From assembly GCA_050951805.1 (NCBI GenBank), contig JBMNJT010000007.1, positions 1-64,000 of the forward strand: DNA of 64,000 nt, given 5' to 3'. The notes under the pieces were generated by a model. It did no database searches. It was not told the origin of the DNA and saw nothing but the letters and a program-made list of their open reading frames with translations. This document shows, piece after piece, positions 1 to 64,000 of this stretch. Both the position numbers and the translations under genes were made by a program. Numbering within the stretch: position 1 is the first letter of the stretch; every line of letters starts with the position of its first letter. Source of the DNA: Bacillota bacterium (GTDB lineage: Bacteria; Bacillota; DTU025).

Positions 1-137
1 ACTAGCGCTGGCGCGGGATGTATAGTCGCAACAAACACCTTAGCTATCTGCGCATGACGCTCTCGGCAAGCCCGACCCCCTAGTTCCATCGTTCAGCACA
101 CCCTTTATTATCCACCCCGAATAGTCCTCAAAACCCC

Positions 138-166
138 TTGACATCCTTCCAACGGCATCATATTAT
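138..166 (+). promoter_or_regulatory. sigmaA-type promoter of the YtrA-type ABC operon
   Basis: TTGACA (138-143), 17 nt spacer, TATTAT (161-166), upstream of an AAGGAGG RBS. Confidence 0.75.
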
Positions 167-198
167 AGTGTCACTGTATTAGTCCACTAGTACACTAT
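165..198. promoter_or_regulatory. putative YtrA-family operator (inverted repeat)
   Basis: TGTATTAGTCCACTAGTACA (175-194) inside ATAGTGT...ACACTAT, just downstream of the -10 and upstream of a YtrA-type GntR gene. Confidence 0.6.
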
Positions 199-244
199 GA
201 CAGTATGACGGCGCCATGAAGCGCTTCGGAAAGGAGGGATCTGA

Positions 245-682
245 TTGGGGATCAGCTTCGACGAATCTGTACCTATCTACACGCAGATAATGAAGAGCGT
301 GCTCTGGGATGTGGCCACAGGCGCCCTGCTTCCCGGCGACAAGCTACTGTCGGTGCGCGACTTCGCCAAACAGGCCAAGACCAATCCGAACACGGTTCAA
401 CGCGCATATGCAGAGCTCGAGAGGATGGGAGTGGTGGAAACCCAAAGAGGTCAAGGAACTTTCGTCTCCGCGAGCCCGGAAATAGCGAGGGAGGTCAGAT
501 CAGAGATGACCGCTGCAGCAGTGGAGTCTTTCGTTGAAGAGATGAGACGGTTGCGCTACTCCGACAGCGATATAATCTCGCTCGTCTCACAGCAACTAGT
601 CAAAACCGGAACCAATAGCTCCAACGGAGCTGCTCAAAACGGTCCAAGCACTACAAATAACCATGATGGGGGTGTTCAGTGA
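245..682 (+). CDS. GntR family transcriptional regulator, YtrA subfamily
   Basis: PIYTQI...LLSVRDFA...NPNTVQRAYAELE...QRGQGTFV winged HTH, short C-terminus, followed by an ABC ATPase; TTG start with RBS. Confidence 0.9.
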   Translation: MGISFDESVPIYTQIMKSVLWDVATGALLPGDKLLSVRDFAKQAKTNPNTVQRAYAELERMGVVETQRGQGTFVSASPEIAREVRSEMTAAAVESFVEEMRRLRYSDSDIISLVSQQLVKTGTNSSNGAAQNGPSTTNNHDGGVQ

Positions 683-1374
683 TGCCCGCTATTGAGCTGA
701 CTGATGTACACAAAAGATATTACCGTTCCCACGCCCTGCGAGGCGTAAACCTCAGCGTGGACCGGGGAAAGATCGTAGGCCTTTTGGGCCCCAATGGATC
801 CGGCAAGTCTACCTTGCTGAGGATATGCGCCGGGCTTGCAAGCCCGACCTCGGGAAAAGTGCAAGTACACGGGCAAGACATTTCCATTGCAACGAAGGCA
901 ATAACCGCATACATCCCGGATATAGACAGCTTCTACTCGTGGATGACGGTGAGGCAGGCAATTGCCTTTGAAAGTTCTATGTTCGACGACTTCGTCCTCG
1001 CAGACGCCATGGACCTTGTACGAGAGCTGAAACTGGATCCCGACAACAAGATCTCGTCGCTCTCGAAGGGACAGCGCGGCAGGTTGAAACTGGTCCTTGC
1101 AATGTCTCGCCGCGCAGAGCTGGTGCTAATGGACGAACCACTTTCAGGCATCGACCCGCCTTCGCGCACCGCGATACTCGAGACTATAGCCGACAGGTAT
1201 CGCGCAGGCGAGCAGACGATAATCATGTCCACCCACGAAGTTCTTGAATCGGAAAAGCTCTTTGAAGACGTGATCTTCCTCTCTGAAGGACGAATTGTCT
1301 TGACGGGCGAAGCCGACCAGCTAAGAGCCGAACGGGGCAAATCCTTAAATGAAATCTTCGCGGAGGTGTGTTGA
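679..1374 (+). CDS. ABC transporter ATP-binding protein (YtrB/multidrug type)
   Basis: Walker A GPNGSGKST, signature LSKGQ, Walker B LMDEP. Confidence 0.92.
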   Translation: MMPAIELTDVHKRYYRSHALRGVNLSVDRGKIVGLLGPNGSGKSTLLRICAGLASPTSGKVQVHGQDISIATKAITAYIPDIDSFYSWMTVRQAIAFESSMFDDFVLADAMDLVRELKLDPDNKISSLSKGQRGRLKLVLAMSRRAELVLMDEPLSGIDPPSRTAILETIADRYRAGEQTIIMSTHEVLESEKLFEDVIFLSEGRIVLTGEADQLRAERGKSLNEIFAEVC

Positions 1375-1375
1375 A

Positions 1376-2158
1376 GTGAAGCGTTGGTGGTCACTTGTGG
1401 GAAAGGAATGGCGCGGCTCCTGGACCGTCATTTTGCTGGCCTTAGCAGCTACCATCGGATTCGATACGTGGCTTGCGATCAAGGCACCCGTATGGTCGGC
1501 AAGAATCAACGGAGAGCTCGCCTTCGGGCTGTCATTCATACCCTTTGTGGGAATAGGCATAGCCGCCCTGGTAGTCGGATACTACACAATGCGCAATGAG
1601 TGGAGGGACCGAACCTCTCTGCAGCTCCTATCGTACCCAGTGAGCGGCGCCGGAATTCTCTGGGCCAAGTTGCTCGTGGCCGTTCTCGGCCTAGGACTCA
1701 TCACCGTCGTTGCAACAGTTGGAACATGGTTTGTGACCCAACGGTCCTCAATACCCTACTCCACTATCATCTCAGCAACAGAGGATATCCTGCGTTTGAA
1801 GGCGTGGGAGAGAACCCTCGACATCATATGGATGGTGGTATGTTCGATCCTTGGCACTGCGTTCATCGTTGCGGTGGGACTCTTCTCCTTCACGATAGGA
1901 ACCATAGTGCCACGCATCTCAGGTTTGATCGCTGTGATCGTTTACGGCCTCACATGGTATTTGACCTTTGCGTTCGCACCGCACGCGATGTACGCTTTCT
2001 CCTTCGTGCCCAACCCGGGGCTGATTGTATACACGGGGCTAGGACCGATGGCGGCTCGCAAAGTCATACCGTTGCTTCCGTTCTGGCCGACTATCATGGG
2101 CACCGTAATTCTCATCTTGATCGCCGGCAAGATCCTTGAGTTGGAAGTCGACGCCTGA
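1376..2158 (+). CDS. ABC-2 type permease
   Basis: About 6 hydrophobic segments with an EW..R....LLSYPVS...ILWAK motif; GTG start at 1376 after GGAGG. Confidence 0.8.
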   Translation: MKRWWSLVGKEWRGSWTVILLALAATIGFDTWLAIKAPVWSARINGELAFGLSFIPFVGIGIAALVVGYYTMRNEWRDRTSLQLLSYPVSGAGILWAKLLVAVLGLGLITVVATVGTWFVTQRSSIPYSTIISATEDILRLKAWERTLDIIWMVVCSILGTAFIVAVGLFSFTIGTIVPRISGLIAVIVYGLTWYLTFAFAPHAMYAFSFVPNPGLIVYTGLGPMAARKVIPLLPFWPTIMGTVILILIAGKILELEVDA

Positions 2159-2197
2159 TCGACAAATAGAGCTTCATAAATAGGAGGGACATAATAG

Positions 2198-3103
2198 ATG
2201 ATTTCTCGGCGAGGGATAGTTATAATCGTTCTTATCGGGCTGGCTGTAGTAGCGAGCTCCACCCACCCATGGGTGTCAGGAAGCAACCTGCTTGCAGATA
2301 AGTATTCATCCATGTTCGATCCTTACATCAATACGGATACAGGCATCATTGCAAAAGCACAGTTTGAGGAGGCTTTCAGCGCCGCCGGCATCAAGTGTGT
2401 GGCTATACAGGTACCCGTAGGCGACATTACAGTCATCAAGACAGGCGGCAACAACATCACTATAGACGGCGAACGGATCGCCTACGGCGAGACATTGGAA
2501 AAAGCAGAGACGAAGCTGTCACTTGTGCCGCTCGAAGCCCGGACTCGCGATGATGTTCTCGAGATAATCAGCCTGGTTGACACATCAGCTACAACGGGCT
2601 CGTCCAGCAGAATCAACATGGTAATTCAGGTTCCAGCAGGGATAGACGTTAGGTCCACGCTCTCTGCGGGCGAGATCACCCTGAATGGGATCGATGGGGC
2701 TATCTACGCCAAAGTAGATACGGGCAAGGTGAACACCGATTCCACCAGAGGCGATTTGGATATCGAGGTCTCCGTTGGCGCGATAGACGTGCGTGACGCA
2801 GTCGTTGCAAACAAGTTGAGCCTGATTACGTCAATGGGGCCCATAGACTTCCTTGGAACTCTCGGAAAGTACAATTACATTGAGAGCTCTGCCGGTCCCA
2901 TCACGATCAGTGTTCCTAGGTCTACGTGTGTGCGGATAGACGCAGCAATTTCCGCTGGACAGATAAATAGCTCGCTGCCGATTACAGGTCTGAACTCCGA
3001 CAATCAGAAGTCGTCTGCCACCGGAATTCTCGGCAACGGCACGCCGACAGGAGAACTCAAAGTCCGCGCATCCATGGGCGAGATCAGCATTTCGGAGCTA
3101 TGA
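2198..3103 (+). CDS. DUF4097-like beta-strand repeat protein, N-terminally anchored
   Basis: N-terminal hydrophobic stretch, repeated xxSxGxIxx beta motifs, typical companion of YtrA operons. Confidence 0.7.
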   Translation: MISRRGIVIIVLIGLAVVASSTHPWVSGSNLLADKYSSMFDPYINTDTGIIAKAQFEEAFSAAGIKCVAIQVPVGDITVIKTGGNNITIDGERIAYGETLEKAETKLSLVPLEARTRDDVLEIISLVDTSATTGSSSRINMVIQVPAGIDVRSTLSAGEITLNGIDGAIYAKVDTGKVNTDSTRGDLDIEVSVGAIDVRDAVVANKLSLITSMGPIDFLGTLGKYNYIESSAGPITISVPRSTCVRIDAAISAGQINSSLPITGLNSDNQKSSATGILGNGTPTGELKVRASMGEISISEL

Positions 3104-3663
3104 GCCTGCATTGCGGCTCTAGTCAATTGCCAATGGCCAAAGATCGGACACTGGCATTTGGGCACAGAAGATGAGCAGACTGAGCGCACAGGAAAGATCA
3201 AGCAGACCCTCAGCTCGTCTGCTCACTTCAGGGGCTCATGATATCACCGCAGGCTGCGCCCGTACAAACCAGGACCATATGCCCCACCGTCTTTTTGCCC
3301 ACATCCACGTCATCATCTCAGAGCATGCTTCTATGGAGCCATATGTCGGCCCAATCTTCCATCATGAGGGCGGTTCGCTCGTTCGTCTCAATGGGAGGTG
3401 ACTAAAATCTAGCCAGGTTCGTTCTTCTCCCGGCAGCACTTGGCCATCGCCGCACATTTCTTGTCCTAGCCTCAAACGGCATGCGGCGTTTGCGCTACTG
3501 TTGGCTATCCGGCGTAAGGACTCAGCTGCTCCTAGGAGCGCTCGAACGCTTTTGGAGACATGCCTGAGCAATCACAAGCAGCATCTTGTCCAGATCAATT
3601 GGCCCAGTTTTGAACCGCAGGTAGCACAGACTTCGGAATCGCACAAAACTTGTCAAGACCTAC

Positions 3664-4575
3664 TCAGCCGTCAATACCGCACGCTCCGCACTCCGGGTCA
3701 ACCGCAACCTTTACCTCATCAAACCTCATCTCGAGTCCATCCCAGAGCAACAACCGCCCTACCAGCAGGTCTCCCGCTCCCGTAATCAGTTTCAACACTT
3801 CAGTAGCCTCAATGCTGCCTATCACCGCGGGGACTGTAGCCAGCACCCCAACGCGAGACGGGTCAAATGGGCCGAGCTTCTCAAGGCCATTACCTCGATC
3901 ATCCTTCGCCTGCGCACCGGCCAGTTGGCCAAGGCTCTCCTCCTCGGACCTTCCATGATGCGCTCCGTCATCATGTCTTATCGCAGTGCAGGCATCGTCG
4001 TCCCCGACCCAACATTGAGCCCCCTCTTCCACCACCGCGCCGCCAAACACACATCTGTAACAAGGCCCTCCGCAGCCCGGAACGTACGTCATGGCCTCCC
4101 CGGTCCAGCCCAGCACCGCCCCGTGAACGAGGGGCTTCCCCGCCGCCACGCACGCATCGTTTAGCACCAATCGTGCCCCGGTAGAATCTAAGGCATCCAC
4201 CACTACGTCATACCGCCTTACCAAATCCCCCGCGTTATCGACATCGAGCGCCACAGCCCACTTCTCAACCTGCACCTCCGAGTTTAGAGCCAGGATCCTT
4301 CGCTCAGCAGAATCAACCTTAAGCCTCCCGATGTCGCAGGTGGTGTGGGCTATCTGCCTCTGCAGATTCGATAGCTCCACCACGTCGGGGTCAACGAGGC
4401 CGATTACGCCCACCCCCGCTGCGGCCAGGTACAGAGCAATAGGAGAACCCAGGCCGCCAACGCCCACAATCAAGACTCTGGCAGCTCGGATTCTCCCCTG
4501 ACCAACTTCGCCCACTCTGGCAAGGCGTATCTGCCTGCTGTACCGCTGGCGCTCAGCACTGCTCAGCGCGGGCAC
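3664..4575 (-). CDS. HesA/MoeB/ThiF family adenylyltransferase
   Basis: RYSRQI, GVGGLG, VELSNLQRQ, PCYRC and CGAC zinc motifs. Confidence 0.88.
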   Translation of the reverse strand: MPALSSAERQRYSRQIRLARVGEVGQGRIRAARVLIVGVGGLGSPIALYLAAAGVGVIGLVDPDVVELSNLQRQIAHTTCDIGRLKVDSAERRILALNSEVQVEKWAVALDVDNAGDLVRRYDVVVDALDSTGARLVLNDACVAAGKPLVHGAVLGWTGEAMTYVPGCGGPCYRCVFGGAVVEEGAQCWVGDDDACTAIRHDDGAHHGRSEEESLGQLAGAQAKDDRGNGLEKLGPFDPSRVGVLATVPAVIGSIEATEVLKLITGAGDLLVGRLLLWDGLEMRFDEVKVAVDPECGACGIDG

Positions 4576-5447
4576 TACTTACCCTCCCGCTCTGCAATCC
4601 ATTGGGCCATCGTATCGAGCACTTTGTCCTTTTCCGGCTCGTTCATGATCTCATGATAAAGCCCGTCCCAGACTATCAACTTCTTATCGGTAGTCTCAGG
4701 CACATTCTCGTAGAACTTGATAGTAGCCTCTGTGGAGCAGATCGGGTCATCTCCCCCAGGCATGAAAAGGCACGGAGTGGCGATCGATTTCGCCAAGCTC
4801 TGCACATTCTTCATGGCCTTGTCGAACTCCACATAAAACTTGGTTGTGATCTTGGGGTAGCGAATTGGATCCTTCTTGTAGGCTTCCACTACATTCGAGT
4901 CATGAGAAAGCCCCTCTGCCGCTATCCCTGTGTCAACAGCCATCTTCGGGAAAAGCCACGACATGAACGTGCCGAACCCCTTCTTTATCGGCGATACCCT
5001 CATTCGCAAAGCCAAACATGGCGAAGTCACTATCAAACCGTTTATCGTCTTCGGACGTCTGGCTGCATAGCCTAAGGCAATCAACCCGCCCATCGAATGC
5101 CCCACCAAGAAGCATTTCTTTCCGGGATTGCGGCCCTTGGCTCTACGGATCACAAACCAAAGATCATCATAGAATTGTGAGAATTTGTTGACATGTCCCC
5201 GCACGCCTTCTGACTTGCCCTGCCCCCGGTGGTCATAGGCGTAAACAACATATCCTTTTTGGGCAAAGAACTTTGCAACATGCTCATACCTGCCCGAATG
5301 GTCTGCAAGCCCGTGTGCTATGACAATTGTGGAACGCGCCTTCAGAGCAGGTTCGCCCTCCAAACTCACGCCCTTCCACACCCGGCAAAAGAGTTCGACA
5401 CCGTCTTGGGCCTTTAGCTTCTCTTCGGAATAGATGACTTCCGGCAT
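4575..5447 (-). CDS. alpha/beta hydrolase (lysophospholipase/monoglyceride lipase type)
   Basis: HGLADHSGRY, DHRGQG, GHSMGG nucleophile elbow, YHEIMNEP. Confidence 0.9.
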   Translation of the reverse strand: MPEVIYSEEKLKAQDGVELFCRVWKGVSLEGEPALKARSTIVIAHGLADHSGRYEHVAKFFAQKGYVVYAYDHRGQGKSEGVRGHVNKFSQFYDDLWFVIRRAKGRNPGKKCFLVGHSMGGLIALGYAARRPKTINGLIVTSPCLALRMRVSPIKKGFGTFMSWLFPKMAVDTGIAAEGLSHDSNVVEAYKKDPIRYPKITTKFYVEFDKAMKNVQSLAKSIATPCLFMPGGDDPICSTEATIKFYENVPETTDKKLIVWDGLYHEIMNEPEKDKVLDTMAQWIAEREGK

Positions 5448-5566
5448 ATGAAATCCCTCCCGCGGCGGCGGTCAGTGTTGCCTAGGGCATGGCGGAGCTA
5501 TGTCAACCAACGCCTCAAGACACTGTTAATTTCCGCCCAATTCTTAAAAACCCCGGCCCCCCGCGG

Positions 5567-6607
5567 CTACGGATAGAGGATTACCTTGCCGCACTGGCCG
5601 GACATCATGAGCTCCATTCCTTCATCCAGATCATCCCATAGCGACATCTTGTGGGTTATCACCGGCGTGATATCGAGGCCCGCCTTAAGCAGCGACCTTG
5701 CCTGGAACCAAGTCTCAAACATCCTGCGCCCATTTATGCCCTGAACAGTGGCGCTTTTGAATATGATCGCATTGGCCAGGTCCAACTTGATCGGCTCAGA
5801 AGGGATTCCCAGAAGTGATGCGAATCCCGCCTTTCGAAGGGCATCAAACCCCTGAACAATAGCGCTGGGGCTTCCCGACATCTCCAGCAGCACGTCGGCG
5901 CCTACCCCTCCGGTGGCCTCGCGCACAGCAGCTACGGGATCCTCCCGCTTCGGGTTGATCGCAAGATCTGCCCCAAGTTTGCAAGCCAAGTCAAGTCTGT
6001 AATCAGACACATCGGTTACGTACACCTCAGTAGCTCCGGCGGCTTTGGCGACACTGATAGCGCACAAGCCGATTGGGCCCATTCCTGTTATAAGGACTGT
6101 TTTCCCCACAAGATCAGTGGCAAGTGTCGTATGGACTGCGTTGCCAAATGGGTCCTGAATCGCCGCTACCTCGTCCGATATATCGATATCCCATATCCAG
6201 CAATTGAACTCCGGAACAACAACATACTCTGCAAAACATCCGTCGCGGTCTATGCCCATGATTTTCGCATTCTGACAGATGTGAGCGAGCCCAGTCAGAC
6301 AGTAAAAGCACTTGCCGCATGCAGTGTGCGTCTCAACGGATACGAACTGACCTTCTTTGACCTTGGTTACGCCCTCTCCAACTTCCACAACATCTCCACA
6401 GAACTCATGCCCAAAGATTCTGGGAGTTGTAACTCGGGCCTGCGACCACGGATCCCACTCATATATGTGGACGTCAGTGCCGCATATGGCTGTTGCACGC
6501 ACCCGGACCAGTACTTCTCCTCTTCCCGGTTGAGGAATAGGCGCCGTTATCAGCTCTGCGCCTGGCTCGGGCCTCATCTTGGATATTGCCCGCATCTCTC
6601 CCCGCAT
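5567..6607 (-). CDS. tdh: L-threonine 3-dehydrogenase
   Basis: ICGTDVHIYEWDPW, GHEF, structural Zn CGKCFYC...C, DPFGNAVHT, GINGRRMFETW. Confidence 0.93.
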   Translation of the reverse strand: MRGEMRAISKMRPEPGAELITAPIPQPGRGEVLVRVRATAICGTDVHIYEWDPWSQARVTTPRIFGHEFCGDVVEVGEGVTKVKEGQFVSVETHTACGKCFYCLTGLAHICQNAKIMGIDRDGCFAEYVVVPEFNCWIWDIDISDEVAAIQDPFGNAVHTTLATDLVGKTVLITGMGPIGLCAISVAKAAGATEVYVTDVSDYRLDLACKLGADLAINPKREDPVAAVREATGGVGADVLLEMSGSPSAIVQGFDALRKAGFASLLGIPSEPIKLDLANAIIFKSATVQGINGRRMFETWFQARSLLKAGLDITPVITHKMSLWDDLDEGMELMMSGQCGKVILYP

Positions 6608-6671
6608 CCATAAGCCCCCTTCAACTGTGTCGGCATATGTTGGCCGGCCATTGTTGACTATTTGAATATGT

Positions 6672-6696
6672 ATTCTAGCCTTTTTTCCGCATACCT
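6672..6696 (-). promoter_or_regulatory. putative sigmaH promoter of tdh
   Basis: Minus strand gcAGGT-N17-GAAT. Confidence 0.45.
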
Positions 6697-6765
6697 GCTT
6701 ACTGGAATGCGTTAACCATGATGTTGCTGGAAAGACTATGCTGGAAACACATCGACTTCTAGTGG

Positions 6766-8040
6766 GTGGTTGCGTTGACGAGAAGCCCTGAAAGAGACGG
6801 CCGAGGCCCTCTTCGCTTGGCAGCCCTTGTCCTTACGGGCATCATCTGCGCTGTTGTATTCTCCAAAGGATACTCCCCGCAAACTCCGGAAACACCCAAT
6901 GAGTTCAGGAGCGAGCCTGCAAACGCAGAAGAATCGGCGGTTTGGCCCGGCAGCAGAAAGCTATCGCAGGATCATGAGTCAGCCGCCGGAGCCGTAGTGC
7001 CAATCGACGATGGCGGAGGCGCATCTCCAGAATCGGAATCGGAGCCTCGGTCGGCAACGCTCTGCGAATGTGGGGATCTACACAAGCTGTGGCTGTGCGA
7101 GCCCATAATGGTCGGAAAGCAAGTCCGCGATTTACAGGAAGGGCTGGCGGTTGCAGGATTTCCTGCAGGACATGTCGACGGGCTCTTCGGACCTGCAACG
7201 GAAAGAGCCGTGCGGGCTTTTCAGGCCAGTGTTGGATTGTCTGAAGACGGCATAGTTGACCTGTCCGTATGGATGACCCTTGGCCGAGTATGCGAACAGA
7301 TTGTCGCAGCTTCATTGGAACCGAGTGGGGACATCATTCCCATCGCAAAAACAACGGACGAGCAAATCGGGGCGGGGCCCGAAGCCAAGTCCAAAGCAAA
7401 GGCTTCGCCGGCCAAACCCCAAACCGAACAAGAGGGCACAACCGGAAAGGGACTGCCGCCAGGCTGGCGCGCTCTCCTTATCGATACATCCAACCTCACC
7501 ATCACACTCCTCGAGGACGGTTTGCCCATCAAGCAGTACCGGGTCGGCGTCGGCGAGCCATCTACGCCCACGCCTCTAGGGCAGTTCAAAGTCATAGAGA
7601 AGGCGGCATGGGCGGGGGGATTCGGCACAAGGTGGATGGGACTTAACGTCCCGTGGGGGAAATACGGGATACACGGAACAAACAAGCCATGGACTGTGGG
7701 ACAACGCAAGTCTGGCGGCTGCATCAGAATGCTCAACCGCGATGTCGAAGAACTCTACTCAATGGTTCCTGTAGGGACACCGGTAGTCATAACCGCCGGC
7801 CACTTCGGCACTTTGGGGTCATTCCGTCCCCGGATCGAGCCGGGCGCCAAAGGAAGTTACGTGCTGGAGGTGCAGAAACGCCTTGCCAAACTCGGCTATG
7901 AGCATGCTGGCTTTGACGGGGTATACGGCCCCGGAACCGAACGCGCCATAATGCAGCTTCAACGAGACAAGGGGCTTCCAGTGACGGGAATCGTAGACAT
8001 GCGGACCTATGAAGCACTAGGACTCTTCATCTTCGATTAG
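6766..8040 (+). CDS. L,D-transpeptidase family protein with two peptidoglycan-binding domains
   Basis: YkuD motif YGIHGT...SGGCIRM; PG_binding_1 motifs DGLFGPATERAVRAFQ and DGVYGPGTERAIMQLQ. Confidence 0.88.
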   Translation: MVALTRSPERDGRGPLRLAALVLTGIICAVVFSKGYSPQTPETPNEFRSEPANAEESAVWPGSRKLSQDHESAAGAVVPIDDGGGASPESESEPRSATLCECGDLHKLWLCEPIMVGKQVRDLQEGLAVAGFPAGHVDGLFGPATERAVRAFQASVGLSEDGIVDLSVWMTLGRVCEQIVAASLEPSGDIIPIAKTTDEQIGAGPEAKSKAKASPAKPQTEQEGTTGKGLPPGWRALLIDTSNLTITLLEDGLPIKQYRVGVGEPSTPTPLGQFKVIEKAAWAGGFGTRWMGLNVPWGKYGIHGTNKPWTVGQRKSGGCIRMLNRDVEELYSMVPVGTPVVITAGHFGTLGSFRPRIEPGAKGSYVLEVQKRLAKLGYEHAGFDGVYGPGTERAIMQLQRDKGLPVTGIVDMRTYEALGLFIFD

Positions 8041-8111
8041 CCACGCAAAAGGCGACGGCACATCCACCGCCGCCTCGTCCTTCAAGGTCTGAGCTTGCGA
8101 TTGTGCGAAGC

Positions 8112-8333
8112 CTATACAGACTGAACCGCTTTTACTTCGGGTATCTCGTTCTTCAGCACCCTCTCGATACCATTTTTGATGGTGAGAGTCGACATAGGAC
8201 ACCCGGCGCAAGCGCCTTTCAGCCTGACCTTTACGATGCCGTCCTCAGTCACGTCAACGAGTTCCACGTCCCCGCCGTCTGCCTGAAGCGACGGCCTTAT
8301 CTCATCCAAAAGGGCCTCAACCTTCTCGCGCAT
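8112..8333 (-). CDS. NifU C-terminal domain (Nfu) Fe-S carrier
   Basis: IRPSLQADGGDVELV...GACAGCPMSTLT. Confidence 0.92.
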   Translation of the reverse strand: MREKVEALLDEIRPSLQADGGDVELVDVTEDGIVKVRLKGACAGCPMSTLTIKNGIERVLKNEIPEVKAVQSV

Positions 8334-8651
8334 ACCATTCAGCTCCCTTCGACATGTGCCATAATACTAGCATTCCGCACCCGGCCGGTCAACAGACTTG
8401 GCGCATGAACATCAGTATCGTTAGCACCGACTACACTCTATATAGGCTATATGATAGCCAGAGTACGTAGGGCGGGGATCGTGGCTCGAAAACAGACGGG
8501 TTTGGGCACGACCCCCGCCAAGCTTGCATTCGGCATGAAACGGCTAGTTAAGGCTATGGGAGTTTGGGACCAAGTCCTCACCGGATGACCCGCCAGCGGG
8601 TTACTTTCGCCTTGGGGCTACGTCACCTGTGCAGAGCATGCCGCGAAGCGC

Positions 8652-9545
8652 TCACCATGTAACATAACCCTCATCATCCGCGCTCCCGCCCCATATGCGC
8701 GTCCATTCCACAATCTCCATCAGATCCTCGAAACCAAGCTTGCGATACATACGCCTCGGCCAATCCAGTGAGTCCGCAACGAGATATGCCAGATCATCGC
8801 CTGCCCGAAGAGCATAGTCCACTGCATGCATGATCATACTGCTGCCTATGCCCTGCATGCGACTGTTCTTTCGCACGTACAGCCTCTCTATCTTCGCCAC
8901 TCCTTTGTGGCGGAAGATCTCACACACCCCTGACGCGTCCGAATCATCGCCTGCAAAGGCCAGGAAAACCCGGTAATCACGTCCTTCTCCCCAAGCGGCT
9001 GCCAGTCTATGGATGGCGAGATCAACAGCGCGCTCCACAAAAACACCGCACTGGCCATACCCTGCATAGTGCTCCCGCATCAAGTTCCTCCACTCTTCGG
9101 ACCCGCTCGCAGAAGGGTGAAAATCTGACTGCCTGTCGTCTCTTTGGCCGCCACTCAATCCACTGAAAACTCCGCCCGCACCCTCTGCATCATGGCCGCG
9201 ATAAACCTGAACGACTGTTGGATGCGGAACATAGCCAGACTTCCTCAGCGCCCTGTAAAGGCACTGAGGCCGTGTACGGCAGTCCAGATCAAACCTGCAA
9301 TGCTCGCGCCCTTTGCCCCTGAACAACTCCTCCGCCCTGCTGATGAAGCCCTCAGGATCCGCTCCCCGAGGCAAATTGATCTGCCTGACATGGTTCGAAT
9401 CTCGCATGTCGGGGCATATATCGGAAAGGACGGCTGTATACCCGTCTCCCCGCAATGCGTTGCATCCGAGGAATGCATATTCATCCTCCACTTCACAGAT
9501 CCGGTTGGCAGGTTCATCACGGACGTTCAAAACCTTAACCCCCAT
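8652..9545 (-). CDS. GNAT family N-acetyltransferase
   Basis: C-terminal LYVRKNSRMQGIGSSM and MYRKLGF motifs. Confidence 0.8.
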   Translation of the reverse strand: MGVKVLNVRDEPANRICEVEDEYAFLGCNALRGDGYTAVLSDICPDMRDSNHVRQINLPRGADPEGFISRAEELFRGKGREHCRFDLDCRTRPQCLYRALRKSGYVPHPTVVQVYRGHDAEGAGGVFSGLSGGQRDDRQSDFHPSASGSEEWRNLMREHYAGYGQCGVFVERAVDLAIHRLAAAWGEGRDYRVFLAFAGDDSDASGVCEIFRHKGVAKIERLYVRKNSRMQGIGSSMIMHAVDYALRAGDDLAYLVADSLDWPRRMYRKLGFEDLMEIVEWTRIWGGSADDEGYVTW

Positions 9546-9584
9546 GTCAACCCGGATCGGCCGAGCCTCGCCAACATTCTCCCA

Positions 9585-10994
9585 TTATTCAGACGCGTTC
9601 GCCCCCGAAGCCCTAGGATAGACGAGCATAGCCGACTCTGCACTCACTGCCGCCGACCTATGTGATGACTTGAGCCGATCTGGCACCACGTCCTTGCGGA
9701 CGAGATCTTCGTATGTCTCGCGCTCCACGATCAAGTCCGACCAGCCATCCTTCACCAGCGCCATAGCGGGACGGAGATGTCGATTATAGTTGCTGGCCAT
9801 GGAGTAGTTGTAAGCGCCGGTGCAAAATATAGCCAGTATATCGCCGACTTCCACATCCGGTAGCGCAATATCCCATGCCAACATGTCGCCTGACTCGCAA
9901 CAATTTCCCGCAATCGACACCTCGCATGTGGGAGGCCGATCGGCCTTGTTTGCCAGGACTGCATCGTATTCTGCCTGGTAAAGTGCAACCCGGGGATTGT
10001 CAGCCATTCCGCCGTCTACAGCTACATATGTCCGCACGCCTTCTATGTGCTTGACCGCATTTACCGTGTAAAGAGTAGTCCCGGCTTCGCCTACGATGGC
10101 CCTTCCTGGTTCCATCAGCAATGTGGGAAGAGGCAAACACCGCTCTTCAGCCGCCTTGAGCAACGCGGGCGCAATCGCCTCGGCGAGATCCGCCACGCTC
10201 AGAGGATCATCACCGCCTGTGTACCGTACTCCTAGGCCGCCTCCGATATCCAGTTCTTCCATGATAAAGCCCGTTGCGTCACAAGCTTCCCGCGCAAAAT
10301 CCATCATTACCTCTATCGCGTGGAGAAAAGGCTCAGTCTCGAATATTTGAGAGCCCACGTGGCAGTGGAGCCCCGTCAGCTTCACGTTCCTCAGTTCCTT
10401 AGCGTATTTAACTGCCCGAAGAGCGTCGCCGTTGGGTATGGCGATTCCAAACTTCGAATCTATCTGCCCGGTCTTTATGTATTCGTGAGTGTGCGCCTCG
10501 ATTCCCGGAGTCAATCTGAGGATCACATCGGCCACAAGCCCTTTGGCATTCGCCAACAGGTCTATGAGGCGGAGTTCATCCATGTTGTCAACAACAAAAC
10601 GGCAAATCCCTGCAGAAAGGGCGAAATCGATCTCGCTCAGTGTCTTGCTGTTGCCGTGGAAGTATATGCGGTCAGGCGGACAACCGGCAGAAAGAGCTGT
10701 ATACAATTCGCCGCCGGAACAGACATCGAGAGACAATCCCTCTTCGGCAACTATCATCGCAATAGCCTTCGTCATCAGTGCTTTGCTTGCATACAATATC
10801 CGAACCCGTGGATACCTGGACTCGAACTCACGGCGATGAGCACGGCAAGCGTTGCGCACCGCCATTTCGTCTACGACGTAAAGCGGAGTGCCGTAGCGCC
10901 TGGCCAAAGCCACTGCGTCACACCCTCCTATTGTCAAGTGTCCTTTGCTGTTTGCCTCGATGTTATCATATCTGTTATAGGTCAACTGCTGCAC
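9585..10994 (-). CDS. lysA: diaminopimelate decarboxylase
   Basis: YGTPLYV, YASKA (PLP lysine), HCHVGSQ, EPGRA, CESGD, GAYNYSMASNYN. Confidence 0.96.
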   Translation of the reverse strand: MQQLTYNRYDNIEANSKGHLTIGGCDAVALARRYGTPLYVVDEMAVRNACRAHRREFESRYPRVRILYASKALMTKAIAMIVAEEGLSLDVCSGGELYTALSAGCPPDRIYFHGNSKTLSEIDFALSAGICRFVVDNMDELRLIDLLANAKGLVADVILRLTPGIEAHTHEYIKTGQIDSKFGIAIPNGDALRAVKYAKELRNVKLTGLHCHVGSQIFETEPFLHAIEVMMDFAREACDATGFIMEELDIGGGLGVRYTGGDDPLSVADLAEAIAPALLKAAEERCLPLPTLLMEPGRAIVGEAGTTLYTVNAVKHIEGVRTYVAVDGGMADNPRVALYQAEYDAVLANKADRPPTCEVSIAGNCCESGDMLAWDIALPDVEVGDILAIFCTGAYNYSMASNYNRHLRPAMALVKDGWSDLIVERETYEDLVRKDVVPDRLKSSHRSAAVSAESAMLVYPRASGANASE

Positions 10995-11225
10995 TCTCCC
11001 GTCGGCGCCACTGTAATAGCTCCAGCTAAATTAGGTTAACACTAACATATGCGACGCGTTCTTGCAAGAGTATTTTGCGAAGCCCGCGTTTGTTGTCTGT
11101 GTTTAAAGACAAAGTCTGTGCCCCACGGCAGAGCAAACTAACAGCCCGCGGGAAGGATAACCCGAGTTTGCCTTGAATTTTCTCAATAGCCTATCACGCA
11201 ACTGTAGGCAAGGAGGAATGTTGGC

Positions 11226-12599
11226 TTGGTTCATAATTTTGCATGGAAAGGGATTGTCGAGGGCTTCTATGGGAAACCATGGACCCATAAACAGCGCCTT
11301 GACATGATATCCTTCATATCGGAGGTAGGCATGAACGCCTACATGTACGCCCCGAAGGACGACCCCTATCACAGGGAAAACTGGCGCAATCCATATCCTT
11401 CGAGAAAATTAGAGAGCCTGCGTGAACTGGCGTCCCACGCCAAATCGCATGGCATCTCCTTTGTATTCGCGGTGAGCCCGGGAATGTCAGTTCGATATTC
11501 CGACAAGCGCGATATCGACGCCTTCATGCAGAAGCTGAAGGCCCTTTACGGAGCAGGCGTCCGCGATTTTGCGATCCTCTATGACGATATCCCAAATGCT
11601 CTCTCCAACGAGGCTGATCGCGAGAAATTCCCGAACTTGGCCTCTGCCCAGGTCTGCTTCGCCAATTCCGTTTGGGAGCGACTCAAGAAGTGGTCCGGAG
11701 ACAACACGCTCATGGTCTGTCCCACTCAGTACAACGGCGATTACAACACCGAATATGTTCTGGGAATCGGCGCTGGACTACATCAAGACATAGACATCAT
11801 GTGGACAGGACCGGACGTTTGCTCCCGCGAGCTCACTTACGAGTATACGCAGGCGGTAACAGCAGCCTTGATGCGCCCAGTAGTCTACTGGGACAACTAT
11901 CCCGTAAACGATGCGGGGATGAGAGGCGAACTCCATATCGGCCCATACACCGGCAGAGATCGAAGACTGCCTGAAGTATGCCGTGGATTTTTCCTCAATC
12001 CGATGAATCAGGCAGAAGCGTCGAAGATCGCCCTAGGCGCGGCCGCATCTTATCTTCGCAATCCCGAAGGATACGACCCGCAGGCGGCTTGGGAGGCTGC
12101 AGCTGTGAGGGTATTGGGAGAGGATGCTTTGGAGGCGATCACCACTTTTGCGGATGCATGCGCCATCAGTCCATTGCATCCCGAGGATCCTCCGATGCTC
12201 AAAGAAGCCGTAGATCGGGCCGTGGAACGCGCCACTGAGAATTTTCAAGAGGGAGCCGGAATCCTTTCCGCATACATGCTCAAAATGAAGGCGTCTGCGG
12301 AGTTGCTGCGCACAAACCCAAACACGAAGTTCGTTGAGGAAGCCCGTCCGTGGCTGGAGGAATACGTTCGGTGGACAGACATCGGTATGCATATAGCAGA
12401 AACCGTCGAAAAATCCGGAGCCTATCTTGTATCATCGGCGTCATCCGGACGTCGCGGTTTCTCGCTGCACGCGTTGCCAATAGTCTCTGCCAGACGCAAG
12501 CTGTCGAGAATGATGTCGGATGCCGTGAATTTCAAGACCAGGGTGTGCGGGGATGTCCTGCTCCAGCTCGGTCGCGACCTGTTGAGGCAATTGCAATGA
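11226..12599 (+). CDS. GH84 beta-N-acetylglucosaminidase (O-GlcNAcase-like)
   Basis: GIVEGFYGKPW, YMYAPKDDPYHR, catalytic YDDI, WDNYPVND, NPMNQ. Confidence 0.9.
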   Translation: MVHNFAWKGIVEGFYGKPWTHKQRLDMISFISEVGMNAYMYAPKDDPYHRENWRNPYPSRKLESLRELASHAKSHGISFVFAVSPGMSVRYSDKRDIDAFMQKLKALYGAGVRDFAILYDDIPNALSNEADREKFPNLASAQVCFANSVWERLKKWSGDNTLMVCPTQYNGDYNTEYVLGIGAGLHQDIDIMWTGPDVCSRELTYEYTQAVTAALMRPVVYWDNYPVNDAGMRGELHIGPYTGRDRRLPEVCRGFFLNPMNQAEASKIALGAAASYLRNPEGYDPQAAWEAAAVRVLGEDALEAITTFADACAISPLHPEDPPMLKEAVDRAVERATENFQEGAGILSAYMLKMKASAELLRTNPNTKFVEEARPWLEEYVRWTDIGMHIAETVEKSGAYLVSSASSGRRGFSLHALPIVSARRKLSRMMSDAVNFKTRVCGDVLLQLGRDLLRQLQ

Positions 12600-12685
12600 C
12601 CTCGGATAAAGGCGCACCGGGCGCGCTGCGCCTTCACCCGAAAGCAGACCTGGTGAGGCATCTTGCATGATCTAGGCTTTGGGCA

Positions 12686-13939
12686 TCAGGCGCGGCGCGG
12701 TTCTTCTACCGCAAAAAGAAAGATACAGACGGCTGCTATCCCGGCTGCGAGCGATATGGAGAACATCGCCGGAAATCCTGCAATGTCGGAGATGTATCCT
12801 CCAAGGATTGGTGCGCCAGTCCTGAACGGGGCAAGCAGCATCCAGGAAAACGCGGTGTACATTGGCACATCAGTGTGGGTGGGCGCAAACTCGGCAAGGA
12901 TGAGATTGTGGCTCACCGCTATTCCGCTCATTCCGATGTTGGCGAACACTACCGCCGGGTACATCTCCGTCACGTTGTTGGCGGCAAGGGCGAGCGCTGC
13001 GCCACATGCGAAACAGGCTGCCGTAATCTCCAGGCTCAGTTTATGTCCCTCTCTATCGGCTATCCAGCCCAATGCGGGCATGCCTACGATAGTGGCCCCG
13101 ACAGCGAAAGCTGTTAGCCTTCCAACATCTCTCGTGCCTGCTCCGAAAAGTCTGACCGCGTATGTCGAGTAGAACGATGTCGCCGACATGGCAAAGGCCA
13201 TCACGGCCAAGGCTGCGATCGTCCAGACGTAGGCTCTGTCCTCCCGCACCTCGTAAGATGCAGCGGCAATATACTCCTTGACTGATCTAGATCCTTCAGA
13301 CTTCTCATCCGGAGGTTCGCGAAGCCATATGAACTGCACAAGCGATGCAATGAGAATCACGAAGGCCATGATGAACAGCAGCGCGAAATTTCTCGGAAAC
13401 TCAACCGTCTCCAGGATATAGCCTGCGGTTTCAGCGCCGATTATGCCGAATACTCCCGACAACGCGCCCGCCCATCCAAAAAGCCCTCCCCTCTGATCAA
13501 TGGGAATGCATTTTGGAAGAATGGCATAGTATACCGTCATGTTGATCCCCGCCATCAAGCTGGCAAGGGTCCAAGCCAACAGGAACAGTTTCACGGCAAG
13601 AGAAGGCTTCGCAACGCCCCATATCGCCACTATTCCTGCCATGGAGAGAATAAACAACCGCTCAGCCAGGCCAAGCGCAACGAAGAGCCTCTTTTTGAGA
13701 GGCAACCGTTCCAGAAATGGAGCGATGAGTATGCCAGGCATCAGGGCGCCAAGGCTCTGAATGGCAGGCACAAGCCCAATCGCAAGGTTGGACGCACCCA
13801 AATCGGTAAGTAGAAGTGGCATTATCGTGCTAGTCGATATTAGAGAGAACGCCAAGGGATACCCAAAGGCATCTATGAAAAACAGCTTATAGTTAACCCT
13901 TGCATCCCGACGGCGATGTTGGGCCCTAACAACAGTCAA
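12686..13939 (-). CDS. MFS transporter
   Basis: About 12 TM segments, GWIADREGHK motif-A-like sequence. Confidence 0.85.
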   Translation of the reverse strand: MTVVRAQHRRRDARVNYKLFFIDAFGYPLAFSLISTSTIMPLLLTDLGASNLAIGLVPAIQSLGALMPGILIAPFLERLPLKKRLFVALGLAERLFILSMAGIVAIWGVAKPSLAVKLFLLAWTLASLMAGINMTVYYAILPKCIPIDQRGGLFGWAGALSGVFGIIGAETAGYILETVEFPRNFALLFIMAFVILIASLVQFIWLREPPDEKSEGSRSVKEYIAAASYEVREDRAYVWTIAALAVMAFAMSATSFYSTYAVRLFGAGTRDVGRLTAFAVGATIVGMPALGWIADREGHKLSLEITAACFACGAALALAANNVTEMYPAVVFANIGMSGIAVSHNLILAEFAPTHTDVPMYTAFSWMLLAPFRTGAPILGGYISDIAGFPAMFSISLAAGIAAVCIFLFAVEEPRRA

Positions 13940-14203
13940 GCATTATTCACTCCTAAATCATGTACAACTATTCTTGCAAGAACAGCAGCAACATAACAAG
14001 AGCGCAAGGCTCATGCTCTTTTTGACTCCACCCGCTTCGTTGCAGTGGGATTATCAAGAAAAAAAGCCCATCGCGACCGCGAAGGCCGTGGGCCCAAGAT
14101 GTATTATACACTAATGTATAAAGGCGTGTGAAGGTGGGCACTTCCCAAGCCCTAACAGCGAGTGCATCCCAACCTCATTCAGTTTTGCATTGCCTCCAAC
14201 CAT

Positions 14204-15238
14204 CTACCCCGGGACAAGAGCGTCCCTTCGTAAATATCCATGCGGGTGGCTGCTATGCCACTTCCAGGCCGAGGCTATGATATCGCTAATGGCCGTATAA
14301 TGTGGCGCCCATCCGAGCTCATTCACAGCCTTGTCGGAAGAGGCAACCAGAACGGCCGGGTCGCCCGCGCGCCTTTCGCCATGGACTGCAGGAATGCGCT
14401 TGCCCACTGCGCGTTCTGCTTCCCGAAGAACCTCGAGCACAGAAAAACCTGACCCGTTGCCAAGATTGTACGCCGTAGTTGCGGCCCCGCGCGACAGCGC
14501 GTCCATCGCAGAAAGATGCGCTTCGGCAAGATCGTCTACGTGGATATAGTCACGGATGCAAGTCCCATCTGGGGTCGGGTAGTCAGTCCCGAACACGCTT
14601 ATGTTCTCACGAAGGCCTAGAGCAGCCGAAAGGATGATGGGGATGAGATGGGTTTCAGGGTCATGGGCCTCCCCCATCTCTCCAGAGCCATGCGCGCCCG
14701 CCGCGTTAAAATAGCGAAGGGATATGGACCTTATCCCATAAGCCTGGTCGTAGCCGATAAGCATGTGTTCTATGGCGAGCTTTGTCATGCCATACGTGCT
14801 CGTTGGAGCTTTGGGATGGTCTTCGCGGATAGGCGTTGTAGTAGGCTCCCCATATACGGCCGCACTCGACGAAAAGACTATCTTATCGACTTTAGCCTCC
14901 GCCATTGCATCTAAGAGCTCGACGGCGCACCCAACGTTGTTGCGCCAATACTTCGACGGGTTGCGCATGGATTCTCCCACTAAACTGGCTGCTGCGAAAT
15001 GCATGACAGCGTCGATCTCCTTCGAGACGAGAAGCTCGCGTACCCGGGTCCCATCGCCAACATCGCCAACAACAAGTTCCACGCATCCCCCGCCCGCCAC
15101 CCTTCGAGCAACGTCCACGGCCTCCGGATGCCCAGTGGACAGATTGTCGAGAACAATCACCGAGTGACCCGCTTGAGCCAGGCTGCGAACAACATGGCTT
15201 CCCACATATCCCGCGCCTCCAACTGCAAGCACTCTCAA
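14204..15238 (-). CDS. galE: UDP-glucose 4-epimerase
   Basis: GGAGYVGSH, FSSSAAVYG, YGMTK, LRYFNAAGA, DGTCIRDYIHV; probable TTG start at 15238. Confidence 0.95.
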   Translation of the reverse strand: MRVLAVGGAGYVGSHVVRSLAQAGHSVIVLDNLSTGHPEAVDVARRVAGGGCVELVVGDVGDGTRVRELLVSKEIDAVMHFAAASLVGESMRNPSKYWRNNVGCAVELLDAMAEAKVDKIVFSSSAAVYGEPTTTPIREDHPKAPTSTYGMTKLAIEHMLIGYDQAYGIRSISLRYFNAAGAHGSGEMGEAHDPETHLIPIILSAALGLRENISVFGTDYPTPDGTCIRDYIHVDDLAEAHLSAMDALSRGAATTAYNLGNGSGFSVLEVLREAERAVGKRIPAVHGERRAGDPAVLVASSDKAVNELGWAPHYTAISDIIASAWKWHSSHPHGYLRRDALVPG

Positions 15239-15760
15239 AGCAAAATCCCCCTTCAAAAGAAACACAGAGTGCACTTCGACAGGAGGATCATTCTCACCTT
15301 CTCACTGCCAGGCAATTCATGGCGGCGCTGACGGCCCTCAGCGCGGGCACCGCCCAGGGAACGTGCATATAGCGCAAAGCCGGATTCGAGGTTGCTCTGC
15401 ACCGTAGATTGAATTGTCGGCGCAAGCGGGTTTTAGGGGGGAAGAGCGACCAACTTTTAGTCAGCCCCTAGTCCAAACCTTGAGCACTTGCGATCGCGAT
15501 GTGACTGGAAGTTGGCTAGGTTCGTTTCCAACCTCCGCTTAGACCTTGGCTTCTTGTCCGGGCCTCGAAGGCTTTTGGGGATACGCCTGAACAATCAGTT
15601 CCTGGAGAACTTTGGCAAGATGACCCTGCAATAATCCTGTAGCCTCGCTGCTTTACGCTTTGGCCATGTGAAAGGCAATAGCACTGGCAGGATTCCATCC
15701 CAATGGCTCCTATGTCACGTGGCACAGACACTGTTCATCAGCAAATGTTTGGGGCGGGGG

Positions 15761-15964
15761 CTATTGCCCCCGCCTCGTGAGCTGATCAGCCATCGCCCGC
15801 TGCGCTTTCTCGATAAGGCTTCGGACGATCAAACCAGCTTCGCGGGTAGTGATGTTACCATAGTCATACCCGTCGGCGCCCACTTGGATTTTGTCGGCGA
15901 AGCCAAGTTCTCGAGCGATTTCGTATTTGACTTCGTCTGAAACTATGGGACGACGATTAGCCAA
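15761..15964 (-). CDS. small acid-soluble spore protein, alpha/beta or SspF-like
   Basis: KYEIARELG...YGNITTREAGLIVRSLIEKA; TTG start at 15964 after GGGGTG. Confidence 0.8.
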   Translation of the reverse strand: MANRRPIVSDEVKYEIARELGFADKIQVGADGYDYGNITTREAGLIVRSLIEKAQRAMADQLTRRGQ

Positions 15965-16094
15965 GGCAATCACCCCAAGAGTATGGTTCCACGCAAACGT
16001 CCCAGAAAAACAAGCATGCTGCTGGGTAAAGCGGCGGCATTCCCCGCAACCTCCAAGCAGCCTAAATTCCTGCAGACAACCGTCAAACGCCATA

Positions 16095-17036
16095 TCAGTT
16101 CATAGATGGGCTTCTTTCACTTTTCATAAGTTCCATGAAAACTTCAACCCAGTCAGGATCGAACTGAGTCCCCGCATTTTCGGCAATTTCTTTGATAGCC
16201 TCGGAACGAAGCAGAGCTAGGCGATAGGGGCGGTCCGATGTCATAGCGTCAAAGCTGTCTGCTATAGCAAGTATCCTGGCCATTTCGGGTATAGCGTCCC
16301 CAGAAAGCCCGTCTGGGTAGCCTGCTCCATCATACCTTTCATGGTGATGCCTTACGGCTCTTGCAATTTGCGCCATAAAAGCGGCAGGTTGCAGAAGCAT
16401 TTTCTCTCCGATAACGGGGTGCTTCCGCACCTCAGCCCATTCCTCAGCAGAAAGCGATCCGGCCTTCGCCAATACCTCTTCCCCAATCAACGCTTTTCCT
16501 ATGTCGTGCAGTGTACCAGCCAAAGCCAATTCTCGGTAGTCTCCGCCCGTTCCCCACCTCATTCTGGCCATTGCCACAGACATGTTTCGCACTCGAAAAG
16601 AGTGTCGTGCGGTCTGGTGATCGATCACGCCTATGGACTTTACCAACCCTTCCACGCCTTCTGAAATGACAGCAATCATAGCGTTAGCAACATTCCTGAT
16701 CGCGTAGCCTCTGGCATCACTGGAATCGCTTCTACTCTCATAGTCTGAAAAGCCGCATACAACATCGCCCAACCTGGAACCTTCGCCATCGGTCAGCTTG
16801 ATCCGTCTGACCACGTGCTTGAGCCTCTTGCAAGCATAGCCAGATTCTCTGCCGCCATCTGCACAAGAACAATTGGATTCGGCGCAAGCTGCGAAATCCT
16901 CCCCGACTATGACCCCCCACTCACTTCTGGCCATTCGGTTCGAAATCACAACCCTCCCGTCGCAGTCAAGCACTACAATACCCTCCGGCATCTCCTCGAT
17001 CGCGCTTTTTGCCAACATTTCTATGTTCGGATTCAA
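16095..17036 (-). CDS. PAS-like plus HD-GYP cyclic di-GMP phosphodiesterase
   Basis: N-terminal EGIVVLD...VISN PAS-like start; LHDIGK, HHERYDGAGYPDG, RPYR. Confidence 0.9.
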   Translation of the reverse strand: MNPNIEMLAKSAIEEMPEGIVVLDCDGRVVISNRMARSEWGVIVGEDFAACAESNCSCADGGRESGYACKRLKHVVRRIKLTDGEGSRLGDVVCGFSDYESRSDSSDARGYAIRNVANAMIAVISEGVEGLVKSIGVIDHQTARHSFRVRNMSVAMARMRWGTGGDYRELALAGTLHDIGKALIGEEVLAKAGSLSAEEWAEVRKHPVIGEKMLLQPAAFMAQIARAVRHHHERYDGAGYPDGLSGDAIPEMARILAIADSFDAMTSDRPYRLALLRSEAIKEIAENAGTQFDPDWVEVFMELMKSERSPSMN

Positions 17037-17406
17037 CTGCGGGCAACCTCCTGAGAGAAATGGTCTCTATATTAAACCGACCAGGAGTGTGCAATGGCGC
17101 TTCATTTGCGGAAATTCAGTCGCCCGCCAACACCAACTCAGGGAGCACACCATAAATCTGCGCTCCGACCAACCTGGAACGGAATATCGGCATGGCAAAT
17201 TCAAATACCAACAAAGAAGTATAGAACTCCAAACCAATGGTGTCAATATAGGGCGTGGTTTCCAAGCTTATACTCCACATATTCTGTGTTGTTTCCAGTC
17301 GCGAACCCCCACCGAAATAGCAGTGCAGGCTGGAAAACCATCCTGCACTGCATGGCCTAGGGCCAAATGTCCGTAATCTCGCTACCTATATCTATACGTG
17401 CTTTCT

Positions 17407-19302
17407 TCAGACCTTGAACTGCCCCACAAGCTCGGTCAATCTGCCAGCCATCCTCGAAAGAGACTCAGCGGAAGCCGTCATCTCTTCAACCGATGCGCTG
17501 ATTTCCTCGACCGACGCCGAAGATTCTTCTGCAGCTGCAGCAGTCTCTTCGGCAACTGCAGCAGTATTATCTGCAGACTCGCGCACCTCATCTGCCAAGC
17601 CTGCAAGCTCCTCGGCTACGACCCTATTGTGGCCGGCCAATTTAACCAGGTCTCTCATAACCTCTTCCACTCGGGCACTGTTCTCGAGGAGCTGATCAGT
17701 TTTGCCCATTATGTTCTCTATGTCCTTTTCCGTCCGATTCGCGATCTCAAAAACCCTGTTGAACACGGCGCCCGTTTCTGTGGAGAGGGAACTTACCTTT
17801 TCCACCTCTTCCGCACTGGTCCTTATCGTCGCCACCGATCCGGCGGTAGCCTCCCTGACCCTCATCACTAATTCAGCGATCGCCTTGGTCTCAGCAGCCG
17901 AGCTTTCGGCAAGCTTCCTGACTTCGTCTGCCACGACCGCGAAGCCGCGTCCGTGTTCGCCTGCTCTTGCAGCTTCTATTGCGGCGTTTAAAGCTAAGAG
18001 GTTAGTCTGGTCCGCTATGTCGCCTATCACTTCGAGGATCTTGCCGATCTCCTGAGAGTAAGCGTCGAGTTCTTCTATTCGCTCCACCACGTCATCGGTA
18101 GTCTCCTTGACGCGCTCTATGCCCTCGATGACCTGGTTCACATTTTCTATGCCTTCACCGGCCATTCTGGCATTATCGGCAGAAGCCTCTGACGTAACGC
18201 GCAATCCCTCGCCTGTCTCTGCCAGTGATGAGATCATGCTCGCCACTACTTCGAAGGTCTCCTCTATATGGCTCTCCTGTTGCCCAGCATCCTCCGCCAA
18301 CTTGTTTATGGACTCATTCATTCTGTCAGCAAGCTCTACGCTGCGCCTGGCATGCTCGCTTTCATCCTGAGCTCCCTGGGCAACCTGGACTGTAGATGCT
18401 GCAATTTGCTGTGCCGCTTTCGACACTTCCCCCGATCCTGCCGCCAGCTCCTCGCTGGCCGTGGCGACTTCGTTGGCCGTAATTGATATCTTACCAATTA
18501 TGCCCTGCAGCTTGTCGGCGAATACGTTGAAGTGCTCGGCCAAATGGCCGATTTCATCCGTTGTCAATACCTCAAGACGTTGTGTGAGGTCTCCCTCCCC
18601 CTGGGAAATGTCTTTCAACATTTCTACCGTGTCCTTCACAGGCACAGCAATGCTTTTTGCCAGTGCAAAGGCTATGGCTCCGGCAAGAATTACTCCAACA
18701 ACAGCACTCAAAACCGCCGCCGATATCTGCTTCTTGCGTGCCGCCAGCACTTGGCCGGCGTCCAGATCGACAGCAAGCACGCCGGCGACATCACCTGTGC
18801 AGTTGAAGATAGGAGCATAGGCTGTAAGAAAGGTACCCCACTCGTCTCTCTCAAGATCCTCCATCACAGAGGCGGCGCCGGCAAAAGCCCGCTCCATAGC
18901 GGGGTTAGATTGATACAGGTGCCCAATCTCCGCGTGGTCCTCACCGTCAGTCTCATCAACAACTATGATTACCTCGCCATCTGTATCCTTCGCCAGAGTG
19001 TACACGAAAACCACGTCCGGATTATCGTTTCGCACTCTCCTCAAGTACTCCTGAATCGACTCATACGCATAGGTATCTTCCATTCGAAGCTCAACAACGG
19101 CACAGTGTTCGTCGCCATCTATGTTCGAAGCCGCGGTCCGGGCTATGGCCAGTATGCGCTGCTGTATCTCGGCAAACACCCGTGACCAGCTTTGAAAATA
19201 GAATACACATCCCGTGATAGCCACAACAGCCAAAACCAAGCAGGTAATCACAACAACCAGCTTGGTCCTGAGTGAATTGAATTTCACTGTATCTACCCCC
19301 AA
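17407..19302 (-). CDS. methyl-accepting chemotaxis protein (Cache-like sensor, HAMP)
   Basis: Two TM segments, [48 protein letters not shown]; start may be GTG 19287. Confidence 0.95.
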
Positions 19303-19463
19303 AAAACATCCCTGAAGGCCTTTCGACGCGCTGGCCTACAATTCCCGAAATCATATATTCCATCGGGCATACCCGCCAACCAGGCATCAATTGCCGCAGC
19401 AGATCAAGACCGCCTTTTGCGACACAAATTCCCCTGCGGTAAAGGACATGCGGGTTGCGCCGA

Positions 19464-21344
19464 CTACACCATGAATTTAGCGACGCTTTGCTGCAGGCGG
19501 GCAGACATTTCGGCAAGGGTTTGGGCAGAAGACGCCACCCGCTGTACAGCTGCGCTGATCTCCTCAGTCGAAGCCGAAACTTCTTCTACCGATGCCGCGC
19601 TCTCTGCAGCTGCAGCCGCAATCATCTCTACCGCCTGTTCGACTCTGCCGATGTGAACACTCATGTTCTGTGCATCATCCGTATTGGACTGAGCAATCTC
19701 GAGTACCTCCTTCATGTTCGCTTCCACCTGCCTAGCAATCATCCTGAACTGTTCAATCTCTTTCATCATGCTATCAATGGCCAAGGCAGTCTCTTCGGCG
19801 GCGTTTGATATGTCAACAAGCGTCTTGCCGGCTTCTTGGGCGGCACAATTCCCGTCCGAAACCTCCCGCCCCTGCAGTTTCATGGTAGCCGCGGCCTGTT
19901 CTGTCGACTCTCTAACTTGCTGAATGAGGCCTCCAATAGCCCTTGTCTCTCTTGCAGAGCTTTCGGCAAGCTTTCGAACTTCTTCAGCCACAACTGCGAA
20001 CCCGCGACCTTGTTCACCTGCCCTCGCTGCCTCTATGGCGGCGTTGAGCGCCAAAAGGTTGGTCTGGTCCGCAATATCCTCTATCACGCCAACGATCCTT
20101 CCGATCTCGTGTGAAAGTCCTTCGAGTTCGCTGATTCTTTCAGACGCGGCAATCGTCTTCTTGTCGATCTCGGCCATCCTTGCTGCCAATCCATCCACCA
20201 CTTTGCACCCGTCAGTAGCCGCCTCAACATTGCGCCTGGTTGACAGACGCACGTCGTCAATTAGGATCAACGTCTTGTCAAACGAATGGCCCATCTCGTC
20301 GTACGCAGCAGATGTACGGCTCACAACGTCGGCCTGAGTCTCAGCTCCTTCGTGTACACGTCTGATAGACTTTCCTAGTTCAGCTGTGGACAATGCAGTC
20401 TCATTCGCCGAGTGCGACTGTTCCTGAGCCTGACCGGCAATTTGCCGTACTGTTGTGGTCACTTCCTGAATTGACGCCGCCGTTTCTTCCGAACCCGCCG
20501 AAAGCTCCTGGCTAGCTGCGGCGACATCACGAGCCATTGCAGAAGATTCAGAAACAACGTTGCGCAAGTTGGCAATCATGCCGCCGAAGGCCCGCGTTAG
20601 CACGCCCATTTCGTCCGCAGCTTCTGAATTCGCATCTACAGTCAAATCGCCCGCGGCCACTCTCGGCGCAAGCATCGCCAGTTTCCTGGCTGGCTCCGCA
20701 ATAGAACGTCCTATAGGAAACCCGACAGCGAGACCTGCGAGGGCACCAATCGCTGTGATCCAGACGATCCGGCGAAGGTTGCGAGTAGCGTTAAGCTGGA
20801 TTCTCTCGATAACGCTGTCTGTTTCTCCTTTGACGCATGCAACAAGCTGATCATGGAGACCTTCCAGTTCAGCCTTGATAACTTGTCCATTGTTCATGTT
20901 GAATCTCGCCGTATCTGCCGCGCCCATCCTTGCAAGAGACTCCACCTCTGCAACGAAAGAGAGATATTCCTCCCATAGGCCCTGCAATTCATCATAAACC
21001 CCACGTCCCTTTGGGGTTTTGAGTCGTCCCTGAACTATTCTCATGTTCTTTTCATGGGCTTGCTTAGCCTCTTCTATCTTGTGTTCGTAATATGTAAGCG
21101 TATCGTAATCCTCGGCCATCACAAGCTGAGCAAGGCAACTGTCAATACTCACAGCCGCCGTTTGAGCCTTGAGCGCGTTTTCCAGCTGCGGAATATATCT
21201 GCTGGCCATCTCGTCAACATCCGAAGCGAGAGAATTTATCGTCGACATACACACCCACGCTGTAGCTCCCATAATGGCCGCAAATACGATGAAAATCAGG
21301 AGGAACTTCCAGGTCAAGCCGATGTTCATGACCCACTTTCTCAT
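19464..21344 (-). CDS. methyl-accepting chemotaxis protein (four-helix-bundle sensor, HAMP)
   Basis: Two TM segments, HAMP, MCP signalling tip [27 protein letters not shown]. Confidence 0.95.
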
Positions 21345-21597
21345 CTTCCCCCATATACCCCCTTAAATGGGCAGGCAAACACACCACCGCTGTCTCCATG
21401 GCCAACACAAAGAACAGAACTGAGTATCAGACATGAATGGGGCCCAAATATGGATCTCCTTTCTATTATCGGCATCCATGTGGCATTCCTTATGTCCAAT
21501 GCTTTCTGTATCAGTTCCACGCCACACCGCAGGGAATATCCTGTGATAGACATATCCTCAACACGAGGAGCCATAAGCACGAACGGAGTGGGTGTAT

Positions 21598-21882
21598 ATG
21601 GCGTTTTACTACGATTACTACGTATTGCCGGAGGAGACTGCTTGCAACTGTGCATCTTATCCTGGGTATGACTTGTGGGCAGATCAATTCGGCCGCCCAT
21701 GGCCTGGCCCACCATGGTGGTATAGTCCATGGTGGTGGTATCCGCCGTGGTGGTACGGTCCATGGCATCCCTGGGGCAGAACGCCCGGTCCAGGCCCCGG
21801 AGGTCCTGGAACTGGCCATCCGGGCGGGCCTTCGCTTCCTCCAGACTTCCAGCGACCGCGAAGCGATGAGGTAGAACAATAA
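21598..21882 (+). CDS. Trp/Pro/Gly/Tyr-rich small protein, possibly a spore coat-type structural protein
   Basis: GGAG/GGGTG RBS, ATG at 21598, repetitive PWW/PGP composition, followed by a terminator hairpin. Confidence 0.6.
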   Translation: MAFYYDYYVLPEETACNCASYPGYDLWADQFGRPWPGPPWWYSPWWWYPPWWYGPWHPWGRTPGPGPGGPGTGHPGGPSLPPDFQRPRSDEVEQ

Positions 21883-21964
21883 CCCAGAGCGGAAAGAACG
21901 GTTCGCACAGCAAGACAATAATTAGTCTGTCAATAGCACAGATACACGACTCAATAATGTCGTC

Positions 21965-21989
21965 GAGGGCAGGGATTGTCCCTGCCCTC
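21965..21989. terminator. intrinsic terminator-like hairpin; target of intron copy 1
   Basis: GAGGGCAGGGA-TTG-TCCCTGCCCTC perfect 11 bp stem, 6 nt upstream of the intron 5' end. Confidence 0.75.
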
Positions 21990-21995
21990 ACATTC

Positions 21996-24087
21996 GTTCG
22001 CCCGGCATGTTTGTTGAGCCGATGGACTGAAAGAAGTCCTGTCACCTAACCAGCGGGAAGACAACCCCAAGGCAAGGGCGTCGCTGGTAACGGCGGGGTC
22101 TGAAGGAAGCTTTAAGGGGGAACACGGAACGTAGCGAAAGCGAACCGAAGTTGGCCTGTCAGGTGGGTAACCTTGCGAAGTATGGGAAAGCCCGAAAGCT
22201 GGATAACCTGGGGGGTTTTGACGGACGGGTTCGTGTTCAGGCAGACAAACTTAACCGGGGAAGCCCTGCATCATCCAGATAGCTGGTAAGCCCAAACAAG
22301 CGGAGACGCAAGGATGGGAATATGTGGTGTGGGGTGGCAGATGAGTCCGTAGTAGTTATGAACCCTCAGCCCATGAAAGCTGGCAACAGACCGGAGGATA
22401 AAACTGAGGGGACAGCGGCCGGGAGCTGCTGGGCTGCATAGGCCAAAAGCCTATGCAGTTGCGAAGGGACGAAGGCAAACCAAAGCGTGCAACCTAGTTA
22501 CAGGCAAGCATGGGAGAGAGATAACAGAGGCTGAAATGCCGATGGGAACGGGGGAGCCGGGGGCGACGAGTCTGCTGGTCCCTGCGCCCGCTCAGCAGAG
22601 TATCAAAGTTTCGCGGGGTAGATTGCCTTAGAGCTAGAGACGCCTCGCAGGCCTTGGGAAGAAACTGCAACCATGCAAGCTTGATGGCCAAGGAAGCACG
22701 GCGAGATGAAGGAGCTAATTGATGAAACACTACAGCTTGATCGATAAGGTTTACCGGATGGATAACCTTAGAGCTGCATACAGGGCCGTCAGGGCCAACA
22801 ACGGGGCTCCCGGGATAGACGGTGAGACCGTGGACGCCTTCGGCGAGAACCTGGAAGCCAGGCTGGCAGAGATTTATCAGGAGCTCAGATCAGGATCTTA
22901 CGAACCAAGTCCGGTGCGGCGGGTAGAGATACCGAAGCCAGACGGAAGCAAAAGGCCTCTTGGCATACCCACCGTTGGCGACAGAGTAGTGCAGCAAGCG
23001 CTGCTCAATGTGGTTCAGCCAATCTTCGACCCCGAATTCCATCCATCGAGCTATGGGTACCGACCCGGGCGATCCTGTCATCAAGCAGTGGCAAAGGCAG
23101 AGAGGTTCATTAATCGCTACGGTCTCAAGCACGTAGTGGACATGGACTTGTCAAAATGCTTTGACCGACTCGATCATGACCTGATCATTGAGTCTGTGAA
23201 CCGAAAGGTCAGCGACGGAAGCATACTTAAGCTGATCCGGAAGTTCCTTGAAGCAGGAGTCATGAAAGACGGGGCCTGGGAGGAAACAACCATAGGCAGT
23301 CCGCAAGGCGGAGTAATATCGCCTCTTCTTGCCAATATCTATCTTGACTACTTTGATCAAAAGATGAAGTCAAAGGACATCAGGATAGTGAGGTACGCTG
23401 ACGATATACTCATCTTTGCGCGGACAAGGCGACAGGCGGAAAAGTTCTTGGAGATAGCGTGCGAGATCCTTGAGGGCGAGTTAAAGCTCGTTGTGAACAG
23501 GGATAAAACGCACATAACCAGCGTCTATAAGGGAGTGCCCTACCTTGGGTTTGTCATATACCCTAAGGTAGTAAGCATACACCCCAAGAAGCTGGCGAAG
23601 TTCAAGGACGCCGTCCGCAAGCTGACTCCCCGCAATCATGGGATGAGTGTTGAGCAGATGGTGAAGCGACTGAACCGATTCCTTCGTGGATGGATCAACT
23701 ACTTTCGAATTGCGAACTGCAAGACGATAGTAGCCAGCCTGATGGGGTGGATAAGGCGGCGTCTGAGGATGAAGCAGATGAGGGAGTGGAAGAGCTGGAG
23801 GGGCCTGCATAAAGCACTTCGAAGGCGAGGCTACTCAGGCGAATTCCTAAAGATATCCATGAGACGATGGAGGAACTCGGCAAGTCCTCTGGTCAACATG
23901 GCGCTTCCTCAGGCTTGGTTCAGTGAGATAGGACTGATTGACCTCACGAAGTATGAGGTCGGCGTCTTGCATCTCTTCTATGAAGCGAAGTGACTAAGGT
24001 TTGCCAGGAGCCGTGTACGGGGCCCGTACGCACGGTTCTGTGAGAGGGATGACGCCAGGCTGATTACCTGGCGCCACCCTACTCGAT
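21996..24087 (+). mobile_element. group II intron, class C-like, full length (copy 1, 2092 nt)
   Basis: 5' GTTCGCCCGGCATG; D5 GAGCCGTGTACGGGGCCCGTACGCACGGTTC (24008-24038); D6 with bulged A ending CTCGAT; RT ORF in D4; boundaries defined by three copies. Confidence 0.95.
22719..23993 (+). CDS. ltrA: group II intron reverse transcriptase/maturase, no endonuclease domain
   Basis: GAPGIDG (RT0), RPLGIPTVGDRVVQ, GSPQGGVISPLLANIYL, YADD, thumb/X domain RGWINYF. Confidence 0.96.
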   Translation: MMKHYSLIDKVYRMDNLRAAYRAVRANNGAPGIDGETVDAFGENLEARLAEIYQELRSGSYEPSPVRRVEIPKPDGSKRPLGIPTVGDRVVQQALLNVVQPIFDPEFHPSSYGYRPGRSCHQAVAKAERFINRYGLKHVVDMDLSKCFDRLDHDLIIESVNRKVSDGSILKLIRKFLEAGVMKDGAWEETTIGSPQGGVISPLLANIYLDYFDQKMKSKDIRIVRYADDILIFARTRRQAEKFLEIACEILEGELKLVVNRDKTHITSVYKGVPYLGFVIYPKVVSIHPKKLAKFKDAVRKLTPRNHGMSVEQMVKRLNRFLRGWINYFRIANCKTIVASLMGWIRRRLRMKQMREWKSWRGLHKALRRRGYSGEFLKISMRRWRNSASPLVNMALPQAWFSEIGLIDLTKYEVGVLHLFYEAK

Positions 24088-24142
24088 AGTAGCCGGCATC
24101 ATTCTGCTGTTCTCAACATTTACGGATTAGGCGGACGTTAAG

Positions 24143-25726
24143 CTAGAAATCGCGGCCCTCTCCCATAACGAGAGCCCTGTAGGCAACCTCTGTCTTTTCC
24201 TGATAGCTTCCACTGCGATCCAAGGCATATGCACGCCCCATCGCCGTTACCACTTCTACATTCATCCCTGACGGGATCTTTGCCTCAAGAATCTCTAGTA
24301 GATCAGCAGCACCCTGTGGCGGACTGCTTCGACCATCAAGGATCAGATGAAGCCAAGCCCGTCCAATTCCTTTTTCCGCTGCTGCTCTGAGCACTGCAAT
24401 CCCCTCGTCCATATTCCCGTGAGAGCTCCGTTCCGACAGCATAGCTATTACATGAATATCGCCGCCATGGCTCCGCGCCGCTTCAAAGCCGTAATTGACT
24501 GCCTCATTCTCTTTGAGCCCTCCAGCGCCAACAGCCTGCGAAATCCGGAGTTCGTCTTGGGGAACAACCCGCCCGGCGCCGAGAGTTAGATGCCCGGTCT
24601 CCGAATTGCCTGACCTTCCCTTTGGCAAACCAACGGCCATCCCAGCCGCAGCCAGAGTCATATATGGACATTCCTTCCTCATTCTGCTCATACACGGCGT
24701 GTTGGCAACTGCAATCGGGTTGATGGTTGAATCATCTATGCCAACTCCCCATCCATCCAAAATAACCAATACCAGTCGATCATAAGTTCCCTCATGGACG
24801 GCGCGGCACTTGCCGGTCATCTCCTCGGGCACAGGTACGCCCATCATGCTCAACAGCGTGGGCGCAACATCTGCAAGGGTGGCATCCTCCGCCGCCCTCA
24901 GTTGCACAGACGGCCCTCCGGTCGCCAACACCAAGCCGAACGGCACACGACTACATGTATGGCTAAGGTTGTGGCTCCCATCTTCATTCACAAACCTCTC
25001 GAGCAGCCCATGATCTGCAGTTACAGCAACTGCATAACCATGTTGAGCCGCAGCTAGGCATATGGTGCTGAGCGCTTGATCTACCGCTTCAGCACAGAGC
25101 ACATTAGCATTCCAATCATCCAGATGCCCAATGATGTCCCCCGCCGCTAGGTTCACAAGGATGAAGTGCCTGCTATAACCACTGGCGTTCGCAGCAGCCA
25201 TCGAGCGCTCAGCTTCGAGGGCAACTTCCACCGTGCTCGTAGCCGGTTTCGAGACAAATTCTGATGAGTGGGGACTTGGCACAGTAATCCACTCTTCATT
25301 GGCATACGGTGCAACGCGCCTGCCATTGAAAAAGAACGTAACATGCGCCGCCTTCTCCGACTCGGCAATCCGCGTCTGCGCCACGCCGGCCTGACTCAGC
25401 GCCTCACCCATGGTTCCTTCAGGACGAAGAGTCGGAAAGATTGTGGGCAACTCAGCAAATTTCTCATGATATTGCACCAACGGAACAACGCTCAGATCAG
25501 GCATGGGTTCCGTTTCGAATTGATCAAATAGCGGGTCAGCTAAGGCCTCTGTGAGCTGTCGTTCACGGTCCCCACGCCTGCAACAAAAGAATAGAGAATC
25601 GCCATTCTTTATCTTGCCCACAGGCTTGCCATCGACGACGCGAGTCAGTGGAGTCATCCAGTAATCCATTTCTCCCCGGCTGTAGCACTCTCTCAAAGCC
25701 TGCTGCAAAGAAGCTGTTGTCTGCAC
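24143..25726 (-). CDS. circularly permuted 2,3-bisphosphoglycerate-independent phosphoglycerate mutase-like protein (GpmI family)
   Basis: Canonical C-terminal motifs (AESEKAAHVTFFFNG, GDIIGH, TADHG, SHT, LADVAPT, EMTGK) come before canonical N-terminal motifs (LVILDGWG, GLP..GNSETGH..GAGR, LDGR, GRAYALDR). Confidence 0.9.
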   Translation of the reverse strand: MQTTASLQQALRECYSRGEMDYWMTPLTRVVDGKPVGKIKNGDSLFFCCRRGDRERQLTEALADPLFDQFETEPMPDLSVVPLVQYHEKFAELPTIFPTLRPEGTMGEALSQAGVAQTRIAESEKAAHVTFFFNGRRVAPYANEEWITVPSPHSSEFVSKPATSTVEVALEAERSMAAANASGYSRHFILVNLAAGDIIGHLDDWNANVLCAEAVDQALSTICLAAAQHGYAVAVTADHGLLERFVNEDGSHNLSHTCSRVPFGLVLATGGPSVQLRAAEDATLADVAPTLLSMMGVPVPEEMTGKCRAVHEGTYDRLVLVILDGWGVGIDDSTINPIAVANTPCMSRMRKECPYMTLAAAGMAVGLPKGRSGNSETGHLTLGAGRVVPQDELRISQAVGAGGLKENEAVNYGFEAARSHGGDIHVIAMLSERSSHGNMDEGIAVLRAAAEKGIGRAWLHLILDGRSSPPQGAADLLEILEAKIPSGMNVEVVTAMGRAYALDRSGSYQEKTEVAYRALVMGEGRDF

Positions 25727-25771
25727 TCCATGTCACTCCTGCACTTCGTTGTCTGCTCTAAGCAGCGAATG

Positions 25772-26836
25772 TTATTTGGGGAAAACCAAGCCGTTCTGGA
25801 TAAACGCACGGGTGCGGTCGCCAGGCTCAAACCTCATTGAGGAATTCGTCTGGACCCTGAGAAGATCCTCGCCAATTCGAACCCGGTATTCGATGACATT
25901 TCCGAGGAATATCCTTACGTCCACTTCGCATTCGACCCCTTGTTCGGTCCCCAGGATGATATCCTCCGGCCTGATAGCGAGGATATAGTCTCCTTTGTTC
26001 ACCGATGATCCGTCAAGATCAAACTCCGCCCCGCCACGAAGGCGAATGTCGATGCCTTTTTCAGTCTTGCCAGTCACACTGCAGGGAACGAAGTTCATAG
26101 TCCCTATGAAGTCGGCAACGAACTTGTCCTTCGGCGTTTCATATATGTCATGAGGCGCACCCTCCTGCACTACTTTGCCGGAGTTCATTACGGCAACCCG
26201 GTCTGACATGGCCATTGCCTCAACCTGGTCATGAGTAACATACAAAATGGATATTCCCGTCTTGCGCTGAATGTCTTTGAGCTCAAAGCGCATCTGCTCT
26301 CGCAGTTTCGCATCGAGATTGGAAAGAGGCTCATCAAGCAGCATAACCCTTGGGTCGGTAGAAAGCGCTCTCCCCAATGCAACGCGTTGCTGCTGTCCAC
26401 CGGAGAGTTCCGATGGGAACCTTCTTTCCAAGCCCTCGAGTTCAAGTAGGTCTAGCAAGTAAGCCATTTTAGCATTGATCTCTTCTTTTGGCCTTTTCGC
26501 CAGCCGAAGGGGGTAGGACATGTTCTGTTCTACTGTCATATGCGGCCATACTGCGTAGTTTTGAAAGACCATTCCTATGCCCCGGCGCTCAGGCGGCACC
26601 ATCACGTTTTTCTCCGGCGAAGTTACCAACTGACCGCTTATGTGTATCTCGCCCTCAGTGGGCTGCTCCAACCCTGAAATGCACCGGAGTGTTGTCGTCT
26701 TCCCGCATCCAGAGGGCCCCAGAAGCGAGAAGAACTCGTTCTCATGAACTGTAAAGCTCACATCGTGAACTGCTGTAAACGTCCCAAACCGCTTGACTAG
26801 GTTTGAAACCTTGATTCGTTCTTCCACCCTTGCCAC
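25772..26836 (-). CDS. ABC transporter ATP-binding protein (FbpC/AfuC/PotA type, TOBE domain)
   Basis: GPSGCGKTT, LSGGQQQR, LLDEPLSNLDA, YVTHDQ. Confidence 0.94.
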   Translation of the reverse strand: MARVEERIKVSNLVKRFGTFTAVHDVSFTVHENEFFSLLGPSGCGKTTTLRCISGLEQPTEGEIHISGQLVTSPEKNVMVPPERRGIGMVFQNYAVWPHMTVEQNMSYPLRLAKRPKEEINAKMAYLLDLLELEGLERRFPSELSGGQQQRVALGRALSTDPRVMLLDEPLSNLDAKLREQMRFELKDIQRKTGISILYVTHDQVEAMAMSDRVAVMNSGKVVQEGAPHDIYETPKDKFVADFIGTMNFVPCSVTGKTEKGIDIRLRGGAEFDLDGSSVNKGDYILAIRPEDIILGTEQGVECEVDVRIFLGNVIEYRVRIGEDLLRVQTNSSMRFEPGDRTRAFIQNGLVFPK

Positions 26837-26849
26837 CTCCGCATACCGT

Positions 26850-28538
26850 TCACATACTGATTTCGCCTTTTGAAAGCTTCCGCACGATTGCGTTGCCAGC
26901 CAAGATCACAAGCAAAACAATCGTAGACAACGCCGCAGCTATCTGGGTGTACCCGGCATCTTGCATGTTGTATATAACCACTCCTATAGTCTCAGCGCCC
27001 TGTGACCACAGAAGAACGGACATGGTCAACTCCCTCAGAGCTGGCATGAAAACCAGGATCCACCCGGCTATGAGGCCAGGTTTGATCAACGGCATCACAA
27101 TGTCTTTCATTGTCTGAGTCCATCCTGCCCCGGAAACCCGCGCAGCTTCCTCAAGCGAAACATGCACCTGCTGAAGAGTCGCGTTGGTAGTGCGAATCGA
27201 AAATGGCATGTACCGCACTAGGTAAGCCGCAAGTATGACCCATATCGTGCCGTAAAGCATCACAGGGGGTCGCGACCAGGCCAAGATCATGGCAATTGCC
27301 ACCATAGTACATGGCACCGCGTAAGGTATGGTTCCTACGAAGTCGAGAGTCTTGGCTCCCTTGATCTTGGCCCGCACAGACATGTAAGATACCAAAGCTC
27401 CAACGGCCATGGTGATTGTGGCAGCAGAAACCGCCAGGAACAAGCTGTTCCTAAATGCCCTGGATGCCATGGGCAGATCCAAAATGTATTTGTAATGACT
27501 CGTAGTCATATTCGCAAGGTTCAGCGGTGCGCCCCAGTATTTGAGGAATGAAGTCAAAAGCATCGATATCAGCGGAACTACCCCTGCAAAAAGCGATACG
27601 AGGACAACGATGATAAGGACAGGGATCCGCCAACCGCCTAGACTCATTGTTTGAGGCCTGACGCTCTTGCCCGCAATCACTGTATACCTGCTTTGCCCAC
27701 GCTCCAGTCTCCTCTCGAGAATAAGGGGAATCCCAGATGTAATCGCCAGGATAACCGCCATCGCAGTCGCCAATGGCATATCCGGTATGGACAGAGCGGA
27801 GTATATCTTCGTAGTCAACACGAAGAACCGGGCCCTGAACCCAAGAAGAGCCGGAATTCCGAAGTTGGATATGCAGCCGACAAACGCAAGCAATGCGCTA
27901 GCTGTGATCGCAGGCGTGATCAGTGGCATAGTTACATCTATGAGAGTCCTAAACGGACCTGCGCCAGACATCCTCGCGGCTTCTTCTAAGCTCGTATCGA
28001 TCTTGCCAAGCGCCCCACTCACAGTTATGAAAACGACGGGAAACTGATATACAGCGAGCACTAATACTACCCCGGCAGCACTGTATATGTTCCACGGAGC
28101 AGATGTCGCGCCCGTAAGCGTCATATATAGCTTAGATACGTAACCTACTGGTCCAAAAAGCTGAGCCCACGCCATCGCACCAATGAACGGCGGTATGCCA
28201 TACGGCAGCAGGAGCAGCATCCTCAACCACGACTTGCCCGGGATATCTGTTCGGACAACGAGCATAGCCAGGATAGTGCCTACAGCCACACATATCAGAG
28301 TAGACAGAGACGAAACCCAGATGGAATTCCAAAAGGCTTTAAGATTGGCTGACTCAGAGAAGATTTTCACATAGTTTTCGAAAGTAAAACCCGCCTCAGA
28401 ACTGAAACTCTTAACTACAACAAGGGACAGAGGGTACACGATGACGACCAGGAAGAACAGCCCAATGATGGCCATGAACACATAGCGTACATCCATAGAT
28501 CGTCGTCCAACTGCTGTGTCCGTATTCAATCGAATCAT
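26850..28538 (-). CDS. ABC transporter permease, fused two-domain (FbpB/AfuB type)
   Basis: Two EAA motifs (SLEEAARMSGA, SLEEAARVSGA); start ATG 28538 or TTG 28529 after AGGAGG. Confidence 0.92.
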   Translation of the reverse strand: MIRLNTDTAVGRRSMDVRYVFMAIIGLFFLVVIVYPLSLVVVKSFSSEAGFTFENYVKIFSESANLKAFWNSIWVSSLSTLICVAVGTILAMLVVRTDIPGKSWLRMLLLLPYGIPPFIGAMAWAQLFGPVGYVSKLYMTLTGATSAPWNIYSAAGVVLVLAVYQFPVVFITVSGALGKIDTSLEEAARMSGAGPFRTLIDVTMPLITPAITASALLAFVGCISNFGIPALLGFRARFFVLTTKIYSALSIPDMPLATAMAVILAITSGIPLILERRLERGQSRYTVIAGKSVRPQTMSLGGWRIPVLIIVVLVSLFAGVVPLISMLLTSFLKYWGAPLNLANMTTSHYKYILDLPMASRAFRNSLFLAVSAATITMAVGALVSYMSVRAKIKGAKTLDFVGTIPYAVPCTMVAIAMILAWSRPPVMLYGTIWVILAAYLVRYMPFSIRTTNATLQQVHVSLEEAARVSGAGWTQTMKDIVMPLIKPGLIAGWILVFMPALRELTMSVLLWSQGAETIGVVIYNMQDAGYTQIAAALSTIVLLVILAGNAIVRKLSKGEISM

Positions 28539-28590
28539 CCCCCTCCTACAATGGGCTGGGGTACACTGCATACAGTAATGTACTCCCCAG

Positions 28591-29455
28591 ATCGAGTAGG
28601 GTGGCGCCAGGTAATCAGCCTGGCGTCATCCCTCTCACAGAACCGTGCGTACGGGCCCCGTACACGGCTCCTGGCAAACCTTAGTCACTTCGCTTCATAG
28701 AAGAGATGCAAGACGCCGACCTCATACTTCGTGAGGTCAATTCATCTCGCCGTGCTTCCTTGGCCATCAAGCTTGCATGGTTGCAGTTTCTTCCCAAGGC
28801 CTGCGAGGCGTCTCTAGCTCTAAGGCAATCTACCCCGCGAAACTTTGATACTCTGCTGAGCGGGCGCAGGGACCAGCAGACTCGTCGCCCCCGGCTCCCC
28901 CGTTCCCATCGGCATTTCAGCCTCTGTTATCTCTCTCCCATGCTTGCCTGTAACTAGGTTGCACGCTTTGGTTTGCCTTCGTCCCTTCGCAACTGCATAG
29001 GCTTTTGGCCTATGCAGCCCAGCAGCTCCCGGCCGCTGTCCCCTCAGTTTTATCCTCCGGTCTGTTGCCAGCTTTCATGGGCTGAGGGTTCATAACTACT
29101 ACGGACTCATCTGCCACCCCACACCACATATTCCCATCCTTGCGTCTCCGCTTGTTTGGGCTTACCAGCTATCTGGATGATGCAGGGCTTCCCCGGTTAA
29201 GTTTGTCTGCCTGAACACGAACCCGTCCGTCAAAACCCCCCAGGTTATCCAGCTTTCGGGCTTTCCCATACTTCGCAAGGTTACCCACCTGACAGGCCAA
29301 CTTCGGTTCGCTTTCGCTACGTTCCGTGTTCCCCCTTAAAGCTTCCTTCAGACCCCGCCGTTACCAGCGACGCCCTTGCCTTGGGGTTGTCTTCCCGCTG
29401 GTTAGGTGACAGGACTTCTTTCAGTCCATCGGCTCAACAAACATGCCGGGCGAAC
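28591..29455 (-). mobile_element. ORF-less group II intron derivative (copy 3, 865 nt)
   Basis: Same 5' end, D1-D3, D5 and D6 as copy 1, with a 1227 nt deletion (copy 1 positions 22711-23937) removing the RBS, start and most of the RT ORF; junction at about 28740/28741. Confidence 0.92.
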
Positions 29456-31547
29456 ATCGAGTAGGGTGGCGCCAGGTAATCAGCCTGGCGTCATCCCTCT
29501 CACAGAACCGTGCGTACGGGCCCCGTACACGGCTCCTGGCAAACCTTAGTCACTTCGCTTCATAGAAGAGATGCAAGACGCCGACCTCATACTTCGTGAG
29601 GTCAATCAGTCCTATCTCACTGAACCAAGCCTGAGGAAGCGCCATGTTGACCAGAGGACTTGCCGAGTTCCTCCATCGTCTCATGGATATCTTCAGGAAT
29701 TCGCCTGAGTAGCCTCGCCTTCGAAGTGCTTTATGCAGGCCCCTCCAGCTCTTCCACTCCCTCATCTGCTTCATCCTCAGACGCCGCCTTATCCACCCCA
29801 TCAGGCTGGCTACTATCGTCTTGCAGTTCGCAATTCGAAAGTAGTTGATCCATCCACGAAGGAATCGGTTCAGTCGCTTCACCATCTGCTCAACACTCAT
29901 CCCATGATTGCGGGGAGTCAGCTTGCGGACGGCGTCCTTGAACTTCGCCAGCTTCTTGGGGTGTATGCTTACTACCTTAGGGTATATGACAAACCCAAGG
30001 TAGGGCACTCCCTTATAGACGCTGGTTATGTGCGTTTTATCCCTGTTCACAACGAGCTTTAACTCGCCCTCAAGGATCTCGCACGCTATCTCCAAGAACT
30101 TTTCCGCCTGTCGCCTTGTCCGCGCAAAGATGAGTATATCGTCAGCGTACCTCACTATCCTGATGTCCTTTGACTTCATCTTTTGATCAAAGTAGTCAAG
30201 ATAGATGTTGGCAAGAAGAGGCGATATTACTCCGCCTTGCGGACTGCCTATGGTTGTTTCCTCCCAGGCCCCGTCTTTCATGACTCCTGCTTCAAGGAAC
30301 TTCCGGATCAGCTTAAGTATGCTTCCGTCGCTGACCTTTCGGTTCACAGACTCAATGATCAGGTCATGATCGAGTCGGTCAAAGCATTTTGACAAGTCCA
30401 TGTCCACTACGTGCTTGAGACCGTAGCGATTAATGAACCTCTCTGCCTTTGCCACTGCTTGATGACAGGATCGCCCGGGTCGGTACCCATAGCTCGATGG
30501 ATGGAATTCGGGGTCGAAGATTGGCTGAACCACATTGAGCAGCGCTTGCTGCACTACTCTGTCGCCAACGGTGGGTATGCCAAGAGGCCTTTTGCTTCCG
30601 TCTGGCTTCGGTATCTCTACCCGCCGCACCGGACTTGGTTCGTAAGATCCTGATCTGAGCTCCTGATAAATCTCTGCCAGCCTGGCTTCCAGGTTCTCGC
30701 CGAAGGCGTCCACGGTCTCACCGTCTATCCCGGGAGCCCCGTTGTTGGCCCTTACGGCCCTGTATGCAGCTCTAAGGTTATCCATCCGGTAAACCTTATC
30801 GATCAAGCTGTAGTGTTTCATCAATTAGCTCCTTCATCTCGCCGTGCTTCCTTGGCCATCAAGCTTGCATGGTTGCAGTTTCTTCCCAAGGCTTGCGAGG
30901 CGTCTCTAGCTCTAAGGCAATCTACCCCGCGAAACTTTGATACTCTGCTGAGCGGGCGCAGGGACCAGCAGACTCGTCGCCCCCGGCTCCCCCGTTCCCA
31001 TCGGCATTTCAGCCTCTGTTATCTCTCTCCCATGCTTGCCTGTAACTAGGTTGCACGCTTTGGTTTGCCTTCGTCCCTTCGCAACTGCATAGGCTTTTGG
31101 CCAATGCAGCCCAGCAGCTCCCGGCCGCTGTCCCCTCAGTTTTATCCTCCGGTCTGTTGCCAGCTTTCATGGGCTGAGGGTTCATAACTACTACGGACTC
31201 ATCTGCCACCCCACACCACATATTCCCATCCTTGCGTCTCCGCTTGTTTGGGCTTACCAGCTATCTGGATGATGCAGGGCTTCCCCGGTTAAGTTTGTCT
31301 GCCTGAACACGAACCCGTCCGTCAAAACCCCCCAGGTTATCCAGCTTTCGGGCTTTCCCATACTTCGCAAGGTTACCCACCTGACAGGCCAACTTCGGTT
31401 CGCTTTCGCTACGTTCCGTGTTCCCCCTTAAAGCTTCCTTCAGACCCCGCCGTTACCAGCGACGCCCTTGCCTTGGGGTTGTCTTCCCGCTGGTTAGGTG
31501 ACAGGACTTCTTTCAGTCCATCGGCTCAACAAACATGCCGGGCGAAC
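29456..31547 (-). mobile_element. group II intron, class C-like, full length (copy 2, 2092 nt)
   Basis: Near-identical reverse complement of 21996-24087; its 3' end directly abuts the 5' end of copy 3. Confidence 0.95.
29550..30824 (-). CDS. ltrA: group II intron reverse transcriptase/maturase
   Basis: Protein identical to 22719..23993. Confidence 0.96.
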   Translation of the reverse strand: MMKHYSLIDKVYRMDNLRAAYRAVRANNGAPGIDGETVDAFGENLEARLAEIYQELRSGSYEPSPVRRVEIPKPDGSKRPLGIPTVGDRVVQQALLNVVQPIFDPEFHPSSYGYRPGRSCHQAVAKAERFINRYGLKHVVDMDLSKCFDRLDHDLIIESVNRKVSDGSILKLIRKFLEAGVMKDGAWEETTIGSPQGGVISPLLANIYLDYFDQKMKSKDIRIVRYADDILIFARTRRQAEKFLEIACEILEGELKLVVNRDKTHITSVYKGVPYLGFVIYPKVVSIHPKKLAKFKDAVRKLTPRNHGMSVEQMVKRLNRFLRGWINYFRIANCKTIVASLMGWIRRRLRMKQMREWKSWRGLHKALRRRGYSGEFLKISMRRWRNSASPLVNMALPQAWFSEIGLIDLTKYEVGVLHLFYEAK

Positions 31548-31552
31548 AAAGA

Positions 31553-31578
31553 GGCGGTGCGGCCTCAGTCGCACCGCC
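31553..31578 (-). terminator. intercistronic stem-loop after the SBP gene; target of intron copies 2/3
   Basis: Minus strand GGCGGTGCG-ACTGAGGC-CGCACCGCC-TCTTT, then the intron 5' end. Confidence 0.7.
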
Positions 31579-31608
31579 GCGGTCAGGGTGTTTATTCACG
31601 ACACGCAC

Positions 31609-32589
31609 CTATTTGAACATTATTTTCTCGAAGGTCTCCCTTATAGCAGACGCGTTATCAGCCGCCCATTGGAATGGAACGGGCATCATCTTTATTTTAT
31701 CTGCCGTAGGCATTCCCTTCGGAGGAGCTACATCTGGCCTCACTGGTATCACACCATCATTGACCAATAGCTCCTGCCCCTTCTTCGAGAGAGTGAAGTC
31801 TACAAATGCCTTGGAGGCCTCAAGATTCTTTGACCCAGCAACTATCGCTACCGGACTCGGAATTGAGACCGCACCGTCGGCAGGCCAGACAAAATCAACC
31901 GGCGCTCCCGACTTCTGAAGGTCATAAATCATGTAGTCCAGCACCATGCAGGCTGCAAATTCGCCAGCAGCCAAACCTCTCGAAACATCTGAATTGCCCC
32001 TGAGAACCTGTATTCCAGATTTTCGCGCTTTCTCGTACCAGCTCCAACCTTTGTCTCTTTGAACAAAAGCCGCTGCAACAGTGAAGTTGGAACCAGAATA
32101 GAGGGGGTCCGCCATTGCGGCGCGAGAACCAAACCCGAGCAAGTCATCCCAAGTCTTTGGCTCGGATCCTTTCTTGACTAAATTGGTGTTTATTCCAATT
32201 ACCATGTTAATCATGCGAGCGCCTGTAAAGTATCCGTCAGGGTCCTTGATTGCTGAAGGAATGCGGGCGGCTTCCGGCGATTTGTACGGATATAGCAAGC
32301 CCTTGTCCTTGAATGCGTAGTAGCTTGCAGCATCAGCCAGCCATATTACGTCGGCCCTTATACCGCCAGCATCAGCCTCAGCCCATATCTTGTTGACCAC
32401 ATCAGTGCTTCCAGCTCGAAAAACTTCCACCTTGATCCCTTTATTCGCCTTCATGAATTGGTCTGCGAAGTTCGTAGCGAGTTCCAGTGGAACAGACGTG
32501 TAAAGCAGGACCTTCGACTCAGCAAATACACCAGTAGAGATCGACAGCAACAATACCAAAGCCAGGACTATTACACTGCCCCTTTTCAT
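31609..32589 (-). CDS. ABC transporter substrate-binding protein (AfuA/FbpA/PgtC-like)
   Basis: Signal peptide MKRGSVIVLALVLLLSISTGVFA; LLYTS, RAGS, ADVIW, DPLYSGS, AFVDFTLSKKGQ; ATG at 32589 after GAGG. Confidence 0.88.
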   Translation of the reverse strand: MKRGSVIVLALVLLLSISTGVFAESKVLLYTSVPLELATNFADQFMKANKGIKVEVFRAGSTDVVNKIWAEADAGGIRADVIWLADAASYYAFKDKGLLYPYKSPEAARIPSAIKDPDGYFTGARMINMVIGINTNLVKKGSEPKTWDDLLGFGSRAAMADPLYSGSNFTVAAAFVQRDKGWSWYEKARKSGIQVLRGNSDVSRGLAAGEFAACMVLDYMIYDLQKSGAPVDFVWPADGAVSIPSPVAIVAGSKNLEASKAFVDFTLSKKGQELLVNDGVIPVRPDVAPPKGMPTADKIKMMPVPFQWAADNASAIRETFEKIMFK

Positions 32590-32666
32590 GTTCAACCCGC
32601 CTCTCTTTTGATTGGTGGTATACTTGGTTAACCCCCACTCGCGCAGGGGCACGACCAGCGAATCAA

Positions 32667-33998
32667 CTAGTCATGCAACTTGATCTTTCGAGCCACCTTT
32701 AGCACTTCTTCTTCTAGATCGATAGAAGCATCTGTAGGAATAGGCTCATTATCGATATACACGATCTCAAGCCCCTTACGTACCGCCCATTCAGTCACAA
32801 CATCTACTGCAGCAGCCTTGAGTTCAGAGACGATTGCATCAGGCTTCAACGTTTCAAAACGCGCCAGGTCCTCTCGGAGCAGCGGCCTGTTCGAAAGGTG
32901 CGAGCTAACTCCAACAACCTCACATCCATAAGTCTTCTCAAGATAAGCAGATATGGCATCTGTCATCACCGCAGGCGTAGTTAGAGTGAGGACTATTCTC
33001 TTACCGGTAATATCGCCAATCGGGCGAGGTCTGAAAATGGTCTTCACCACCGTGCATCCGGCGTTTATCTCGTGAATGGCTTCTACCATCTCGTCAATCT
33101 TAGCTTGGTCAACCATTGGAGACTCACACATTGTAAGAACAATTAAGTCGGAGGTAAGAATACGATAAGGCCCGAGGTAAGAGCGCATATACTCTACGGG
33201 TTGGTGAGCACCGATGACTAGTATGCGCGCATCCGTGTGCACCGAAGGTATAGATGAACCGCTGCCTTCGAATATGACTATGTCGGCGTCGATCTTTTCC
33301 GACAGTTCAGCACCTCTGTCCACATTTGAGACAAAAGTCTGTCCCGACATCCCGCCTCCACACCGTCGACAGCCGATGGTTGTAACCCTTGAGGTAAGCA
33401 GATCCTCGAAATGGTCAGACGATGCATGGCGCCCTTGTTTGCTAACGGACAACAAATACTCGGGCGTGATCTCAATCTCAGACGCGCTGAGCAGCTCAGG
33501 CTCTGCAGGACCACCCCGCCCCATGGTAACCACGACGGGGTTATACTTCTTCGCCAGCGTCCGCGCGACAAAACCGCCGACAGCAGTCTTTCCGATTCTC
33601 TTCCCGGTTCCTATGACCGAGATACTCGGCCTGCTTACGCGCGCCGCCTCTACAGGAGGAGTGAACTGGAAATCCGCGCCCCGGTAAGCGACACCCTTTG
33701 CAAGCACATTGCTGGCAATCTCAAACCGCTCCTTGTAGCCAACTACAGGCTCGTCGCTAAGATCAACAACCTCATCCGGATCGTATTTGTCTATAGCGGC
33801 TGCGATAGCATGGAGATAGTCATCCTCATGCACTACAGGAACTCCAAGTCTGGCAAGATCAGAATCAGAACCAATCTTCTCAGTGCCGCCAATGAAAACG
33901 GCAGCCAATATGTCGAGCTCCCCCTTGAGCACCTCTATGGCATCATGAGTTACCGCAGGGTAATGCTCACCGTCTGTAAGTACAATAGCTTTCTTCAT
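32667..33998 (-). CDS. cpgS: cyclic 2,3-diphosphoglycerate synthetase
   Basis: DGEHYP, FIGGTEK, DLSDEPV, GTGKRIGKTAV, MGRGGP, HASSDHFED, GCRRCGGG, EGSG, HLSNRPLLR, ELKAAAVDV, all matching the archaeal cDPGS family as recalled. Confidence 0.9.
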   Translation of the reverse strand: MKKAIVLTDGEHYPAVTHDAIEVLKGELDILAAVFIGGTEKIGSDSDLARLGVPVVHEDDYLHAIAAAIDKYDPDEVVDLSDEPVVGYKERFEIASNVLAKGVAYRGADFQFTPPVEAARVSRPSISVIGTGKRIGKTAVGGFVARTLAKKYNPVVVTMGRGGPAEPELLSASEIEITPEYLLSVSKQGRHASSDHFEDLLTSRVTTIGCRRCGGGMSGQTFVSNVDRGAELSEKIDADIVIFEGSGSSIPSVHTDARILVIGAHQPVEYMRSYLGPYRILTSDLIVLTMCESPMVDQAKIDEMVEAIHEINAGCTVVKTIFRPRPIGDITGKRIVLTLTTPAVMTDAISAYLEKTYGCEVVGVSSHLSNRPLLREDLARFETLKPDAIVSELKAAAVDVVTEWAVRKGLEIVYIDNEPIPTDASIDLEEEVLKVARKIKLHD

Positions 33999-34019
33999 AA
34001 TGCTCCACCACCGTTGTTG

Positions 34020-34808
34020 CTAGAATGAAGATGCATTGACAACCATCTCCTTTACCTTGCGCATGTTGGTGAGATCTACATATGTCTTGCACATATCCCC
34101 ACGTATCAGAGACTTTGCATATAGAATTGGTGTGGGCGATTCCGCGTAAGAAATGCGCTCATTGAGCATTGCCAATGCGCCAACTGATTGTCCAAGAAGG
34201 TCAGCTTCTAGGCTACCGAGGAAGACTGGCCGGAAGGTCTCGTCGCTCCTTTTCAGGACAATACCGTATTCATCACGGAGTATCCGAAATAGCGATCTTG
34301 ATAGATCGGCCTCTTCAATGCCGATAGCCACATCGGGGGAGATGAAAGTCGTCTCAATTAGCATTGGAATGCCATCGACTTTTTTCAAGCGTCTGATCCT
34401 TAACACTTCCGAGTCGTCTTCAATGGCCAAATACGCACTGACAAGATTGGAAGCCGCAACCCGGTCTATAGTAAGAACCTCCGCCCAGAATTCGTGTCCA
34501 AGAGCTCGAATTCTGGACGCAAGACGCATTTCGTCGGTGATATAGGTCGTCTCCTTGTACTCCATGGGCCATTGCGGAACTGAAACAAAAGTTCCCTTCC
34601 CTTGTACAGAATAGAGCAGGCCCTCATGAACTAATTCCGAAATGGCCTGCTTAGCTGTTGTAGTGCTTATGTCATAGGTTCCGCACAACTCACGTATTGA
34701 GGGAATGCGCGTCTCGGGCTCCCATTCGCCCGAGACGATCTTCTCCTTGAGCTCTTCTTTAAGCTGATAATACAGGGGAATAAAACTGTCCTTCTTAAGC
34801 ATTGGCAC
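34020..34808 (-). CDS. GntR family regulator, HutC subfamily (UTRA domain)
   Basis: PLYYQL...IPSIREL...VQGKGTFV HTH plus UTRA-type C-terminus; GGAGG precedes GTG 34808 / ATG 34802. Confidence 0.9.
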   Translation of the reverse strand: MPMLKKDSFIPLYYQLKEELKEKIVSGEWEPETRIPSIRELCGTYDISTTTAKQAISELVHEGLLYSVQGKGTFVSVPQWPMEYKETTYITDEMRLASRIRALGHEFWAEVLTIDRVAASNLVSAYLAIEDDSEVLRIRRLKKVDGIPMLIETTFISPDVAIGIEEADLSRSLFRILRDEYGIVLKRSDETFRPVFLGSLEADLLGQSVGALAMLNERISYAESPTPILYAKSLIRGDMCKTYVDLTNMRKVKEMVVNASSF

Positions 34809-34834
34809 GAAAGCCTCCATACCGTAATGGACCT

Positions 34835-34916
34835 TGTAGCATATTGCCAGCTACATTAAGTGTGTGTGTTAACGTGTTATCGCTTACTGTATTTCTACAT
34901 TTCCTAAGCGATTCCT
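34835..34916 (-). promoter_or_regulatory. putative sigmaH-like promoter and inverted-repeat operator of the cpgS operon
   Basis: Minus strand AGGA(34916-34913)-N17-GAAAT; TGTAGC-N9-GCTACA palindrome at about 34835-34855. Confidence 0.4.
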
Positions 34917-34977
34917 CTTTCAAGACCTTCCATTTATACATCCATTAATTACAACAGCCATCTGCTGCCACGCCATG

Positions 34978-35108
34978 CCCATCTTCATTCACAAACCTCT
35001 CGAGCAGCCCATGATCTGCAGTTACAGCAGCTGCATAACCATGTTGAGCCGCCACTAGGTTCACAAGGATGAAGTGCCCGCTATAACCGCTGGCGTTCGC
35101 GGCAGCCA
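34978..35108 (-). repeat. decayed direct-repeat copy of part of the permuted mutase gene
   Basis: 34978-35052 matches 24977-25051 (1 mismatch); 35049-35108 matches 25141-25200 (4 mismatches); 93 nt internal deletion. Confidence 0.9.
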
Positions 35109-35370
35109 AGGTTCATTTACCGAGGAGATGTCTAAGGATATAGGCAATGTGGTTAGAAGCCGTAGAAGGCATCATGGTTAGAGTAAGAACCCTTGAATGG
35201 GTCCGGCAGATACTATTCGTCACCAAGTTGCCCATCGAAGGCGAACAGTCAAAATGTGCGTAGGCTAACCGATACGGGATGGTTCTGTGCAGAGCACGAT
35301 GGAGTGATGGGACTGTTCTTTGCTGGAAAACCTAATTGAAGTAGATCAGAACTAAAGGACGTGAACTCCG

Positions 35371-35742
35371 ATGGAAATCAGGGAGCATGCCATCATACCT
35401 CTCGGCTATGGCAAGTATGTGCGTTCAGACAAGATCATCGCCCTCGATCCTATAGAAGATGAGCGGGGACCCGGTCGGCGTACCAGGGTCTACGTTGACC
35501 AGCTACCCGGCCCATTAATCGCTTCAAGGACCGAGAACTCCATCCTAGCAAGCATCGTCAGGACCCCAACAGAGGTTCTTGAAGCCACAGCCGCCCTTGA
35601 ACTCCTTCAAGATCTTCTAGACGACATAGAACAGATCGGCCCAATGCTGCGGAAGAGCATTAAAGAAGAGGCCGGACTCGACTTGGAGGAACTCGAGCGC
35701 AAGATAAGGGAGATATTAACCCATGAACTGAATGCGGAATGA
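35371..35742 (+). CDS. hypothetical protein, N-terminus weakly RemA/DUF370-like
   Basis: AAGGA RBS, protein-like composition; IPLGYGKYVRSDKIIAL...GRRTR. Confidence 0.65.
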   Translation: MEIREHAIIPLGYGKYVRSDKIIALDPIEDERGPGRRTRVYVDQLPGPLIASRTENSILASIVRTPTEVLEATAALELLQDLLDDIEQIGPMLRKSIKEEAGLDLEELERKIREILTHELNAE

Positions 35743-36033
35743 GCTTGTCACACAACTGCTTTCCGCTACCGGATGCGCCGTAAAACCCACGACTCGCGGT
35801 CACGTTCCGATATCATATTAGCCCGAGAGATGACGTTATGGTTGTTTTTCGGCATGTGTACGTATTTAAGACCCCGTCTTAGATTCATTGGCAAGCTGAT
35901 TTTCCGCTGGCAGCGCAGCTTGCTCGGTCTGTGATCTACTTCTGCGCTGTCTCTGAATTCCCATCACACGATGGCTATTCGAAAGCGCCTAAACACATCG
36001 ACAATAAGACCCGCTGGGGCTGAAAACGAAAAC

Positions 36034-36053
36034 AGCGGGGCCTACTCCCCGCT
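36034..36053 (-). terminator. intrinsic terminator after tRNA-Leu
   Basis: AGCGGGG-N6-CCCCGCT followed by GTTTTCGTTTT on the minus strand. Confidence 0.65.
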
Positions 36054-36062
36054 ACAAATAGC

Positions 36063-36148
36063 TGGTGCCGGAGGCGGGATTCGAACCCGCACGTCCTTGC
36101 GGACAGAGGATTTTAAGTCCCCTGCGTCTGCCTTTCCGCCACTCCGGC
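36063..36148 (-). tRNA. tRNA-Leu(TAA)
   Basis: GCCGGAGTGGCGGAAAGGCAGACGCAGGGGACTTAAAATCCTC...GGTTCGAATCCCGCCTCCGGCACCA; long variable arm, CCA encoded. Confidence 0.96.
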
Positions 36149-36288
36149 CTCGACTTTATTGTCGCAAACAACCTCAAGAAAAGTATACCACGACCGCGCC
36201 CCTTGCGCTACGCACGTAGCCTGCAAAGGATTACCAAAGCCGCCTCCTGCAGACCCATCGAATACAGAAATAGCGCCAAGCTCCGATT

Positions 36289-38034
36289 TCACAACTTGCT
36301 TCCGCAGCGGCCTAACCCGATGCAGGCCGCCATACCATCGAGTATTCCAGCTGCGCTCACCACAACCTCAGCCGCGCCCGCAAGATCCATCACCTCAAGG
36401 ATTATCGCCGCCCCGGCAGGCATCACCCTGGCCCGCTCCGGCTGGATCATCCCTTTCACCTGCATTCTTTCAGCACACGCCAACGAGCACAAGCCAAGAA
36501 ATGCCTCCTCCAACTCTTCCCTGTGCAAAGCGTAGCCATGGACCATGTCCGGATCTAGCGTTTCCAACTCCAAACCGATTGAAGCAAGTGTAACAGCGGA
36601 TCCGCCTACCACGACTATCGTCGATAGAATACCGCCATCCTCCCCGTCCATCGGTAAGCCATGCACAAACTCCCGCGCCCCCTCCAGACAGAACCGAATA
36701 TGCCCACGCATCTGCTCAATCTCCCCCCGCGATGGAGGGTCTGAACAAAGGAACTCGTCTGTCAGGCTCACTGCCCCGAGCGGAAGGCTTATAGATCTTA
36801 CCTCACCCGTGCAAGAATCGAGCCTCGTGAACTCAGTGCTCATGCCCCCGGAATCCACTATCAGCAAGGATCGCGGGTCGATCGCGACGGAAGGCGCAAC
36901 ACTTCCGACCGCAGCTGCTGAACCTGCGCCAGCCACAACGCCCAGAAACGACAATTCGGCCTCAAACTCCGGTGACACAACTTCGAGCCTGACTTCGCAT
37001 GCCTCTTTAACTTGACGGATCAAGGCTTCGGAGTCCTCCGCCGCCCTCGCCGCCGCTGTAGCTGTCACCCATACCCTATCAGCTCCCAGGCTGCGACTGA
37101 GCCCCATAAAGTCGCTAATGGCTTCGACAGTAGCTGCCCGGCCTGCCTCAGACAACCTTCCAGTTTCCCCAAGCCCATGCCCGAGCCCGGTAATCCGGGC
37201 ATCCATGCACACCCCGAAAACCCTTGGAACCCCAACAACGCCAGAATCTCCATATGCTTTCATAATCTTTGAGCAGACGGAGCCGTCAGAACCTGCCGAC
37301 CAATTCGGCCGCGACACTACATCGGCCACAAGCACCTTAGTCGAATTGGAACCGGCATTTATCGCCGCCACCCGCGCCGGAACACATCTCCCCCCGTCAC
37401 ACTCAAGCCATACCCCGGCTTGGCGCAGCCGACTCACGGCCATGTCCCCAACAGGATTGTTATTGCCCGCCATGTAATCCGCAACATGCATGTGGAGGCA
37501 TTTCACCCCTGCAAAGCGCGCCACCCCGCCTATGCCTGTATCTCTGAGAACCCGAAGCATTTTTGGAGCCTCTTTCTCCAGAAACTCCAGATCATCTTCG
37601 CCTATGAGCGCCATCCTTTGCGCAGCATACCTCGTATTGGCACACTCGTGCGCCTTCCGGAAATCTTCATCCCGCTCTATCAGCTCTGCCGCCTCGCCTA
37701 TCATGCCCTCACTTTCCAACACCGATATGGCTTCGCGTACGTGGGGGCATGTAAGCCAGTAGACCGTAGGAAAGGGCTTAGGTTTCACAACCCGCCCCAG
37801 CCCGCCATTGTGCCATATGACGGGGTAGGTCGACACAACCTGTGGTTGCCCGTAAGAACACCGCCGGGGAATTCGAGCAATGCTGCCGATAAGATCTCGG
37901 CCGAGCTGCGCGGCAACGACCGCTCGATCTATGGCCCTAGGCTTTACGAAGTCTTGATGCTCCTCACGCATTTCGGCAGTTCTCCCATGGCCGCCTTCTA
38001 TCGACTTCCCCAGTTTCTTGCTCAACAAACACAC
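36289..38034 (-). CDS. DUF501 domain fused to Ppx/GppA phosphatase
   Basis: N-terminal PFPTVYWLTCP...GIGG...VKCLHMH (DUF501); C-terminal NAGSNST, ATAAARAA, EAELSFLG, DSGGMSTE, SLPLGAV; start uncertain. Confidence 0.85.
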   Translation of the reverse strand: MCLLSKKLGKSIEGGHGRTAEMREEHQDFVKPRAIDRAVVAAQLGRDLIGSIARIPRRCSYGQPQVVSTYPVIWHNGGLGRVVKPKPFPTVYWLTCPHVREAISVLESEGMIGEAAELIERDEDFRKAHECANTRYAAQRMALIGEDDLEFLEKEAPKMLRVLRDTGIGGVARFAGVKCLHMHVADYMAGNNNPVGDMAVSRLRQAGVWLECDGGRCVPARVAAINAGSNSTKVLVADVVSRPNWSAGSDGSVCSKIMKAYGDSGVVGVPRVFGVCMDARITGLGHGLGETGRLSEAGRAATVEAISDFMGLSRSLGADRVWVTATAAARAAEDSEALIRQVKEACEVRLEVVSPEFEAELSFLGVVAGAGSAAAVGSVAPSVAIDPRSLLIVDSGGMSTEFTRLDSCTGEVRSISLPLGAVSLTDEFLCSDPPSRGEIEQMRGHIRFCLEGAREFVHGLPMDGEDGGILSTIVVVGGSAVTLASIGLELETLDPDMVHGYALHREELEEAFLGLCSLACAERMQVKGMIQPERARVMPAGAAIILEVMDLAGAAEVVVSAAGILDGMAACIGLGRCGSKL

Positions 38035-38120
38035 CCCTCACACGCGTCCTTTGCAGTCATCCAAGGGTATCGAAAAATCGTGCAGTGCGGGCTGAAAGGC
38101 TAAATCACACGAAAAGAAAA

Positions 38121-38141
38121 GCACTCCAAAAAGAGGAGTGC
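38121..38141 (-). terminator. intrinsic terminator after yabR
   Basis: GCACTCC-N7-GGAGTGC followed by TTTTCTTTT on the minus strand. Confidence 0.7.
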
Positions 38142-38165
38142 CATATCTTTTATTATGTTTATGGG

Positions 38166-38564
38166 CTACATGGTTTTTGTCAGGCGCGTTCCCCGACCAC
38201 CCCGCTTGGAGTCCATATGTTTCTTAAGATCTTGGTGCCGCTCATCACTTTCCTTGAGGAACTTGGAAAGCTTATCCTCGAAGGACTGCTGGTATGCCCG
38301 ATCACGGCGCCCTCCTCGCGGCTGGTAGTTAGGATCGGTCTGTTTGATCGAAAGGCCAATCCTGCCGTTATCGGTCGAGATTACCTTGACTCTGACTGTG
38401 TCGTTCATCTTCAGGTAGTCATTTACGTCATGGACGTATTCGTCGGCTATCTCGGAAATATGAACTAGGCCCGTCCTCCCTCCACCAATATCAACAAACG
38501 CTCCAAAACCGGTGATTCCAGTGACGCGGCCTTCAACAATAGAGCCGACTTCAATTGACGACAT
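38166..38564 (-). CDS. yabR: S1 RNA-binding domain protein
   Basis: SIEVGSIVEGRVTGITGFGAFV...GLVHISE...SFEDKLSKFLKES; synteny. Confidence 0.9.
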   Translation of the reverse strand: MSSIEVGSIVEGRVTGITGFGAFVDIGGGRTGLVHISEIADEYVHDVNDYLKMNDTVRVKVISTDNGRIGLSIKQTDPNYQPRGGRRDRAYQQSFEDKLSKFLKESDERHQDLKKHMDSKRGGRGTRLTKTM

Positions 38565-38705
38565 GCTAAGAGAGATCCTCCTATTTTTTTCAACTATCAC
38601 GAGCTGATGCTCATGATTATGTACTTCATATTATATAGAATTCGTTGACCAGTGTCAATGAGTGGCTCAACATTTACAGCCCAAACCATACTGTGAAAGT
38701 TCTCC

Positions 38706-39038
38706 TCAGTCCCCGATCTCAGCCGGTCTGTCTTTGCGCTTTGCTACCGGAGTAAACCCGCTGGCGTCAGGTTCAGCGACTATATACAAAGTCTCGCCCG
38801 GTTTGACAAGCCCCAACTTCTCCCTGGCAATCCGTTCGACGTATTCATCTGTTTGGGCCTCCTCGATCTCGCTTTCAAGGTCCCGTATTCTGGACTGCCA
38901 TTCCTCGCACTCTGCTTCCAAACATTCAGTCTCTTTCCTCAGCGCCAAGAGCCTGGCCCGTCCGCCCGCATAGCACAATCCCACACACACGACGAGCACG
39001 ATCGTGAGGACAACGGTGAGTTTTGAGGACACAGCCAC
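38706..39038 (-). CDS. divIC: septum formation initiator DivIC/FtsB
   Basis: TM segment, coiled coil, YVERIAREKLGLVKPGE. Confidence 0.88.
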   Translation of the reverse strand: MAVSSKLTVVLTIVLVVCVGLCYAGGRARLLALRKETECLEAECEEWQSRIRDLESEIEEAQTDEYVERIAREKLGLVKPGETLYIVAEPDASGFTPVAKRKDRPAEIGD

Positions 39039-39045
39039 CGCCTCC

Positions 39046-39564
39046 TTACTCGTTGACTTCGCGTGCCGCTCGCCCGCGTTTTTCCGAAGCGTCTTCTGCC
39101 CCGCGCCGAAACTTGGCGGCTTGGGACAGTTTTCGCCGCGTTGATGAAAATCCCTTCATGAGCACGCCGGATATTTGCCGATTCGTCCTCGAAACCGGTC
39201 GCCGAGCCCAGTTCCAGGCTCGCCGCAGGCTCCGAAATATTCGCCTGGCCGTCCATTCAATTATGGTGAATACAGGCGCGGCAAGCAACCTGCCTGTGAG
39301 AGTATACACCCAAAAGCCAATAGCAACACCTGCCAGAACGTATACCCGGACCTCTCCTCGGCTTACTCGCATCAAGATGGAAAACGTCATAGCGGAGGAG
39401 AGCAGCCAGTAGAAAAGATCGACTAATGCCATGGCCCCTTTTTGCATGCGAAACACTCGCGCAAAAAACGCGCACAGATCGTACAGCGCTCCCATGAGCA
39501 TGCCCGCAGCAAGTGATGCGAGCACCGTTCGGATCTGCCAGTTCAGGCCTTCCACAGCCGTCAC
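39046..39564 (-). CDS. yabQ: spore cortex biosynthesis protein YabQ
   Basis: GALYD...DLFYW...GEVRVY; synteny with yabP and divIC. Confidence 0.82.
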   Translation of the reverse strand: MTAVEGLNWQIRTVLASLAAGMLMGALYDLCAFFARVFRMQKGAMALVDLFYWLLSSAMTFSILMRVSRGEVRVYVLAGVAIGFWVYTLTGRLLAAPVFTIIEWTARRIFRSLRRAWNWARRPVSRTNRQISGVLMKGFSSTRRKLSQAAKFRRGAEDASEKRGRAAREVNE

Positions 39565-39589
39565 CTCTGCCCCGTGGGGATGATCGCGC

Positions 39590-40474
39590 TTATTCAGGAT
39601 ATCTGACGGCGGCCCAGATCATGAAGAGGAACAAGAGGCCTACTGTGATCCAAGATGTAACATTGCGTGCCCGTGCAGCCCGTTCCACTGCGCGCACCCG
39701 CCATTCTGCCAGCCCGCTTCGGAAACTCGTCCATGCTTGAACGACGTTTCCCACATGTCCTTGAGTCTCGGGGTATGGCGGAATGTCATTTTGTATTGAG
39801 TCCAGATCTGCCTGCGCATCGTCGACCGCCGACATCCCTGCATTGTATGAGGCGAGGGCCGCTATAATGTCACCATCGTAACGGTCTATGAGATAACGAA
39901 GGTACGCCGTCCCAACATGGATGTTTGCGTCAGGATTGTATATGCACATATTCCCGCACGCAGGTGGCGCGTGATCACCGCTACACTGGGCGCTGGGCAT
40001 GAACTCCTGCCATGTGTCCGGCATCAGCTGCATCAGTCCGCGGGCACCCCTCCAAGATACTGCATCGGTCTGAAACCCGCTTTCCTGGGATATCACGGCT
40101 GCCACAAGGCACGGATCGATCCCATTGCGTAAACCCTCAAAGTTTATCGTCTCTGCAAAAGGCATGTCCCTCACTTCAAGCCTTGCAGAACTGTAGTCAC
40201 CCAGGATATCTAAGGCAGCGACGGAAAGCTGATCCACGTACTTCACACCCGCCCAAGAGTAGACAGCAAGAATGATAATGAGAACTGTCAACGATATCGG
40301 CCAACGCTTCGGCATCTTCATCGACGGTCGGAATATGGATACCGCAAAAACGACCGGACTGATGATCACGCCCAAGATCCCGGTAACGATCCTGAGCCCC
40401 AAACCCATACTGCTCTTCTTCTGTGTTGTCGGTTTTCTCCGTTTCGGCGCGCTGCGCTTAGGTTTTCTTGACAT
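39590..40474 (-). CDS. membrane-anchored lytic transglycosylase (SLT domain)
   Basis: AVISQESGF, GARGLMQLMPDT, NIHVGTAYL, ASYNAG, PYPETQ. Confidence 0.9.
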   Translation of the reverse strand: MSRKPKRSAPKRRKPTTQKKSSMGLGLRIVTGILGVIISPVVFAVSIFRPSMKMPKRWPISLTVLIIILAVYSWAGVKYVDQLSVAALDILGDYSSARLEVRDMPFAETINFEGLRNGIDPCLVAAVISQESGFQTDAVSWRGARGLMQLMPDTWQEFMPSAQCSGDHAPPACGNMCIYNPDANIHVGTAYLRYLIDRYDGDIIAALASYNAGMSAVDDAQADLDSIQNDIPPYPETQGHVGNVVQAWTSFRSGLAEWRVRAVERAARARNVTSWITVGLLFLFMIWAAVRYPE

Positions 40475-40712
40475 ACGTGGTCCCCCGGCAAGGCGTATTC
40501 TCCTAAAGCCAAGTTAATTGCATATTCTGATTGCTCAGACCGATTCAATGCAACCTAGCTATTCCATTCCTTCGCCCTGCACTGTCACAGTAGTTCGTCG
40601 CATTTCGCAAGAATCCTATGTGTATAAACTATTTTCAATGTCTATTACACTCTTCGCCCCGTCCCGATGCCCCTCCAACCACGTTCCCAAAGGGCCGGTA
40701 GATCAGCCCAGC

Positions 40713-41024
40713 CTATCGGAGCAATTTGCCCAGCAAGCCTCTCCCCTTCTTCGGGCTCTCGTCGAAATAGTCGCATGTCTCAACATACCCCTCGATCTCG
40801 ATCGTTCCGTCCTCGAGATTGAGCTGCCTTATGTGGAGATCATGCCCGGTCACAGTGAGCGCTCCCGCATTCGTCTCCAGAATTATCTCCTCGTCATCGA
40901 AGCTCTCCACATTAGCTACCCCATCCACCGTCATGCTTTCACGATCAACCAGCACAACCCTGTGTTGCAAGCCCGGACGCTTCCGCCTTGCTTCATCAGA
41001 CAGGTCAGGTCCTTTGGCGGCCAT
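40713..41024 (-). CDS. yabP: sporulation protein YabP
   Basis: HRVVLVDRESMTVDGVANVESFDDEEIILET...GLLGKLLR. Confidence 0.9.
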   Translation of the reverse strand: MAAKGPDLSDEARRKRPGLQHRVVLVDRESMTVDGVANVESFDDEEIILETNAGALTVTGHDLHIRQLNLEDGTIEIEGYVETCDYFDESPKKGRGLLGKLLR

Positions 41025-41142
41025 CGGCACCACTCCTTCGGACAAATCTTTGCATCGATAGCGCGCATCTCTCATGGAGCACATCAATTTGTCCTATGGA
41101 TGTCTATGCCCATTCCCACCATATAATGCATCAACTCGAAAC

Positions 41143-42042
41143 CTAAAGGCCCTTCTCCTTCGCTTCATCCCAGATAGCATCCATCTCCGCGAGAGTCATT
41201 TCTTCGAGAGCCACTCCGTTCTCATCGGCCCTGTGTTCGATGAACTTGAACCTCGACGCGAACTTCGAGTTGGTACGCCTCAGAGCCTCCTCCGGATCTA
41301 TCTTCATGAGCCTGGCCACGTTAACAACAGCGAACAGAAGATCCCCCAGTTCCTCCTCGACCTTTGCCATTTCCCCATCTGCCATGGCCTCGCGGAGCTC
41401 TTCCGTCTCCTCCCAAACCTTTGCGGCTGCGTCCTCCGGACATTCCCAATCAAACCCTACCCTGCTCGCCTTATCCTGGATCTTGACCGCCTGCATGAGA
41501 GCGGGCAGATACCTAGGAACCTCATCAAGAATCGAAGCGGGCGCCCCGTTCGACGACTCCTTCTCCTTCTGCTTTATCCGCTCCCAGTTACGCAAGACAG
41601 TGCCGGCATCGTCCGCTTTTACATCACCAAACACATGTGGGTGGCGACGCACCAGTTTGGCGCAGATAGCCTCCACAACATCATTGAAATCGAAGGCCCC
41701 CTCTTCGCGGGCGATCTGGGAATGAAAGACCACCTGCAGGAGCAGGTCGCCCAGTTCTTCGCAGAGAAGATTCGGATCTTGCCTATCGATCGCCTCCACA
41801 ACTTCGTATGCTTCTTCTATAACATACGGTTTTAAGGAAGACGACGTCTGCTTGCGATCCCAAGGACATCCGTCCTCACCCCGGAGCCTGGACATGATTT
41901 CTACGAGCTTGTCCGCCGGGTATCTGCATTGACTCTCACCTAATACTTCAGCCCCTGAAGCCGCATCGGATTTCACCGTCCTTTGGGCTGCTTCAAGCCT
42001 CTGCAATCTATCGATCTCTTCGATGTCTGCCATGTCTACCAC
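41143..42042 (-). CDS. mazG: nucleoside triphosphate pyrophosphohydrolase MazG
   Basis: LRGEDGCPWDRKQT, EELGDLLLQVVFHS, RRHPHVF, EELGDLLFAVVN. Confidence 0.94.
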   Translation of the reverse strand: MVDMADIEEIDRLQRLEAAQRTVKSDAASGAEVLGESQCRYPADKLVEIMSRLRGEDGCPWDRKQTSSSLKPYVIEEAYEVVEAIDRQDPNLLCEELGDLLLQVVFHSQIAREEGAFDFNDVVEAICAKLVRRHPHVFGDVKADDAGTVLRNWERIKQKEKESSNGAPASILDEVPRYLPALMQAVKIQDKASRVGFDWECPEDAAAKVWEETEELREAMADGEMAKVEEELGDLLFAVVNVARLMKIDPEEALRRTNSKFASRFKFIEHRADENGVALEEMTLAEMDAIWDEAKEKGL

Positions 42043-42063
42043 ACCTTCCGCAGTAATTCGTCA

Positions 42064-43686
42064 CTACGATTTGACCAAACCGATCCGCCCCAGGACGCGC
42101 GCGAGGGGCGGTCCTATCTTAGGGATCATTTCGATGTCGGCACCGACAATCCCGCCGATGACAAGCATCACCAAAAAGTAGGCTACAGCTGCCACCATCA
42201 TTGATGCGATTGTGGCAAGCCCTGCCCATACAGTGGCGCGGACGAGGAATGAGTAAGCAGCCCTGGCTACCACCGCCATTATCGCAGCGGATATCGCGGG
42301 TTTTACAAACTCCGAGGCAAGGCGAACCCCTGCGCCATGACCAAGCCTTCTTGCAACATCAGCCAGGTTTGCCAGGGCAACTACCCCGAATCCCACAGAG
42401 GTGCTTATCGCTGCTCCTACCACGTTCAGCCGCGGGCGACCTGTAAGCCAGTATTCACATACCACCTTTACAACCGAACCGGCCACCAAGTTTTTGACTG
42501 GTGCCCCCGGATAACCCATGCCCTGTAAAATCGCGCCTGATGTCTGCAATGCGCACAAAAAAGCCGAAGCCGGAGCAAGCGCCGCAAGCACCCGCCCAAC
42601 CTCAGGTCTTCCATAGACCAGACTACATATCTCAGAGCTGAGTGTCCAGAGCCCGAACGCTGCAGGAAGGGATATGAGCGCTGTCAGCCTAATTGCGCTC
42701 CCTGCCCGCCTCAAAGCCCTCGATCTGCTCCCAGCCACCAGGGATTCGGAGATCGCCGGCACGATGCTAGTTGCCAGTGCAATCGTGAGAACGTTAGGGA
42801 AGTATGCCAGTGGTAGTGCCATCCCGCTCAACTGTCCGAATAGGGCCGTAGCTGTTTCGGCCGTAAAGCCCGCAGCCCCAAGCCGCGCCGGAACCATCGC
42901 CGAATCGATCGCTCTGACAATCGGTAACACCGAAGCGCCGATGGCCACCGGCAGCGCAATCGAGAAGATGTCGGCCACTAACTCCCATGTTGTCTCTTCC
43001 TTTGTCGCCCGGTTTCCCACGCCTGTGCGGATACATGCGCGCGCGGCCTTCTTGCTCCTGGCCGATTTGCCTCTTCCAACCCCTCCGGCGCTCATCCTCC
43101 GGGCAAAGGCGATCCCCAAGTAAGCGAGGCCAGCCATCCCGCCTGTAACAGCTCCCAGCGCGGCGCCAGCAGCGGCGTACTCCACCCCGCGGGGCATCAA
43201 CGCTGCAGCCAAAGTCAGCATGGTACCTACGCGCACAAGCTGCTCCACAACCTGAGATGCAGCGGACGGCCCCATGTCTTGACACCCCTGGAAATACCCG
43301 CGAAAAGCGGACATCACCGTGACAAAGAAAAGAGCGGGAGCAATTGCCCTCATGGCAAGAGCTACCCGCACATCATGGTAGACACGTTCTGCAAACCAGT
43401 CAGCCCCGAAATACATCAGTGACGAAGATGCAAGCCCAGTGCATAGCATTATGAGAATTGCAACCCTCAGTATGCGGAACGATCCGCGCTCATCCCCGAC
43501 TGCAATGCGTTCAGCTACAAGCTTTGACACGGCAAGAGGCAGCCCTGCCACAGAGGCGACAAGAAAAAAATTATATAAGGGTTGCGCAAGCTCGAGCAAC
43601 CCCATACCTTCATCGCCGATAGTATGAGCGAGAGGGATTCGATAGACAGCGCCGAGTATCCGGCTGATCACTCCGGCAGCCGCCAT
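42064..43686 (-). CDS. yabM: YabM/SpoVB-like MOP-family flippase
   Basis: SRILGAVYRIPL, FRGYFQG, SQVVEQLVR, multiple TM segments; synteny; start may extend upstream. Confidence 0.85.
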   Translation of the reverse strand: MAAAGVISRILGAVYRIPLAHTIGDEGMGLLELAQPLYNFFLVASVAGLPLAVSKLVAERIAVGDERGSFRILRVAILIMLCTGLASSSLMYFGADWFAERVYHDVRVALAMRAIAPALFFVTVMSAFRGYFQGCQDMGPSAASQVVEQLVRVGTMLTLAAALMPRGVEYAAAGAALGAVTGGMAGLAYLGIAFARRMSAGGVGRGKSARSKKAARACIRTGVGNRATKEETTWELVADIFSIALPVAIGASVLPIVRAIDSAMVPARLGAAGFTAETATALFGQLSGMALPLAYFPNVLTIALATSIVPAISESLVAGSRSRALRRAGSAIRLTALISLPAAFGLWTLSSEICSLVYGRPEVGRVLAALAPASAFLCALQTSGAILQGMGYPGAPVKNLVAGSVVKVVCEYWLTGRPRLNVVGAAISTSVGFGVVALANLADVARRLGHGAGVRLASEFVKPAISAAIMAVVARAAYSFLVRATVWAGLATIASMMVAAVAYFLVMLVIGGIVGADIEMIPKIGPPLARVLGRIGLVKS

Positions 43687-43734
43687 AATGGCGGCCCCCC
43701 GGAGAAATGACGTCTGATCCCGGTTGCTGTTCGT

Positions 43735-44292
43735 CTACTCCACCTGCCTTGCCAAATACCCCGCAGCCGTGATAGCCAGACTTTCCTCAAGATCGCCCAC
43801 AGTGCGGTCACTAGCGGTAGTTCCGATCACTACTGCGCCTACAGGGTCTCCATCTGCAATGATAGGGGCTATTGCAGCGGAAATCATGGCTACGGAATCC
43901 GGCCCATCATTCGCCAGTATGCTGGACGCATCCCCGCCTCCGCTAAAATGGACCATCAATGCCTGCTTTTCGGCCATGGCCTTCTCTACCGCACGGCCTA
44001 CACGACGATCGATAAGCTCCTCTTCGAGCGGACCCGATGCAGCAATCACAACATCCCTATCGCATATAAGCGCTACACTGCCTGATGACGCCGAAAGCGA
44101 TTCGGCCATGTCAGTTGCTACGACCTTGAGCTGCCCCACAGGCGAGTATTTCTTCAGCACCACGCTTCCCTTGGGATCCACATATATCTCAACCGAATCG
44201 CCCTCATGTATTCGAAGGCTCCTTCTGAGCTCCTTGGGCACCACAATCCTGCCCAACTCATCGATGCGCCTCACAATTCCAGTAGGTCTCAT
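43735..44292 (-). CDS. spoVT: stage V sporulation protein T
   Basis: TGIVRRIDELGRIVVPKELRR AbrB domain plus GAF-like C-terminus. Confidence 0.92.
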   Translation of the reverse strand: MRPTGIVRRIDELGRIVVPKELRRSLRIHEGDSVEIYVDPKGSVVLKKYSPVGQLKVVATDMAESLSASSGSVALICDRDVVIAASGPLEEELIDRRVGRAVEKAMAEKQALMVHFSGGGDASSILANDGPDSVAMISAAIAPIIADGDPVGAVVIGTTASDRTVGDLEESLAITAAGYLARQVE

Positions 44293-44328
44293 CCACAATA
44301 CCCTCCTGCATATCACTACGTAATTTGG

Positions 44329-47300
44329 TCATTGATTCACTGCTACGCCCTGCTTCATCTCGGACAGAATGCCTATCAGCGTATGCAAGATTTCTCGTTC
44401 CGACATCCCGTGCGTCTTGACCCTGAGTCTTTGCGTTCTCCCCACCGCAAGTGCCACTCTTCCCCTAAACGGCCTTGCGATCCTCATCAGGTCGCTTGCT
44501 GAGTAGCTCACCCCATCAGCAAACCCCACAACCACACTCTGCCTTTCACTGGAAACATTCACAGCCCCCAGATCCCTCGCCAAACCTTTCAACGCAGCAA
44601 TGGCAATGAGGTTTTCCACGGGAGGCGGCAATGGTCCAAATCTATCGATGAATTCCTTCGAAATGTCAGAAGCATCTTCTAACGATTCGATGCCGTTGAT
44701 CTTCTTGTACACTTCTATCTTCTGACGCGAATCGGGGACATAGCTATCTGGAACATACGCGTCAACAGGAAGATCGATCACGGTGGGAGGAACCTCGGGC
44801 TCCTTCTTCTCGCCCCTCAATTCCTTTATTGTTTCCTCCAAGAGCCTGCAATACATCTCAAATCCGACCGCGGCAATATGTCCGTGCTGTTCCGGCCCGA
44901 GAATATTACCTGCTCCCCGTATCTCCAAATCCCGCATGGCTATCTTGTAGCCCGACCCCAAGCTCGTAAATTCGCGAATCGCAGCAAGCCTTTTCTCTGC
45001 GATCTCGCTCAGAGCCGCATCGCGGTTGAACAGAAGGTAGGCATAGGCCACCCTGTTCGTCCTCCCGACCCTTCCACGCAACTGGTAGAGCTGGGCAAGC
45101 CCGAAGTTATCCGCATCATCGATGATTATCGTGTTGACGTTGGGAATATCAATGCCAGATTCTATTATAACCGTACAAACAAGAATATCAAACTCGTGTT
45201 CCATAAATTGTAACATTACCCTTTCAAGCCTCTCCTCCGGCATTTGCCCGTGGGCAACGCCGATGGATGCTTCGGGTACAAGCCGCCTCAGCCTTCCGGC
45301 CACTTCTTCTATGTCGTGCACCCTATTGTGGACGAAATAGACCTGCCCGTTTCGGTCGATCTCCCTCAAAATGACCTCCCTCACAAGGCTGTCATTTTTC
45401 TCCACTACGTAAGTCCTTATGGGGAACCTGTTTTCGGGCGGAGTCTCCATCAGGCTCATGTCTCGAACCCCTGTCATCGCCATATGGAGAGTCCTGGGAA
45501 TGGGCGTTGCCGTGAGCGTGAGAACATCCACTTCCTTGCGGAGCTCCTTCAGACGTTCCTTCTGAGCCACGCCAAACCTCTGTTCCTCGTCGACCACCAC
45601 GAGGCCGAGATCGCGGAACTTCACGTCCTGCGAAAGCAGGCGATGGGTTCCGATAACAACATCAACAGATCCCATCTTTAGACCTCGAATAACCTGTTTT
45701 TGTTCCGCTTCCGATTGAAACCTCGATAGGATTGCCACCTTCATGGGGAACCCGTGGAATCTCTCGGAAAACGTATTATAGTGCTGCTGCGCAAGGATCG
45801 TTGTAGGCACGAGTACCGCGACCTGTTTGCCGTCTACCGCGGCCTTGAACGCAGCCCTCAGCGCCACCTCGGTCTTGCCAAATCCCACATCCCCGCAGAG
45901 CAGTCTGTCCATTGGCATGGGCTTTTCCATGTCCCTTTTCACATCAACTATTGCGCGCCACTGGTCAGGAGTCTCCTCGTAAGGGAAAAGATCCTCAAAC
46001 TCCTGCTGCCATACGGTGTCTGGCGAAAATGCGTAGCCCTTCACGGATTCCCTGGCTGCGTAAAGTCGAAGAAGGTCCTCGGCCATGTCCTGGACTGACT
46101 CCCGCGCCTTCGCCTTGGTGCGCGTCCATTCCGTCCCTCCAAGTCTATTCAGGCGGGGGGGCGAATCTTCCATTCCTATGTATTTCTGCAGAAGGGCAAT
46201 CTGATCAGTGGGGACATACACCTTGTCTTCCCCGGCATACTGGACCAGCAGATAATCGCGTTGGACCCCTGCCGCCTCCAACGTCTGAACCCCACCATAC
46301 TTCCCCACTCCGTGGTTGACATGGACTACGTAGTCCCCGGGCGACAGATCCGTGTAACTGGCGATCCGCGCGCCTTCCTCGACATCGGCGAACCGCCGCC
46401 TCTTCTTCTGCCGGCCATATATCTCGGCTTCTGTAAGAACCAAAAGCTTGATATCGGGACACTTAAACCCCGAAGACAACTCGCCCCGGACTACACTTGC
46501 CGTGCCCGCCTCCGGGACAACATCAAGGGTCGAAGCACAAATCGGCGAGATTCCTTTGCCTTCGAGAAGTTCAGCCAGCCTGTTGCATCTCTCTTCCGTC
46601 GAGGCCATACAGACTACCCTGTATCCTCGTTTCCGGAAGTTCTTGATCTCGTGAATAAAATCGTCGATGCGGCCTGCAAATATCTCCGCCTGTTTCGTCT
46701 GGGCAATTATATGATCCCCGTAACCTGCCAAAGCGCCGCCAGGGCCGGCTCCACAGCTGCCCTCCGGCGCCCTAGCGAGCAAAGACATGGACACTATCTG
46801 TCGACGCTTGATGGCATCGATGATTTCAGCGGCATTCATATACGAGTCTGCCTGCGATGGAAGAACCATGTCGGCTTCGAGGAGCGTAGCATATGTCTCC
46901 CGTATGTCCGACTCGTAGCCATCTAAAGCTTCTTTTAGCCGGACCGGTTCATCCAAGACAAACAGGGCGTCCTCGGCCCAGTCCGCCACCATCACCCGTT
47001 CCGAGTAGAAAAACGGGAGATACTGCTCGTCATTGTCGAAGTAGGCCCCTGTTTCGAAGCGCTCGAGATGATGCATAACCCTTTCACGCAGCTGATTTCT
47101 TGTACGAGCCATCACCATGCTTGAAGGAGACAGCATCGACGGCGCCTGCGCACTGTCTGCCGAGACCGACCGGCCCTTGCCCGCAGCACCAGCGCCCACC
47201 CGATCAAGCTCTTCCCGGATGGACATGCGCGCACGTTCCAGACGTTCCCGGTCATACATGAACTCCCGCGCGGGAGTGATAGTCGCCTCATCCAACATCT

Positions 47301-47952
47301 CCTGTGAGAGTTGAGTGTCAGGGTCAAATACCCTTATGGACTCTATCTCGTCGCCAAAGAACTCTATCCGCACAGGCCGGTCCGCATCATTGGGAAAGAC
47401 ATCGACTATGCCCCCTCGCACACTGGCTTGCCCACGGCCGTCAACCTTGCCCAAAATCTCGTAGCCGCTCGCAGCCAACATGTATACCAGGCCATCGAGG
47501 TCGCAGCGTTGGCCGACCCTGATATCGAACATGGCGCCCCGGAAAATCTCCACGGGAACCATCCTTCTCCCGAGAGCACGCGCCGGCGCCAAGACCACGC
47601 ACTTTTCGCCTCTGGCCAGAGCAGCCATGGCCTTGGCACGAGCCGCAGAAAGGTCAGCGCTCATCGGCGTCTCCTCATAAGGCATCACATCTACCGCTGG
47701 GAAGACAAAGACCCGATCGGAACCGATCATAGTCGCAATATCCCCCGACAAGCTTTCCGCGTCATGCTGTGTCGCGGTAACGACGAAAACCGTCCTCCGG
47801 GCATGACAAAACAGCCCCGATATGAATAGGGACTTCTGCGAACCCGAAAGGCCGACAATATGTGTAGCGCGCGATCCCCGCTCAACTCTTCTCAAAGCTT
47901 CCGTGAAAGCGGTAGAGTCGAGCAGGAGGTCGACTATTCCTGTCAACCCCAT
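44329..47952 (-). CDS. mfd: transcription-repair coupling factor
   Basis: GDYVVHVNHGVG, CGDVGFGKTEVA, VDEEQRFG, TATPIPRT, QLRGRVGR. Confidence 0.97.
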   Translation of the reverse strand: MGLTGIVDLLLDSTAFTEALRRVERGSRATHIVGLSGSQKSLFISGLFCHARRTVFVVTATQHDAESLSGDIATMIGSDRVFVFPAVDVMPYEETPMSADLSAARAKAMAALARGEKCVVLAPARALGRRMVPVEIFRGAMFDIRVGQRCDLDGLVYMLAASGYEILGKVDGRGQASVRGGIVDVFPNDADRPVRIEFFGDEIESIRVFDPDTQLSQEMLDEATITPAREFMYDRERLERARMSIREELDRVGAGAAGKGRSVSADSAQAPSMLSPSSMVMARTRNQLRERVMHHLERFETGAYFDNDEQYLPFFYSERVMVADWAEDALFVLDEPVRLKEALDGYESDIRETYATLLEADMVLPSQADSYMNAAEIIDAIKRRQIVSMSLLARAPEGSCGAGPGGALAGYGDHIIAQTKQAEIFAGRIDDFIHEIKNFRKRGYRVVCMASTEERCNRLAELLEGKGISPICASTLDVVPEAGTASVVRGELSSGFKCPDIKLLVLTEAEIYGRQKKRRRFADVEEGARIASYTDLSPGDYVVHVNHGVGKYGGVQTLEAAGVQRDYLLVQYAGEDKVYVPTDQIALLQKYIGMEDSPPRLNRLGGTEWTRTKAKARESVQDMAEDLLRLYAARESVKGYAFSPDTVWQQEFEDLFPYEETPDQWRAIVDVKRDMEKPMPMDRLLCGDVGFGKTEVALRAAFKAAVDGKQVAVLVPTTILAQQHYNTFSERFHGFPMKVAILSRFQSEAEQKQVIRGLKMGSVDVVIGTHRLLSQDVKFRDLGLVVVDEEQRFGVAQKERLKELRKEVDVLTLTATPIPRTLHMAMTGVRDMSLMETPPENRFPIRTYVVEKNDSLVREVILREIDRNGQVYFVHNRVHDIEEVAGRLRRLVPEASIGVAHGQMPEERLERVMLQFMEHEFDILVCTVIIESGIDIPNVNTIIIDDADNFGLAQLYQLRGRVGRTNRVAYAYLLFNRDAALSEIAEKRLAAIREFTSLGSGYKIAMRDLEIRGAGNILGPEQHGHIAAVGFEMYCRLLEETIKELRGEKKEPEVPPTVIDLPVDAYVPDSYVPDSRQKIEVYKKINGIESLEDASDISKEFIDRFGPLPPPVENLIAIAALKGLARDLGAVNVSSERQSVVVGFADGVSYSASDLMRIARPFRGRVALAVGRTQRLRVKTHGMSEREILHTLIGILSEMKQGVAVNQ

Positions 47953-47997
47953 ACCCCCCGGGAAAGATGACGCATTACAAACACCGCAAGACCCAGC

Positions 47998-48561
47998 TCA
48001 ATTGAAGCGGGTCTGCGCGGTCTCGATGCCGTCCTCTACAATACATAGTATGGCAGAAACGGCGTTTATAACAGCATCCGATATGATAGGAAGTTCATCG
48101 CGGGCAAATGTGCCAAGCACGTGATGGACCGAATCCTCCCATGGGGGAGGCCTTCCTATACCCACGCGCACACGGGCAATATTCTCAGTGCCCATATGTT
48201 CTATAATAGAGCCCATACCCTTGTGGCCGCCAGCACTCCCCTTTGCCCGAATTCGTATGCGCCCCACCTCGAGATCCATGTCATCGTACACAACAATAAG
48301 CGACTCCGGGCCTGCGCCGTACTGCCGGGTCGCTCTTGCTACGGCGATTCCGCTGTTGTTCATGTAGGTCTGCGGCTTCACGATTAGCGTATCCGCCCCT
48401 GCAATCGTTCCCTTTGCAACAAGACTGAGACAATGCGAAGCCCGCCGGAACTTGCCGGCGCCCAGCTCCAATGCGAGACGGTCGGCAACCATGAAGCCAA
48501 TGTTATGCCTGGAGCACTCATATTGGGTTCCAGGGTTTCCAAGGCCTGCTATAATGAACAT
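47998..48561 (-). CDS. pth: peptidyl-tRNA hydrolase
   Basis: GLGNPG...RHNIGF, KPQTYMN, GSAGGHKG. Confidence 0.96.
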   Translation of the reverse strand: MFIIAGLGNPGTQYECSRHNIGFMVADRLALELGAGKFRRASHCLSLVAKGTIAGADTLIVKPQTYMNNSGIAVARATRQYGAGPESLIVVYDDMDLEVGRIRIRAKGSAGGHKGMGSIIEHMGTENIARVRVGIGRPPPWEDSVHHVLGTFARDELPIISDAVINAVSAILCIVEDGIETAQTRFN

Positions 48562-48582
48562 GTCACTACCCGCTGTAAAAGA

Positions 48583-49530
48583 CTAATCAAATAGTATGCT
48601 TACCGACAGCTCAAGATAGATTCTCCTGATCGCCTCCGCAAAAAGCGGGGCCACCGATAGAATCGATATCTTGTCGATCTGTTTCTCTTTGCTCAAGGGA
48701 ATAGTATCGGTAATAACCAGTTCCGAAATCTGCGAATTGGCAAGCCGCTCAATTGCCGGCCCCGAAAGCACTCCATGGGTGCAACATGCCCTTACTTCAG
48801 TCGCCCCCGCCTCGATAAGTGCGTCCGCCGCCTGACAAAGGGTGCCCGCAGTATCAACGAGGTCATCGACGATCACCGCCGGCTTGCCGCGAACATCGCC
48901 GATTATGTTCATAACCTCCGACACGTTAGGCCGCGGGCGACGCTTGTCCACAATGGCCAACGTGCTGTCAAGGTGCTCAGCAATTCCCCTGGCGCGAGTT
49001 ACCCCGCCCACATCGGGAGATACGATCACGCAACCCTTCAAGCCCCTCGATTCCAGATGCTGCGCGAGGATAGGGGCTGCCTTGAGATGGTCGACAGGTA
49101 TATCGAAGAATCCCTGGATTTGGGGCGCATGCAAGTCGATAGTGAGAACCCGGGAAGCCCCTGCAGCAGTGATCAAGTTGGCCAGTAGTTTCGCTGTAAT
49201 GGGCTCTCTGGGCTGAGATTTCCTGTCCTGCCTGGCATAGCCGTAATACGGGACAACAGCAGTGATAGACCTGGCAGATGCGCGCTTTAGCGCATCGATG
49301 ACGATGAGAAGTTCCATGATGTTGTCGTGAACGGGAGCACACAAAGACTGTATGACAAAGACGTCTGCGCCTCTTATGCTCTCGAATATTTGTACACTGA
49401 TTTCACCGTCACTAAACCTGCCCACTTCAGCTTTGACAATGTCTGTTTCGAGATTGGCAGCTATCGCCTTCGATAGCTCAGGGTTGGAATTGCACGCGAA
49501 GATCTTCAACTTTCGATGACATGAGTCCAT
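48583..49530 (-). CDS. prs: ribose-phosphate pyrophosphokinase
   Basis: [32 protein letters not shown]. Confidence 0.97.
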
Positions 49531-49532
49531 AG

Positions 49533-50885
49533 CTACTTCTCCTCCTTGGATAATCGAGCCGCCCTTCGCTTTGCGACCCATCCGTCCTTGTTCTCCTGCC
49601 TCGCTCGCGCTATGGCCAGAGCCCCCGCTGGAACATGCGAAGTAACTGTGGACCCAGTCGCAATGTATGCGTCCGAGCCAACCTTTACCGGAGCAACCAG
49701 ATTAGAGTTCGCCCCCACAAAAGCGCCGTCCTCTATGATCGTAGTGTGTTTGGTTTCTCCGTCGTAGTTGCATGTAATTGTCCCAGCCCCTATGTTTACG
49801 TGGGAGCCCATGACCGTGTCTCCTATATAACTAAGGTGAGGGATCTTGCTTCCCTCGCCTACTGTGCTCTTCTTCACCTCAACAAAGTCGCCCACCTTGA
49901 CGCGGTCGGCAAGTGATGTGCCCGGGCGCAGATAGGAAAATGGGCCAATATTGCACCCGCTGCCCACTTCTGAATCGCGAATGTAAACATACGGGCCGAT
50001 ATTGCACGATCCCCCAATCTTGCTGTTCCCGGCTATGATTGTAAATGGCATAATGACCGTGTCGGACCCTATCTCCACACTTGCATCGATGAACGTGGTT
50101 GCCGGATCGATCAGAGTAACCCCTGATTCCATCACCTCGCGTCGCTTGCGATCGCCCATGATCTGCTCGGCTTTGGAAAGCTCGACGCGGGAATTGATTC
50201 CCAGTCCCTCTGATGCATCCTTAAGGGCAACCGCTCTCACGGACAGCCCTTGGGAGATCATAATCGCAATTACGTCTGTCAAGTAATACTCGCCCTGTTT
50301 GTTATCTGTTGATATACGCGGAAGCGCGTTGAAAAGTGTCCTACTGTCAAAACAAAAAACGCCGGTATTGACCTCGCGAATAGCGCGTATCTCCTCCGTC
50401 GCATCGCAGTGCTCTACTATGGCGGCGACGTTCCCCTTCGAGTCCCTGACCACCCTCCCGTAATCTGTAGGGTCATCAACGCACATCGAAAGGATTGTGG
50501 CGTCGCTTGCGCTGCCAGACTGCTCTTCTACTAGTTGTTGGAGGCTTTCGGAAGTAAGCAGAGGCACATCTGCAGGTACGATGAGAATATTGCCATCATA
50601 ACCATCAAAAGCCGGGCCCGCCGCTAAGACAGCATGGCCCGTGCCCAATTGCTCGCGCTGCCAGACTATTTCTGCGCGCCCAGCAAGATGCTCTTCAATC
50701 AATTCGCCACCATGTCCAACAACAACTACTACACGCGATGCTCCGGAGCGAACCAACGAGCCCACGACGTGGTCAATCATGGGTATGCCGGCAACTGGAT
50801 GAAGTGGTTTGGGAAGCGCTGACTTCATCCGCTTGCCATGCCCTGCCGCTAGTACAAGGCCCACGAAAGATGCCATATTATTCAC
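49533..50885 (-). CDS. glmU: bifunctional UDP-GlcNAc pyrophosphorylase / glucosamine-1-phosphate acetyltransferase
   Basis: [24 protein letters not shown], hexapeptide repeats, NYDG. Confidence 0.97.
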
Positions 50886-51065
50886 TCCGCCAAATTAATC
50901 CAATGTTGAAACTGGTCTTCAAGCACTTTGAGCATATACCAAGCATACTGCTTCGTCAACTTTTCACCATGCTGGCAAACAGAGTGCCGATCGACATCCG
51001 TTTACTAACATATCCCCGCCTAGCTCGGCAAAGAATGTACTCAGCATCGCAATGGAGGTGAAAAC

Positions 51066-51410
51066 ATGCCAAAGGCTCGCAGAAGCAATAGAACACTAGT
51101 CCCCCAAGCGCGGCAAGCATTAGATCAGATGAAATATGAGGTTGCCAACGAACTCAACATTCCAACGCATCTCATTGAAGGGGATTACTGGGGAAATCTC
51201 AGCGCCCGCGATTGTGGATCTGTCGGCGGAAACATGGTTCGGCGGATGATCGAGGCGGCACAAGCCTCACTTGCAGCAACAACCATGGCCGGAGTTAAGC
51301 AGGGCTTTCAGGAAGTCATCCCTGCACAGAACTTCACGGCACAGGAAGGCAACTTGTCAGGTCCGTCAACCTTTCCGACTTCAGGCAACTTACCCGGAAC
51401 CTCGTTCTAG
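51066..51410 (+). CDS. alpha/beta-type small acid-soluble spore protein with C-terminal extension
   Basis: LVPQARQALDQMKYEVANEL...WGNLSARDCGSVGGNMVRRMI; GGAGGTG RBS. Confidence 0.9.
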   Translation: MPKARRSNRTLVPQARQALDQMKYEVANELNIPTHLIEGDYWGNLSARDCGSVGGNMVRRMIEAAQASLAATTMAGVKQGFQEVIPAQNFTAQEGNLSGPSTFPTSGNLPGTSF

Positions 51411-51685
51411 CCGTCCCCGAGCCCCATCAGTCTGAAACCACATGCACCGCGATGGTGAATATTCTTCAAAGGCGACGGGCGACGTTCACTTGCGGGCGGG
51501 GCAATCCTCAGCCTCGCCCGCCCATAGTCTATATCCGGTGTACGGCCACTTTCTTGCGTGAGTCACCCTTTCAGTATACTATCCCCATCGCCGTGTAAGA
51601 ATATTCGAACTTATATCCTTTTCGCCGAGGGCGGAATCTTGATTCATGGGCTCTCCTGGAACGTGACAACCACCAAAAACAAAAA

Positions 51686-51703
51686 ACAGGGCAATCGCCC
51701 TGT
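51686..51703 (-). terminator. intrinsic terminator after tRNA-Gln
   Basis: ACAGGGC-N4-GCCCTGT followed by a T-run on the minus strand. Confidence 0.7.
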
Positions 51704-51744
51704 CAGAAAGTTATCCGTCGCATATACAGCTTGCCTATATATAA

Positions 51745-51818
51745 TGGCTGGGGCGCCAGGATTCGAACCTGGGCTGCAGGATCCAAAGTCCCGTGCCTTA
51801 CCTCTTGGCTACGCCCCA
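51745..51818 (-). tRNA. tRNA-Gln(TTG)
   Basis: TGGGGCGTAGCCAAGAGGTAAGGCACGGGACTTTGGATCCTGCAGCCCAGGTTCGAATCCTGGCGCCCCAGCCA. Confidence 0.96.
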
Positions 51819-52281
51819 TCCTAAAGCAGTACATATTTTAGCATAACAAAAGCCGGTGAGCAAATATTCGACGAGAGGGAGAGTTTCCATCCTTACACGC
51901 CTCGAACGCCTGACAAGAGAAATACGCCATCTCAACGAAAACACGATATAAAAGGTGGCTCATCTCAGGAGCCACCAAGGCACGGAATCTCAAGCATCCA
52001 GGCGTGGCGCATCGGGGAACCCAGAATTGGCCTTCGCAATACGCAAGGCATGCACACTCCGTCAGATGCTCTTTGACCGATCTGCAGTTGCTATATAACA
52101 CTGCGCCGCCTCAAAGCCCCCATCCCGGGCGGCCAGCGGCCACACCTAACGAGAACCCAGGCGAAACAGATGTTGAAACAATACCGTCAATAGAATTCTT
52201 CCAGCCATTCGGTCTCAATAGCAAACCCTGCAAAGCGCCTGAGGCAAAATACCAAAAACTCAGCCGCTTAGACAAGAGGCG

Positions 52282-52539
52282 CTAGTCGCCTTGTTCGTTA
52301 TAGACAGATATTATTGCGTCTTCGATCATGTCACGCGCTTCCTGCGTGACAGGGTGAGCAATGTCGCGGAACTGCCCATCAGGAGCCTTGCGGCTAGGCA
52401 TGGCAACAAATAACCCTTTCTGTCCCTCAATAACCCGGATGTCCCTAACCACGAATGCATCATCAAAAGTAATCGACGCAATAGCCCGCATTTTTCCTGC
52501 AGTGTTGACTTTGCGCACCCTCACGTCAGTGATGTTCAC
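52282..52539 (-). CDS. spoVG: septation regulator SpoVG
   Basis: ITDVRVRK...[28 protein letters not shown]...FRDIAHP; GTG start at 52539. Confidence 0.95.
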
Positions 52540-52591
52540 ACCGCGCCCACCTTTCATGGAAATGCAGTAATGGTTCCCCTTTTGTATCCTT

Positions 52592-52616
52592 GTTCTACGC
52601 ATTCCAGGAAAATCCT
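52592..52616 (-). promoter_or_regulatory. putative sigmaH promoter of spoVG
   Basis: AGGATTTT...GAAC with N17 spacing; spoVG is a classic sigmaH target. Confidence 0.6.
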
Positions 52617-52654
52617 CTAAAGAGGGCGCATTTTTCGTGTTTTTAATGCATTTG

Positions 52655-53035
52655 CTACAAAATGGCTATGGCGTCTATCTCCACCTTTGCGTCTTTGGGA
52701 AGCCTCGAGACCTCGATTGCGCATCGTGCAGGCTGTTCAGATCCGAAATAGGAGGCGTAAACCTCATTCATGGCAGCGAAATCATTCATATCTTCAAGAT
52801 AGACCGTCACCTTGACCACCTTATCCAGCCCAGTTCCTGCAGCCTCCAAGATCCCAACTATGTTGTCCAACGCCCTCTTAGTCTGCTCCTTTATCCCGCC
52901 ATCCACGAGCTTCTCGGTTGCCGGGTCGAGCGGAGTCTGGCCGGAAACAAAGAGAAACTGTCCAGCTACAATACCCTGGGAATAAGGGCCTATAGCTGCT
53001 GGCGCCCTGTCAGTATCCACAACCTTCTTCAACAT
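52655..53035 (-). CDS. ridA: RidA family enamine deaminase
   Basis: [27 protein letters not shown]...VEIDAIA. Confidence 0.93.
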
Positions 53036-53097
53036 TTACACCTCCCGAAAAATCAACCAGCGCGCGACAGATTGCACAGTAGATTATGGAGACTCGC

Positions 53098-53874
53098 TCA
53101 GGCAAGCATCTGCAAGGCAAGTTCCAGATCGCTGGGCTTGTCAACATCTACGCCTATCTCCGCGTAGGGGACTATGACGCCTCGACCAACCAGTGCCAGC
53201 TTATCCCATGCCCTCTTTTCGACATCTGCGATTGAGAGTCGTCCAAACAAGTATTTGAGTATTATCGGCAGCCCCAGAAGCGAACCCAATGCGAGGGGGT
53301 TTTTTCTCATGTCAAGAGCCTTTTCGATAATGCCGCGGTTCTTTCGGACCACAGGCGCGTCCACCATGAACACGTTCCCGCCGGTCACCGTCGCGTCCGC
53401 CAGCTTTATGTAGGTTCTTTTTACGCCGGGAAACTTCTCCTCAATCACGTCGCGCGCCACCACCGCGTAGTGGACCTCGGCGGGATCGCGCTCACACATC
53501 TCCACGAATCCGTCAATAGACTCGCTGGTGATAAACGCAGCATCACCCGCAATCACCACGGCCTTTTTCTCATCAGAGATCTCGTCGAGCCCAGCCATGA
53601 GATTTGCGATCATGTTCCCCCGACGTTCAACCACCTGTACCCTGCCGCCGGCATTTTTCCTGTCAACAACAGGCTGCAAAGCATCTGACGGGCCAACTAC
53701 TAACACTCGGTCTACAGATTTTGCCCCCAGCACGCCATCGAGAACCCATTCCACCATGGGCTTGCCATTTATGTCCACTACGGCCTCGTATTTCGCGTCT
53801 GAAACCTCGGCCAGACGCCCGTCGTTATCCGCGCCGGCCAGAATTGCCACATCCACTCGCATTGCGCCTCTCAC
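53098..53874 (-). CDS. MobA-like nucleotidyltransferase family protein
   Basis: AILAG, INGKPMVEWV, C-terminal EIGVDVDKPSDL. Confidence 0.8.
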   Translation of the reverse strand: MRGAMRVDVAILAGADNDGRLAEVSDAKYEAVVDINGKPMVEWVLDGVLGAKSVDRVLVVGPSDALQPVVDRKNAGGRVQVVERRGNMIANLMAGLDEISDEKKAVVIAGDAAFITSESIDGFVEMCERDPAEVHYAVVARDVIEEKFPGVKRTYIKLADATVTGGNVFMVDAPVVRKNRGIIEKALDMRKNPLALGSLLGLPIILKYLFGRLSIADVEKRAWDKLALVGRGVIVPYAEIGVDVDKPSDLELALQMLA

Positions 53875-53928
53875 CTCATTCCCTATTTGGGATTGAATTG
53901 TGTGCCTCGCAAATCCTTCGATATATTC

Positions 53929-54918
53929 CTAAGACCCAGGAGGAATCCTAGGCCCGGCATGTGTAACGATGACATCGAGCGGGCCCCTTCCGGAAAGAGA
54001 GAACGCCCGTTTCCTGAGGCTCCGTGCGGCAGAATGTGCGGAATCATCCGACTCAAACAACCCGAATACAGTAGGTCCACTGCCGCTCATAACCGCAGCC
54101 ATAGCCCCCAACTCCAGCAGCGCCGCCTTAACTTGGAGCACCTCCGGGCATCTCTCGGCAGCAACCGGCTCCAGCTCATTCCCAATCAGATGCACCACCT
54201 GCGCCACAGGCGAACCAGATACCGCATCCCCTTTCAAAGCGCTCCCGCCTTGCGATCGCATCCAGTTCGCCAGAGCCCGAGCCCTCGCATTGCCGCGCCC
54301 ACCCATCGCCCGCGCTCGTCGACCATCCCACATCCCGTACATTTCGCCCGCCAGGAGAGAGACTGAGGGTTTCGCAAGGACCACGGCAACTCCTGGCAGC
54401 GGAGGCAAGGGCGTCAGATCATCCCCAATGCCACATGCCATAGCCGCCCAAGCCCGAGGCGGATCGCCATGGCACATAAGACAAAACGGCACATCCGCGC
54501 CGACCGAACGGGCAACATGGTACAGTTCATCCTCTGCGAGTGGCACATCCCACAGCCGATTCATGCTAGCCAAAACCGCGGCTGCGTCTGCGCTTCCTCC
54601 CCCGAGCCCGGCGGCAACAGGTATCTTCTTTCCGATCCCTATCGATACCGCGCCTCGTTTTCCGGCGGCTTCAAAAAAAGCCATAGCCGCGCGATACGCA
54701 ATATTCTCCGTACCAGCCGGCGCCACCTGCGGGAAGACATCAACTCTTATCTCATATTCCGACACTGCACCAGCTTCAAGCCGCTCAACCCTAATCTCGT
54801 CTGCAAGCTCTACACGGTGCATCACCGTTTCGATATCATGGTAACCGTCCGGTCTGAGCCCGACAACATCGAAAGCAAGATTGATTTTTGCCCAAGCTTT
54901 GCTTTCAACCACACGCAT
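53929..54918 (-). CDS. ispE: 4-diphosphocytidyl-2-C-methyl-D-erythritol kinase
   Basis: AKINL, DGYH, IPVAAGLGGGSADAA, GADVPF, MSGSGPTVF. Confidence 0.95.
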   Translation of the reverse strand: MRVVESKAWAKINLAFDVVGLRPDGYHDIETVMHRVELADEIRVERLEAGAVSEYEIRVDVFPQVAPAGTENIAYRAAMAFFEAAGKRGAVSIGIGKKIPVAAGLGGGSADAAAVLASMNRLWDVPLAEDELYHVARSVGADVPFCLMCHGDPPRAWAAMACGIGDDLTPLPPLPGVAVVLAKPSVSLLAGEMYGMWDGRRARAMGGRGNARARALANWMRSQGGSALKGDAVSGSPVAQVVHLIGNELEPVAAERCPEVLQVKAALLELGAMAAVMSGSGPTVFGLFESDDSAHSAARSLRKRAFSLSGRGPLDVIVTHAGPRIPPGS

Positions 54919-54950
54919 GAGACCACATCCATCAGGTAATGCACAAACTA

Positions 54951-56183
54951 CTATGCTCGAGTTCTACCGCCAAACAGTTCCGCAAAGAAGCGAACTACCG
55001 CCCTCCACGCCCTCACTACCGCATTGGCCCGTGGGACGTCAGACTCAGCCACAGCGAGCGTCGACCCTAATTCCTCTCCAGACGGCATTACCGCAACTGC
55101 GCGACCCAGAGGTTGTCCTTTCTTTATCGGAGCAGATAACTCCTGCCCAAGAGGTTCAAAATGAACCTCTGTCTCAGATGAAAATCCCCTTGGGCAAAGC
55201 AACACAAGGTCCTCTGCCGCCACTGCCGTAACATCCTGCCTTGCGGCAGAGAGAACACGAATCGTCCCTACAGGCGCGCCAGCATCTAAAAAGCGCGTTC
55301 GCTCAAACTTCTGGAAACCGTAATCCAAGAGCTTCGAGGTTTCTCCGACCCTCTTCTCATCGCTCGCAGCGCCAAGAACTACCGAAAGAAGTCTCGTCTC
55401 CCCGCGCACAGCGGTCCCCACCAGACACCAGCCGGCGTTGTCCGTCTGCCCGGTCTTCAGGCCATCCGCACCCTCGTATACCTTGATAAGCCTATTAGTA
55501 TTGAAGAGATCGTAGGTCCCCCCGCGCATCTTCCCTATCCAAGTACTGGTCAACTCCAGAATCTCGGGGTGCTTGAGAAGCTCGCGGGACATTATCGCAA
55601 TATCTCTGGCCGTAGTGTAGTGGCCAGGGTCGTCGAGGCCTTCCGGGTTGGCAAAATGGGTGTTTGACATGCCAAGTTCAGCGGCCCGGGCATTCATCAG
55701 TTCGACGAAAGCGTCTGCGCTCCCCGCAATGGCTTCAGCGAGCGCGTAACTTGCATCATTAGCCGACCTTATGGCTGTAGCCGCCAACAGCTCCCTGATA
55801 GGGACTTCTTCCTTCTCCTTCAAGTAAACCTGGGAGCCCCCCATGAGAGATGCCTCACGGCTCACGACAACAGTGTCATCCAGTGAAACCTTGCCTTCCT
55901 GGGCATGCTCCATGACGATCAACATCGTCATGACTTTCGTTATCGAAGCAGGCGCCAGCCTTTCATCAGGATTCATGGAGAACAGGACCTGGCCGGTCGC
56001 GACATCCTCAAGAATGGCGGCATTCGCCTCAATCATCGGCACAGGAGCTTCGCTGTAGAATTCGACTTTGGCTTGGGCAGGAACCCCCGTCTGTGCAGAA
56101 CAGGCGAAAGCTGCCATTGCAAGAATGATGACAGTCGACAGGGATATGGCGCGAGCATAGATAGAACTTATTCTCTTTGGCAA
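54951..56183 (-). CDS. D-alanyl-D-alanine carboxypeptidase (S11, DacF/DacA-like)
   Basis: SITK, SAN, KTG motifs plus PBP5_C domain; TTG 56183 after GAGGAGG. Confidence 0.92.
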   Translation of the reverse strand: MPKRISSIYARAISLSTVIILAMAAFACSAQTGVPAQAKVEFYSEAPVPMIEANAAILEDVATGQVLFSMNPDERLAPASITKVMTMLIVMEHAQEGKVSLDDTVVVSREASLMGGSQVYLKEKEEVPIRELLAATAIRSANDASYALAEAIAGSADAFVELMNARAAELGMSNTHFANPEGLDDPGHYTTARDIAIMSRELLKHPEILELTSTWIGKMRGGTYDLFNTNRLIKVYEGADGLKTGQTDNAGWCLVGTAVRGETRLLSVVLGAASDEKRVGETSKLLDYGFQKFERTRFLDAGAPVGTIRVLSAARQDVTAVAAEDLVLLCPRGFSSETEVHFEPLGQELSAPIKKGQPLGRAVAVMPSGEELGSTLAVAESDVPRANAVVRAWRAVVRFFAELFGGRTRA

Positions 56184-56384
56184 TTTAGAGCCTCCTCGAA
56201 GCAAACGATCTTCATATCTCATACTACAGATTCTGCCCGCAGGCGATGAGGTTATGAGAACGGGCGCATCGCTCAGCGGCGTTAAAGTTTGTGCCGCTGA
56301 GCCCATGCGCCCCAAAAACCTGTACTGCTCAGCACCCCGCGCACGAACAAGTGCGTCAAGGGTCTGCGTCCCTACGATGGGAGT

Positions 56385-57356
56385 CTACTTTACAAGATGG
56401 CAGGCGATATGATGCCCGCCGAAATCGCGCAGCTCGGGTTCTTCTTCCCCGCAGACTTTCATGGCATAGCTGCATCTCGATTTGAACCTGCATCCTGGAG
56501 GAGGATCGATCGGGCTCGGGACATCCCCTTCAAGAATGATCCTTTCGCGCTTAGCCTCCACATCCGGGTCGGGAATGGGAATCGCCGACATCAATGCCTT
56601 AGTATAAGGATGAAGCGGGTTTTTGTAAAGCTCGACACTGTCTGCAAGTTCCACAATCTTCCCGAGGTACATCACTGCCACACGGTGGCTCGTATGCTTA
56701 ACCATGGCCAGGTCGTGAGCGATGAAAAGATACGTCAGATCGCGTTCTTCCTGCAACTCCTCGAGCATGTTTATAACCTGCGCCTGAATGGACACGTCGA
56801 GCGCGGATATGGGCTCGTCGCATATGATAAAACTCGGCTCCACAGCGAGAGCCCGCGCAACCCCGATCCTCTGCCTCTGGCCCCCGCTGAACTCGTGCGG
56901 AAACCTAGTAGCATGCTCAGGGCTGAGGCCTACAGTGTGGAGGAGTTCGTGTATCATGTCGAGCCTTTCCGCCTTGCTGCTCGCAAGGTTATGTATGTCA
57001 ATGGGCTCCCCGATGATGTCACCCACAGTCATGCGCGGATTCAAAGAAGCGTAAGGATCCTGGAAGATCATCTGCATCTTTCGCCTTATAGGCAGGATTT
57101 CCTTGGGACCGAGCGAGAAGATGGGAATCCCGTCGAATATGACTTCGCCAGCAGTAGGCTCGTAAAGCCTGCATATAGTCCTGCCCGCAGTCGTCTTACC
57201 GCAACCGCTTTCGCCCACAAGCCCCAAAGTCTCGCCTCGGGGTATGCTAAAGCTGATATCATCTACAGCTTTCAGCGTCCCTTCCTTGCTCTTGAAGGTT
57301 CCTCCGCCAACACCGAAGTACTTCTTCAGGTTTTTCACCTCGACCAACGGCTCCAT
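56385..57356 (-). CDS. oppF: oligopeptide ABC transporter ATPase
   Basis: GESGCGKT, FQDPYASLNPR, FSGGQRQR, HPYT. Confidence 0.92.
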   Translation of the reverse strand: MEPLVEVKNLKKYFGVGGGTFKSKEGTLKAVDDISFSIPRGETLGLVGESGCGKTTAGRTICRLYEPTAGEVIFDGIPIFSLGPKEILPIRRKMQMIFQDPYASLNPRMTVGDIIGEPIDIHNLASSKAERLDMIHELLHTVGLSPEHATRFPHEFSGGQRQRIGVARALAVEPSFIICDEPISALDVSIQAQVINMLEELQEERDLTYLFIAHDLAMVKHTSHRVAVMYLGKIVELADSVELYKNPLHPYTKALMSAIPIPDPDVEAKRERIILEGDVPSPIDPPPGCRFKSRCSYAMKVCGEEEPELRDFGGHHIACHLVK

Positions 57357-58366
57357 CAGGCCACGCCCCCTCTCTCCACGCGATCATATGTCGGCGCCAA
57401 CGGGTACTGCAGCCAACATGCCACCTTATGATGATCCGAGAGCTTAGTATAATCAGGCGGCTCATTGGCGCAGATCGACATCGCGTAATCGCACCTAGGA
57501 GCGAACGGACACCCGGTCGGAGGACTTATCAAGTCCGGAGGCTGTCCCAGAATGGGCACAAGTTTTTTCTTCTCTTCCGCGTCCAGCCTCGGTACGGACT
57601 TCAGAAGGCCCCATGTGTAAGGATGCTGGGCATGGTAGTAGATGTCGCGTACTGTACCGGTCTCTATCACTTTTCCAGCGTACATCACCAACACGCGCTG
57701 GGCCAAACCCGCAACAACACCGAGATCGTGGGTGATCAGTATGATTGACATATTGAGCTTCTTCTTCAGCTCCGCCATGAGGCTTATAATCTGAGCCTGA
57801 ATCGTGACATCTAGAGCCGTTGTGGGTTCATCTGCAATAAGAAGCATCGGGTTGCAGGCCAGAGCCATCGCTATCATCACCCTCTGCCTCATGCCTCCGC
57901 TGAACTCGTGGGGATACGATCCCAAGCGGTGTTCGGGCGAAGGAATCCCTACCATGTGAAGGAGTTCCACGCATCTCTTGACCGCCTGCTCCCGGGTGGC
58001 ATTCTGGTGGAGCATGATGCTTTCCACTATCTGAGTCTGAATCGTCAAAACAGGGTTTAGAGACGTCATAGGATCCTGGAATATCATCCCGATCTCGTTT
58101 CCGCGCACATGTTGCATCTGATTCTCGCTGAGCTTCAACAAATCGCGTCCATTGAAGAAGATCTGCCCGTCTATGATCTTCCCAGGCGGCGCCACCAGTT
58201 GCATTATGGAAAGCGCCGTGACGCTCTTACCACACCCAGACTCGCCAACAATAGCTATTGCTTCACCGGTGTCCACGTGGAAGCTCACATCACGGACTGC
58301 CTTGACTTCGCCTGAATATGTGAAGAACGATGTGCTAACGTTTCTGACTTCCAAAAGTCTGTCCAA
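57356..58366 (-). CDS. oppD: oligopeptide ABC transporter ATPase
   Basis: GESGCGKS, FQDPMTSLNP, FSGGMRQR, DEPTTALDVTIQAQ. Confidence 0.93.
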   Translation of the reverse strand: MDRLLEVRNVSTSFFTYSGEVKAVRDVSFHVDTGEAIAIVGESGCGKSVTALSIMQLVAPPGKIIDGQIFFNGRDLLKLSENQMQHVRGNEIGMIFQDPMTSLNPVLTIQTQIVESIMLHQNATREQAVKRCVELLHMVGIPSPEHRLGSYPHEFSGGMRQRVMIAMALACNPMLLIADEPTTALDVTIQAQIISLMAELKKKLNMSIILITHDLGVVAGLAQRVLVMYAGKVIETGTVRDIYYHAQHPYTWGLLKSVPRLDAEEKKKLVPILGQPPDLISPPTGCPFAPRCDYAMSICANEPPDYTKLSDHHKVACWLQYPLAPTYDRVERGGVA

Positions 58367-58396
58367 GAGGTATCCCCCCTACTCTATGTCCACCGG

Positions 58397-59311
58397 TTAC
58401 TTGCGCTGCTTGGGATCGAGCGCATCTCGAAGACCGTCTCCGAGGAAGTTGAACGCGAACATAGTAATGCTTATAGCTATAGCTGGGAAGAAGAGCTGCC
58501 AGGGATATGACCTGAAGCTCTGTAGCGCGTCGGATGCCAACACGCCCCAGCTGGCCATTGGCGCATTCACGCCAAGTCCAATGAAGCTCAAGAAGGCTTC
58601 GGTGAATATAGCCGACGGTATATTGAGCGTGGCGGTGACTATGATCGGGCCCATCGCATTTGGAATCAAGTGTTTGGTGATTATCTGCCAATTGCTTGCC
58701 CCGATCGACCGCGCTGCGAGAACGTAGTCCTGCTCCTTCAGACTAAGAACCTGACCTCTCACGATCCTCGCCATACCGAGCCAGTATACAAGGCCCAGCG
58801 CTATCAGGATGTTCTGCAGACCAGGCTCGAGAATGACCATGAGCAATATGACGTAAAGCAGCATAGGAATGGCATTGAGCACCTCGACTATGCGCATCAT
58901 GATATTATCGATCTTCCCGCCGTAAAAACCCGAAATCCCGCCATAGATCACTCCTACAGTGAGGTTGAGCAGACTCGCCAAAAACCCGACCGTAAGCGAT
59001 ATCCTGGCTCCGTACATGATGCGCGTCAACAGGTCGCGCCCCAGATCATCAGTGCCCAGCCAATGCTTTGAACTGCAATACTGGTTCTGCTCCTCTAGAT
59101 TCTGGTCAGAGTAGCTGTACGGCGATATCATGGGGCCGAATATGGCAATCACGAGAATCGCCACGATGGTCCATAGCCCCACCATGGCCATACGGTTCTT
59201 CTTCAACCTGCGCCACGCATCTTGCCAGTAGGTAACTGACGGACGCACAATCGCTTCCGCGCTATCGATATCCTTGTTAATCGGTTTGAACATTTCAGCG
59301 CTATATTCCAC
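58397..59311 (-). CDS. oppC: oligopeptide ABC transporter permease
   Basis: WQDAWRRLKKN, HWLGTDDLGRD, FNFLGDGLRDALDP. Confidence 0.93.
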   Translation of the reverse strand: MEYSAEMFKPINKDIDSAEAIVRPSVTYWQDAWRRLKKNRMAMVGLWTIVAILVIAIFGPMISPYSYSDQNLEEQNQYCSSKHWLGTDDLGRDLLTRIMYGARISLTVGFLASLLNLTVGVIYGGISGFYGGKIDNIMMRIVEVLNAIPMLLYVILLMVILEPGLQNILIALGLVYWLGMARIVRGQVLSLKEQDYVLAARSIGASNWQIITKHLIPNAMGPIIVTATLNIPSAIFTEAFLSFIGLGVNAPMASWGVLASDALQSFRSYPWQLFFPAIAISITMFAFNFLGDGLRDALDPKQRK

Positions 59312-59317
59312 AGCTGC

Positions 59318-60250
59318 TCACTCCTTCGCGTCCGTCAGCTTGATCCTAGGATCGATCCAGCAGTAGGCAATGTCTACCAAGAAGTTCAGCATGACCAAAA
59401 GCGCGCTGTAGAATATCGTAACACCCATTATGGTAGTGTAATCCCTGTTGTAGATGCTCGTCACATAATAGCGTCCAAGCCCGGGTATGGCAAAGATATT
59501 CTCTACAACAAAGCTTCCAGTGATTATTCCCGCAATCAGAGGTCCCAAATAGGTAACCACCGGAAGTATAGCGTTCTTGATCACGTGCTTGTAGACGACA
59601 GCACCCCAGGAAAGTCCCTTGGATCTGGCTGTTCTGATGTAGTCTTGCGATAGCACATCCAGCGTACTAGATCGCATCAACCTTGCAAAGAAAGCCGTGG
59701 GGAACCCCGCCAGCGCCAGCATGGGAAGGATAACGTGTTTCGGAGTACCCCACATAGCAGCGGGCAGCCACTGAAGCTTTACAGCAAACACATACATGAG
59801 CAATGTTGCCATGACGAAGCTTGGAACAGACACTCCTATGATGGCAAACGCCATTATGAAGTTATCCTGCCACTGATTCTGTTTGAGGGCGGATATTATC
59901 CCGCACGGGACCCCCACCAAAAGGGCGAAAACGACGCTTACAAGTCCCAGATGGGCGCTGATAGGGAACCCCTCCCGAATGATGTCATTAACAGATCGGC
60001 CCAAATACTTGTAGGAAGGCCCCAGATCGCCCCGGAGCAAGTTGCCGATGTAGTCGACATACTGCTTCCATAGCGGGTCATTCAGTTTATACCGTTCCTC
60101 AATGTTCCTTTGAATCGCAGGAGGCAAGGCCTTCTCTCTCTTGAACGGGCCGCCCGGGATAGCGTGCATCAAGAAGAACGTCGCAGTCGCCACCACGAAT
60201 ATAACCAGTATTACAGAAATGAACCTTCGTAGGACATATGAGCCCACCAA
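59318..60250 (-). CDS. oppB: oligopeptide ABC transporter permease
   Basis: PGGPF, GDLGPS, DYIRTARSKGL, IDPRI. Confidence 0.93.
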   Translation of the reverse strand: MVGSYVLRRFISVILVIFVVATATFFLMHAIPGGPFKREKALPPAIQRNIEERYKLNDPLWKQYVDYIGNLLRGDLGPSYKYLGRSVNDIIREGFPISAHLGLVSVVFALLVGVPCGIISALKQNQWQDNFIMAFAIIGVSVPSFVMATLLMYVFAVKLQWLPAAMWGTPKHVILPMLALAGFPTAFFARLMRSSTLDVLSQDYIRTARSKGLSWGAVVYKHVIKNAILPVVTYLGPLIAGIITGSFVVENIFAIPGLGRYYVTSIYNRDYTTIMGVTIFYSALLVMLNFLVDIAYCWIDPRIKLTDAKE

Positions 60251-60275
60251 TATCAGCTCCCGTCAAATGCCAGAG

Positions 60276-60312
60276 CCGGGGGCATGCTCCGGTAACCCGT
60301 GCATGCCCCCGG
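60276..60312. terminator. intercistronic stem-loop between oppA and oppB
   Basis: CCGGGGGCATGC-N13-GCATGCCCCCGG perfect 12 bp stem. Confidence 0.6.
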
Positions 60313-60357
60313 GCACTGATGGTTCATATAGATACGTGCGCGCCTATAAGCGCCTTA

Positions 60358-61968
60358 TCAATGCTCAAGCACGTATGCTGTCGAGAAGTCGATGAAGCCC
60401 AGAGGCGATCTGAAAGCGCCCTTGATCCACGGCTTGATCACGGTCAGGTTGACATAGAAGTAGATCGGCATTATCGGCATCTCAGTCATGAGAATGGTCT
60501 CTGCGTCATGGAGCATCTTCGCACGCTTAGCTGTATTCAGCTCTGCCTGAGCTGCATAGATAAGCTCATCGTACTTCTTGCTGCCCCATCCCGTATCGTT
60601 GTTCCCGCCGCCGGTCACCCACATGTCGAGGAAGGTCATGGGATCAAGATAGTCACCAATCCAGCCTGCACGGGCCACCTCGTAGTTGAGCTGGGTGCGG
60701 GAATCGAGGTAGACCTGCCATTCCTGGTTGGTCAGCCTAACGTCGATCCCGAGGTTCTTCTTCCACATCTCCTGGATCGCCTCGGCGATCTTCTTATGGT
60801 TCTCGCTCGTGTTATATAGAATCGTCAACGTCGGGAAGCCTTTGCCATCCGGATATCCTGCTTCAGCAAGAAGCTTCTTTGCAGCAGCGAGATCTTCCTT
60901 GAAGTAATCCCCGCCAATCTTCCGGAAGTCCTTATCAGGCGTTGCATCGCCGAGCCCGTACGGCACATAGGCCAGTGCCGGAAGCTGTCCGCCCCTGACG
61001 ACACGGTCTATCAGAGTCTGACGGTCGATAGCCATGGTAAGAGCCTTGCGGACTCTCACGTCGTTGAGAGGCTTCTTAGTGACGTTGAACATGTAGTAGT
61101 AGGTTCCGATGTACTCCGACTTATGTAGTAACCCTTGCTTCTCGAGGCGTTCTATTTCTGCAGCAGGAGGCGCATCGAACCAATCCAGCTGACCGGTCTC
61201 AAACATCGAAAGAGCGGTCTGAATATCATCGACCAGATAGAGGTCGAGCCTTTCCATGCCAACCTTCTTCCTATTCCAATAGTGCGGGTTGGGCACCAGC
61301 TCGATCTTGGAGTTGTGCTGCCACGATACCATCTTGTAAGGGCCGTTTCCAATGTAGTTCTTGGGATTCTGGAACCACCCTTCAGGATCCGCCTCCACAA
61401 CCTTGCGGTAAACCGGCATCAAAGTTGGGAAGTTGCAGAGCTGAAGGAAGTAAGGGGTCGGATTCTCCAACACAACCTGGAGAGTGTAGTCGTTGACTGC
61501 CCTTACGCCAACCTTAGACGGGTCTTTCAGCTTTCCCTCGTTATACGGTCTTCCGTTCTTGATGTACCACAGCTGATATGCATACTCGGAAGCTGTCTCG
61601 GGCGCCAGTGCGCGCTTCCACGCCCATTCAAAGTCGTGGGCGGTTACAGGCTGCCCATTTGACCACTTTGTCTTGCGCAGCTTGAAGGTGTAGACAAGGC
61701 CATCCTTGCTGATCGTCCAGCTCTCCGCGATAGCTGGCTGAGGCACGTTGTTCTCGTCCATTCTCGTGAGGCCCTCAAAGCAGTTGAGCTCGATAATGGC
61801 CTCCGGGATTCCAGTGGACTTTGCCGGGTCAAGCGTCGACGGTTCTGTTCCCACATTGAAGCTGAGGATCTGCTTCTTGGCCAGTTTCTCTGCTGCAAAG
61901 CCAGTGGAGGCAATCAGCAGGACAGTCATGAAGCAAGCAAACCACAGTAGGGACTTACGAATCCGCAT
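60358..61968 (-). CDS. oppA: oligopeptide ABC transporter substrate-binding protein
   Basis: EPSTLDP, AESWTISKDGLVYTFKLR, NGPYKM, RAGWIGDYLDP; Sec signal peptide without a lipobox. Confidence 0.93.
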   Translation of the reverse strand: MRIRKSLLWFACFMTVLLIASTGFAAEKLAKKQILSFNVGTEPSTLDPAKSTGIPEAIIELNCFEGLTRMDENNVPQPAIAESWTISKDGLVYTFKLRKTKWSNGQPVTAHDFEWAWKRALAPETASEYAYQLWYIKNGRPYNEGKLKDPSKVGVRAVNDYTLQVVLENPTPYFLQLCNFPTLMPVYRKVVEADPEGWFQNPKNYIGNGPYKMVSWQHNSKIELVPNPHYWNRKKVGMERLDLYLVDDIQTALSMFETGQLDWFDAPPAAEIERLEKQGLLHKSEYIGTYYYMFNVTKKPLNDVRVRKALTMAIDRQTLIDRVVRGGQLPALAYVPYGLGDATPDKDFRKIGGDYFKEDLAAAKKLLAEAGYPDGKGFPTLTILYNTSENHKKIAEAIQEMWKKNLGIDVRLTNQEWQVYLDSRTQLNYEVARAGWIGDYLDPMTFLDMWVTGGGNNDTGWGSKKYDELIYAAQAELNTAKRAKMLHDAETILMTEMPIMPIYFYVNLTVIKPWIKGAFRSPLGFIDFSTAYVLEH

Positions 61969-62067
61969 ACGAAACGACCTCCCTCATTTTTTGGCTTCCG
62001 GGCAGGTATTCCAGTTTCGGGAATAAGCCGGGATACCCGTTACCCTGACATGGTTATTAAATGCAGT

Positions 62068-62092
62068 ATTCGCTCTAACAAGTGATAATCCT
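62068..62092 (-). promoter_or_regulatory. putative sigmaH promoter of the opp operon
   Basis: Minus strand gcAGGAtt...GAAT with N17 spacing, a close consensus match. Confidence 0.6.
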
Positions 62093-62187
62093 GCCAGCTA
62101 TCCTTATGTAATAGCGGACCCTTATTTACACAGACTAGGTGCTTAGGGCCATACTATTGGTACACATACTGGAAAGCTGGTGTTACA

Positions 62188-62628
62188 ATGGGTATCTTCA
62201 ATCCAGCCCTTGCCATAGCCGCGGGAAGCGGAATAGCAATGGCTTTTCAAGGCGCCGTGAATTCTACTGCTGCAAAAACAATTGGACTTTGGGAGACTAC
62301 TTTCGTGGTCTTGGCCTCCGGAGCGCTCCTCGCCGGAGCAGGACTAGCGGCAGGGCTCAACAGTGGAGGCCTTGCGCGATTAGGCGCTGCCCCATGGTGG
62401 AGCCTCCTTGGCGGACCCGTTGGACCATTAATCACAATCGCAGTGGCTTACGGAATCCGAAAGCTTGGCGCCGTAAACGCCACAACAGCGATCATAGTAG
62501 GCCAAATCGGGATGGCCGCGATCATAGACCACATGGGTTGGTTCGGCGTCAGGCCAATCGCCTTCAGCCCCATCAAAATACTAGGACTTACGCTGCTTAC
62601 TGTAGGAGCCAGAATACTTCTAAGCTAG
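62188..62628 (+). CDS. DMT superfamily inner-membrane exporter (YdcZ-like)
   Basis: AFQGAVN, PWWSLLGG, GQIGMAAIIDHMGWFG. Confidence 0.85.
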   Translation: MGIFNPALAIAAGSGIAMAFQGAVNSTAAKTIGLWETTFVVLASGALLAGAGLAAGLNSGGLARLGAAPWWSLLGGPVGPLITIAVAYGIRKLGAVNATTAIIVGQIGMAAIIDHMGWFGVRPIAFSPIKILGLTLLTVGARILLS

Positions 62629-63558
62629 ATCCAGGGCCTCGCGACTTCGAGCACCCACACGGGAGACAGCTGTCGCGCCGAGTTGGTTGCCGCGGGCAAG
62701 ACTGGCGGCAAGTCCCTCACCATGGGAGTAGGCCATCACAAAACCCGCTCCAAAAGCATCGCCGGCGCCGGTAGTGTCCACCACTTCAGTGGGGATCGGA
62801 GGCAGCCGAATCGGCTCAGGTTCATGCCGTGATACGCCAAGACAGCCGCCCGCTCCAAGCTTGAGAGCGACCACAGGGAAGTACTCTACAAGGCTGTTGG
62901 CAATATCTAGCGGATCAGAGAATCCGGTCATGGCACGACCCTCATCTAGGTTTGGCAAGATGACCGTCGCGCCGGCACATAGTTTGAGGAAATCACTCCT
63001 TCCTACGGCATTGATAAAGGAATAGGCGGCTGGGTCCACTGATACGGGAATGCCTGCCGCTAAAGACGTTTCCATGGCCCGACGGGCCGCTCTGGCCGGA
63101 CCAGGCTCGAAGAACGCGTATCCCGATATGTGCAGCCATTGCGCCTGCCTGATAACCTCCTCCGGGATGTCATCAGGAGACAAGCGGGTATTAGCGCGCC
63201 TATCGCAGATCATGTCGCGTTCGCCGTCCTCCGAGACGATCACCCCAACTCGTCCAGTGCCACACTGAGGATCAAATACAATGAAGGGCTGGACTCCTTC
63301 AGATTCCAGCTCCTCTGCCAGGGCGTGGCCGAGGAAATCATTCCCCACACGGCCTATGAACCCAGATGCGTGACCATGGCGAGCCACCCAGACGGCAAAG
63401 TTCGCAGCCGACCCACCGGACGCAAGTTCAACACGGCCGATAGTGTCGGTACGAGGGTGGCGCGAATTGGGTGTGAAAAAATATGCGTCTATCATAACAT
63501 CACCAAGACTAAGTATCAAGTGCTTTTTCCTCCTAATCTGCATCTTTTCTTTGTTCAT
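62620..63558 (-). CDS. PfkB family carbohydrate kinase
   Basis: GGSAANFA, GRVGNDFLG, PNLDE, DTTGAGDAF. Confidence 0.92.
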   Translation of the reverse strand: MNKEKMQIRRKKHLILSLGDVMIDAYFFTPNSRHPRTDTIGRVELASGGSAANFAVWVARHGHASGFIGRVGNDFLGHALAEELESEGVQPFIVFDPQCGTGRVGVIVSEDGERDMICDRRANTRLSPDDIPEEVIRQAQWLHISGYAFFEPGPARAARRAMETSLAAGIPVSVDPAAYSFINAVGRSDFLKLCAGATVILPNLDEGRAMTGFSDPLDIANSLVEYFPVVALKLGAGGCLGVSRHEPEPIRLPPIPTEVVDTTGAGDAFGAGFVMAYSHGEGLAASLARGNQLGATAVSRVGARSREALDLA

Positions 63559-63795
63559 GTACTATAAATAGCCACGTGTATGCATACACGGACATTGTGT
63601 ACTCATGCGGGCCCGCATACGGTTTGTCCCAATTTCGGGTTGATGCTTTCCGCCCAAAGCCCTATCTTAAGACATTGAACTAGCACTTACAGCACGAGAT
63701 CCAAACCTGCCGCCGACCAACTGCTCCCCTATTTCATTAGCCCGATACTCACCTCGTTCACCTGGCGAATACCACATATGGTCTGCTCTGCGAAG

Positions 63796-64000
63796 TCAAG
63801 AGGTTGACCCCAGGGCATCAAAGAGAACAACTTTCGCCGCATGCTCATCCCTCATAAAGCCATAGGATACCACTCGCCAGAACCACGATACATATCTGAG
63901 CAGATACTTGGTGGATACGCCGCAGAACCGTCTCATCCAGTTCCGAAACTCGTATATCAACCACCTAGCATTGTTCGAATGAAAGAGCGGGTGCATTAAC
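63796..64000 (-). CDS. C-terminal part of an IS1595-like transposase-domain protein, cut by the window edge
   Basis: FRNWMRRFCGVSTKYLLRYVSWF resembles the IS1595 C-terminal motif LKxWxxRFxGVATKYLxxYLxWF. Confidence 0.5.
   Translation of the reverse strand, partial: LMHPLFHSNNARWLIYEFRNWMRRFCGVSTKYLLRYVSWFWRVVSYGFMRDEHAAKVVLFDALGSTS

Follow-up and report, generated by a model that had tools for sequence, protein, structure and literature searches.

A candidate substrate-regulated operon for the import and consumption of cyclic 2,3-diphosphoglycerate in an uncultured digester bacterium

Archaeal biosynthesis of cyclic 2,3-diphosphoglycerate (cDPG), as in Methanothermus fervidus, combines a 2-phosphoglycerate (2-PG) kinase with the cDPG synthetase cDPGS (PDB 8ORK and 8ORU). 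De Rose et al. (PMC10690619) describe cDPG as exclusive to hyperthermophilic methanogens, with its synthesis only being treated; PMC12136491 indicates that the compound can be made commercially. Our survey, however, met the pairing of cDPGS with 2-PG kinase widely among bacteria, in uncultured Actinomycetota and elsewhere, which calls the restriction to methanogens into question. In these bacterial pairs (Actinomycetota, Poribacteria-like and other MAGs), which share the bacterial host and the enzyme family with the locus described here, cDPGS adjoins the 2-PG kinase, and the Actinomycetota add a Metallophos phosphoesterase to the pair; neither an importer nor a permuted mutase lies alongside. 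The original prediction for our locus knew of no described pathway of this kind, and the literature searched indeed yielded no report of cDPG uptake or degradation by bacteria.

Operons that channel a solute of foreign origin into central metabolism by means of a transporter, a dedicated GntR-family regulator and catabolic enzymes are nevertheless familiar from other solutes, e.g. mngR-mngA-mngB of E. coli for mannosylglycerate, where MngR is a HutC/UTRA protein, or the ehu/eut genes for ectoine with EnuR as regulator. The present locus would follow the same logic with another solute, another transporter class and other enzymes; the formation of ATP on ring opening would be a novelty.

The locus resides in a window of 64,000 nucleotides (contig JBMNJT010000007.1, positions 1 to 64,000) from an uncultured sludge/digester bacterium that belongs to a small uncultured class of the Bacillota and whose own genome is 97% complete. 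Sequence matches to this stretch come from sludge, digester and biogas libraries, a habitat that favours a catabolic reading. The composition of the host proteome suggests life in the warm, at an estimated temperature of about 49 C. Six co-oriented genes occupy positions 24143-34820 of the minus strand:

34020..34820, minus strand: GntR-family regulator of the HutC type, with winged-helix DNA-binding and UTRA effector domains (Pfam GntR 3.5e-18, UTRA 2.9e-30)
32667..33998, minus strand: cDPGS homolog (E 5.3e-139 to PDB 8oru)
31609..32652, minus strand: extracytoplasmic solute-binding protein of the AfuA/P5PA/PhnS2 cluster (Pfam SBP_bac_8/6/1/11)
26850..28571, minus strand: fused two-domain ABC importer permease, 573 aa (two BPD_transp_1 stretches)
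25772..26836, minus strand: ABC importer ATPase with C-terminal TOBE domain (ABC_tran 1.1e-36, TOBE_2 1.6e-08)
24143..25726, minus strand: circularly permuted paralog of cofactor-independent phosphoglycerate mutase (iPGM), 527 aa (profile, alignment and structure matches)

Intergenic gaps measure 13-45 nt except between the genes for the binding protein and the permease, which are parted by two tandem group II introns (28591-31547) beginning 5 nt downstream of a hairpin. With both introns taken out, about 80 nt are left, and the six genes are thus as closely packed, and placed, as had been predicted. The elements in this gap are:

31553..31578, minus strand: GC-rich hairpin of 9 pairs, 3' of the binding-protein gene (terminator-like scan)
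29456..31547, minus strand: complete group II intron of 2092 nt, lying in sense to the operon (Rfam RF02001 and RF00029)
29550-30824, minus strand: reverse transcriptase/maturase gene within the full intron (TIGR04416, 428 bits)
28591..29455, minus strand: 865-nt derivative of this intron without an ORF, in tandem with the longer one (Rfam matches at 29201-29370 and 28591-28672)

The full intron is 99.5% identical to a copy at 21996-24087, the ORF-less one gives blastn segments of 715 and 151 nt at 100% identity, and the outer boundaries are exact from RNA-library contigs.

Sequence comparison makes the identity of the cDPGS homolog firm. Residues 2-435 of 443 match the M. fervidus enzyme (8oru/8ork) at the E value given above and with about 52% full-length identity, PDB 9sxb is matched at 9.8e-133, and the protein shares the cDPGS fold and the Walker A loop. 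Our local Pfam and NCBIfam copies contained no match, and relatives of the protein in a large protein collection carry PF27272. The residues of M. fervidus cDPGS named as contacting 2,3-DPG, ADP and Mg in PMC10690619 (E45, K46, K145, R146, K149, T150, D208, E305, T353, E404 and K406) all have equivalents here (E40, K41, K133, R134, K137, T138, D195, E292, T340, E392 and K394), which are invariant in 18 relatives. By tblastn the gene is single-copy in the genome. As for the direction of catalysis, the reversibility assumed in the original prediction is in print: according to PMC1224877, M. fervidus cDPGS is reversible and makes ATP from cDPG, ADP and Pi. Against a catabolic reading, the same paper has the M. 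thermautotrophicus enzyme as apparently irreversible, and De Rose et al. describe the synthetic direction as highly exergonic under standard conditions (PMC10690619). Cluster-linked cDPGS proteins differ from all others at two positions only, neither of them a known contact, and therefore nothing marks them as reverse-running enzymes.

The partners of this enzyme are not those of the biosynthetic systems. The closest solved relatives of the binding protein are P5PA (E 1.5e-23) and AfuA (E 5.8e-20), the binding proteins of Actinobacillus importers (PDB 4R72-4R75 and 6WCE), with which the system shares the phosphate clamp, the fused permease and a single ATPase. Translation of the binding protein probably begins at Met22 (32589), followed by a putative Sec-type signal peptide. 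Its AGST, YSGSN and RGNS motifs align to T37, S147-G148-T149 and S183 of P5PA, i.e. to the Ser/Thr/Gly clamp at three helix N-termini, and are conserved across 18 cluster-linked binding proteins. Overall identity to AfuA and P5PA, in contrast, is only about a quarter (judged by eye from alignments), and where those proteins bind the ring through Tyr103 and His203/205, the present one has Arg146 and Tyr240; Arg146, which takes the place of the Tyr, is nearly invariant. A ferric-type protein can be rejected: at the positions of the Fe3+ ligands of FbpA (His9, Glu57, Tyr195 and Tyr196) it has Pro, Ala, Tyr and Met, i.e. one of four ligands, and the expectation of an AfuA-type protein is confirmed. 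A 2-aminoethylphosphonate importer is likewise not supported, with PhnS2, PhnT2 and PhnU2 all below their NCBIfam equivalog cut-offs (126 vs 393, 358 vs 458 and 200 vs 593 bits, the last being the top NCBIfam match of the permease).

The last gene of the cluster encodes an unusual iPGM. Residues 5-306 match iPGM 212-516 and residues 318-525 match iPGM 6-211, and since both halves are found in swapped order this is a true circular permutation, with the break at canonical 211/212. The TIGR01307 cut-off is passed (391.2 vs 330.65 bits) as two stretches in swapped order; the AlphaFold model has a pLDDT of 93.6, and the structures it matches best are iPGMs, with alignments that cover about half of each (Foldseek, only approximately 280 columns). 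D324, S375, D197, H201, D238, H239 and H256 align to D12, S62, D403, H407, D444, H445 and H462 of the canonical GpmI of B. stearothermophilus (1EJJ), which form the two metal sites and the Ser nucleophile; all are invariant, and the two-domain fold and most substrate-binding Arg, Lys and His residues are shared as well. The full canonical pocket, however, is not preserved: throughout the permuted family, R50 replaces canonical Phe260 (CRRGDR vs NFRxDR), S467 replaces Asp154, and SSHGN is found for GGVHSH. The genome encodes a normal GpmI elsewhere (with DGRD, NFRGDR and GGVHS), so the permuted protein is a paralog beside it. We found no paper on a permuted iPGM in the literature searched.

At the other end of the cluster, the regulator combines a GntR winged helix (PF00392) with a C-terminal UTRA domain (PF07702), the architecture of the HutC subfamily; its top NCBIfam matches, PhnR, HutC and PhnF, all score far under their cut-offs. 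Either ATG 34820 or GTG 34808 may serve as its start. Two elements lie upstream:

34841..34880, minus strand: promoter-/operator-like region (read directly from the sequence)
34978..35169, minus strand: remnant of the permuted-mutase gene covering about residues 161-250, 5' of the regulator gene (blastn, tblastn)

The former comprises two repeats with a period of 8 nt (ATAACACG TTAACAC) that overlap a -35-like TTAACA, followed after 17 nt by TGGCAATAT, and would act as promoter and operator. A consensus promoter scan did not list this region; similar repeats lie 5' of the regulator gene in loci L086, L089, L091/L175 and L003. The remnant (93-96% identical to 24977-25058 and 25141-25200 by blastn; E 8e-13 in tblastn) is a rearrangement scar and no functional part.

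Conservation of the cluster elsewhere, a further element of the original prediction, is evident from a neighbourhood survey, which found it in 5 of 80 genome loci and in 12 of 80 metagenome loci, the latter having been chosen by the permuted mutase alone, with 12 of the 80 holding cDPGS too. The holders belong to the small uncultured Bacillota class, apart from one Anaerolineae MAG (L007) with a different gene order. Repeated at many loci and across two phyla, this combination of genes is no chance arrangement. cDPGS is present in 9 of 21 genomes of the class, 7 of the 21 having it on one contig with, and no more than 6 kb from, the permuted mutase; among the 401 Anaerolineae genomes searched, 1 was positive. 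Such a patchy, accessory distribution fits a niche nutrient trait. In the trees, the cDPGS and the mutases linked to the cluster are each spread over at least three positions.

At E <= 0.01 the 2-PG kinase family (NF003259) has no match in the 97%-complete genome of the host, and no match over cut-off occurs in five other cluster genomes—MAGs of partial or not established completeness, one of which shows only scraps of P-loop similarity (E 0.004-0.008)—or in the class as a whole (21 genomes, nine of them with cDPGS). By contrast, all 25 cDPGS genomes without the cluster (5/5 and 20/20) gave strong 2-PG kinase matches, and the predicted absence of the kinase thus holds. A GpmA-type mutase able to make 2,3-DPG is also missing from the genome, in favour of a catabolic reading. 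Four loci (L174, L093, L105 and L117) combine permuted mutase and ABC importer without cDPGS, with a GntR regulator in L174 and L093 and an RpiR regulator in L105. This suggests that entry into central metabolism is through the mutase and that cDPGS is an addition upstream of it.

From this gene content we think it on balance probable that a substrate-regulated operon imports and consumes cDPG and/or its open form 2,3-DPG, with cDPGS running in reverse of its direction in archaeal biosynthesis. In sludge and digesters the cDPG would probably stem from methanogens, where the compound is reported. The secreted AfuA/P5PA-like protein would capture the polyanionic phospho-ligand, and the fused permease and TOBE ATPase would import it; reversed cDPGS would convert cDPG, ADP and Pi to 2,3-DPG and ATP; and the permuted iPGM paralog may strip one phosphate off 2,3-DPG via its phosphoserine site or at least pass the resulting phosphoglycerate into glycolysis. 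The HutC-type regulator, bound at the tandem TTAACAC repeats that overlie the promoter, would keep the operon repressed and release it once its UTRA domain has taken up the ligand or an intermediate. Because ABC import costs ATP, the net energetic gain would be small. More tentatively, methanogen-associated bacteria could use the archaeal extremolyte cDPG as an energy-rich phosphagen, with reversed cDPGS opening the cyclic pyrophosphate and yielding ATP directly, and the permuted iPGM, with its extra active-site Arg, being a new 2,3-bisphosphoglycerate phosphatase that returns carbon to glycolysis. The result would be a food chain across domains, based on a solute that has its own importer and repressor; we regard this as possible but doubtful. 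Against the catabolic reading, 65 of 83 permuted-mutase tree rows lack cDPGS within the DNA retrieved; cDPGS-less members lie in clusters with a HAD hydrolase, an ApgM-like mutase, an RpiR regulator or a PRK-like kinase, others beside RapZ and a phosphoglucomutase-family gene. A role as 2,3-DPG phosphatase is weakened by this prevalence of clusters without cDPGS. The permuted protein may be an ordinary mutase, which would leave the operon without a dedicated 2,3-DPG phosphatase; three unlinked His_Phos_1 proteins in the genome could serve instead. The gene identities, the retained catalytic residues, the conserved cluster, the missing 2-PG kinase and the separate housekeeping GpmI are direct observations. 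The original prediction is thus supported in part: all the computational checks proposed with it were favourable, with the ligand (cDPG, 2,3-DPG or a relative), the direction of cDPGS and the role of the permuted mutase still being what we infer.

The same genes could also serve accumulation. Imported cDPG, or 2,3-DPG such as that from hydrolysed cDPG, could be built up or re-closed to cDPG by forward-running, ATP-consuming cDPGS as a compatible solute or phosphate store, with the permuted mutase merely trimming the 2,3-DPG pool. Forward is the demonstrated and favoured direction of cDPGS, an importer without 2-PG kinase is also compatible with uptake of a precursor, and the host may be warm-living, as noted above. 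Yet consumption agrees better with a HutC/UTRA regulator of the substrate type and with the constant linkage to an enzyme leading into central metabolism. The cDPGS-less variants would stop at 2,3-DPG, hardly a sensible end point for a solute pathway, and patchiness within one genus and family would be odd for a core stress solute; we thus consider accumulation unlikely.

The importer's ligand could instead be a related phosphorylated acid, with the cDPGS homolog and the permuted mutase acting on a 2,3-DPG analogue and cDPG being uninvolved. The ring-binding residues of the binding protein resemble neither AfuA nor P5PA, and the permuted-mutase family, altered family-wide at active-site positions R50 and S467, is broad and mostly unlinked to cDPGS. 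A different substrate is nevertheless quite improbable given the identity to a characterised cDPGS over the full length, the invariance of every named 2,3-DPG contact and the mere two positions that set cluster-linked cDPGS apart. Still less credence, in fact very little, is due to de novo cDPG synthesis without a kinase, in which phosphoryl transfer from one phosphoglycerate to another by the permuted mutase would yield the 2,3-DPG that cDPGS cyclizes, and the importer would be unrelated or bring in phosphoglycerate. The phosphoserine form of an iPGM might in principle phosphorylate a phosphoglycerate, and the extra Arg50 might hold a second phosphate. Such a mutase activity has no known precedent, however; the importer and substrate-type regulator that always accompany the enzymes would be left unexplained, and the cDPGS-less variants speak against 2,3-DPG as the product.

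If consumption of cDPG is indeed its function, this operon would provide an importer, a regulator and a catabolic route for cDPG, each the first of its kind, a biosynthetic ligase run backwards for substrate-level phosphorylation, and a function for a large, unstudied branch of circularly permuted iPGMs. It would also represent a concrete trophic link in digesters from methanogens to fermenting bacteria.

An important feature of this region is that all six genes of the operon at 24143–34820 on the minus strand run head to tail. Abbreviating cyclic 2,3-diphosphoglycerate as cDPG and its synthetase as cDPGS, they encode, in order of transcription:

34020–34820, minus strand: regulator with a GntR winged helix and a UTRA domain
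32667–33998, minus strand: cDPGS homologue of 443 aa
31609–32652, minus strand: solute-binding protein; a Sec-type signal peptide follows Met22
26850–28571, minus strand: fused two-domain permease
25772–26836, minus strand: ABC ATPase with a TOBE domain
24143–25726, minus strand: circularly permuted paralogue of the phosphoglycerate mutase iPGM

The original prediction of six co-oriented genes that lie close together once introns are removed is borne out, with intergenic gaps of 13–45 nt and, after subtraction of the introns, about 80 nt between the binding-protein and permease genes; its gene identities also proved right on domain, PDB and model matches. The Ppx/GppA-DUF501 gene further upstream (36289–38034) is not an operon member, since a tRNA gene and a 123-aa ORF intervene and the upstream genes differ in other loci. 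Membership of the importer in the PhnS2T2U2 equivalogs was rejected as well, every score being under the cut-off. Just upstream of the regulator gene lies a permuted-mutase remnant of about 190 nt (34978–35169, minus strand; residues ~161–250), with 93–96% nucleotide identity to 24977–25058 and 25141–25200, which looks like the scar of a cluster duplication or recombination.

Group II intron domains were found three times within 21500–36500 (Rfam), and the copies were delimited by blastn:

29456–31547, minus strand: full group II intron of 2092 nt with a gene for a 424-aa reverse transcriptase/maturase
28591–29455, minus strand: ORF-less intron derivative of 865 nt, directly behind the full copy in tandem
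21996–24087, plus strand, i.e. opposite to the operon: further full group II intron copy, found by blastn

Behind the binding-protein gene lies a GC-rich hairpin of 9 pairs, and the first intron starts 5 nt past it. The maturase of this intron matches RVT_1 and GIIM only, with no endonuclease domain match, and the ORF-less copies of 865 nt retain the initial 715 nt and the final 151 nt of the full intron. The intron family is active in this organism, and at least ten further copies, full or ORF-less, are found elsewhere in the genome, including contigs C2, C3, C4 and C8. Contigs from RNA libraries, which can contain DNA, span 20–29 of the 30 bins of the stretch in four runs from four studies, and in three of these four runs they join 28590 to 31548 exactly; the skipped segment has GT..AT ends on the operon strand. 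These exact joints fix the outer intron boundaries. As such libraries may hold DNA and intron-less DNA alleles exist (metagenome loci L084 and L085, at 100% and 86% identity), these contigs prove neither transcription nor splicing, and a repeat of 151 nt leaves the 'goes back 865' joint in run X4 ambiguous.

The 443-aa protein matched no family in local Pfam or NCBIfam copies. Its identity was settled, however, by a PDB sequence search, with the solved Methanothermus fervidus cDPGS matching over the whole length (E 5.3e-139) and another cDPGS entry, 9sxb, at E 9.8e-133. According to passages of the study of the M. fervidus enzyme (PMC10690619), E45 and K46 come from the partner subunit, K145, R146, K149 and T150 are P-loop residues, and D208, E305, T353, E404 and K406 are contacts of 2,3-DPG, ADP and Mg. 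Pairwise alignment gives E40, K41, K133, R134, K137, T138, D195, E292, T340, E392 and K394 as the equivalents, all eleven of which stay unchanged when 18 relatives with 49–87% identity are aligned. The family is large, with E ≤ 1e-10 for 7781 of 8000 candidates scored; the relatives listed carry PF27272, and the gene is single-copy in its own genome. In a search for residues specific to the enzymes linked to the cluster, i.e. the gene set of cDPGS, importer and permuted mutase, positions 184 and 304 alone differed from all others, so that a functional shift is unsupported.

The sixth protein scores 391 bits on TIGR01307 (iPGM) as two swapped stretches, its residues 5–306 corresponding to canonical 212–516 and residues 318–525 to canonical 6–211. 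The best structural matches of its AlphaFold model (pLDDT 93.6, pTM 0.89, built on 18 relatives) are iPGMs, each aligning to about half of the protein, which fits a circular permutation. Because a canonical GpmI (682 bits) is encoded elsewhere in the genome, the permuted enzyme is a paralogue. Metal ligands and Ser nucleophile (D324, S375, D197, H201, D238, H239, H256) align and are invariant, as are K125, R51, R54, R466, R498, R504 and H436; a literature search found no list of iPGM active-site residues, and the roles are those which we take the residues of Bacillus stearothermophilus 1EJJ to have, mapped onto the permuted enzyme. Family-wide, Arg50 replaces a canonical Phe (NFRxDR to CRRGDR), Ser467 a canonical Asp (DGRD to DGRS) and SSHGN stands in place of GGVHSH, whereas the organism's own GpmI is canonical at all three sites. 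The extra pocket residue Arg50 would suit a second phosphate.

This permuted family is large, as 117 of the 120 relatives listed align collinearly to at least 92% of the query (42–99% identity), and most members do not adjoin cDPGS. In one clade of 58 rows, genes for a HAD hydrolase, the permuted mutase and an ApgM-like mutase occur together with an RpiR regulator, a PRK-like kinase or a transporter. Most permuted iPGMs belong to this recurrent arrangement, in which the transporter is of ABC or MFS type and whose pathway may be glycerate-related; examples are L113, L125, L146, L110 and L127 (around position 10000). Another group lies between RapZ and a phosphoglucomutase-family gene. A literature search found no paper on a permuted iPGM; Foster et al. 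(PMC2964296) describe iPGM paralogues as rare and, in the passages concerned, make no mention of permutation.

Among solved proteins, those closest to the binding protein are P5PA (for pyridoxal phosphate; E 1.5e-23) and AfuA (for sugar phosphates; E 5.8e-20), with ferric-binding proteins much more distant. The phosphate clamp of P5PA and AfuA, described in a passage of PMC8427247, aligns to AGST, YSGSN and RGNS, conserved in 18 cluster-linked binding proteins, whereas the ring-binding Tyr and His are replaced here by the nearly invariant Arg146 and by Tyr240. A phosphorylated, additionally anionic ligand would fit these sequence features. Fe3+ binding, named in the original prediction as what would speak against it, is itself rejected on the sequence: of the four ferric ligands of FbpA, only one is kept.

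Is this gene set conserved elsewhere, as the original prediction asked? In a scan with one genome per species, 567 stretches encode a cDPGS relative, and among the best 80 of these (L001–L080) the cluster is present in five:

L002 and L003, Bacillota MAGs: all six genes in identical order
L001: cluster, cut within the ATPase gene
L009 (G040:C239), class relative: decayed remnant in which the regulator gene precedes a truncated, fragmented cDPGS, with binding-protein and mutase scraps
L007, Anaerolineae MAG: other order, i.e. binding protein, permease, ATPase, TIM-barrel gene, cDPGS, permuted mutase

With the permuted mutase as bait, 80 metagenome loci were kept, and cDPGS lies within the fetched DNA in 12 of them, i.e. 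in 9 of the 11 with a mutase at least 48% identical and, among the 69 whose mutase is more distant, in three (L101, L104, L154). Within the organism's own class, cDPGS and permuted mutase each occur in 9 of 21 species genomes and share a contig within 6 kb in seven; in three of the four single-hit genomes the match is at a contig end or in a much-fragmented assembly. Among 401 sampled Anaerolineae genomes, L007's own is the only one with cDPGS. In quick trees, whose support values have to be taken with care, cluster-linked cDPGS sequences fall in three places (90 rows): one is a Bacillota-type clade (13 rows) that has Thermococci sequences as its sister group (SH-aLRT 99), the second is L007 with L104, and the third is L154 alone on a long branch. 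The cDPGS-linked permuted mutases likewise occupy at least three positions in their tree (83 rows). Thus, the cluster is real and well conserved as a unit, yet accessory and patchy. In Anaerolineae-type versions a xylose-isomerase-like TIM-barrel gene adjoins the mutase or cDPGS (L007 9048–9923, L117 5708–6553), and nearby GH4 glycosidase and PfkB kinase genes suggest a larger island for solute or sugar catabolism.

In loci without the importer, cDPGS commonly adjoins an ATP-cone and P-loop protein matching NCBIfam 2-phosphoglycerate (2-PG) kinase models, present in 25 of the best 80 genome loci. Whole genomes were compared using model NF003259. The absence of this kinase, part of the original reasoning, holds in the organism's own genome (2.75 Mb, 8 contigs, 97% complete), with no match at E ≤ 0.01. 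Neither the five other cluster genomes (one with two scraps at E 0.004–0.008) nor the 21 class genomes (two weak matches of 31.5 and 19.6 bits, containing stop codons) have one over the cut-off, whereas all cDPGS genomes searched that lack the cluster, in sets of 5 and 20, have a strong match (E 2.8e-51 to 2.1e-133). The split is complete, in sets of cluster and class genomes that probably overlap and comprise relatives that are not independent. The organism's own genome also has no GpmA-type mutase able to supply 2,3-DPG, the best score being 39 bits where the cut-off is 81.7; three histidine-phosphatase proteins are encoded. In Actinomycetota MAGs (L004, L005, L021, L031, L046; ~9100–12400) a Metallophos phosphoesterase gene lies upstream of cDPGS and the 2-PG kinase gene downstream; this phosphoesterase is a candidate cDPG hydrolase, an activity for which we know of no assigned gene. 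The activity as such is reported in a passage of Roberts' review (PMC1224877).

In which direction does the operon work? The same review, in the part concerned, describes M. fervidus cDPGS as reversible and able to form ATP from cDPG, ADP and Pi, and the M. thermautotrophicus activity as apparently irreversible; a passage of De Rose et al. (PMC10690619) has the synthetic direction as highly exergonic. The enzyme itself thus gives no directional sign, and the case rests on context, above all on variants that lack cDPGS:

L174, class relative: different ABC importer, GntR/UTRA regulator, permuted mutase
L093: regulator, mutase, divergent importer
L105 and L117: mutase, then similar binding protein, permease and ATPase

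Importer and mutase, usually with a regulator, therefore form a self-sufficient module, which is our main reason for preferring consumption over synthesis. Synthesis independent of the kinase is highly improbable. Salvage for accumulation, which shares the importer with our preferred reading and would suit the exergonic direction of cDPGS, seems unlikely, and it is more doubtful still that the operon handles a related substrate. On balance, the operon probably serves to take up and consume cDPG and/or 2,3-DPG. No paper in which bacteria use cDPG came up in a literature search. The mutase looks like the step that reaches central metabolism, with cDPGS as an upstream addition.

Upstream of the regulator gene, two repeats with an 8-nt period (34866–34880) overlap a −35-like TTAACA, which is followed after 17 nt by TGGCAATAT, and similar repeats occupy the corresponding position in L086, L089, L091/L175 and L003. 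They would represent a promoter plus operator, in a region that a consensus promoter scan did not list. The libraries containing the stretch come from activated sludge, sludge, an anaerobic digester and a biogas fermenter; Methanobacteriales are common in sludge and digester systems. An estimate from proteome composition, made on crude ORFs and no more than a hint, puts growth at about 49 °C. Among the best 80 of 567 genome stretches, cDPGS homologues, accompanied in most cases by 2-PG kinase, are found in numerous MAGs of bacteria (Actinomycetota, Poribacteria and others) as well as in Thermococci and mesophilic Methanobrevibacter. This spread conflicts with the view that cDPG is confined to hyperthermophilic methanogens.

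Follow-up and report, generated by a model that had tools for sequence, protein, structure and literature searches.

A natural circular permutant of cofactor-independent phosphoglycerate mutase in a bacterial operon with a cyclic 2,3-diphosphoglycerate synthetase homologue

In canonical cofactor-independent phosphoglycerate mutases (iPGM, GpmI) a transferase domain is inserted between the N-terminal and C-terminal parts of a phosphatase domain. The second gene family relevant here belongs to the metabolism of cyclic 2,3-diphosphoglycerate (cDPG), a solute which one account describes as reported from thermophilic methanogens only (PMC10690619). As summarized in a review, the cDPG synthetase (cDPGS) of M. 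fervidus is reversible and yields ATP from ADP, Pi and cDPG, and the Methanothermobacter enzyme appears irreversible (PMC1224877). The two families meet in a window of 64,000 nucleotides from a Bacillota bacterium (positions 1 to 64,000 of contig JBMNJT010000007.1, assembly GCA_050951805.1), where an iPGM paralogue with swapped halves is the last gene, and a gntR gene the first, of a six-gene accessory operon (Table 1). The iPGM-like product is a true circular permutant, which is expressed and selectively maintained. Our literature search, made up mostly of titles and abstracts, returned nothing on topic for either a permuted iPGM or bacterial cpgS, and no publication that describes such an enzyme or a bacterial cpgS operon.

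Table 1. Positions of the permuted gene, its segments and the other operon features in the window
Feature	Position	Strand	Remarks
Circularly permuted iPGM paralogue	24143..25726	-	527 aa; stop codon 24143-24145
Segment A, residues 1-306	24809..25726	-	canonical iPGM ~212-508
Junction, residues 307-317 (CRAVHEGTYDR)	24776..24808	-	old C-tail fused to old N-tail
Segment B, residues 318-527	24146..24775	-	canonical iPGM ~6-213
ABC transporter ATPase with TOBE domain	25772..26836	-	Pfam
Fused two-domain ABC permease	26850..28571	-	Pfam BPD_transp_1 twice
Inserted group II intron block in the spacer between binding protein and permease genes	28592..31547	- (operon strand)	Rfam
ORF-less mini group II intron	28591-29442	-	Rfam
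Full group II intron with RT/maturase ORF	29456-31534	-	Rfam
Extracytoplasmic solute-binding protein	31609..32652	-	Pfam SBP_bac_8/6/1/11
CpgS/cDPGS (cyclic 2,3-diphosphoglycerate synthetase) homologue	32667..33998	-	443 aa; PDB matches
GntR/UTRA (HutC/PhnR-like) regulator	34020..34820	-	Pfam GntR + UTRA

A re-threaded iPGM with an intact frame

The open reading frame begins with GTG, has an AGGAG 11 nt upstream of this start and an in-frame TGA three codons upstream, and is uninterrupted. Residues 5-308 of the protein correspond to canonical iPGM ~212-516 and residues 314-525 to canonical 4-223. All 11 distinct sequences matched by phmmer in the PDB are iPGMs, each aligned as two swapped stretches; in 1ejj query residues 318-525 fall on 6-211 and 9-308 on 218-508 of the chain, and in 5vpu residues 319-524 fall on 20-223 and 5-306 on 228-516. 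BLASTP against the canonical GpmI of the same genome gives the same swapped arrangement (query 8-307 on 219-508 with 37% identity, E 3e-57; query 314-524 on 4-212 with 36% identity, E 9e-39). A sequence-only reading of this DNA had placed the start near canonical residue 215 and had the chain run through the old C-terminus and a short junction into the old N-terminus, to end just before its own starting point; phmmer and BLASTP trace exactly this course, with the start at ~212-218. As that reading also held, no segment is lost or duplicated, and the unaligned residues are confined to canonical ~1-3, ~509-515 and 6-7 residues at the new termini.

Profile searches agree with this arrangement. 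TIGR01307 matches the protein at 391.2 bits, above its cut-off of 330.65, in two stretches of swapped order, and the stricter equivalog NF003897 falls short of its cut-off (302.2 versus 862). Pfam detects Metalloenzyme and iPGM_N, each in two stretches; Metalloenzyme (PF01676), at 150.4 bits against a cut-off of 24.3, places the protein in the alkaline phosphatase superfamily by score. The canonical order of N-terminal phosphatase part, transferase insert and C-terminal phosphatase part is kept by the GpmI of the same genome and swapped in the permuted protein. Segment A comprises the second half of the transferase domain and the C-terminal part of the phosphatase domain, and carries R51, R54, K125, D197, H201, D238, H239 and H256. 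Segment B comprises the N-terminal part of the phosphatase domain, with D324 and the nucleophile S375, and the first half of the transferase domain, with H436, R466, S467 (in place of Asp154), R498 and R504. The Pfam boundaries confirm the earlier proposal that the old termini lie in the phosphatase (Metalloenzyme) domain and the new ones inside the transferase (iPGM_N) domain, where they fall in a variable loop. Fusion of the old termini and opening of this loop thus leave the alkaline-phosphatase-like domain contiguous and the transferase domain split between both ends of the chain.

An AlphaFold2 model of the protein is confident overall (pLDDT 94.2, pTM 0.89) and at the junction (pLDDT 97 for residues 301-310 and 95 for residues 311-320). 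The sequential superposition by Foldseek and VIA-align covers only model residues 3-312 on iPGM 212-510; within this range VIA-align places residues 3-310 on 1ejj 212-510 (Z 21.4, rmsd 5.5, 296 aligned) and 3-311 on 4nwj 212-505 (Z 21.0, rmsd 2.6, 294 aligned). In the fold search alkaline phosphatases and sulfatases fit model residues 98-402 at Z 10-11.

The linker had been put at about 24808-24779, and the junction indeed lies there. Only its residues 308-313 have no canonical counterpart. In 35 of 36 permuted proteins the motifs flanking it lie 17-21 residues apart (median 18), and the two tails of canonical iPGMs sum to a median of 19 (103 of 127 proteins). Swapped segments with a junction built of the old tails are as expected for a permutant formed by tandem duplication and trimming. 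No tandem-duplicate intermediate occurs among the 10 longer relatives found, which is weak evidence. Read-through translation revealed no leftover iPGM halves flanking the gene, and the slight over-extension of the matches crosses stop codons. Downstream of the gene, a search for terminator-like sites was negative.

That the gene is an assembly artefact, a chimera or a decaying pseudogene has a practically negligible probability: mobile group II introns flank it and interrupt the operon, and a 54-codon relic of the permuted gene lies upstream of gntR, but the frame is intact, the junction is bridged in other data, hundreds of collinear homologues come from independent assemblies, dN/dS against the same-genus orthologue is 0.081 and the structure model is confident. 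Support for the junction, a check which the sequence-only reading had called for, comes from contigs of four independent runs, namely three RNA libraries from three studies (X15, 24102-25107; X16, 24545-25272; X17, 24453-24967) and one DNA run (X11, 24059-25006); the metagenome contig L104 is 99.4% identical across it. Permuted homologues, likewise to be sought, are abundant: collinearity with the permuted protein extends to 117 among the 120 best database relatives and to 18 among the 150 top-ranked representatives at 50% identity. The nearby group II intron did not truncate the gene either, since it ends at 24089, 53 nt past the stop codon, and the intron-free contig L104 shares the same ORF end.

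The accessory operon and its conserved neighborhood

The permuted gene is an accessory paralogue carried in the operon and does not serve as the housekeeping copy. The same genome has a canonical gpmI at C4:40701-42212 (682 bits), and each of the 11 carrier genomes checked encodes another mutase, either GpmI or ApgM.

The second gene of the operon encodes a homologue of cDPG synthetase, which matches PDB 8oru/8ork over residues 2-435 (E 5.3e-139) and 9sxb (9.8e-133); Atlas CpgS_N clusters match it as well. It resembles cDPG synthetases over the full length and retains the P-loop together with the contacts to 2,3-DPG and Mg; the M. fervidus cDPGS contacts are conserved in it, namely P-loop K145/R146, Thr150, Glu45 and Asp208. 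The binding protein has a signal-peptide-like N-terminus; its best solved relative is the pyridoxal-5-phosphate-binding protein 6wce (1.5e-23), followed by 8x1a and 4r72, which were deposited as Fe3+-type binding proteins. Its match to PhnS2 (126.2 bits, cut-off 392.75) and the best NCBIfam matches of the permease, to PhnU2 (200.5 bits, cut-off 593.25), and of the ATPase, to PhnT2 (357.9 bits, cut-off 457.7), all fall below threshold, so that none of the three components qualifies as part of a PhnS2/T2/U2 2-aminoethylphosphonate transporter. The regulator matches PhnR, HutC and PhnF, in each case below the cut-off.

The same six-gene order recurs in 9 genomes of 3 families, with identity between the permuted iPGMs down to 47%, and a second order, ABC-(GntR)-cpgS-permuted iPGM, was found in the loci L131, L167 and L169. 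Co-occurrence with cpgS, which the sequence-only reading had proposed to examine, is positive: cpgS lies in the operon, and of 201 genomes sampled evenly across the phylum 5 have cpgS, each of which carries the permuted gene. Three carriers, G015, G073 and G188, are without cpgS, and a variant operon (L099/G015) combines importer, regulator and permuted iPGM without it. None of the 11 genomes that carry the permuted gene yielded a 2-phosphoglycerate kinase (2PGK), and a search of the source genome (G000) for the 2PGK family NF003259 found no such partner. Among 80 metagenomic cpgS loci, 2PGK, mostly directly adjoining cpgS, is present in 26, the permuted iPGM in 12, both in none and neither in 42. 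In the tree, CpgS proteins with linkage to the permuted gene group together as 23 rows (SH-aLRT 97), in a clade sister to a 2PGK-linked one.

Contig L104, 99.4% identical, lacks the intron block, and in it a hairpin lies 5 nt before the empty intron site. Further copies of the operon introns are present in the genome. The RNA runs X15 and X17 contain a joint that skips 28591-31547, which might reflect spliced RNA or an intron-free strain. The permuted gene occurs in 6 RNA libraries from 5 studies, the contigs of which give no transcript ends or levels, and runs containing it are labelled digester, sludge, landfill or bioreactor. A rough proteome index computed on 38 ORFs of the window hints, as no more than a hint, at a moderate thermophile (~51 C).

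Substrate pocket, clade and candidate function

Numbered as in the Bst enzyme, the nucleophile and metal ligands are Asp12, Ser62, Asp403, His407, Asp444, His445 and His462; in the 1ejj alignment D324, S375, D197, H201, D238, H239 and H256 align to this set, so that all are kept. All 25 permuted proteins compared share the serine nucleophile, 7 metal ligands and 7 phosphoglycerate-binding residues. Of the presumed substrate contacts (His123, Arg153, Asp154, Arg185, Arg191, Arg261, Arg264 and Lys336), seven of eight are retained; the exception is Asp154, which is replaced by Ser467. Serine occupies this position in 85% of the main permuted clade versus aspartate in 98% of 127 canonical proteins. 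We assume a catalytic role for Asp154; our search for literature on this role found no paper. Among the 127 canonical iPGMs, 118 columns reach a conservation of at least 85%; in the 33 proteins of the main permuted clade 13 of these are switched, for example Val122 to Ser (100%), Asp154 to Ser (85%) and Glu231 to Tyr (85%), and a further 33 are relaxed; 8 of the 13 switched columns lie in the transferase domain. The gene is a member of a large and old permuted clade with an altered substrate pocket.

A minor group of permuted proteins (P0132, P0136 and P0160) has the canonical residue at all 13 switched columns, which shows that a permuted chain can accommodate a canonical pocket. These three fall outside the main permuted clade in free trees, and a tree that holds all 26 permuted rows together has a likelihood higher by 89.7 log units (p-AU 0.98); either one or two origins of the permutation would be compatible with these trees. 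In P0306 the permuted iPGM is fused to a 2PGK-like kinase domain and in P0305 to an ApgM-type mutase, and in the locus L004 it adjoins an ApgM-type mutase gene. Deeper members of the clade adjoin instead genes for HAD hydrolase, LacI, PfkB or RapZ-type proteins.

The sequence-only reading had called the protein a phosphoglycerate mutase. This name holds as a statement of homology; given the changed pocket, the operon and the second, housekeeping mutase in every carrier genome examined, catalysis of a different reaction is likely. On the best reading, which we consider evenly poised, the operon would be a self-contained unit through which the cell takes up and degrades cDPG, or else the open form 2,3-diphosphoglycerate (2,3-DPG), with the permuted iPGM as the last enzyme. 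The binding-protein-dependent ABC system would import either compound, and the CpgS homologue, run backwards, would open the cyclic pyrophosphate (cDPG + ADP + Pi -> 2,3-DPG + ATP). The permuted iPGM would then convert 2,3-DPG into a monophosphoglycerate that enters glycolysis, using its serine and two-metal center as a phosphatase or a phosphotransferase, and the GntR/UTRA protein would repress the operon until substrate appears.

We count in favor of uptake and breakdown the paralogue status and altered pocket of the permuted iPGM, the six-gene order and the second gene order, the absence of 2PGK, the separation of 2PGK and permuted iPGM among cpgS loci and in the CpgS tree, and the co-occurrence with cpgS; for import, the signal-peptide-like N-terminus of the binding protein and its closest solved relative, which binds pyridoxal 5-phosphate; and further the reversibility of M. 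fervidus cDPGS, the P0306 and P0305 fusions, the habitat labels and the RNA libraries. Against it, the phosphoglycerate-binding arginines, the lysine and His123 are all kept, so that the permuted iPGM could still be an ordinary 3PG/2PG mutase. Further points on this side are the apparent irreversibility of Methanothermobacter cDPGS, the 3 carriers without cpgS, the other contexts of the deeper members, transporter components whose scores stay well short of the curated cut-off for any named family, and several run labels that are not obviously hot habitats, whereas cDPG is reported from thermophilic methanogens only. A simple 2,3-DPG phosphatase would moreover create a futile cycle with the kinase fused to it in P0306, which favors a mutase or phosphotransferase.

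More doubtful, and put forward tentatively, is the fuller picture in which bacteria of methanogenic communities would scavenge cDPG, the CpgS homologue would act as an ATP-yielding ring opener and the permuted clade would represent a new 2,3-DPG activity. This could be the activity of a specific phosphatase or of a phosphotransferase that conserves energy, for instance in the reaction 2,3-DPG + glycerate -> two phosphoglycerates, and the Asp154 to Ser, Val122 to Ser and Glu231 to Tyr changes would make room for the second phosphate.

Conversely, the operon might make cDPG as a heat or osmotic protectant, which we regard as unlikely. The permuted iPGM would in that case feed CpgS, whether as a supplier of 2-phosphoglycerate or as an ATP-independent source of 2,3-DPG, made for instance from 1,3-bisphosphoglycerate or by phosphoryl transfer between two phosphoglycerates, and the importer would retrieve leaked solute or a precursor. 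The CpgS homologue is indeed close to a biosynthetic enzyme and keeps its substrate-binding residues; the mutual exclusion of permuted iPGM and 2PGK in cpgS loci would allow the former to replace the latter; the P0306 fusion fits a 3PG -> 2PG -> 2,3-DPG route; and the proteome index points to moderate thermophily. Yet 2PGK was found in none of the 11 carriers, the reading calls for new 2,3-DPG-forming chemistry, the variant L099/G015 operon keeps importer, regulator and permuted iPGM without cpgS, and a binding-protein-dependent importer together with a HutC/PhnR-type regulator is typical of uptake and catabolic operons.

Less probable again is an ordinary 3PG/2PG mutase isozyme, neutral in its permutation, which would link an imported phosphoglycerate-type compound to glycolysis. 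The conserved nucleophile, metal ligands and most presumed substrate contacts, the TIGR01307 score and the three permuted proteins with a canonical pocket would all suit it, but it is hard to reconcile with a housekeeping GpmI or ApgM in every carrier genome checked and with the switched and relaxed columns of the main clade; the ApgM-type fusion and adjacency would be redundant, and 2,3-DPG would be left without a consuming enzyme in the operon.

We consider it improbable that another organophosphate or a phosphonate is imported, with the CpgS homologue and the permuted iPGM drifted to other substrates. The best sub-threshold regulator and transporter matches are to the 2-aminoethylphosphonate system PhnR/PhnS2T2U2, the solved binding-protein relatives bind pyridoxal phosphate or were deposited as iron-binding, and the permuted clade occurs in several unrelated gene contexts. 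Set against this are the full-length match of the CpgS homologue to the M. fervidus enzyme (E 5e-139) with the listed 2,3-DPG/ADP contacts conserved, the conserved phosphoglycerate-binding residues of the iPGM and the independent fusion to a 2PGK-like kinase.

The permuted iPGM, a natural permutant of a textbook glycolytic enzyme, is widespread and has so far gone without a name. It amounts to a natural experiment in which the re-threading of a two-domain hinge enzyme is tolerated and is followed by changes in the pocket. Database labels for the family are inconsistent (iPGM, alkaline phosphatase family, sulfatase-like, hypothetical), and its members are therefore probably mis-annotated as glycolytic mutases. 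The linkage of an importer to a CpgS homologue suggests that bacteria may take up and use cDPG, and the bacterial 2PGK-cpgS clusters raise the question of whether some bacteria make it. Were the operon catabolic, a new route of cross-feeding would connect methanogens with fermenters in digesters, and the operon would be a source of enzymes that make or degrade a commercially interesting extremolyte.

Comparison with known systems

Canonical GpmI (TIGR01307; 1EJJ, 1O98, 4NWJ) shares with the permuted protein the two domains, the serine nucleophile, the two-metal site and the arginine, lysine and histidine residues that contact phosphoglycerate, with ~36-37% identity per half to the GpmI of the same genome and a fold match at Z 20-22. 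It differs in that the permuted protein has its halves swapped, the phosphatase domain contiguous and the transferase domain split, in the 13 conserved positions switched in the permuted clade, including Asp154 to Ser, and in that the permuted gene belongs to an accessory operon and is not a housekeeping gene. ApgM-type iPGM and phosphopentomutase have the same catalytic core, as seen in weak NCBIfam matches and in the fold search (4n7t, Z 11.5), but they bear a different inserted cap domain on a core that is not permuted; the occurrence of ApgM beside the permuted iPGM (L004) or fused with it (P0305) suggests distinct roles for the two.

The methanogen cDPG pathway, which consists of 2PGK and cDPG synthetase, is matched in the operon by its second gene, a close full-length homologue of the synthetase. 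Unlike that pathway, the operon combines the synthetase homologue with the permuted iPGM, an importer and a repressor-type regulator; the search for 2PGK in the source genome found none, and the host is a spore-forming bacterium. Finally, the 'ferric-type' organophosphate ABC systems provide, in their binding proteins (6WCE; PhnS/PhnS2), the best solved and best family relatives of the operon binding protein, and share with the operon a fused two-domain permease and an ATPase with a TOBE domain, whereas all operon scores lie far below the cut-offs of these families.

Permuted architecture of the mutase

The reading frame of the permuted cofactor-independent phosphoglycerate mutase (iPGM) is preceded by an in-frame stop three codons 5' of its start, with an AGGAG motif 11 nt ahead of the GTG. 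Its product matches the Pfam domains Metalloenzyme and iPGM_N in two stretches apiece, and TIGR01307 (391.2 bits, cut-off 330.65) is likewise split into two. All 11 distinct sequences matched in a PDB search are iPGMs aligning as two swapped pieces; in 1ejj, chain residues 6-211 correspond to query residues 318-525 and 218-508 to 9-308. BLASTP against the canonical GpmI encoded elsewhere in the genome gives swapped matches as well (219-508 on query 8-307, 4-212 on 314-524). Canonical counterparts are missing only for junction residues 308-313, and the alignments bear out the sequence-only reading in each structural detail: swapped halves, a short junction, and no segment lost or duplicated.

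Features of the permuted iPGM, its operon and the first intron block
Feature	Position	Strand	Remarks
Permuted iPGM ORF	24143-25726	-	intact, 527 codons, GTG start
Junction of permuted iPGM	24776-24808 (residues 307-317)	-	from alignments to canonical iPGM
Operon gene 1			GntR/UTRA regulator
Operon gene 2			443-aa CpgS homologue
Operon gene 3			binding protein, signal-peptide-like N-terminus
Operon gene 4			fused two-domain permease
Operon gene 5			ATPase
Operon gene 6			permuted iPGM
Mini group II intron	28591-29442	-	ORF-less; first intron block
Full group II intron	29456-31534	-	first intron block, after mini intron

The protein is a genuine, naturally occurring circular permutant of iPGM. 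Among its best 120 relatives in a 5.8-billion-protein collection, 117 are collinear with it over more than 420 residues, the remaining three being two fragments and one insert-bearing form; of the top 150 representatives at 50% identity, 18 are collinear and the others swapped, i.e. canonical. A search with one genome per species returned 80 loci, five of them permuted (Anaerolinea, Ruminococcaceae, Clostridiales, Butyricicoccus and Omnitrophica). Contigs from three RNA libraries (three studies) and one DNA run bridge the junction, supporting it independently, and a metagenome contig across it (L104) is 99.4% identical. Relative to a same-genus orthologue dN/dS is 0.081. AlphaFold2, given 25 permuted sequences, produced a confident model with no weak segments (mean pLDDT 94.2, pTM 0.89; around the junction, pLDDT 97 in residue block 301-310 and 95 in 311-320). 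All 22 Foldseek matches at E <=0.001 are iPGM chains, and VIA-align places model residues 3-310 on 1ejj 212-510 (Z 21.4) and 3-311 on 4nwj 212-505 (Z 21.0, rmsd 2.6 over 294 residues), both tools being sequential aligners whose superposition covers one half of the protein only.

In the canonical layout, as in the genome's own GpmI, the transferase domain iPGM_N (residues 85-298) is nested inside the phosphatase domain, and two hinge peptides are described as connecting the two (PMC5382265). In the permuted protein the phosphatase domain forms one unbroken block (~residues 96-390), and each end of the chain carries a part of the transferase domain. The new termini map to a poorly conserved canonical stretch, where the commonest residue occurs in 13-28% of sequences and insertions are occasional. 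In 35 of 36 permuted proteins, 17-21 residues separate the last conserved C-terminal motif from the first N-terminal one; this matches the canonical tail sum (median 19 in the 103 of 127 proteins with both motifs found), so the junction corresponds to the old tails fused. Tandem duplication followed by trimming predicts just such a junction and may be the origin of the permutation; none of the 10 longer relatives found is a tandem intermediate.

In trees computed after re-ordering the halves, a branch with support 1.0 sets apart a main permuted clade (33 of 36 rows), which recurs in a second tree (23 rows, SH-aLRT 99) and under a mixture model (16 rows, SH-aLRT 100). Three permuted proteins with a canonical-type pocket fall outside it in the free trees; a tree constrained to keep all the permuted rows together passes the topology test (p-AU 0.98), and a single ancient origin is possible.

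Several irregular forms were also observed. In the 463-aa relative P0258 the region matching query residues 9-142 is present twice and the N-terminal half is absent, which may reflect partial duplication within the gene or an artefact of gene calling. The 581-aa orthologue P0018 (L103:9583-11328, genome G004) has an insert of ~55-70 residues in a variable phosphatase-domain loop between query residues 266 and 284, not at the junction. Upstream of gntR a 54-codon ORF (34945-35109, minus strand) is a mosaic relic of the permuted gene, joining residues ~176-196 to ~225-250; over 82 nt it shares 96% identity with 24977-25058, and it is probably a remnant of an old duplication or recombination.

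The operon and its distribution

The permuted gene is the last of six same-strand genes separated by short gaps. The 443-aa protein has no Pfam or NCBIfam match; it aligns over its full length with solved cyclic 2,3-diphosphoglycerate (cDPG) synthetases (E 5e-139) and keeps the P-loop, Glu45 and Asp208. The regulator is closest to PhnR and the transporter to PhnS2/T2/U2, with scores far below cut-offs; among solved structures, the one closest to the binding protein is a pyridoxal 5-phosphate binder.

Nine genomes from three families share the six-gene order, the identity of their permuted iPGMs falling as low as 47%. A survey of 41 relatives found the permuted gene in 9, cpgS in 9, both in 7 and neither in 30; cpgS stands alone in two fragmented assemblies (G002, G009), and the permuted gene alone in G007, whose contig ends inside the operon, and G015, with a variant operon without cpgS. 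The proposed co-occurrence with cpgS is also seen in 201 genomes sampled evenly across the phylum, where all five cpgS genomes carry the permuted gene and three more carry it alone, all these counts coming from related and hence not independent genomes.

The cassette lies in a variable interval (15275-36062) adjoining tRNA-Leu(taa) (36063-36148, minus strand), with the conserved backbone MazG-SLT-YabQ-DivIC-S1-Ppx on one side and an epimerase-MFS pair on the other. The family relative G004 has only ~7.6 kb in the matching interval and carries the cassette on another contig, an arrangement suggestive of an accessory island. Two blocks of recently inserted group II introns occupy 28592-31547 (minus strand) and 22009-24089 (plus strand), and L104 lacks both blocks. 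The former, on the operon strand, lies between the binding-protein and permease genes, 5 nt after a terminator-like hairpin; the latter, on the opposite strand, is 53 nt past the permuted gene's stop. The genome holds three identical full copies and at least five minis without a reverse transcriptase ORF. In one RNA contig position 29455 connects back to 28591, indicating a circle or tandem, and the intron-free joint is seen in two RNA runs.

The permuted gene was found in 14 DNA runs (6 studies; possibly including the source of this DNA) and 6 RNA libraries (5 studies); the RNA contigs cover all operon genes and span gene borders. Run labels (bioreactor, landfill, sludge, activated sludge, anaerobic digester) denote habitats that contain methanogens.

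Pocket and proposed function

Taking the catalytic, metal and contact residues of iPGMs to be those given in the literature, we find the nucleophile S375, the metal ligands D324, D197, H201, D238, H239 and H256, and the contacts H436, R466, R498, R504, R51, R54 and K125 all present and invariant in 25 permuted proteins. An alignment of 127 canonical iPGMs has 118 columns conserved to 85% or more; the 33 proteins of the main permuted clade keep 72 of these columns, relax 33 and switch 13, 8 of the 13 in the transferase domain. Among the 13 are Val122 to Ser (100%), Asp154 to Ser (85%), Glu231 to Tyr (85%), Asn259 to Cys and Asn447 to Leu. The loss of two acidic side chains and gain of three hydroxyls would make room for a more anionic substrate.

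With the permuted architecture, conserved catalytic centre, altered pocket and conserved operon with importer and CpgS homologue established, we propose that the ABC system would import cDPG or its open form 2,3-DPG, CpgS running in reverse would open the cDPG ring, and the permuted iPGM would then convert 2,3-DPG to a monophosphoglycerate. Section 24 of a review (PMC1224877) describes the M. fervidus synthetase as reversible and able to yield ATP, and that of Methanothermobacter as apparently irreversible.

All carrier genomes examined encode a further mutase, either GpmI or the archaeal-type ApgM, and an ApgM-type enzyme is adjacent to a permuted iPGM (L004) or fused with one (P0305, 935 aa); these facts argue that the permuted enzyme's reaction differs from the ordinary one. 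A natural fusion from Omnitrophota (P0306, 971 aa) combines a permuted iPGM with a P-loop kinase domain resembling 2-phosphoglycerate kinase (2PGK; 122 bits, below cut-off; 31% identity to a cpgS-linked kinase) and independently ties the permuted clade to 2PG/2,3-DPG chemistry. A mutase or intermolecular phosphotransferase would fit both observations. A plain phosphatase acting on 2,3-DPG is spoken against by this fusion, as kinase and phosphatase together would cycle futilely.

Another fusion (L080:156-3815, 1220 aa) bears an unexplained N-terminal part of ~550 residues. Deeper members of the permuted clade at three loci (L004, L006, L007) lie next to genes for NagD-type HAD hydrolases (one to five), LacI regulators and a PfkB kinase, with an ApgM-type mutase also beside the permuted gene in Anaerolinea; these neighbourhoods point to a different pathway.

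Kinase-type and importer-type cpgS clusters

Scanning metagenomes with a CpgS alignment yielded 80 loci. In 26 of them 2PGK (family name verified) is present, in most cases as the immediate neighbour of cpgS and usually accompanied by a metallophosphoesterase; 12 contain the permuted iPGM, and no locus contains both. Twelve of the 80 loci have a CpgS identity of 58% or more, and the eight of these whose contigs extend far enough all contain the permuted gene; in the other four permuted-gene loci (L131, L167, L169, L176) cpgS and the permuted gene are direct neighbours. The 42 loci with neither are in many cases short contigs, and some adjoin a coenzyme M gene, pointing to methanogens. No 2PGK was found in the 11 carrier genomes (ten without a match, one with a 19.6-bit match). 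The CpgS proteins that accompany the permuted gene group together (23 rows, SH-aLRT 97) as sister to a kinase-linked clade, those of L131 and L176 falling elsewhere on long branches. This exclusion and these clades define two kinds of cluster: a kinase type, which looks biosynthetic, and the importer type present here.

In eight loci (L120, L132, L139, L151, L152, L166, L177, L181) cpgS is directly followed by 2PGK, with a flanking metallophosphoesterase. Several of these contigs also bear a Rho termination factor and transaldolase and are thus bacterial; they carry a predicted complete cDPG biosynthesis gene pair outside archaea.

Full-text literature searches found no paper on the permuted iPGM or on a bacterial cpgS operon, and the passages searched in two cDPG synthetase papers mention neither bacterial homologues nor a mutase. 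The conserved genomic association of the permuted iPGM with cDPG metabolism is potentially new, and testable. One account describes cDPG as exclusive to thermophilic methanogens (PMC10690619); the bacterial cpgS-2PGK pair contrasts with this description.

Follow-up and report, generated by a model that had tools for sequence, protein, structure and literature searches.

A spacer-less head-to-tail pair of class C group II introns, one full-length and one ORF-less, within a bacterial transporter operon

In a 64,000-nt stretch of a Bacillota genome (the window, numbered from its first base), a full-length class C group II intron abuts an ORF-less derivative of the same intron inside a transporter operon. 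The pair is confirmed as real and well explained, and it belongs with known kinds of intron behavior. We read it, with a probability of roughly 0.65, as two members of one class C family, an autonomous 2092-nt copy and an 865-nt derivative dependent on the family's reverse transcriptase (RT), the full copy having inserted upstream of the short one at the same hairpin.

Anatomy of the pair

The initial annotation had described a head-to-tail dimer with no spacer, and this is what the minus strand holds: at 29456/29455 the end of the full-length copy (...CCACCCTACTCGAT) is followed at the next base by the start of the ORF-less copy (GTTCGCCCGG...). A further full-length copy lies elsewhere in the window.

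21996..24087, plus strand: copy 1, full-length intron on the opposite strand, 5 differences from copy 2
31547..29456, minus strand: copy 2, full-length class C group II intron, 2092 nt
29455..28591, minus strand: copy 3, ORF-less derivative of 865 nt that keeps D1-D3, D5 and D6, with D4 a compact stem-loop
28740..28742, minus strand: deletion junction (intron 715/1942, 1-nt ambiguous overlap, at about window 28741), common to all 5 short copies
29456..29537, minus strand: D5-D6 of copy 2, match to RF00029, predicted fold of -44 kcal/mol, z -4.97

Copies 2 and 3 together occupy 2957 nt. Alignment of the two bears out the earlier claim that copy 3 lacks 1227 nt including the ribosome-binding site and start of the RT gene. 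Copy 3 corresponds to copy 2 positions 1-715 fused to 1942-2092; it has lost a Shine-Dalgarno-like GGAG, the ATG at intron position 727 and the RT frame except for its last 19 codons (stop codon counted). The shared positions differ by two mismatches, at intron positions 445 and 655, and at both of these copy 3 has the base of copy 1. Judged from the alignment, the identity of the units across 865 nt is no chance match.

Copy 3 was also said to keep the ribozyme domains, and it does. Rfam models for D1 (RF02001, 61.7 bits, cut-off 32) and D5-D6 (RF00029, 48.7 bits, cut-off 40) match both copies 2 and 3, and copy 1 likewise carries D1 and D5-D6. In the fold of 29456..29537 a bulged A (A76, window 29462), 7 nt from the 3' end with itself included, is the presumed branch point, and the D6 stem of copy 2 stops 2-3 nt short of the junction with copy 3. 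The hallmarks of a group II intron seen here are thus D1, D5-D6 and a bulged D6 adenosine, with an RT/maturase in D4 of copy 2 that has been deleted from copy 3.

Reverse transcriptase and intron class

29550..30821, minus strand: RT/maturase frame, 423 aa from ATG, YADD at residue 225, no endonuclease domain

The RT matches the Pfam families RVT_1 and GIIM and nothing further, and it scores 428 bits against TIGR04416 (cut-off 300). Its best relative of solved structure is the GsI-IIC RT (6ar1, E 8.4e-103), followed by 7uim, 5hhj and 5hhl, all four of which we take to be class C, in part from the depositors' molecule names. Matches to LtrA (1e-46) and 6me0 (1.8e-44) are far weaker than those to the top four structures. 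Based on the closeness to the GsI-IIC RT, the missing endonuclease domain and the position of the copies behind hairpins, the intron is assigned to class C (IIC). The RT protein is intact and identical in 3/3 full copies, all 4 in-frame differences being synonymous.

Class C features given by Toor et al. (2006, PMC1702495) are AGGAA in the epsilon-prime region and a short D5 with CGC at its base. An AGGAA motif (UCUGAAGGAAG) falls where the Rfam D1 model has its conserved UCUGAAGGAAG, a stretch that we take to be the epsilon-prime region of that paper. The D5 of about 31-32 nt has AGC at its base rather than the usual IIC CGC, and the intron starts GUUCG rather than GUGYG (PMC1702495). In class C introns the IBS1-EBS1 pairing spans only 3-4 bp and EBS2 is lacking. 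The exon ends of the present copies have in common only a YTTY-like motif. When 14 related introns were aligned against their exon ends, no loop covaried cleanly as EBS1 or EBS3. A GAAG at about position 266 was considered as an exon-pairing site and dropped, as it matches most exons and not all.

Setting within the operon

31609..32652, minus strand: solute-binding protein (SBP) gene, phnS2-like/thiamine-type matches, below their cut-offs
31553..31578, minus strand: target hairpin in the 5' exon, GGCGGTGCG / CGCACCGCC, 9 bp, 8-nt loop, GC, about 30 nt past the SBP stop codon (fold)
31548..31552, minus strand: TCTTT, end of the 5' exon, of which CTTT is the presumed IBS1
28556..28590, minus strand: start of the 3' exon, a second hairpin (CTGGGG...CCCCAG), then AGGAGG and the permease start
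26850..28571, minus strand: fused double permease gene with two BPD_transp_1 domains
25772..26836, minus strand: ABC ATPase gene (domain search)

As first described, the pair inserts its 2957 nt in sense orientation between the SBP and permease genes; it is co-oriented with the SBP, double permease and ATPase genes, all on the minus strand. The accompanying proposal that transporter expression needs read-through or splicing stands in part. No reading frame is broken by the introns and the permease retains its own AGGAGG and start codon, so transcription through the pair is needed and splicing is not strictly required. A scan for outward promoters gave 3 promoter-like sites where shuffled sequence would give 2.5, which is no evidence for such a promoter. 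In a scan, the target hairpin reached a terminator-like score only when the GTT of the intron itself was counted in.

Introns of the family lie behind stable hairpins

The pair begins 5 nt past the 9-bp GC hairpin, and that hairpin is conserved at the empty site of three relatives (G001, G002 and G008). The empty site is precise in all three: the hairpin and TCGTT, or a similar sequence, are directly joined to the 3' exon. None of the relatives has a single intron at the site of the pair.

The same arrangement holds across the genome, in agreement with the view that the hairpin is the target. All twelve copies (12/12) lie behind a hairpin, and for 10/12 the upstream 45-mer folds at -19.6 kcal/mol or lower, a stability reached by at most 0.7% of 1000 background 45-mers from the genome, which places these ten within the most stable 1%. 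Among introns of relatives, 16/21 have an upstream hairpin that ranks within the most stable 5% of their own background. The unpaired tail between hairpin and intron measures 0-7 nt across sites. At the 11 other copies, the flank has T at -2 in 10/11 and a pyrimidine at -1 in 11/11, and the CTTT in front of the pair conforms to this consensus. The first base of the 3' exon differs among copies (A, G, C or T), which suggests that it is under little constraint.

Two probable insertions at one hairpin

The RNP would read the DNA hairpin and the few pyrimidine-rich bases after it, with one 3'-exon base only, and an occupied site would retain nearly the whole target. Since almost all of the recognition would lie in the 5' exon, two retrohoming events into one hairpin are the most likely origin of the pair. 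The second particle would have reverse-spliced after hairpin-CTTT, just before the first G of the intron already in place, leaving a head-to-tail pair with zero spacer and zero target duplication. On this reading the full copy upstream would be the later arrival, and the short copy downstream the earlier resident. Reuse of a hairpin is seen elsewhere in the genome, where a short copy (contig C4, 16381-17245) lies 4 nt into the 51 nt that are left of an older intron, one hairpin preceding both.

The initial annotation had offered two routes, the same hairpin again or the D6 hairpin of copy 2, and both yield an identical junction. By the second route the full copy would have come first, and the short copy would have reverse-spliced behind it onto the resident D6 stem-loop and GAT. 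D6 is a long bulged stem-loop that ends 2-3 nt before the 3' splice site, within the 0-7 nt of other sites; the D6 region of copy 2, at -21.0 kcal/mol, is about as stable as real targets, and one other copy (C4 101073) is preceded by GGAT. The flanking bases point the other way: copy 2 ends in CGAT, and A at -2 is found in 1/11 and G at -3 in 3/11 of the other sites, whereas CTTT fits the consensus throughout. The genome has 10 intact 3' ends, and were D6 well suited as a target, an intron should follow several of them; a single one is so followed, an objection that also hits the reading of two insertions at one hairpin. Because of the fit of CTTT and the A at -2 of CGAT, we favor insertion upstream, and insertion behind D6 seems to us unlikely.

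The same junction recurs in metagenomes

Because the intron is a multi-copy repeat, we considered an assembly artifact, in which a single real intron had a second repeat copy threaded in by the assembler. Contigs from sequencing runs do break at the repeat ends, and none among those listed spans 29455/29456. Against this, the two units differ by a 1227-nt deletion and 2 substitutions, and the genome assembly of 8 contigs resolves twelve or more intron copies in distinct flanks. DNA contigs from two studies pass from each flank into the intron end, and none has the empty form.

The junction itself is also found elsewhere. Metagenomes yielded 28 independent stretches with a head-to-tail junction, on 27 contigs, 14 of them with at least 300 nt on each side. 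Among them are an array of three units, an identical dimer set in unique flanks downstream of a terminator, and a pair made of a 624-nt ORF-less and an 1862-nt full intron. One contig of 2191 nt, 98.5% identical to the present intron, spans the junction. Taken together, these observations make an artifact very unlikely. Among 37 related introns in other genomes that retain a 30-nt 3' flank, none (0/37) is followed by another intron.

The 28 metagenome stretches suggest that stacking behind hairpins is the rule for class C introns. It lengthens the spacers between genes and might make operons polar. Spacer-less class C arrays also hold a permuted unit, D5-D6 followed by an ORF-less D1-D4. More speculatively, and with a low probability, such arrays might have served as starting material for the circularly permuted group II introns that were reportedly described in 2021.

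Transcripts and splicing

The pair would be transcribed with the transporter operon. Copy 2 would splice with its native hairpin exon, copy 3 would thereby regain the same exon, and sequential splicing of copy 2 and then copy 3 would give exactly ligated exons.

A contig that fuses 28590 to 31548, skipping exactly 2957 nt, was found in 2/2 RNA runs and 0/2 DNA runs. The joined-form contigs come from two RNA studies and, with 9 mismatches to the window in the flanks, from a slightly different strain; they may represent an intron-free strain rather than splicing. Of the joints in the window, the contigs listed bear out the outer two, between exon and intron, alone. No skip of 2092 or 865 nt is among them, which carries no weight, as contigs of the repeat could not show single-unit joints. 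Contig depth was set aside as a measure of copy number, as depths sum other organisms and repeats.

Loss of the whole 2957 nt as the sole joint seen in RNA contigs would also fit a composite intron, bounded 5' by copy 2 and 3' by copy 3, that had moved here as one unit from a dimer formed elsewhere. Class C introns can use non-adjacent splice sites in vitro (PMC1702495). Yet a 3' end adjacent to a 5' end occurs once in the genome, with no second dimer, and we give this origin hardly any credence.

A family of short copies

The search for further 865-nt copies with the same deletion junction, proposed earlier as a check, found 5 copies in all in the genome, so the deletion copy is not unique. 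All have the one junction (715/1942), and they lie in 5 different flanks behind 5 different hairpins. Three short-copy sites are empty in relatives, that of the present pair and two more, the latter empty in the same-genus G001 and G002. Given five copies with one junction, sites empty in relatives and three full copies with identical intact RTs, we infer that the 865-nt form is a non-autonomous family probably mobilized in trans by the family RT, as the initial annotation had supposed of copy 3.

Wherever the 8 young copies vary at a position that copies 1 and 3 both have, these two carry the same base. Within the short family copy 3 has the majority base at all variable sites and no private substitution. 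From these two patterns, copy 3 could be the master copy of the 865-nt family. A group II intron RT tends to bind the RNA of its own translation, and copy 3 comes immediately after an RT-coding copy on a single transcript, from where it could capture the RT. That the heterodimer serves in this way as a launch pad for driver and passenger is a speculation to which we would attach little weight.

Dating the units by substitutions was tried and abandoned, since copy 3 has no private change and the copies show four allele combinations at sites 223 and 445, from which no order can be read. That all four combinations occur at these sites points to exchange between copies or to recurrent change, and the pair, or the sequence it now has, might be put down to recombination or gene conversion among dispersed copies. 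An exact head-to-tail joint, however, is not made by homologous exchange between dispersed single copies, which can only reshuffle a joint that exists, and this leaves the account highly improbable.

Comparison with known systems

In the literature searched, tandem group II integration was described only in a 2025 paper on a IIB1 intron, and class C stacking at hairpins nowhere; earlier class C papers may describe tandems.

The 2025 paper concerns the E. coli IIB1 intron EcKTE56.groEL (Mob DNA 2025;16:41, PMC12584367), which was shown by experiment to integrate in tandem upstream of the resident copy, using the first G of the latter as IBS3. Tandem frequency was 22.4% for an ORF-deleted form against 4.2%, and tandems made up about 3% of intron-containing reads in the native host strain. 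The exact spacer-less head-to-tail junction behind the same 5' exon is common to that intron and the present one. EcKTE56.groEL, in contrast, pairs through long EBS1/EBS2 interactions with one fixed site, the groEL stop codon, and its ORF-less form was engineered (PMC12584367). The present introns are class C and hairpin-targeting, and they form a natural, fixed heterodimer in which one partner is full-length and the other carries a deletion that arose in nature.

For the short family the closest likeness is TeI3 of Thermosynechococcus elongatus, in which related full copies supply the RT that mobilizes and splices the ORF-less ones in trans (Mohr et al. 2010, PMC2882425). Both systems have many ORF-less copies with common D4 deletion break-points and remnants of the reading frame. 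TeI3 is a IIB1 intron of the chloroplast-like class with sequence-specific sites, twintrons and 17 copies (PMC2882425), whereas here we have a tandem pair and 5 copies, and mobilization in trans, experimental for TeI3, is inferred for the present family.

As in the class C introns B.h.I1 (Toor et al. 2006, PMC1702495) and GsI-IIC, the RT is small and En-less, insertion is a few bases past a stem-loop, and the presumed IBS1 is short and pyrimidine-rich. Class C introns such as B.h.I1 lie behind terminator hairpins (PMC1702495), whereas the hairpin targeted here stands between two cistrons of one operon, with the intron in a transcribed spacer. Related introns homing repeatedly to one place are also known from the twintrons and nested arrays of Methanosarcina acetivorans (PMC4424553); those nested introns must splice inner-first, whereas the present units lie side by side, each intact. 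The general understanding of group II intron function is unchanged by this finding. What the locus offers is a single natural case that joins three things usually shown apart: probable reuse of an occupied hairpin by a class C intron, an ORF-less parasite family that would live on its parent's RT, and the placing of both in the transcribed spacer of an intact transporter operon.

Structure of the intron pair

The intron sequence between the solute-binding-protein (SBP) and permease genes amounts to 2957 nt and consists of two units, copies 2 and 3. The features of the locus, in the order read on the minus strand and followed by the third full copy, are as follows.

31609-32652, minus: SBP gene, whose stop codon opens the order
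31578-31553, minus: 9-bp GC hairpin, 30 nt past the SBP stop codon
between the GC hairpin and the intron sequence, minus: five bases, TCTTT
31547..29456, minus: copy 2, a 2092-nt unit
29455..28591, minus: copy 3, an 865-nt unit
downstream of the intron pair, minus: a second hairpin, then AGGAGG, then the permease start
26850-28571, minus: fused double permease gene
25772-26836, minus: ABC ATPase gene
21996-24087, plus: copy 1, the third full copy, with 5 differences from copy 2

On the minus strand copy 2 ends ...CTACTCGAT and copy 3 begins at the next base with GTTCGCCCGG. Copy 3 corresponds to positions 1-715 of copy 2 joined to positions 1942-2092, with a 1-nt overlap at the deletion joint, and carries two substitutions (positions 445 and 655). 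Rfam identifies D1 (RF02001, 61.7 bits) and D5-D6 (RF00029, 48.7 bits) in copies 1, 2 and 3, and in the fold of the 3' end D5 is followed by a long D6 in which the seventh nucleotide from the end is a bulged A. The initial annotation had described a spacerless head-to-tail pair of a full and an ORF-less intron between the SBP and permease genes, the second unit being 1227 nt shorter yet retaining its ribozyme domains. This observation is correct in every checkable detail.

Several other features of the window were recorded. A phosphoglycerate-mutase-like frame of 527 aa (24143-25726, minus) ends 56 nt from the end of copy 1, and its domain order appears swapped, iPGM_N (profile 1-130) coming after the metalloenzyme part (profile 212-501). 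A 443-aa frame (32667-33998, minus) between a GntR/UTRA regulator gene and the SBP gene had no match in Pfam or NCBIfam. Two tRNA genes lie at 51748-51818 and 36066-36148, both minus (Rfam RF00005, 66.7 and 57.7 bits).

Intron class and reverse transcriptase

Copy 2 encodes a 423-aa reverse transcriptase/maturase (RT) with RVT_1 and GIIM domains and a YADD motif (TIGR04416, 428 bits); the profile search of this frame found no endonuclease domain. Its closest solved relatives are the GsI-IIC RT (E 8.4e-103) and then 7uim, 5hhj and 5hhl, whereas LtrA and 6me0, which are IIA and IIB proteins, are far weaker matches. In this genome each of the 12 copies or fragments that include a 5' end is preceded by an inverted repeat, and in 10 of them the upstream 45 nt fold at -19.6 kcal/mol or lower, a value reached by at most 0.7% of 1000 background 45-mers. 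Most related introns in other genomes sit behind terminator-like hairpins with T runs, and of the 21 with sufficient flanking sequence, 16 do not exceed the 5th percentile of their own background in folding energy. This is class C (IIC) behaviour, as described for B.h.I1 (PMC1702495), although D5 is AGC here and CGC among the IIC traits listed in that source. The intron pairing site EBS1 was not placed by covariation in an alignment of related introns against their exon ends.

Insertion and origin of the pair

The pair is an insertion at this locus. In two same-genus relatives (G001 and G002) and one of the same family (G008), the 3' exon directly follows the tail of the hairpin (TCGTT in G001), and in three further relatives (G004, G014 and G016) the two flanks are ~290-513 nt apart, too close for either unit. 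Target duplication is absent at the site. In DNA contigs from two studies the permease flank continues 30 nt into an intron 3' end and the SBP flank 25 nt into an intron 5' end, and none of these contigs has the empty form. The internal junction (29456/29455) is spanned by none of the DNA contigs listed and so depends on the assembly itself, with support from the differences between the two units and from the evidence on how the pair arose.

Two routes had been offered for that origin, both of which give an identical junction. We favour, with a probability of about 0.65, a second entry at the same site, in which a second particle would have re-used the hairpin-CTTT and entered ahead of the resident's first G. 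Among the flanks of the 11 other copies, position -1 is always a pyrimidine, position -2 is T in 10 cases and position -3 is T in 7; CTTT agrees with them at all three positions. Use of the resident's D6 plus GAT as the target is improbable, since CGAT agrees with those flanks at -1 only, although the D6 fold (-21.0 kcal/mol) is as stable as real targets and GGAT does precede one other copy. A lone unit at this site is found in none of the relatives, which limits the choice between the routes. Elsewhere in this genome, a short copy (contig C4 16381-17245) and a 51-nt remnant of an older intron (80% identical to intron positions 5-55) share one hairpin, the copy being inserted behind GTTC, the opening four bases of the remnant. 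This region (C4 16330-17260) is a second case of one hairpin struck twice.

A family of short ORF-less introns

Searching the genome (8 contigs, 2.75 Mb) for further 865-nt copies gave five in all, sharing the junction 715/1942, each precisely bounded and behind a different hairpin. G001 and G002 lack an intron at the orthologous sites of two of the other short copies: one site is empty to within 2 nt, and the other lies in a diverged 180-nt spacer that cannot hold the intron. Three full copies encode one identical protein, so that all four in-frame nucleotide differences (29550-30821 in copy 2) are synonymous and an intact RT is available. In the predicted fold the two ends of the deletion adjoin at the base of D4, so that a compact D4 hairpin is left. 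These results bear out the proposal that the ORF-less copy is a non-autonomous element, and we infer that the 865-nt unit is a mobile parasite moved in trans by the family RT.

The simple reading is one origin followed by spread. Polymorphisms at sites 223, 445, 458 and 655 are common to the long and the short copies and point to exchange or recurrent change, and the same deletion may have arisen repeatedly. Also present are older relics without the ORF that have different junctions, for example 682/1934. Two further loci (C3 143717-145566 and C4 101073-102895) lack positions 641-770 and 879-922 of the full intron but otherwise match it at about 94-99% identity; with open reading frames 408 and 404 aa long, they may represent a second coding subfamily.

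Consequences for the operon

The pair interrupts no reading frame and leaves all three transporter genes intact. The initial annotation held that transporter expression needs read-through or splicing: transcription of the permease must indeed traverse 3 kb of structured RNA, the last 0.9 kb of it untranslated, but splicing is not strictly required since this gene retains its own ribosome-binding site. In the unspliced pair the exon end of copy 3 is CGAU. Excision of copy 2 would restore hairpin-CUUU ahead of copy 3, which suggests sequential splicing, copy 2 first, as the natural route. An exact join of 28590 to 31548 occurs in contigs from two metatranscriptome studies and is absent from the two DNA runs. 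These RNA contigs have 9 flank differences from the window, so an intron-free strain may be their source, and the join hints at splicing without proving it.

Recurrence in metagenomes

With a pattern of the conserved intron 3' end followed by the 5' start, head-to-tail junctions were found in 28 stretches on 27 metagenome contigs. Half (14) have at least 300 nt on either side of the joint; in the remainder the joint is close to a contig end, as assemblers yield for a cycle. On one contig (stretches L076 and L077) a 2105-nt unit is jointed on each side, so this array comprises at least three consecutive class C introns. Another case, flanked by unique sequence and preceded by a terminator, is a pair of identical 1860-nt units. 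The joint is also spanned by a 2191-nt contig that is 98.5% identical to the present intron. In stretch L083 (minus 90-2575) a 624-nt ORF-less unit is followed directly by a 1862-nt full intron, again behind a terminator, in the reverse order of the present pair. The L083 units are 82.5% identical in D1-D3 and identical in their last 72 nt. Among 37 related introns of other genomes with a 30-nt 3' flank, none has another intron directly 3'. Four related introns (L035, L050, L053 and L002, the last on contig C73 of G022) have 5' and 3' parts ~1.9-3.3 kb apart and may be twintrons or other insertions; the extra DNA of L002 begins with another intron's D1.

Comparison with known systems

Hairpin targeting by class C introns, ORF-less families moved in trans, tandem integration at occupied sites and twintrons, a precedent for repeated homing (PMC4424553), are already in print. 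What is new is a fixed, natural heterodimer of full and ORF-less class C introns in an operon spacer, and evidence of widespread class C head-to-tail arrays; the literature searched gave no description of such arrays, which may already be in print. The 865-nt family parallels the 17 TeI3 introns of Thermosynechococcus, for which a common deletion break-point and movement by related RTs are reported (PMC2882425). Second entry at an occupied site has been shown experimentally for the E. coli intron EcKTE56.groEL, where tandems made up 22.4% of integrants with the ORF-deleted form against 4.2% with the full one; in the native host strain they accounted for about 3% of the reads containing the intron (PMC12584367). 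That intron is IIB1, whereas the present pair is class C.
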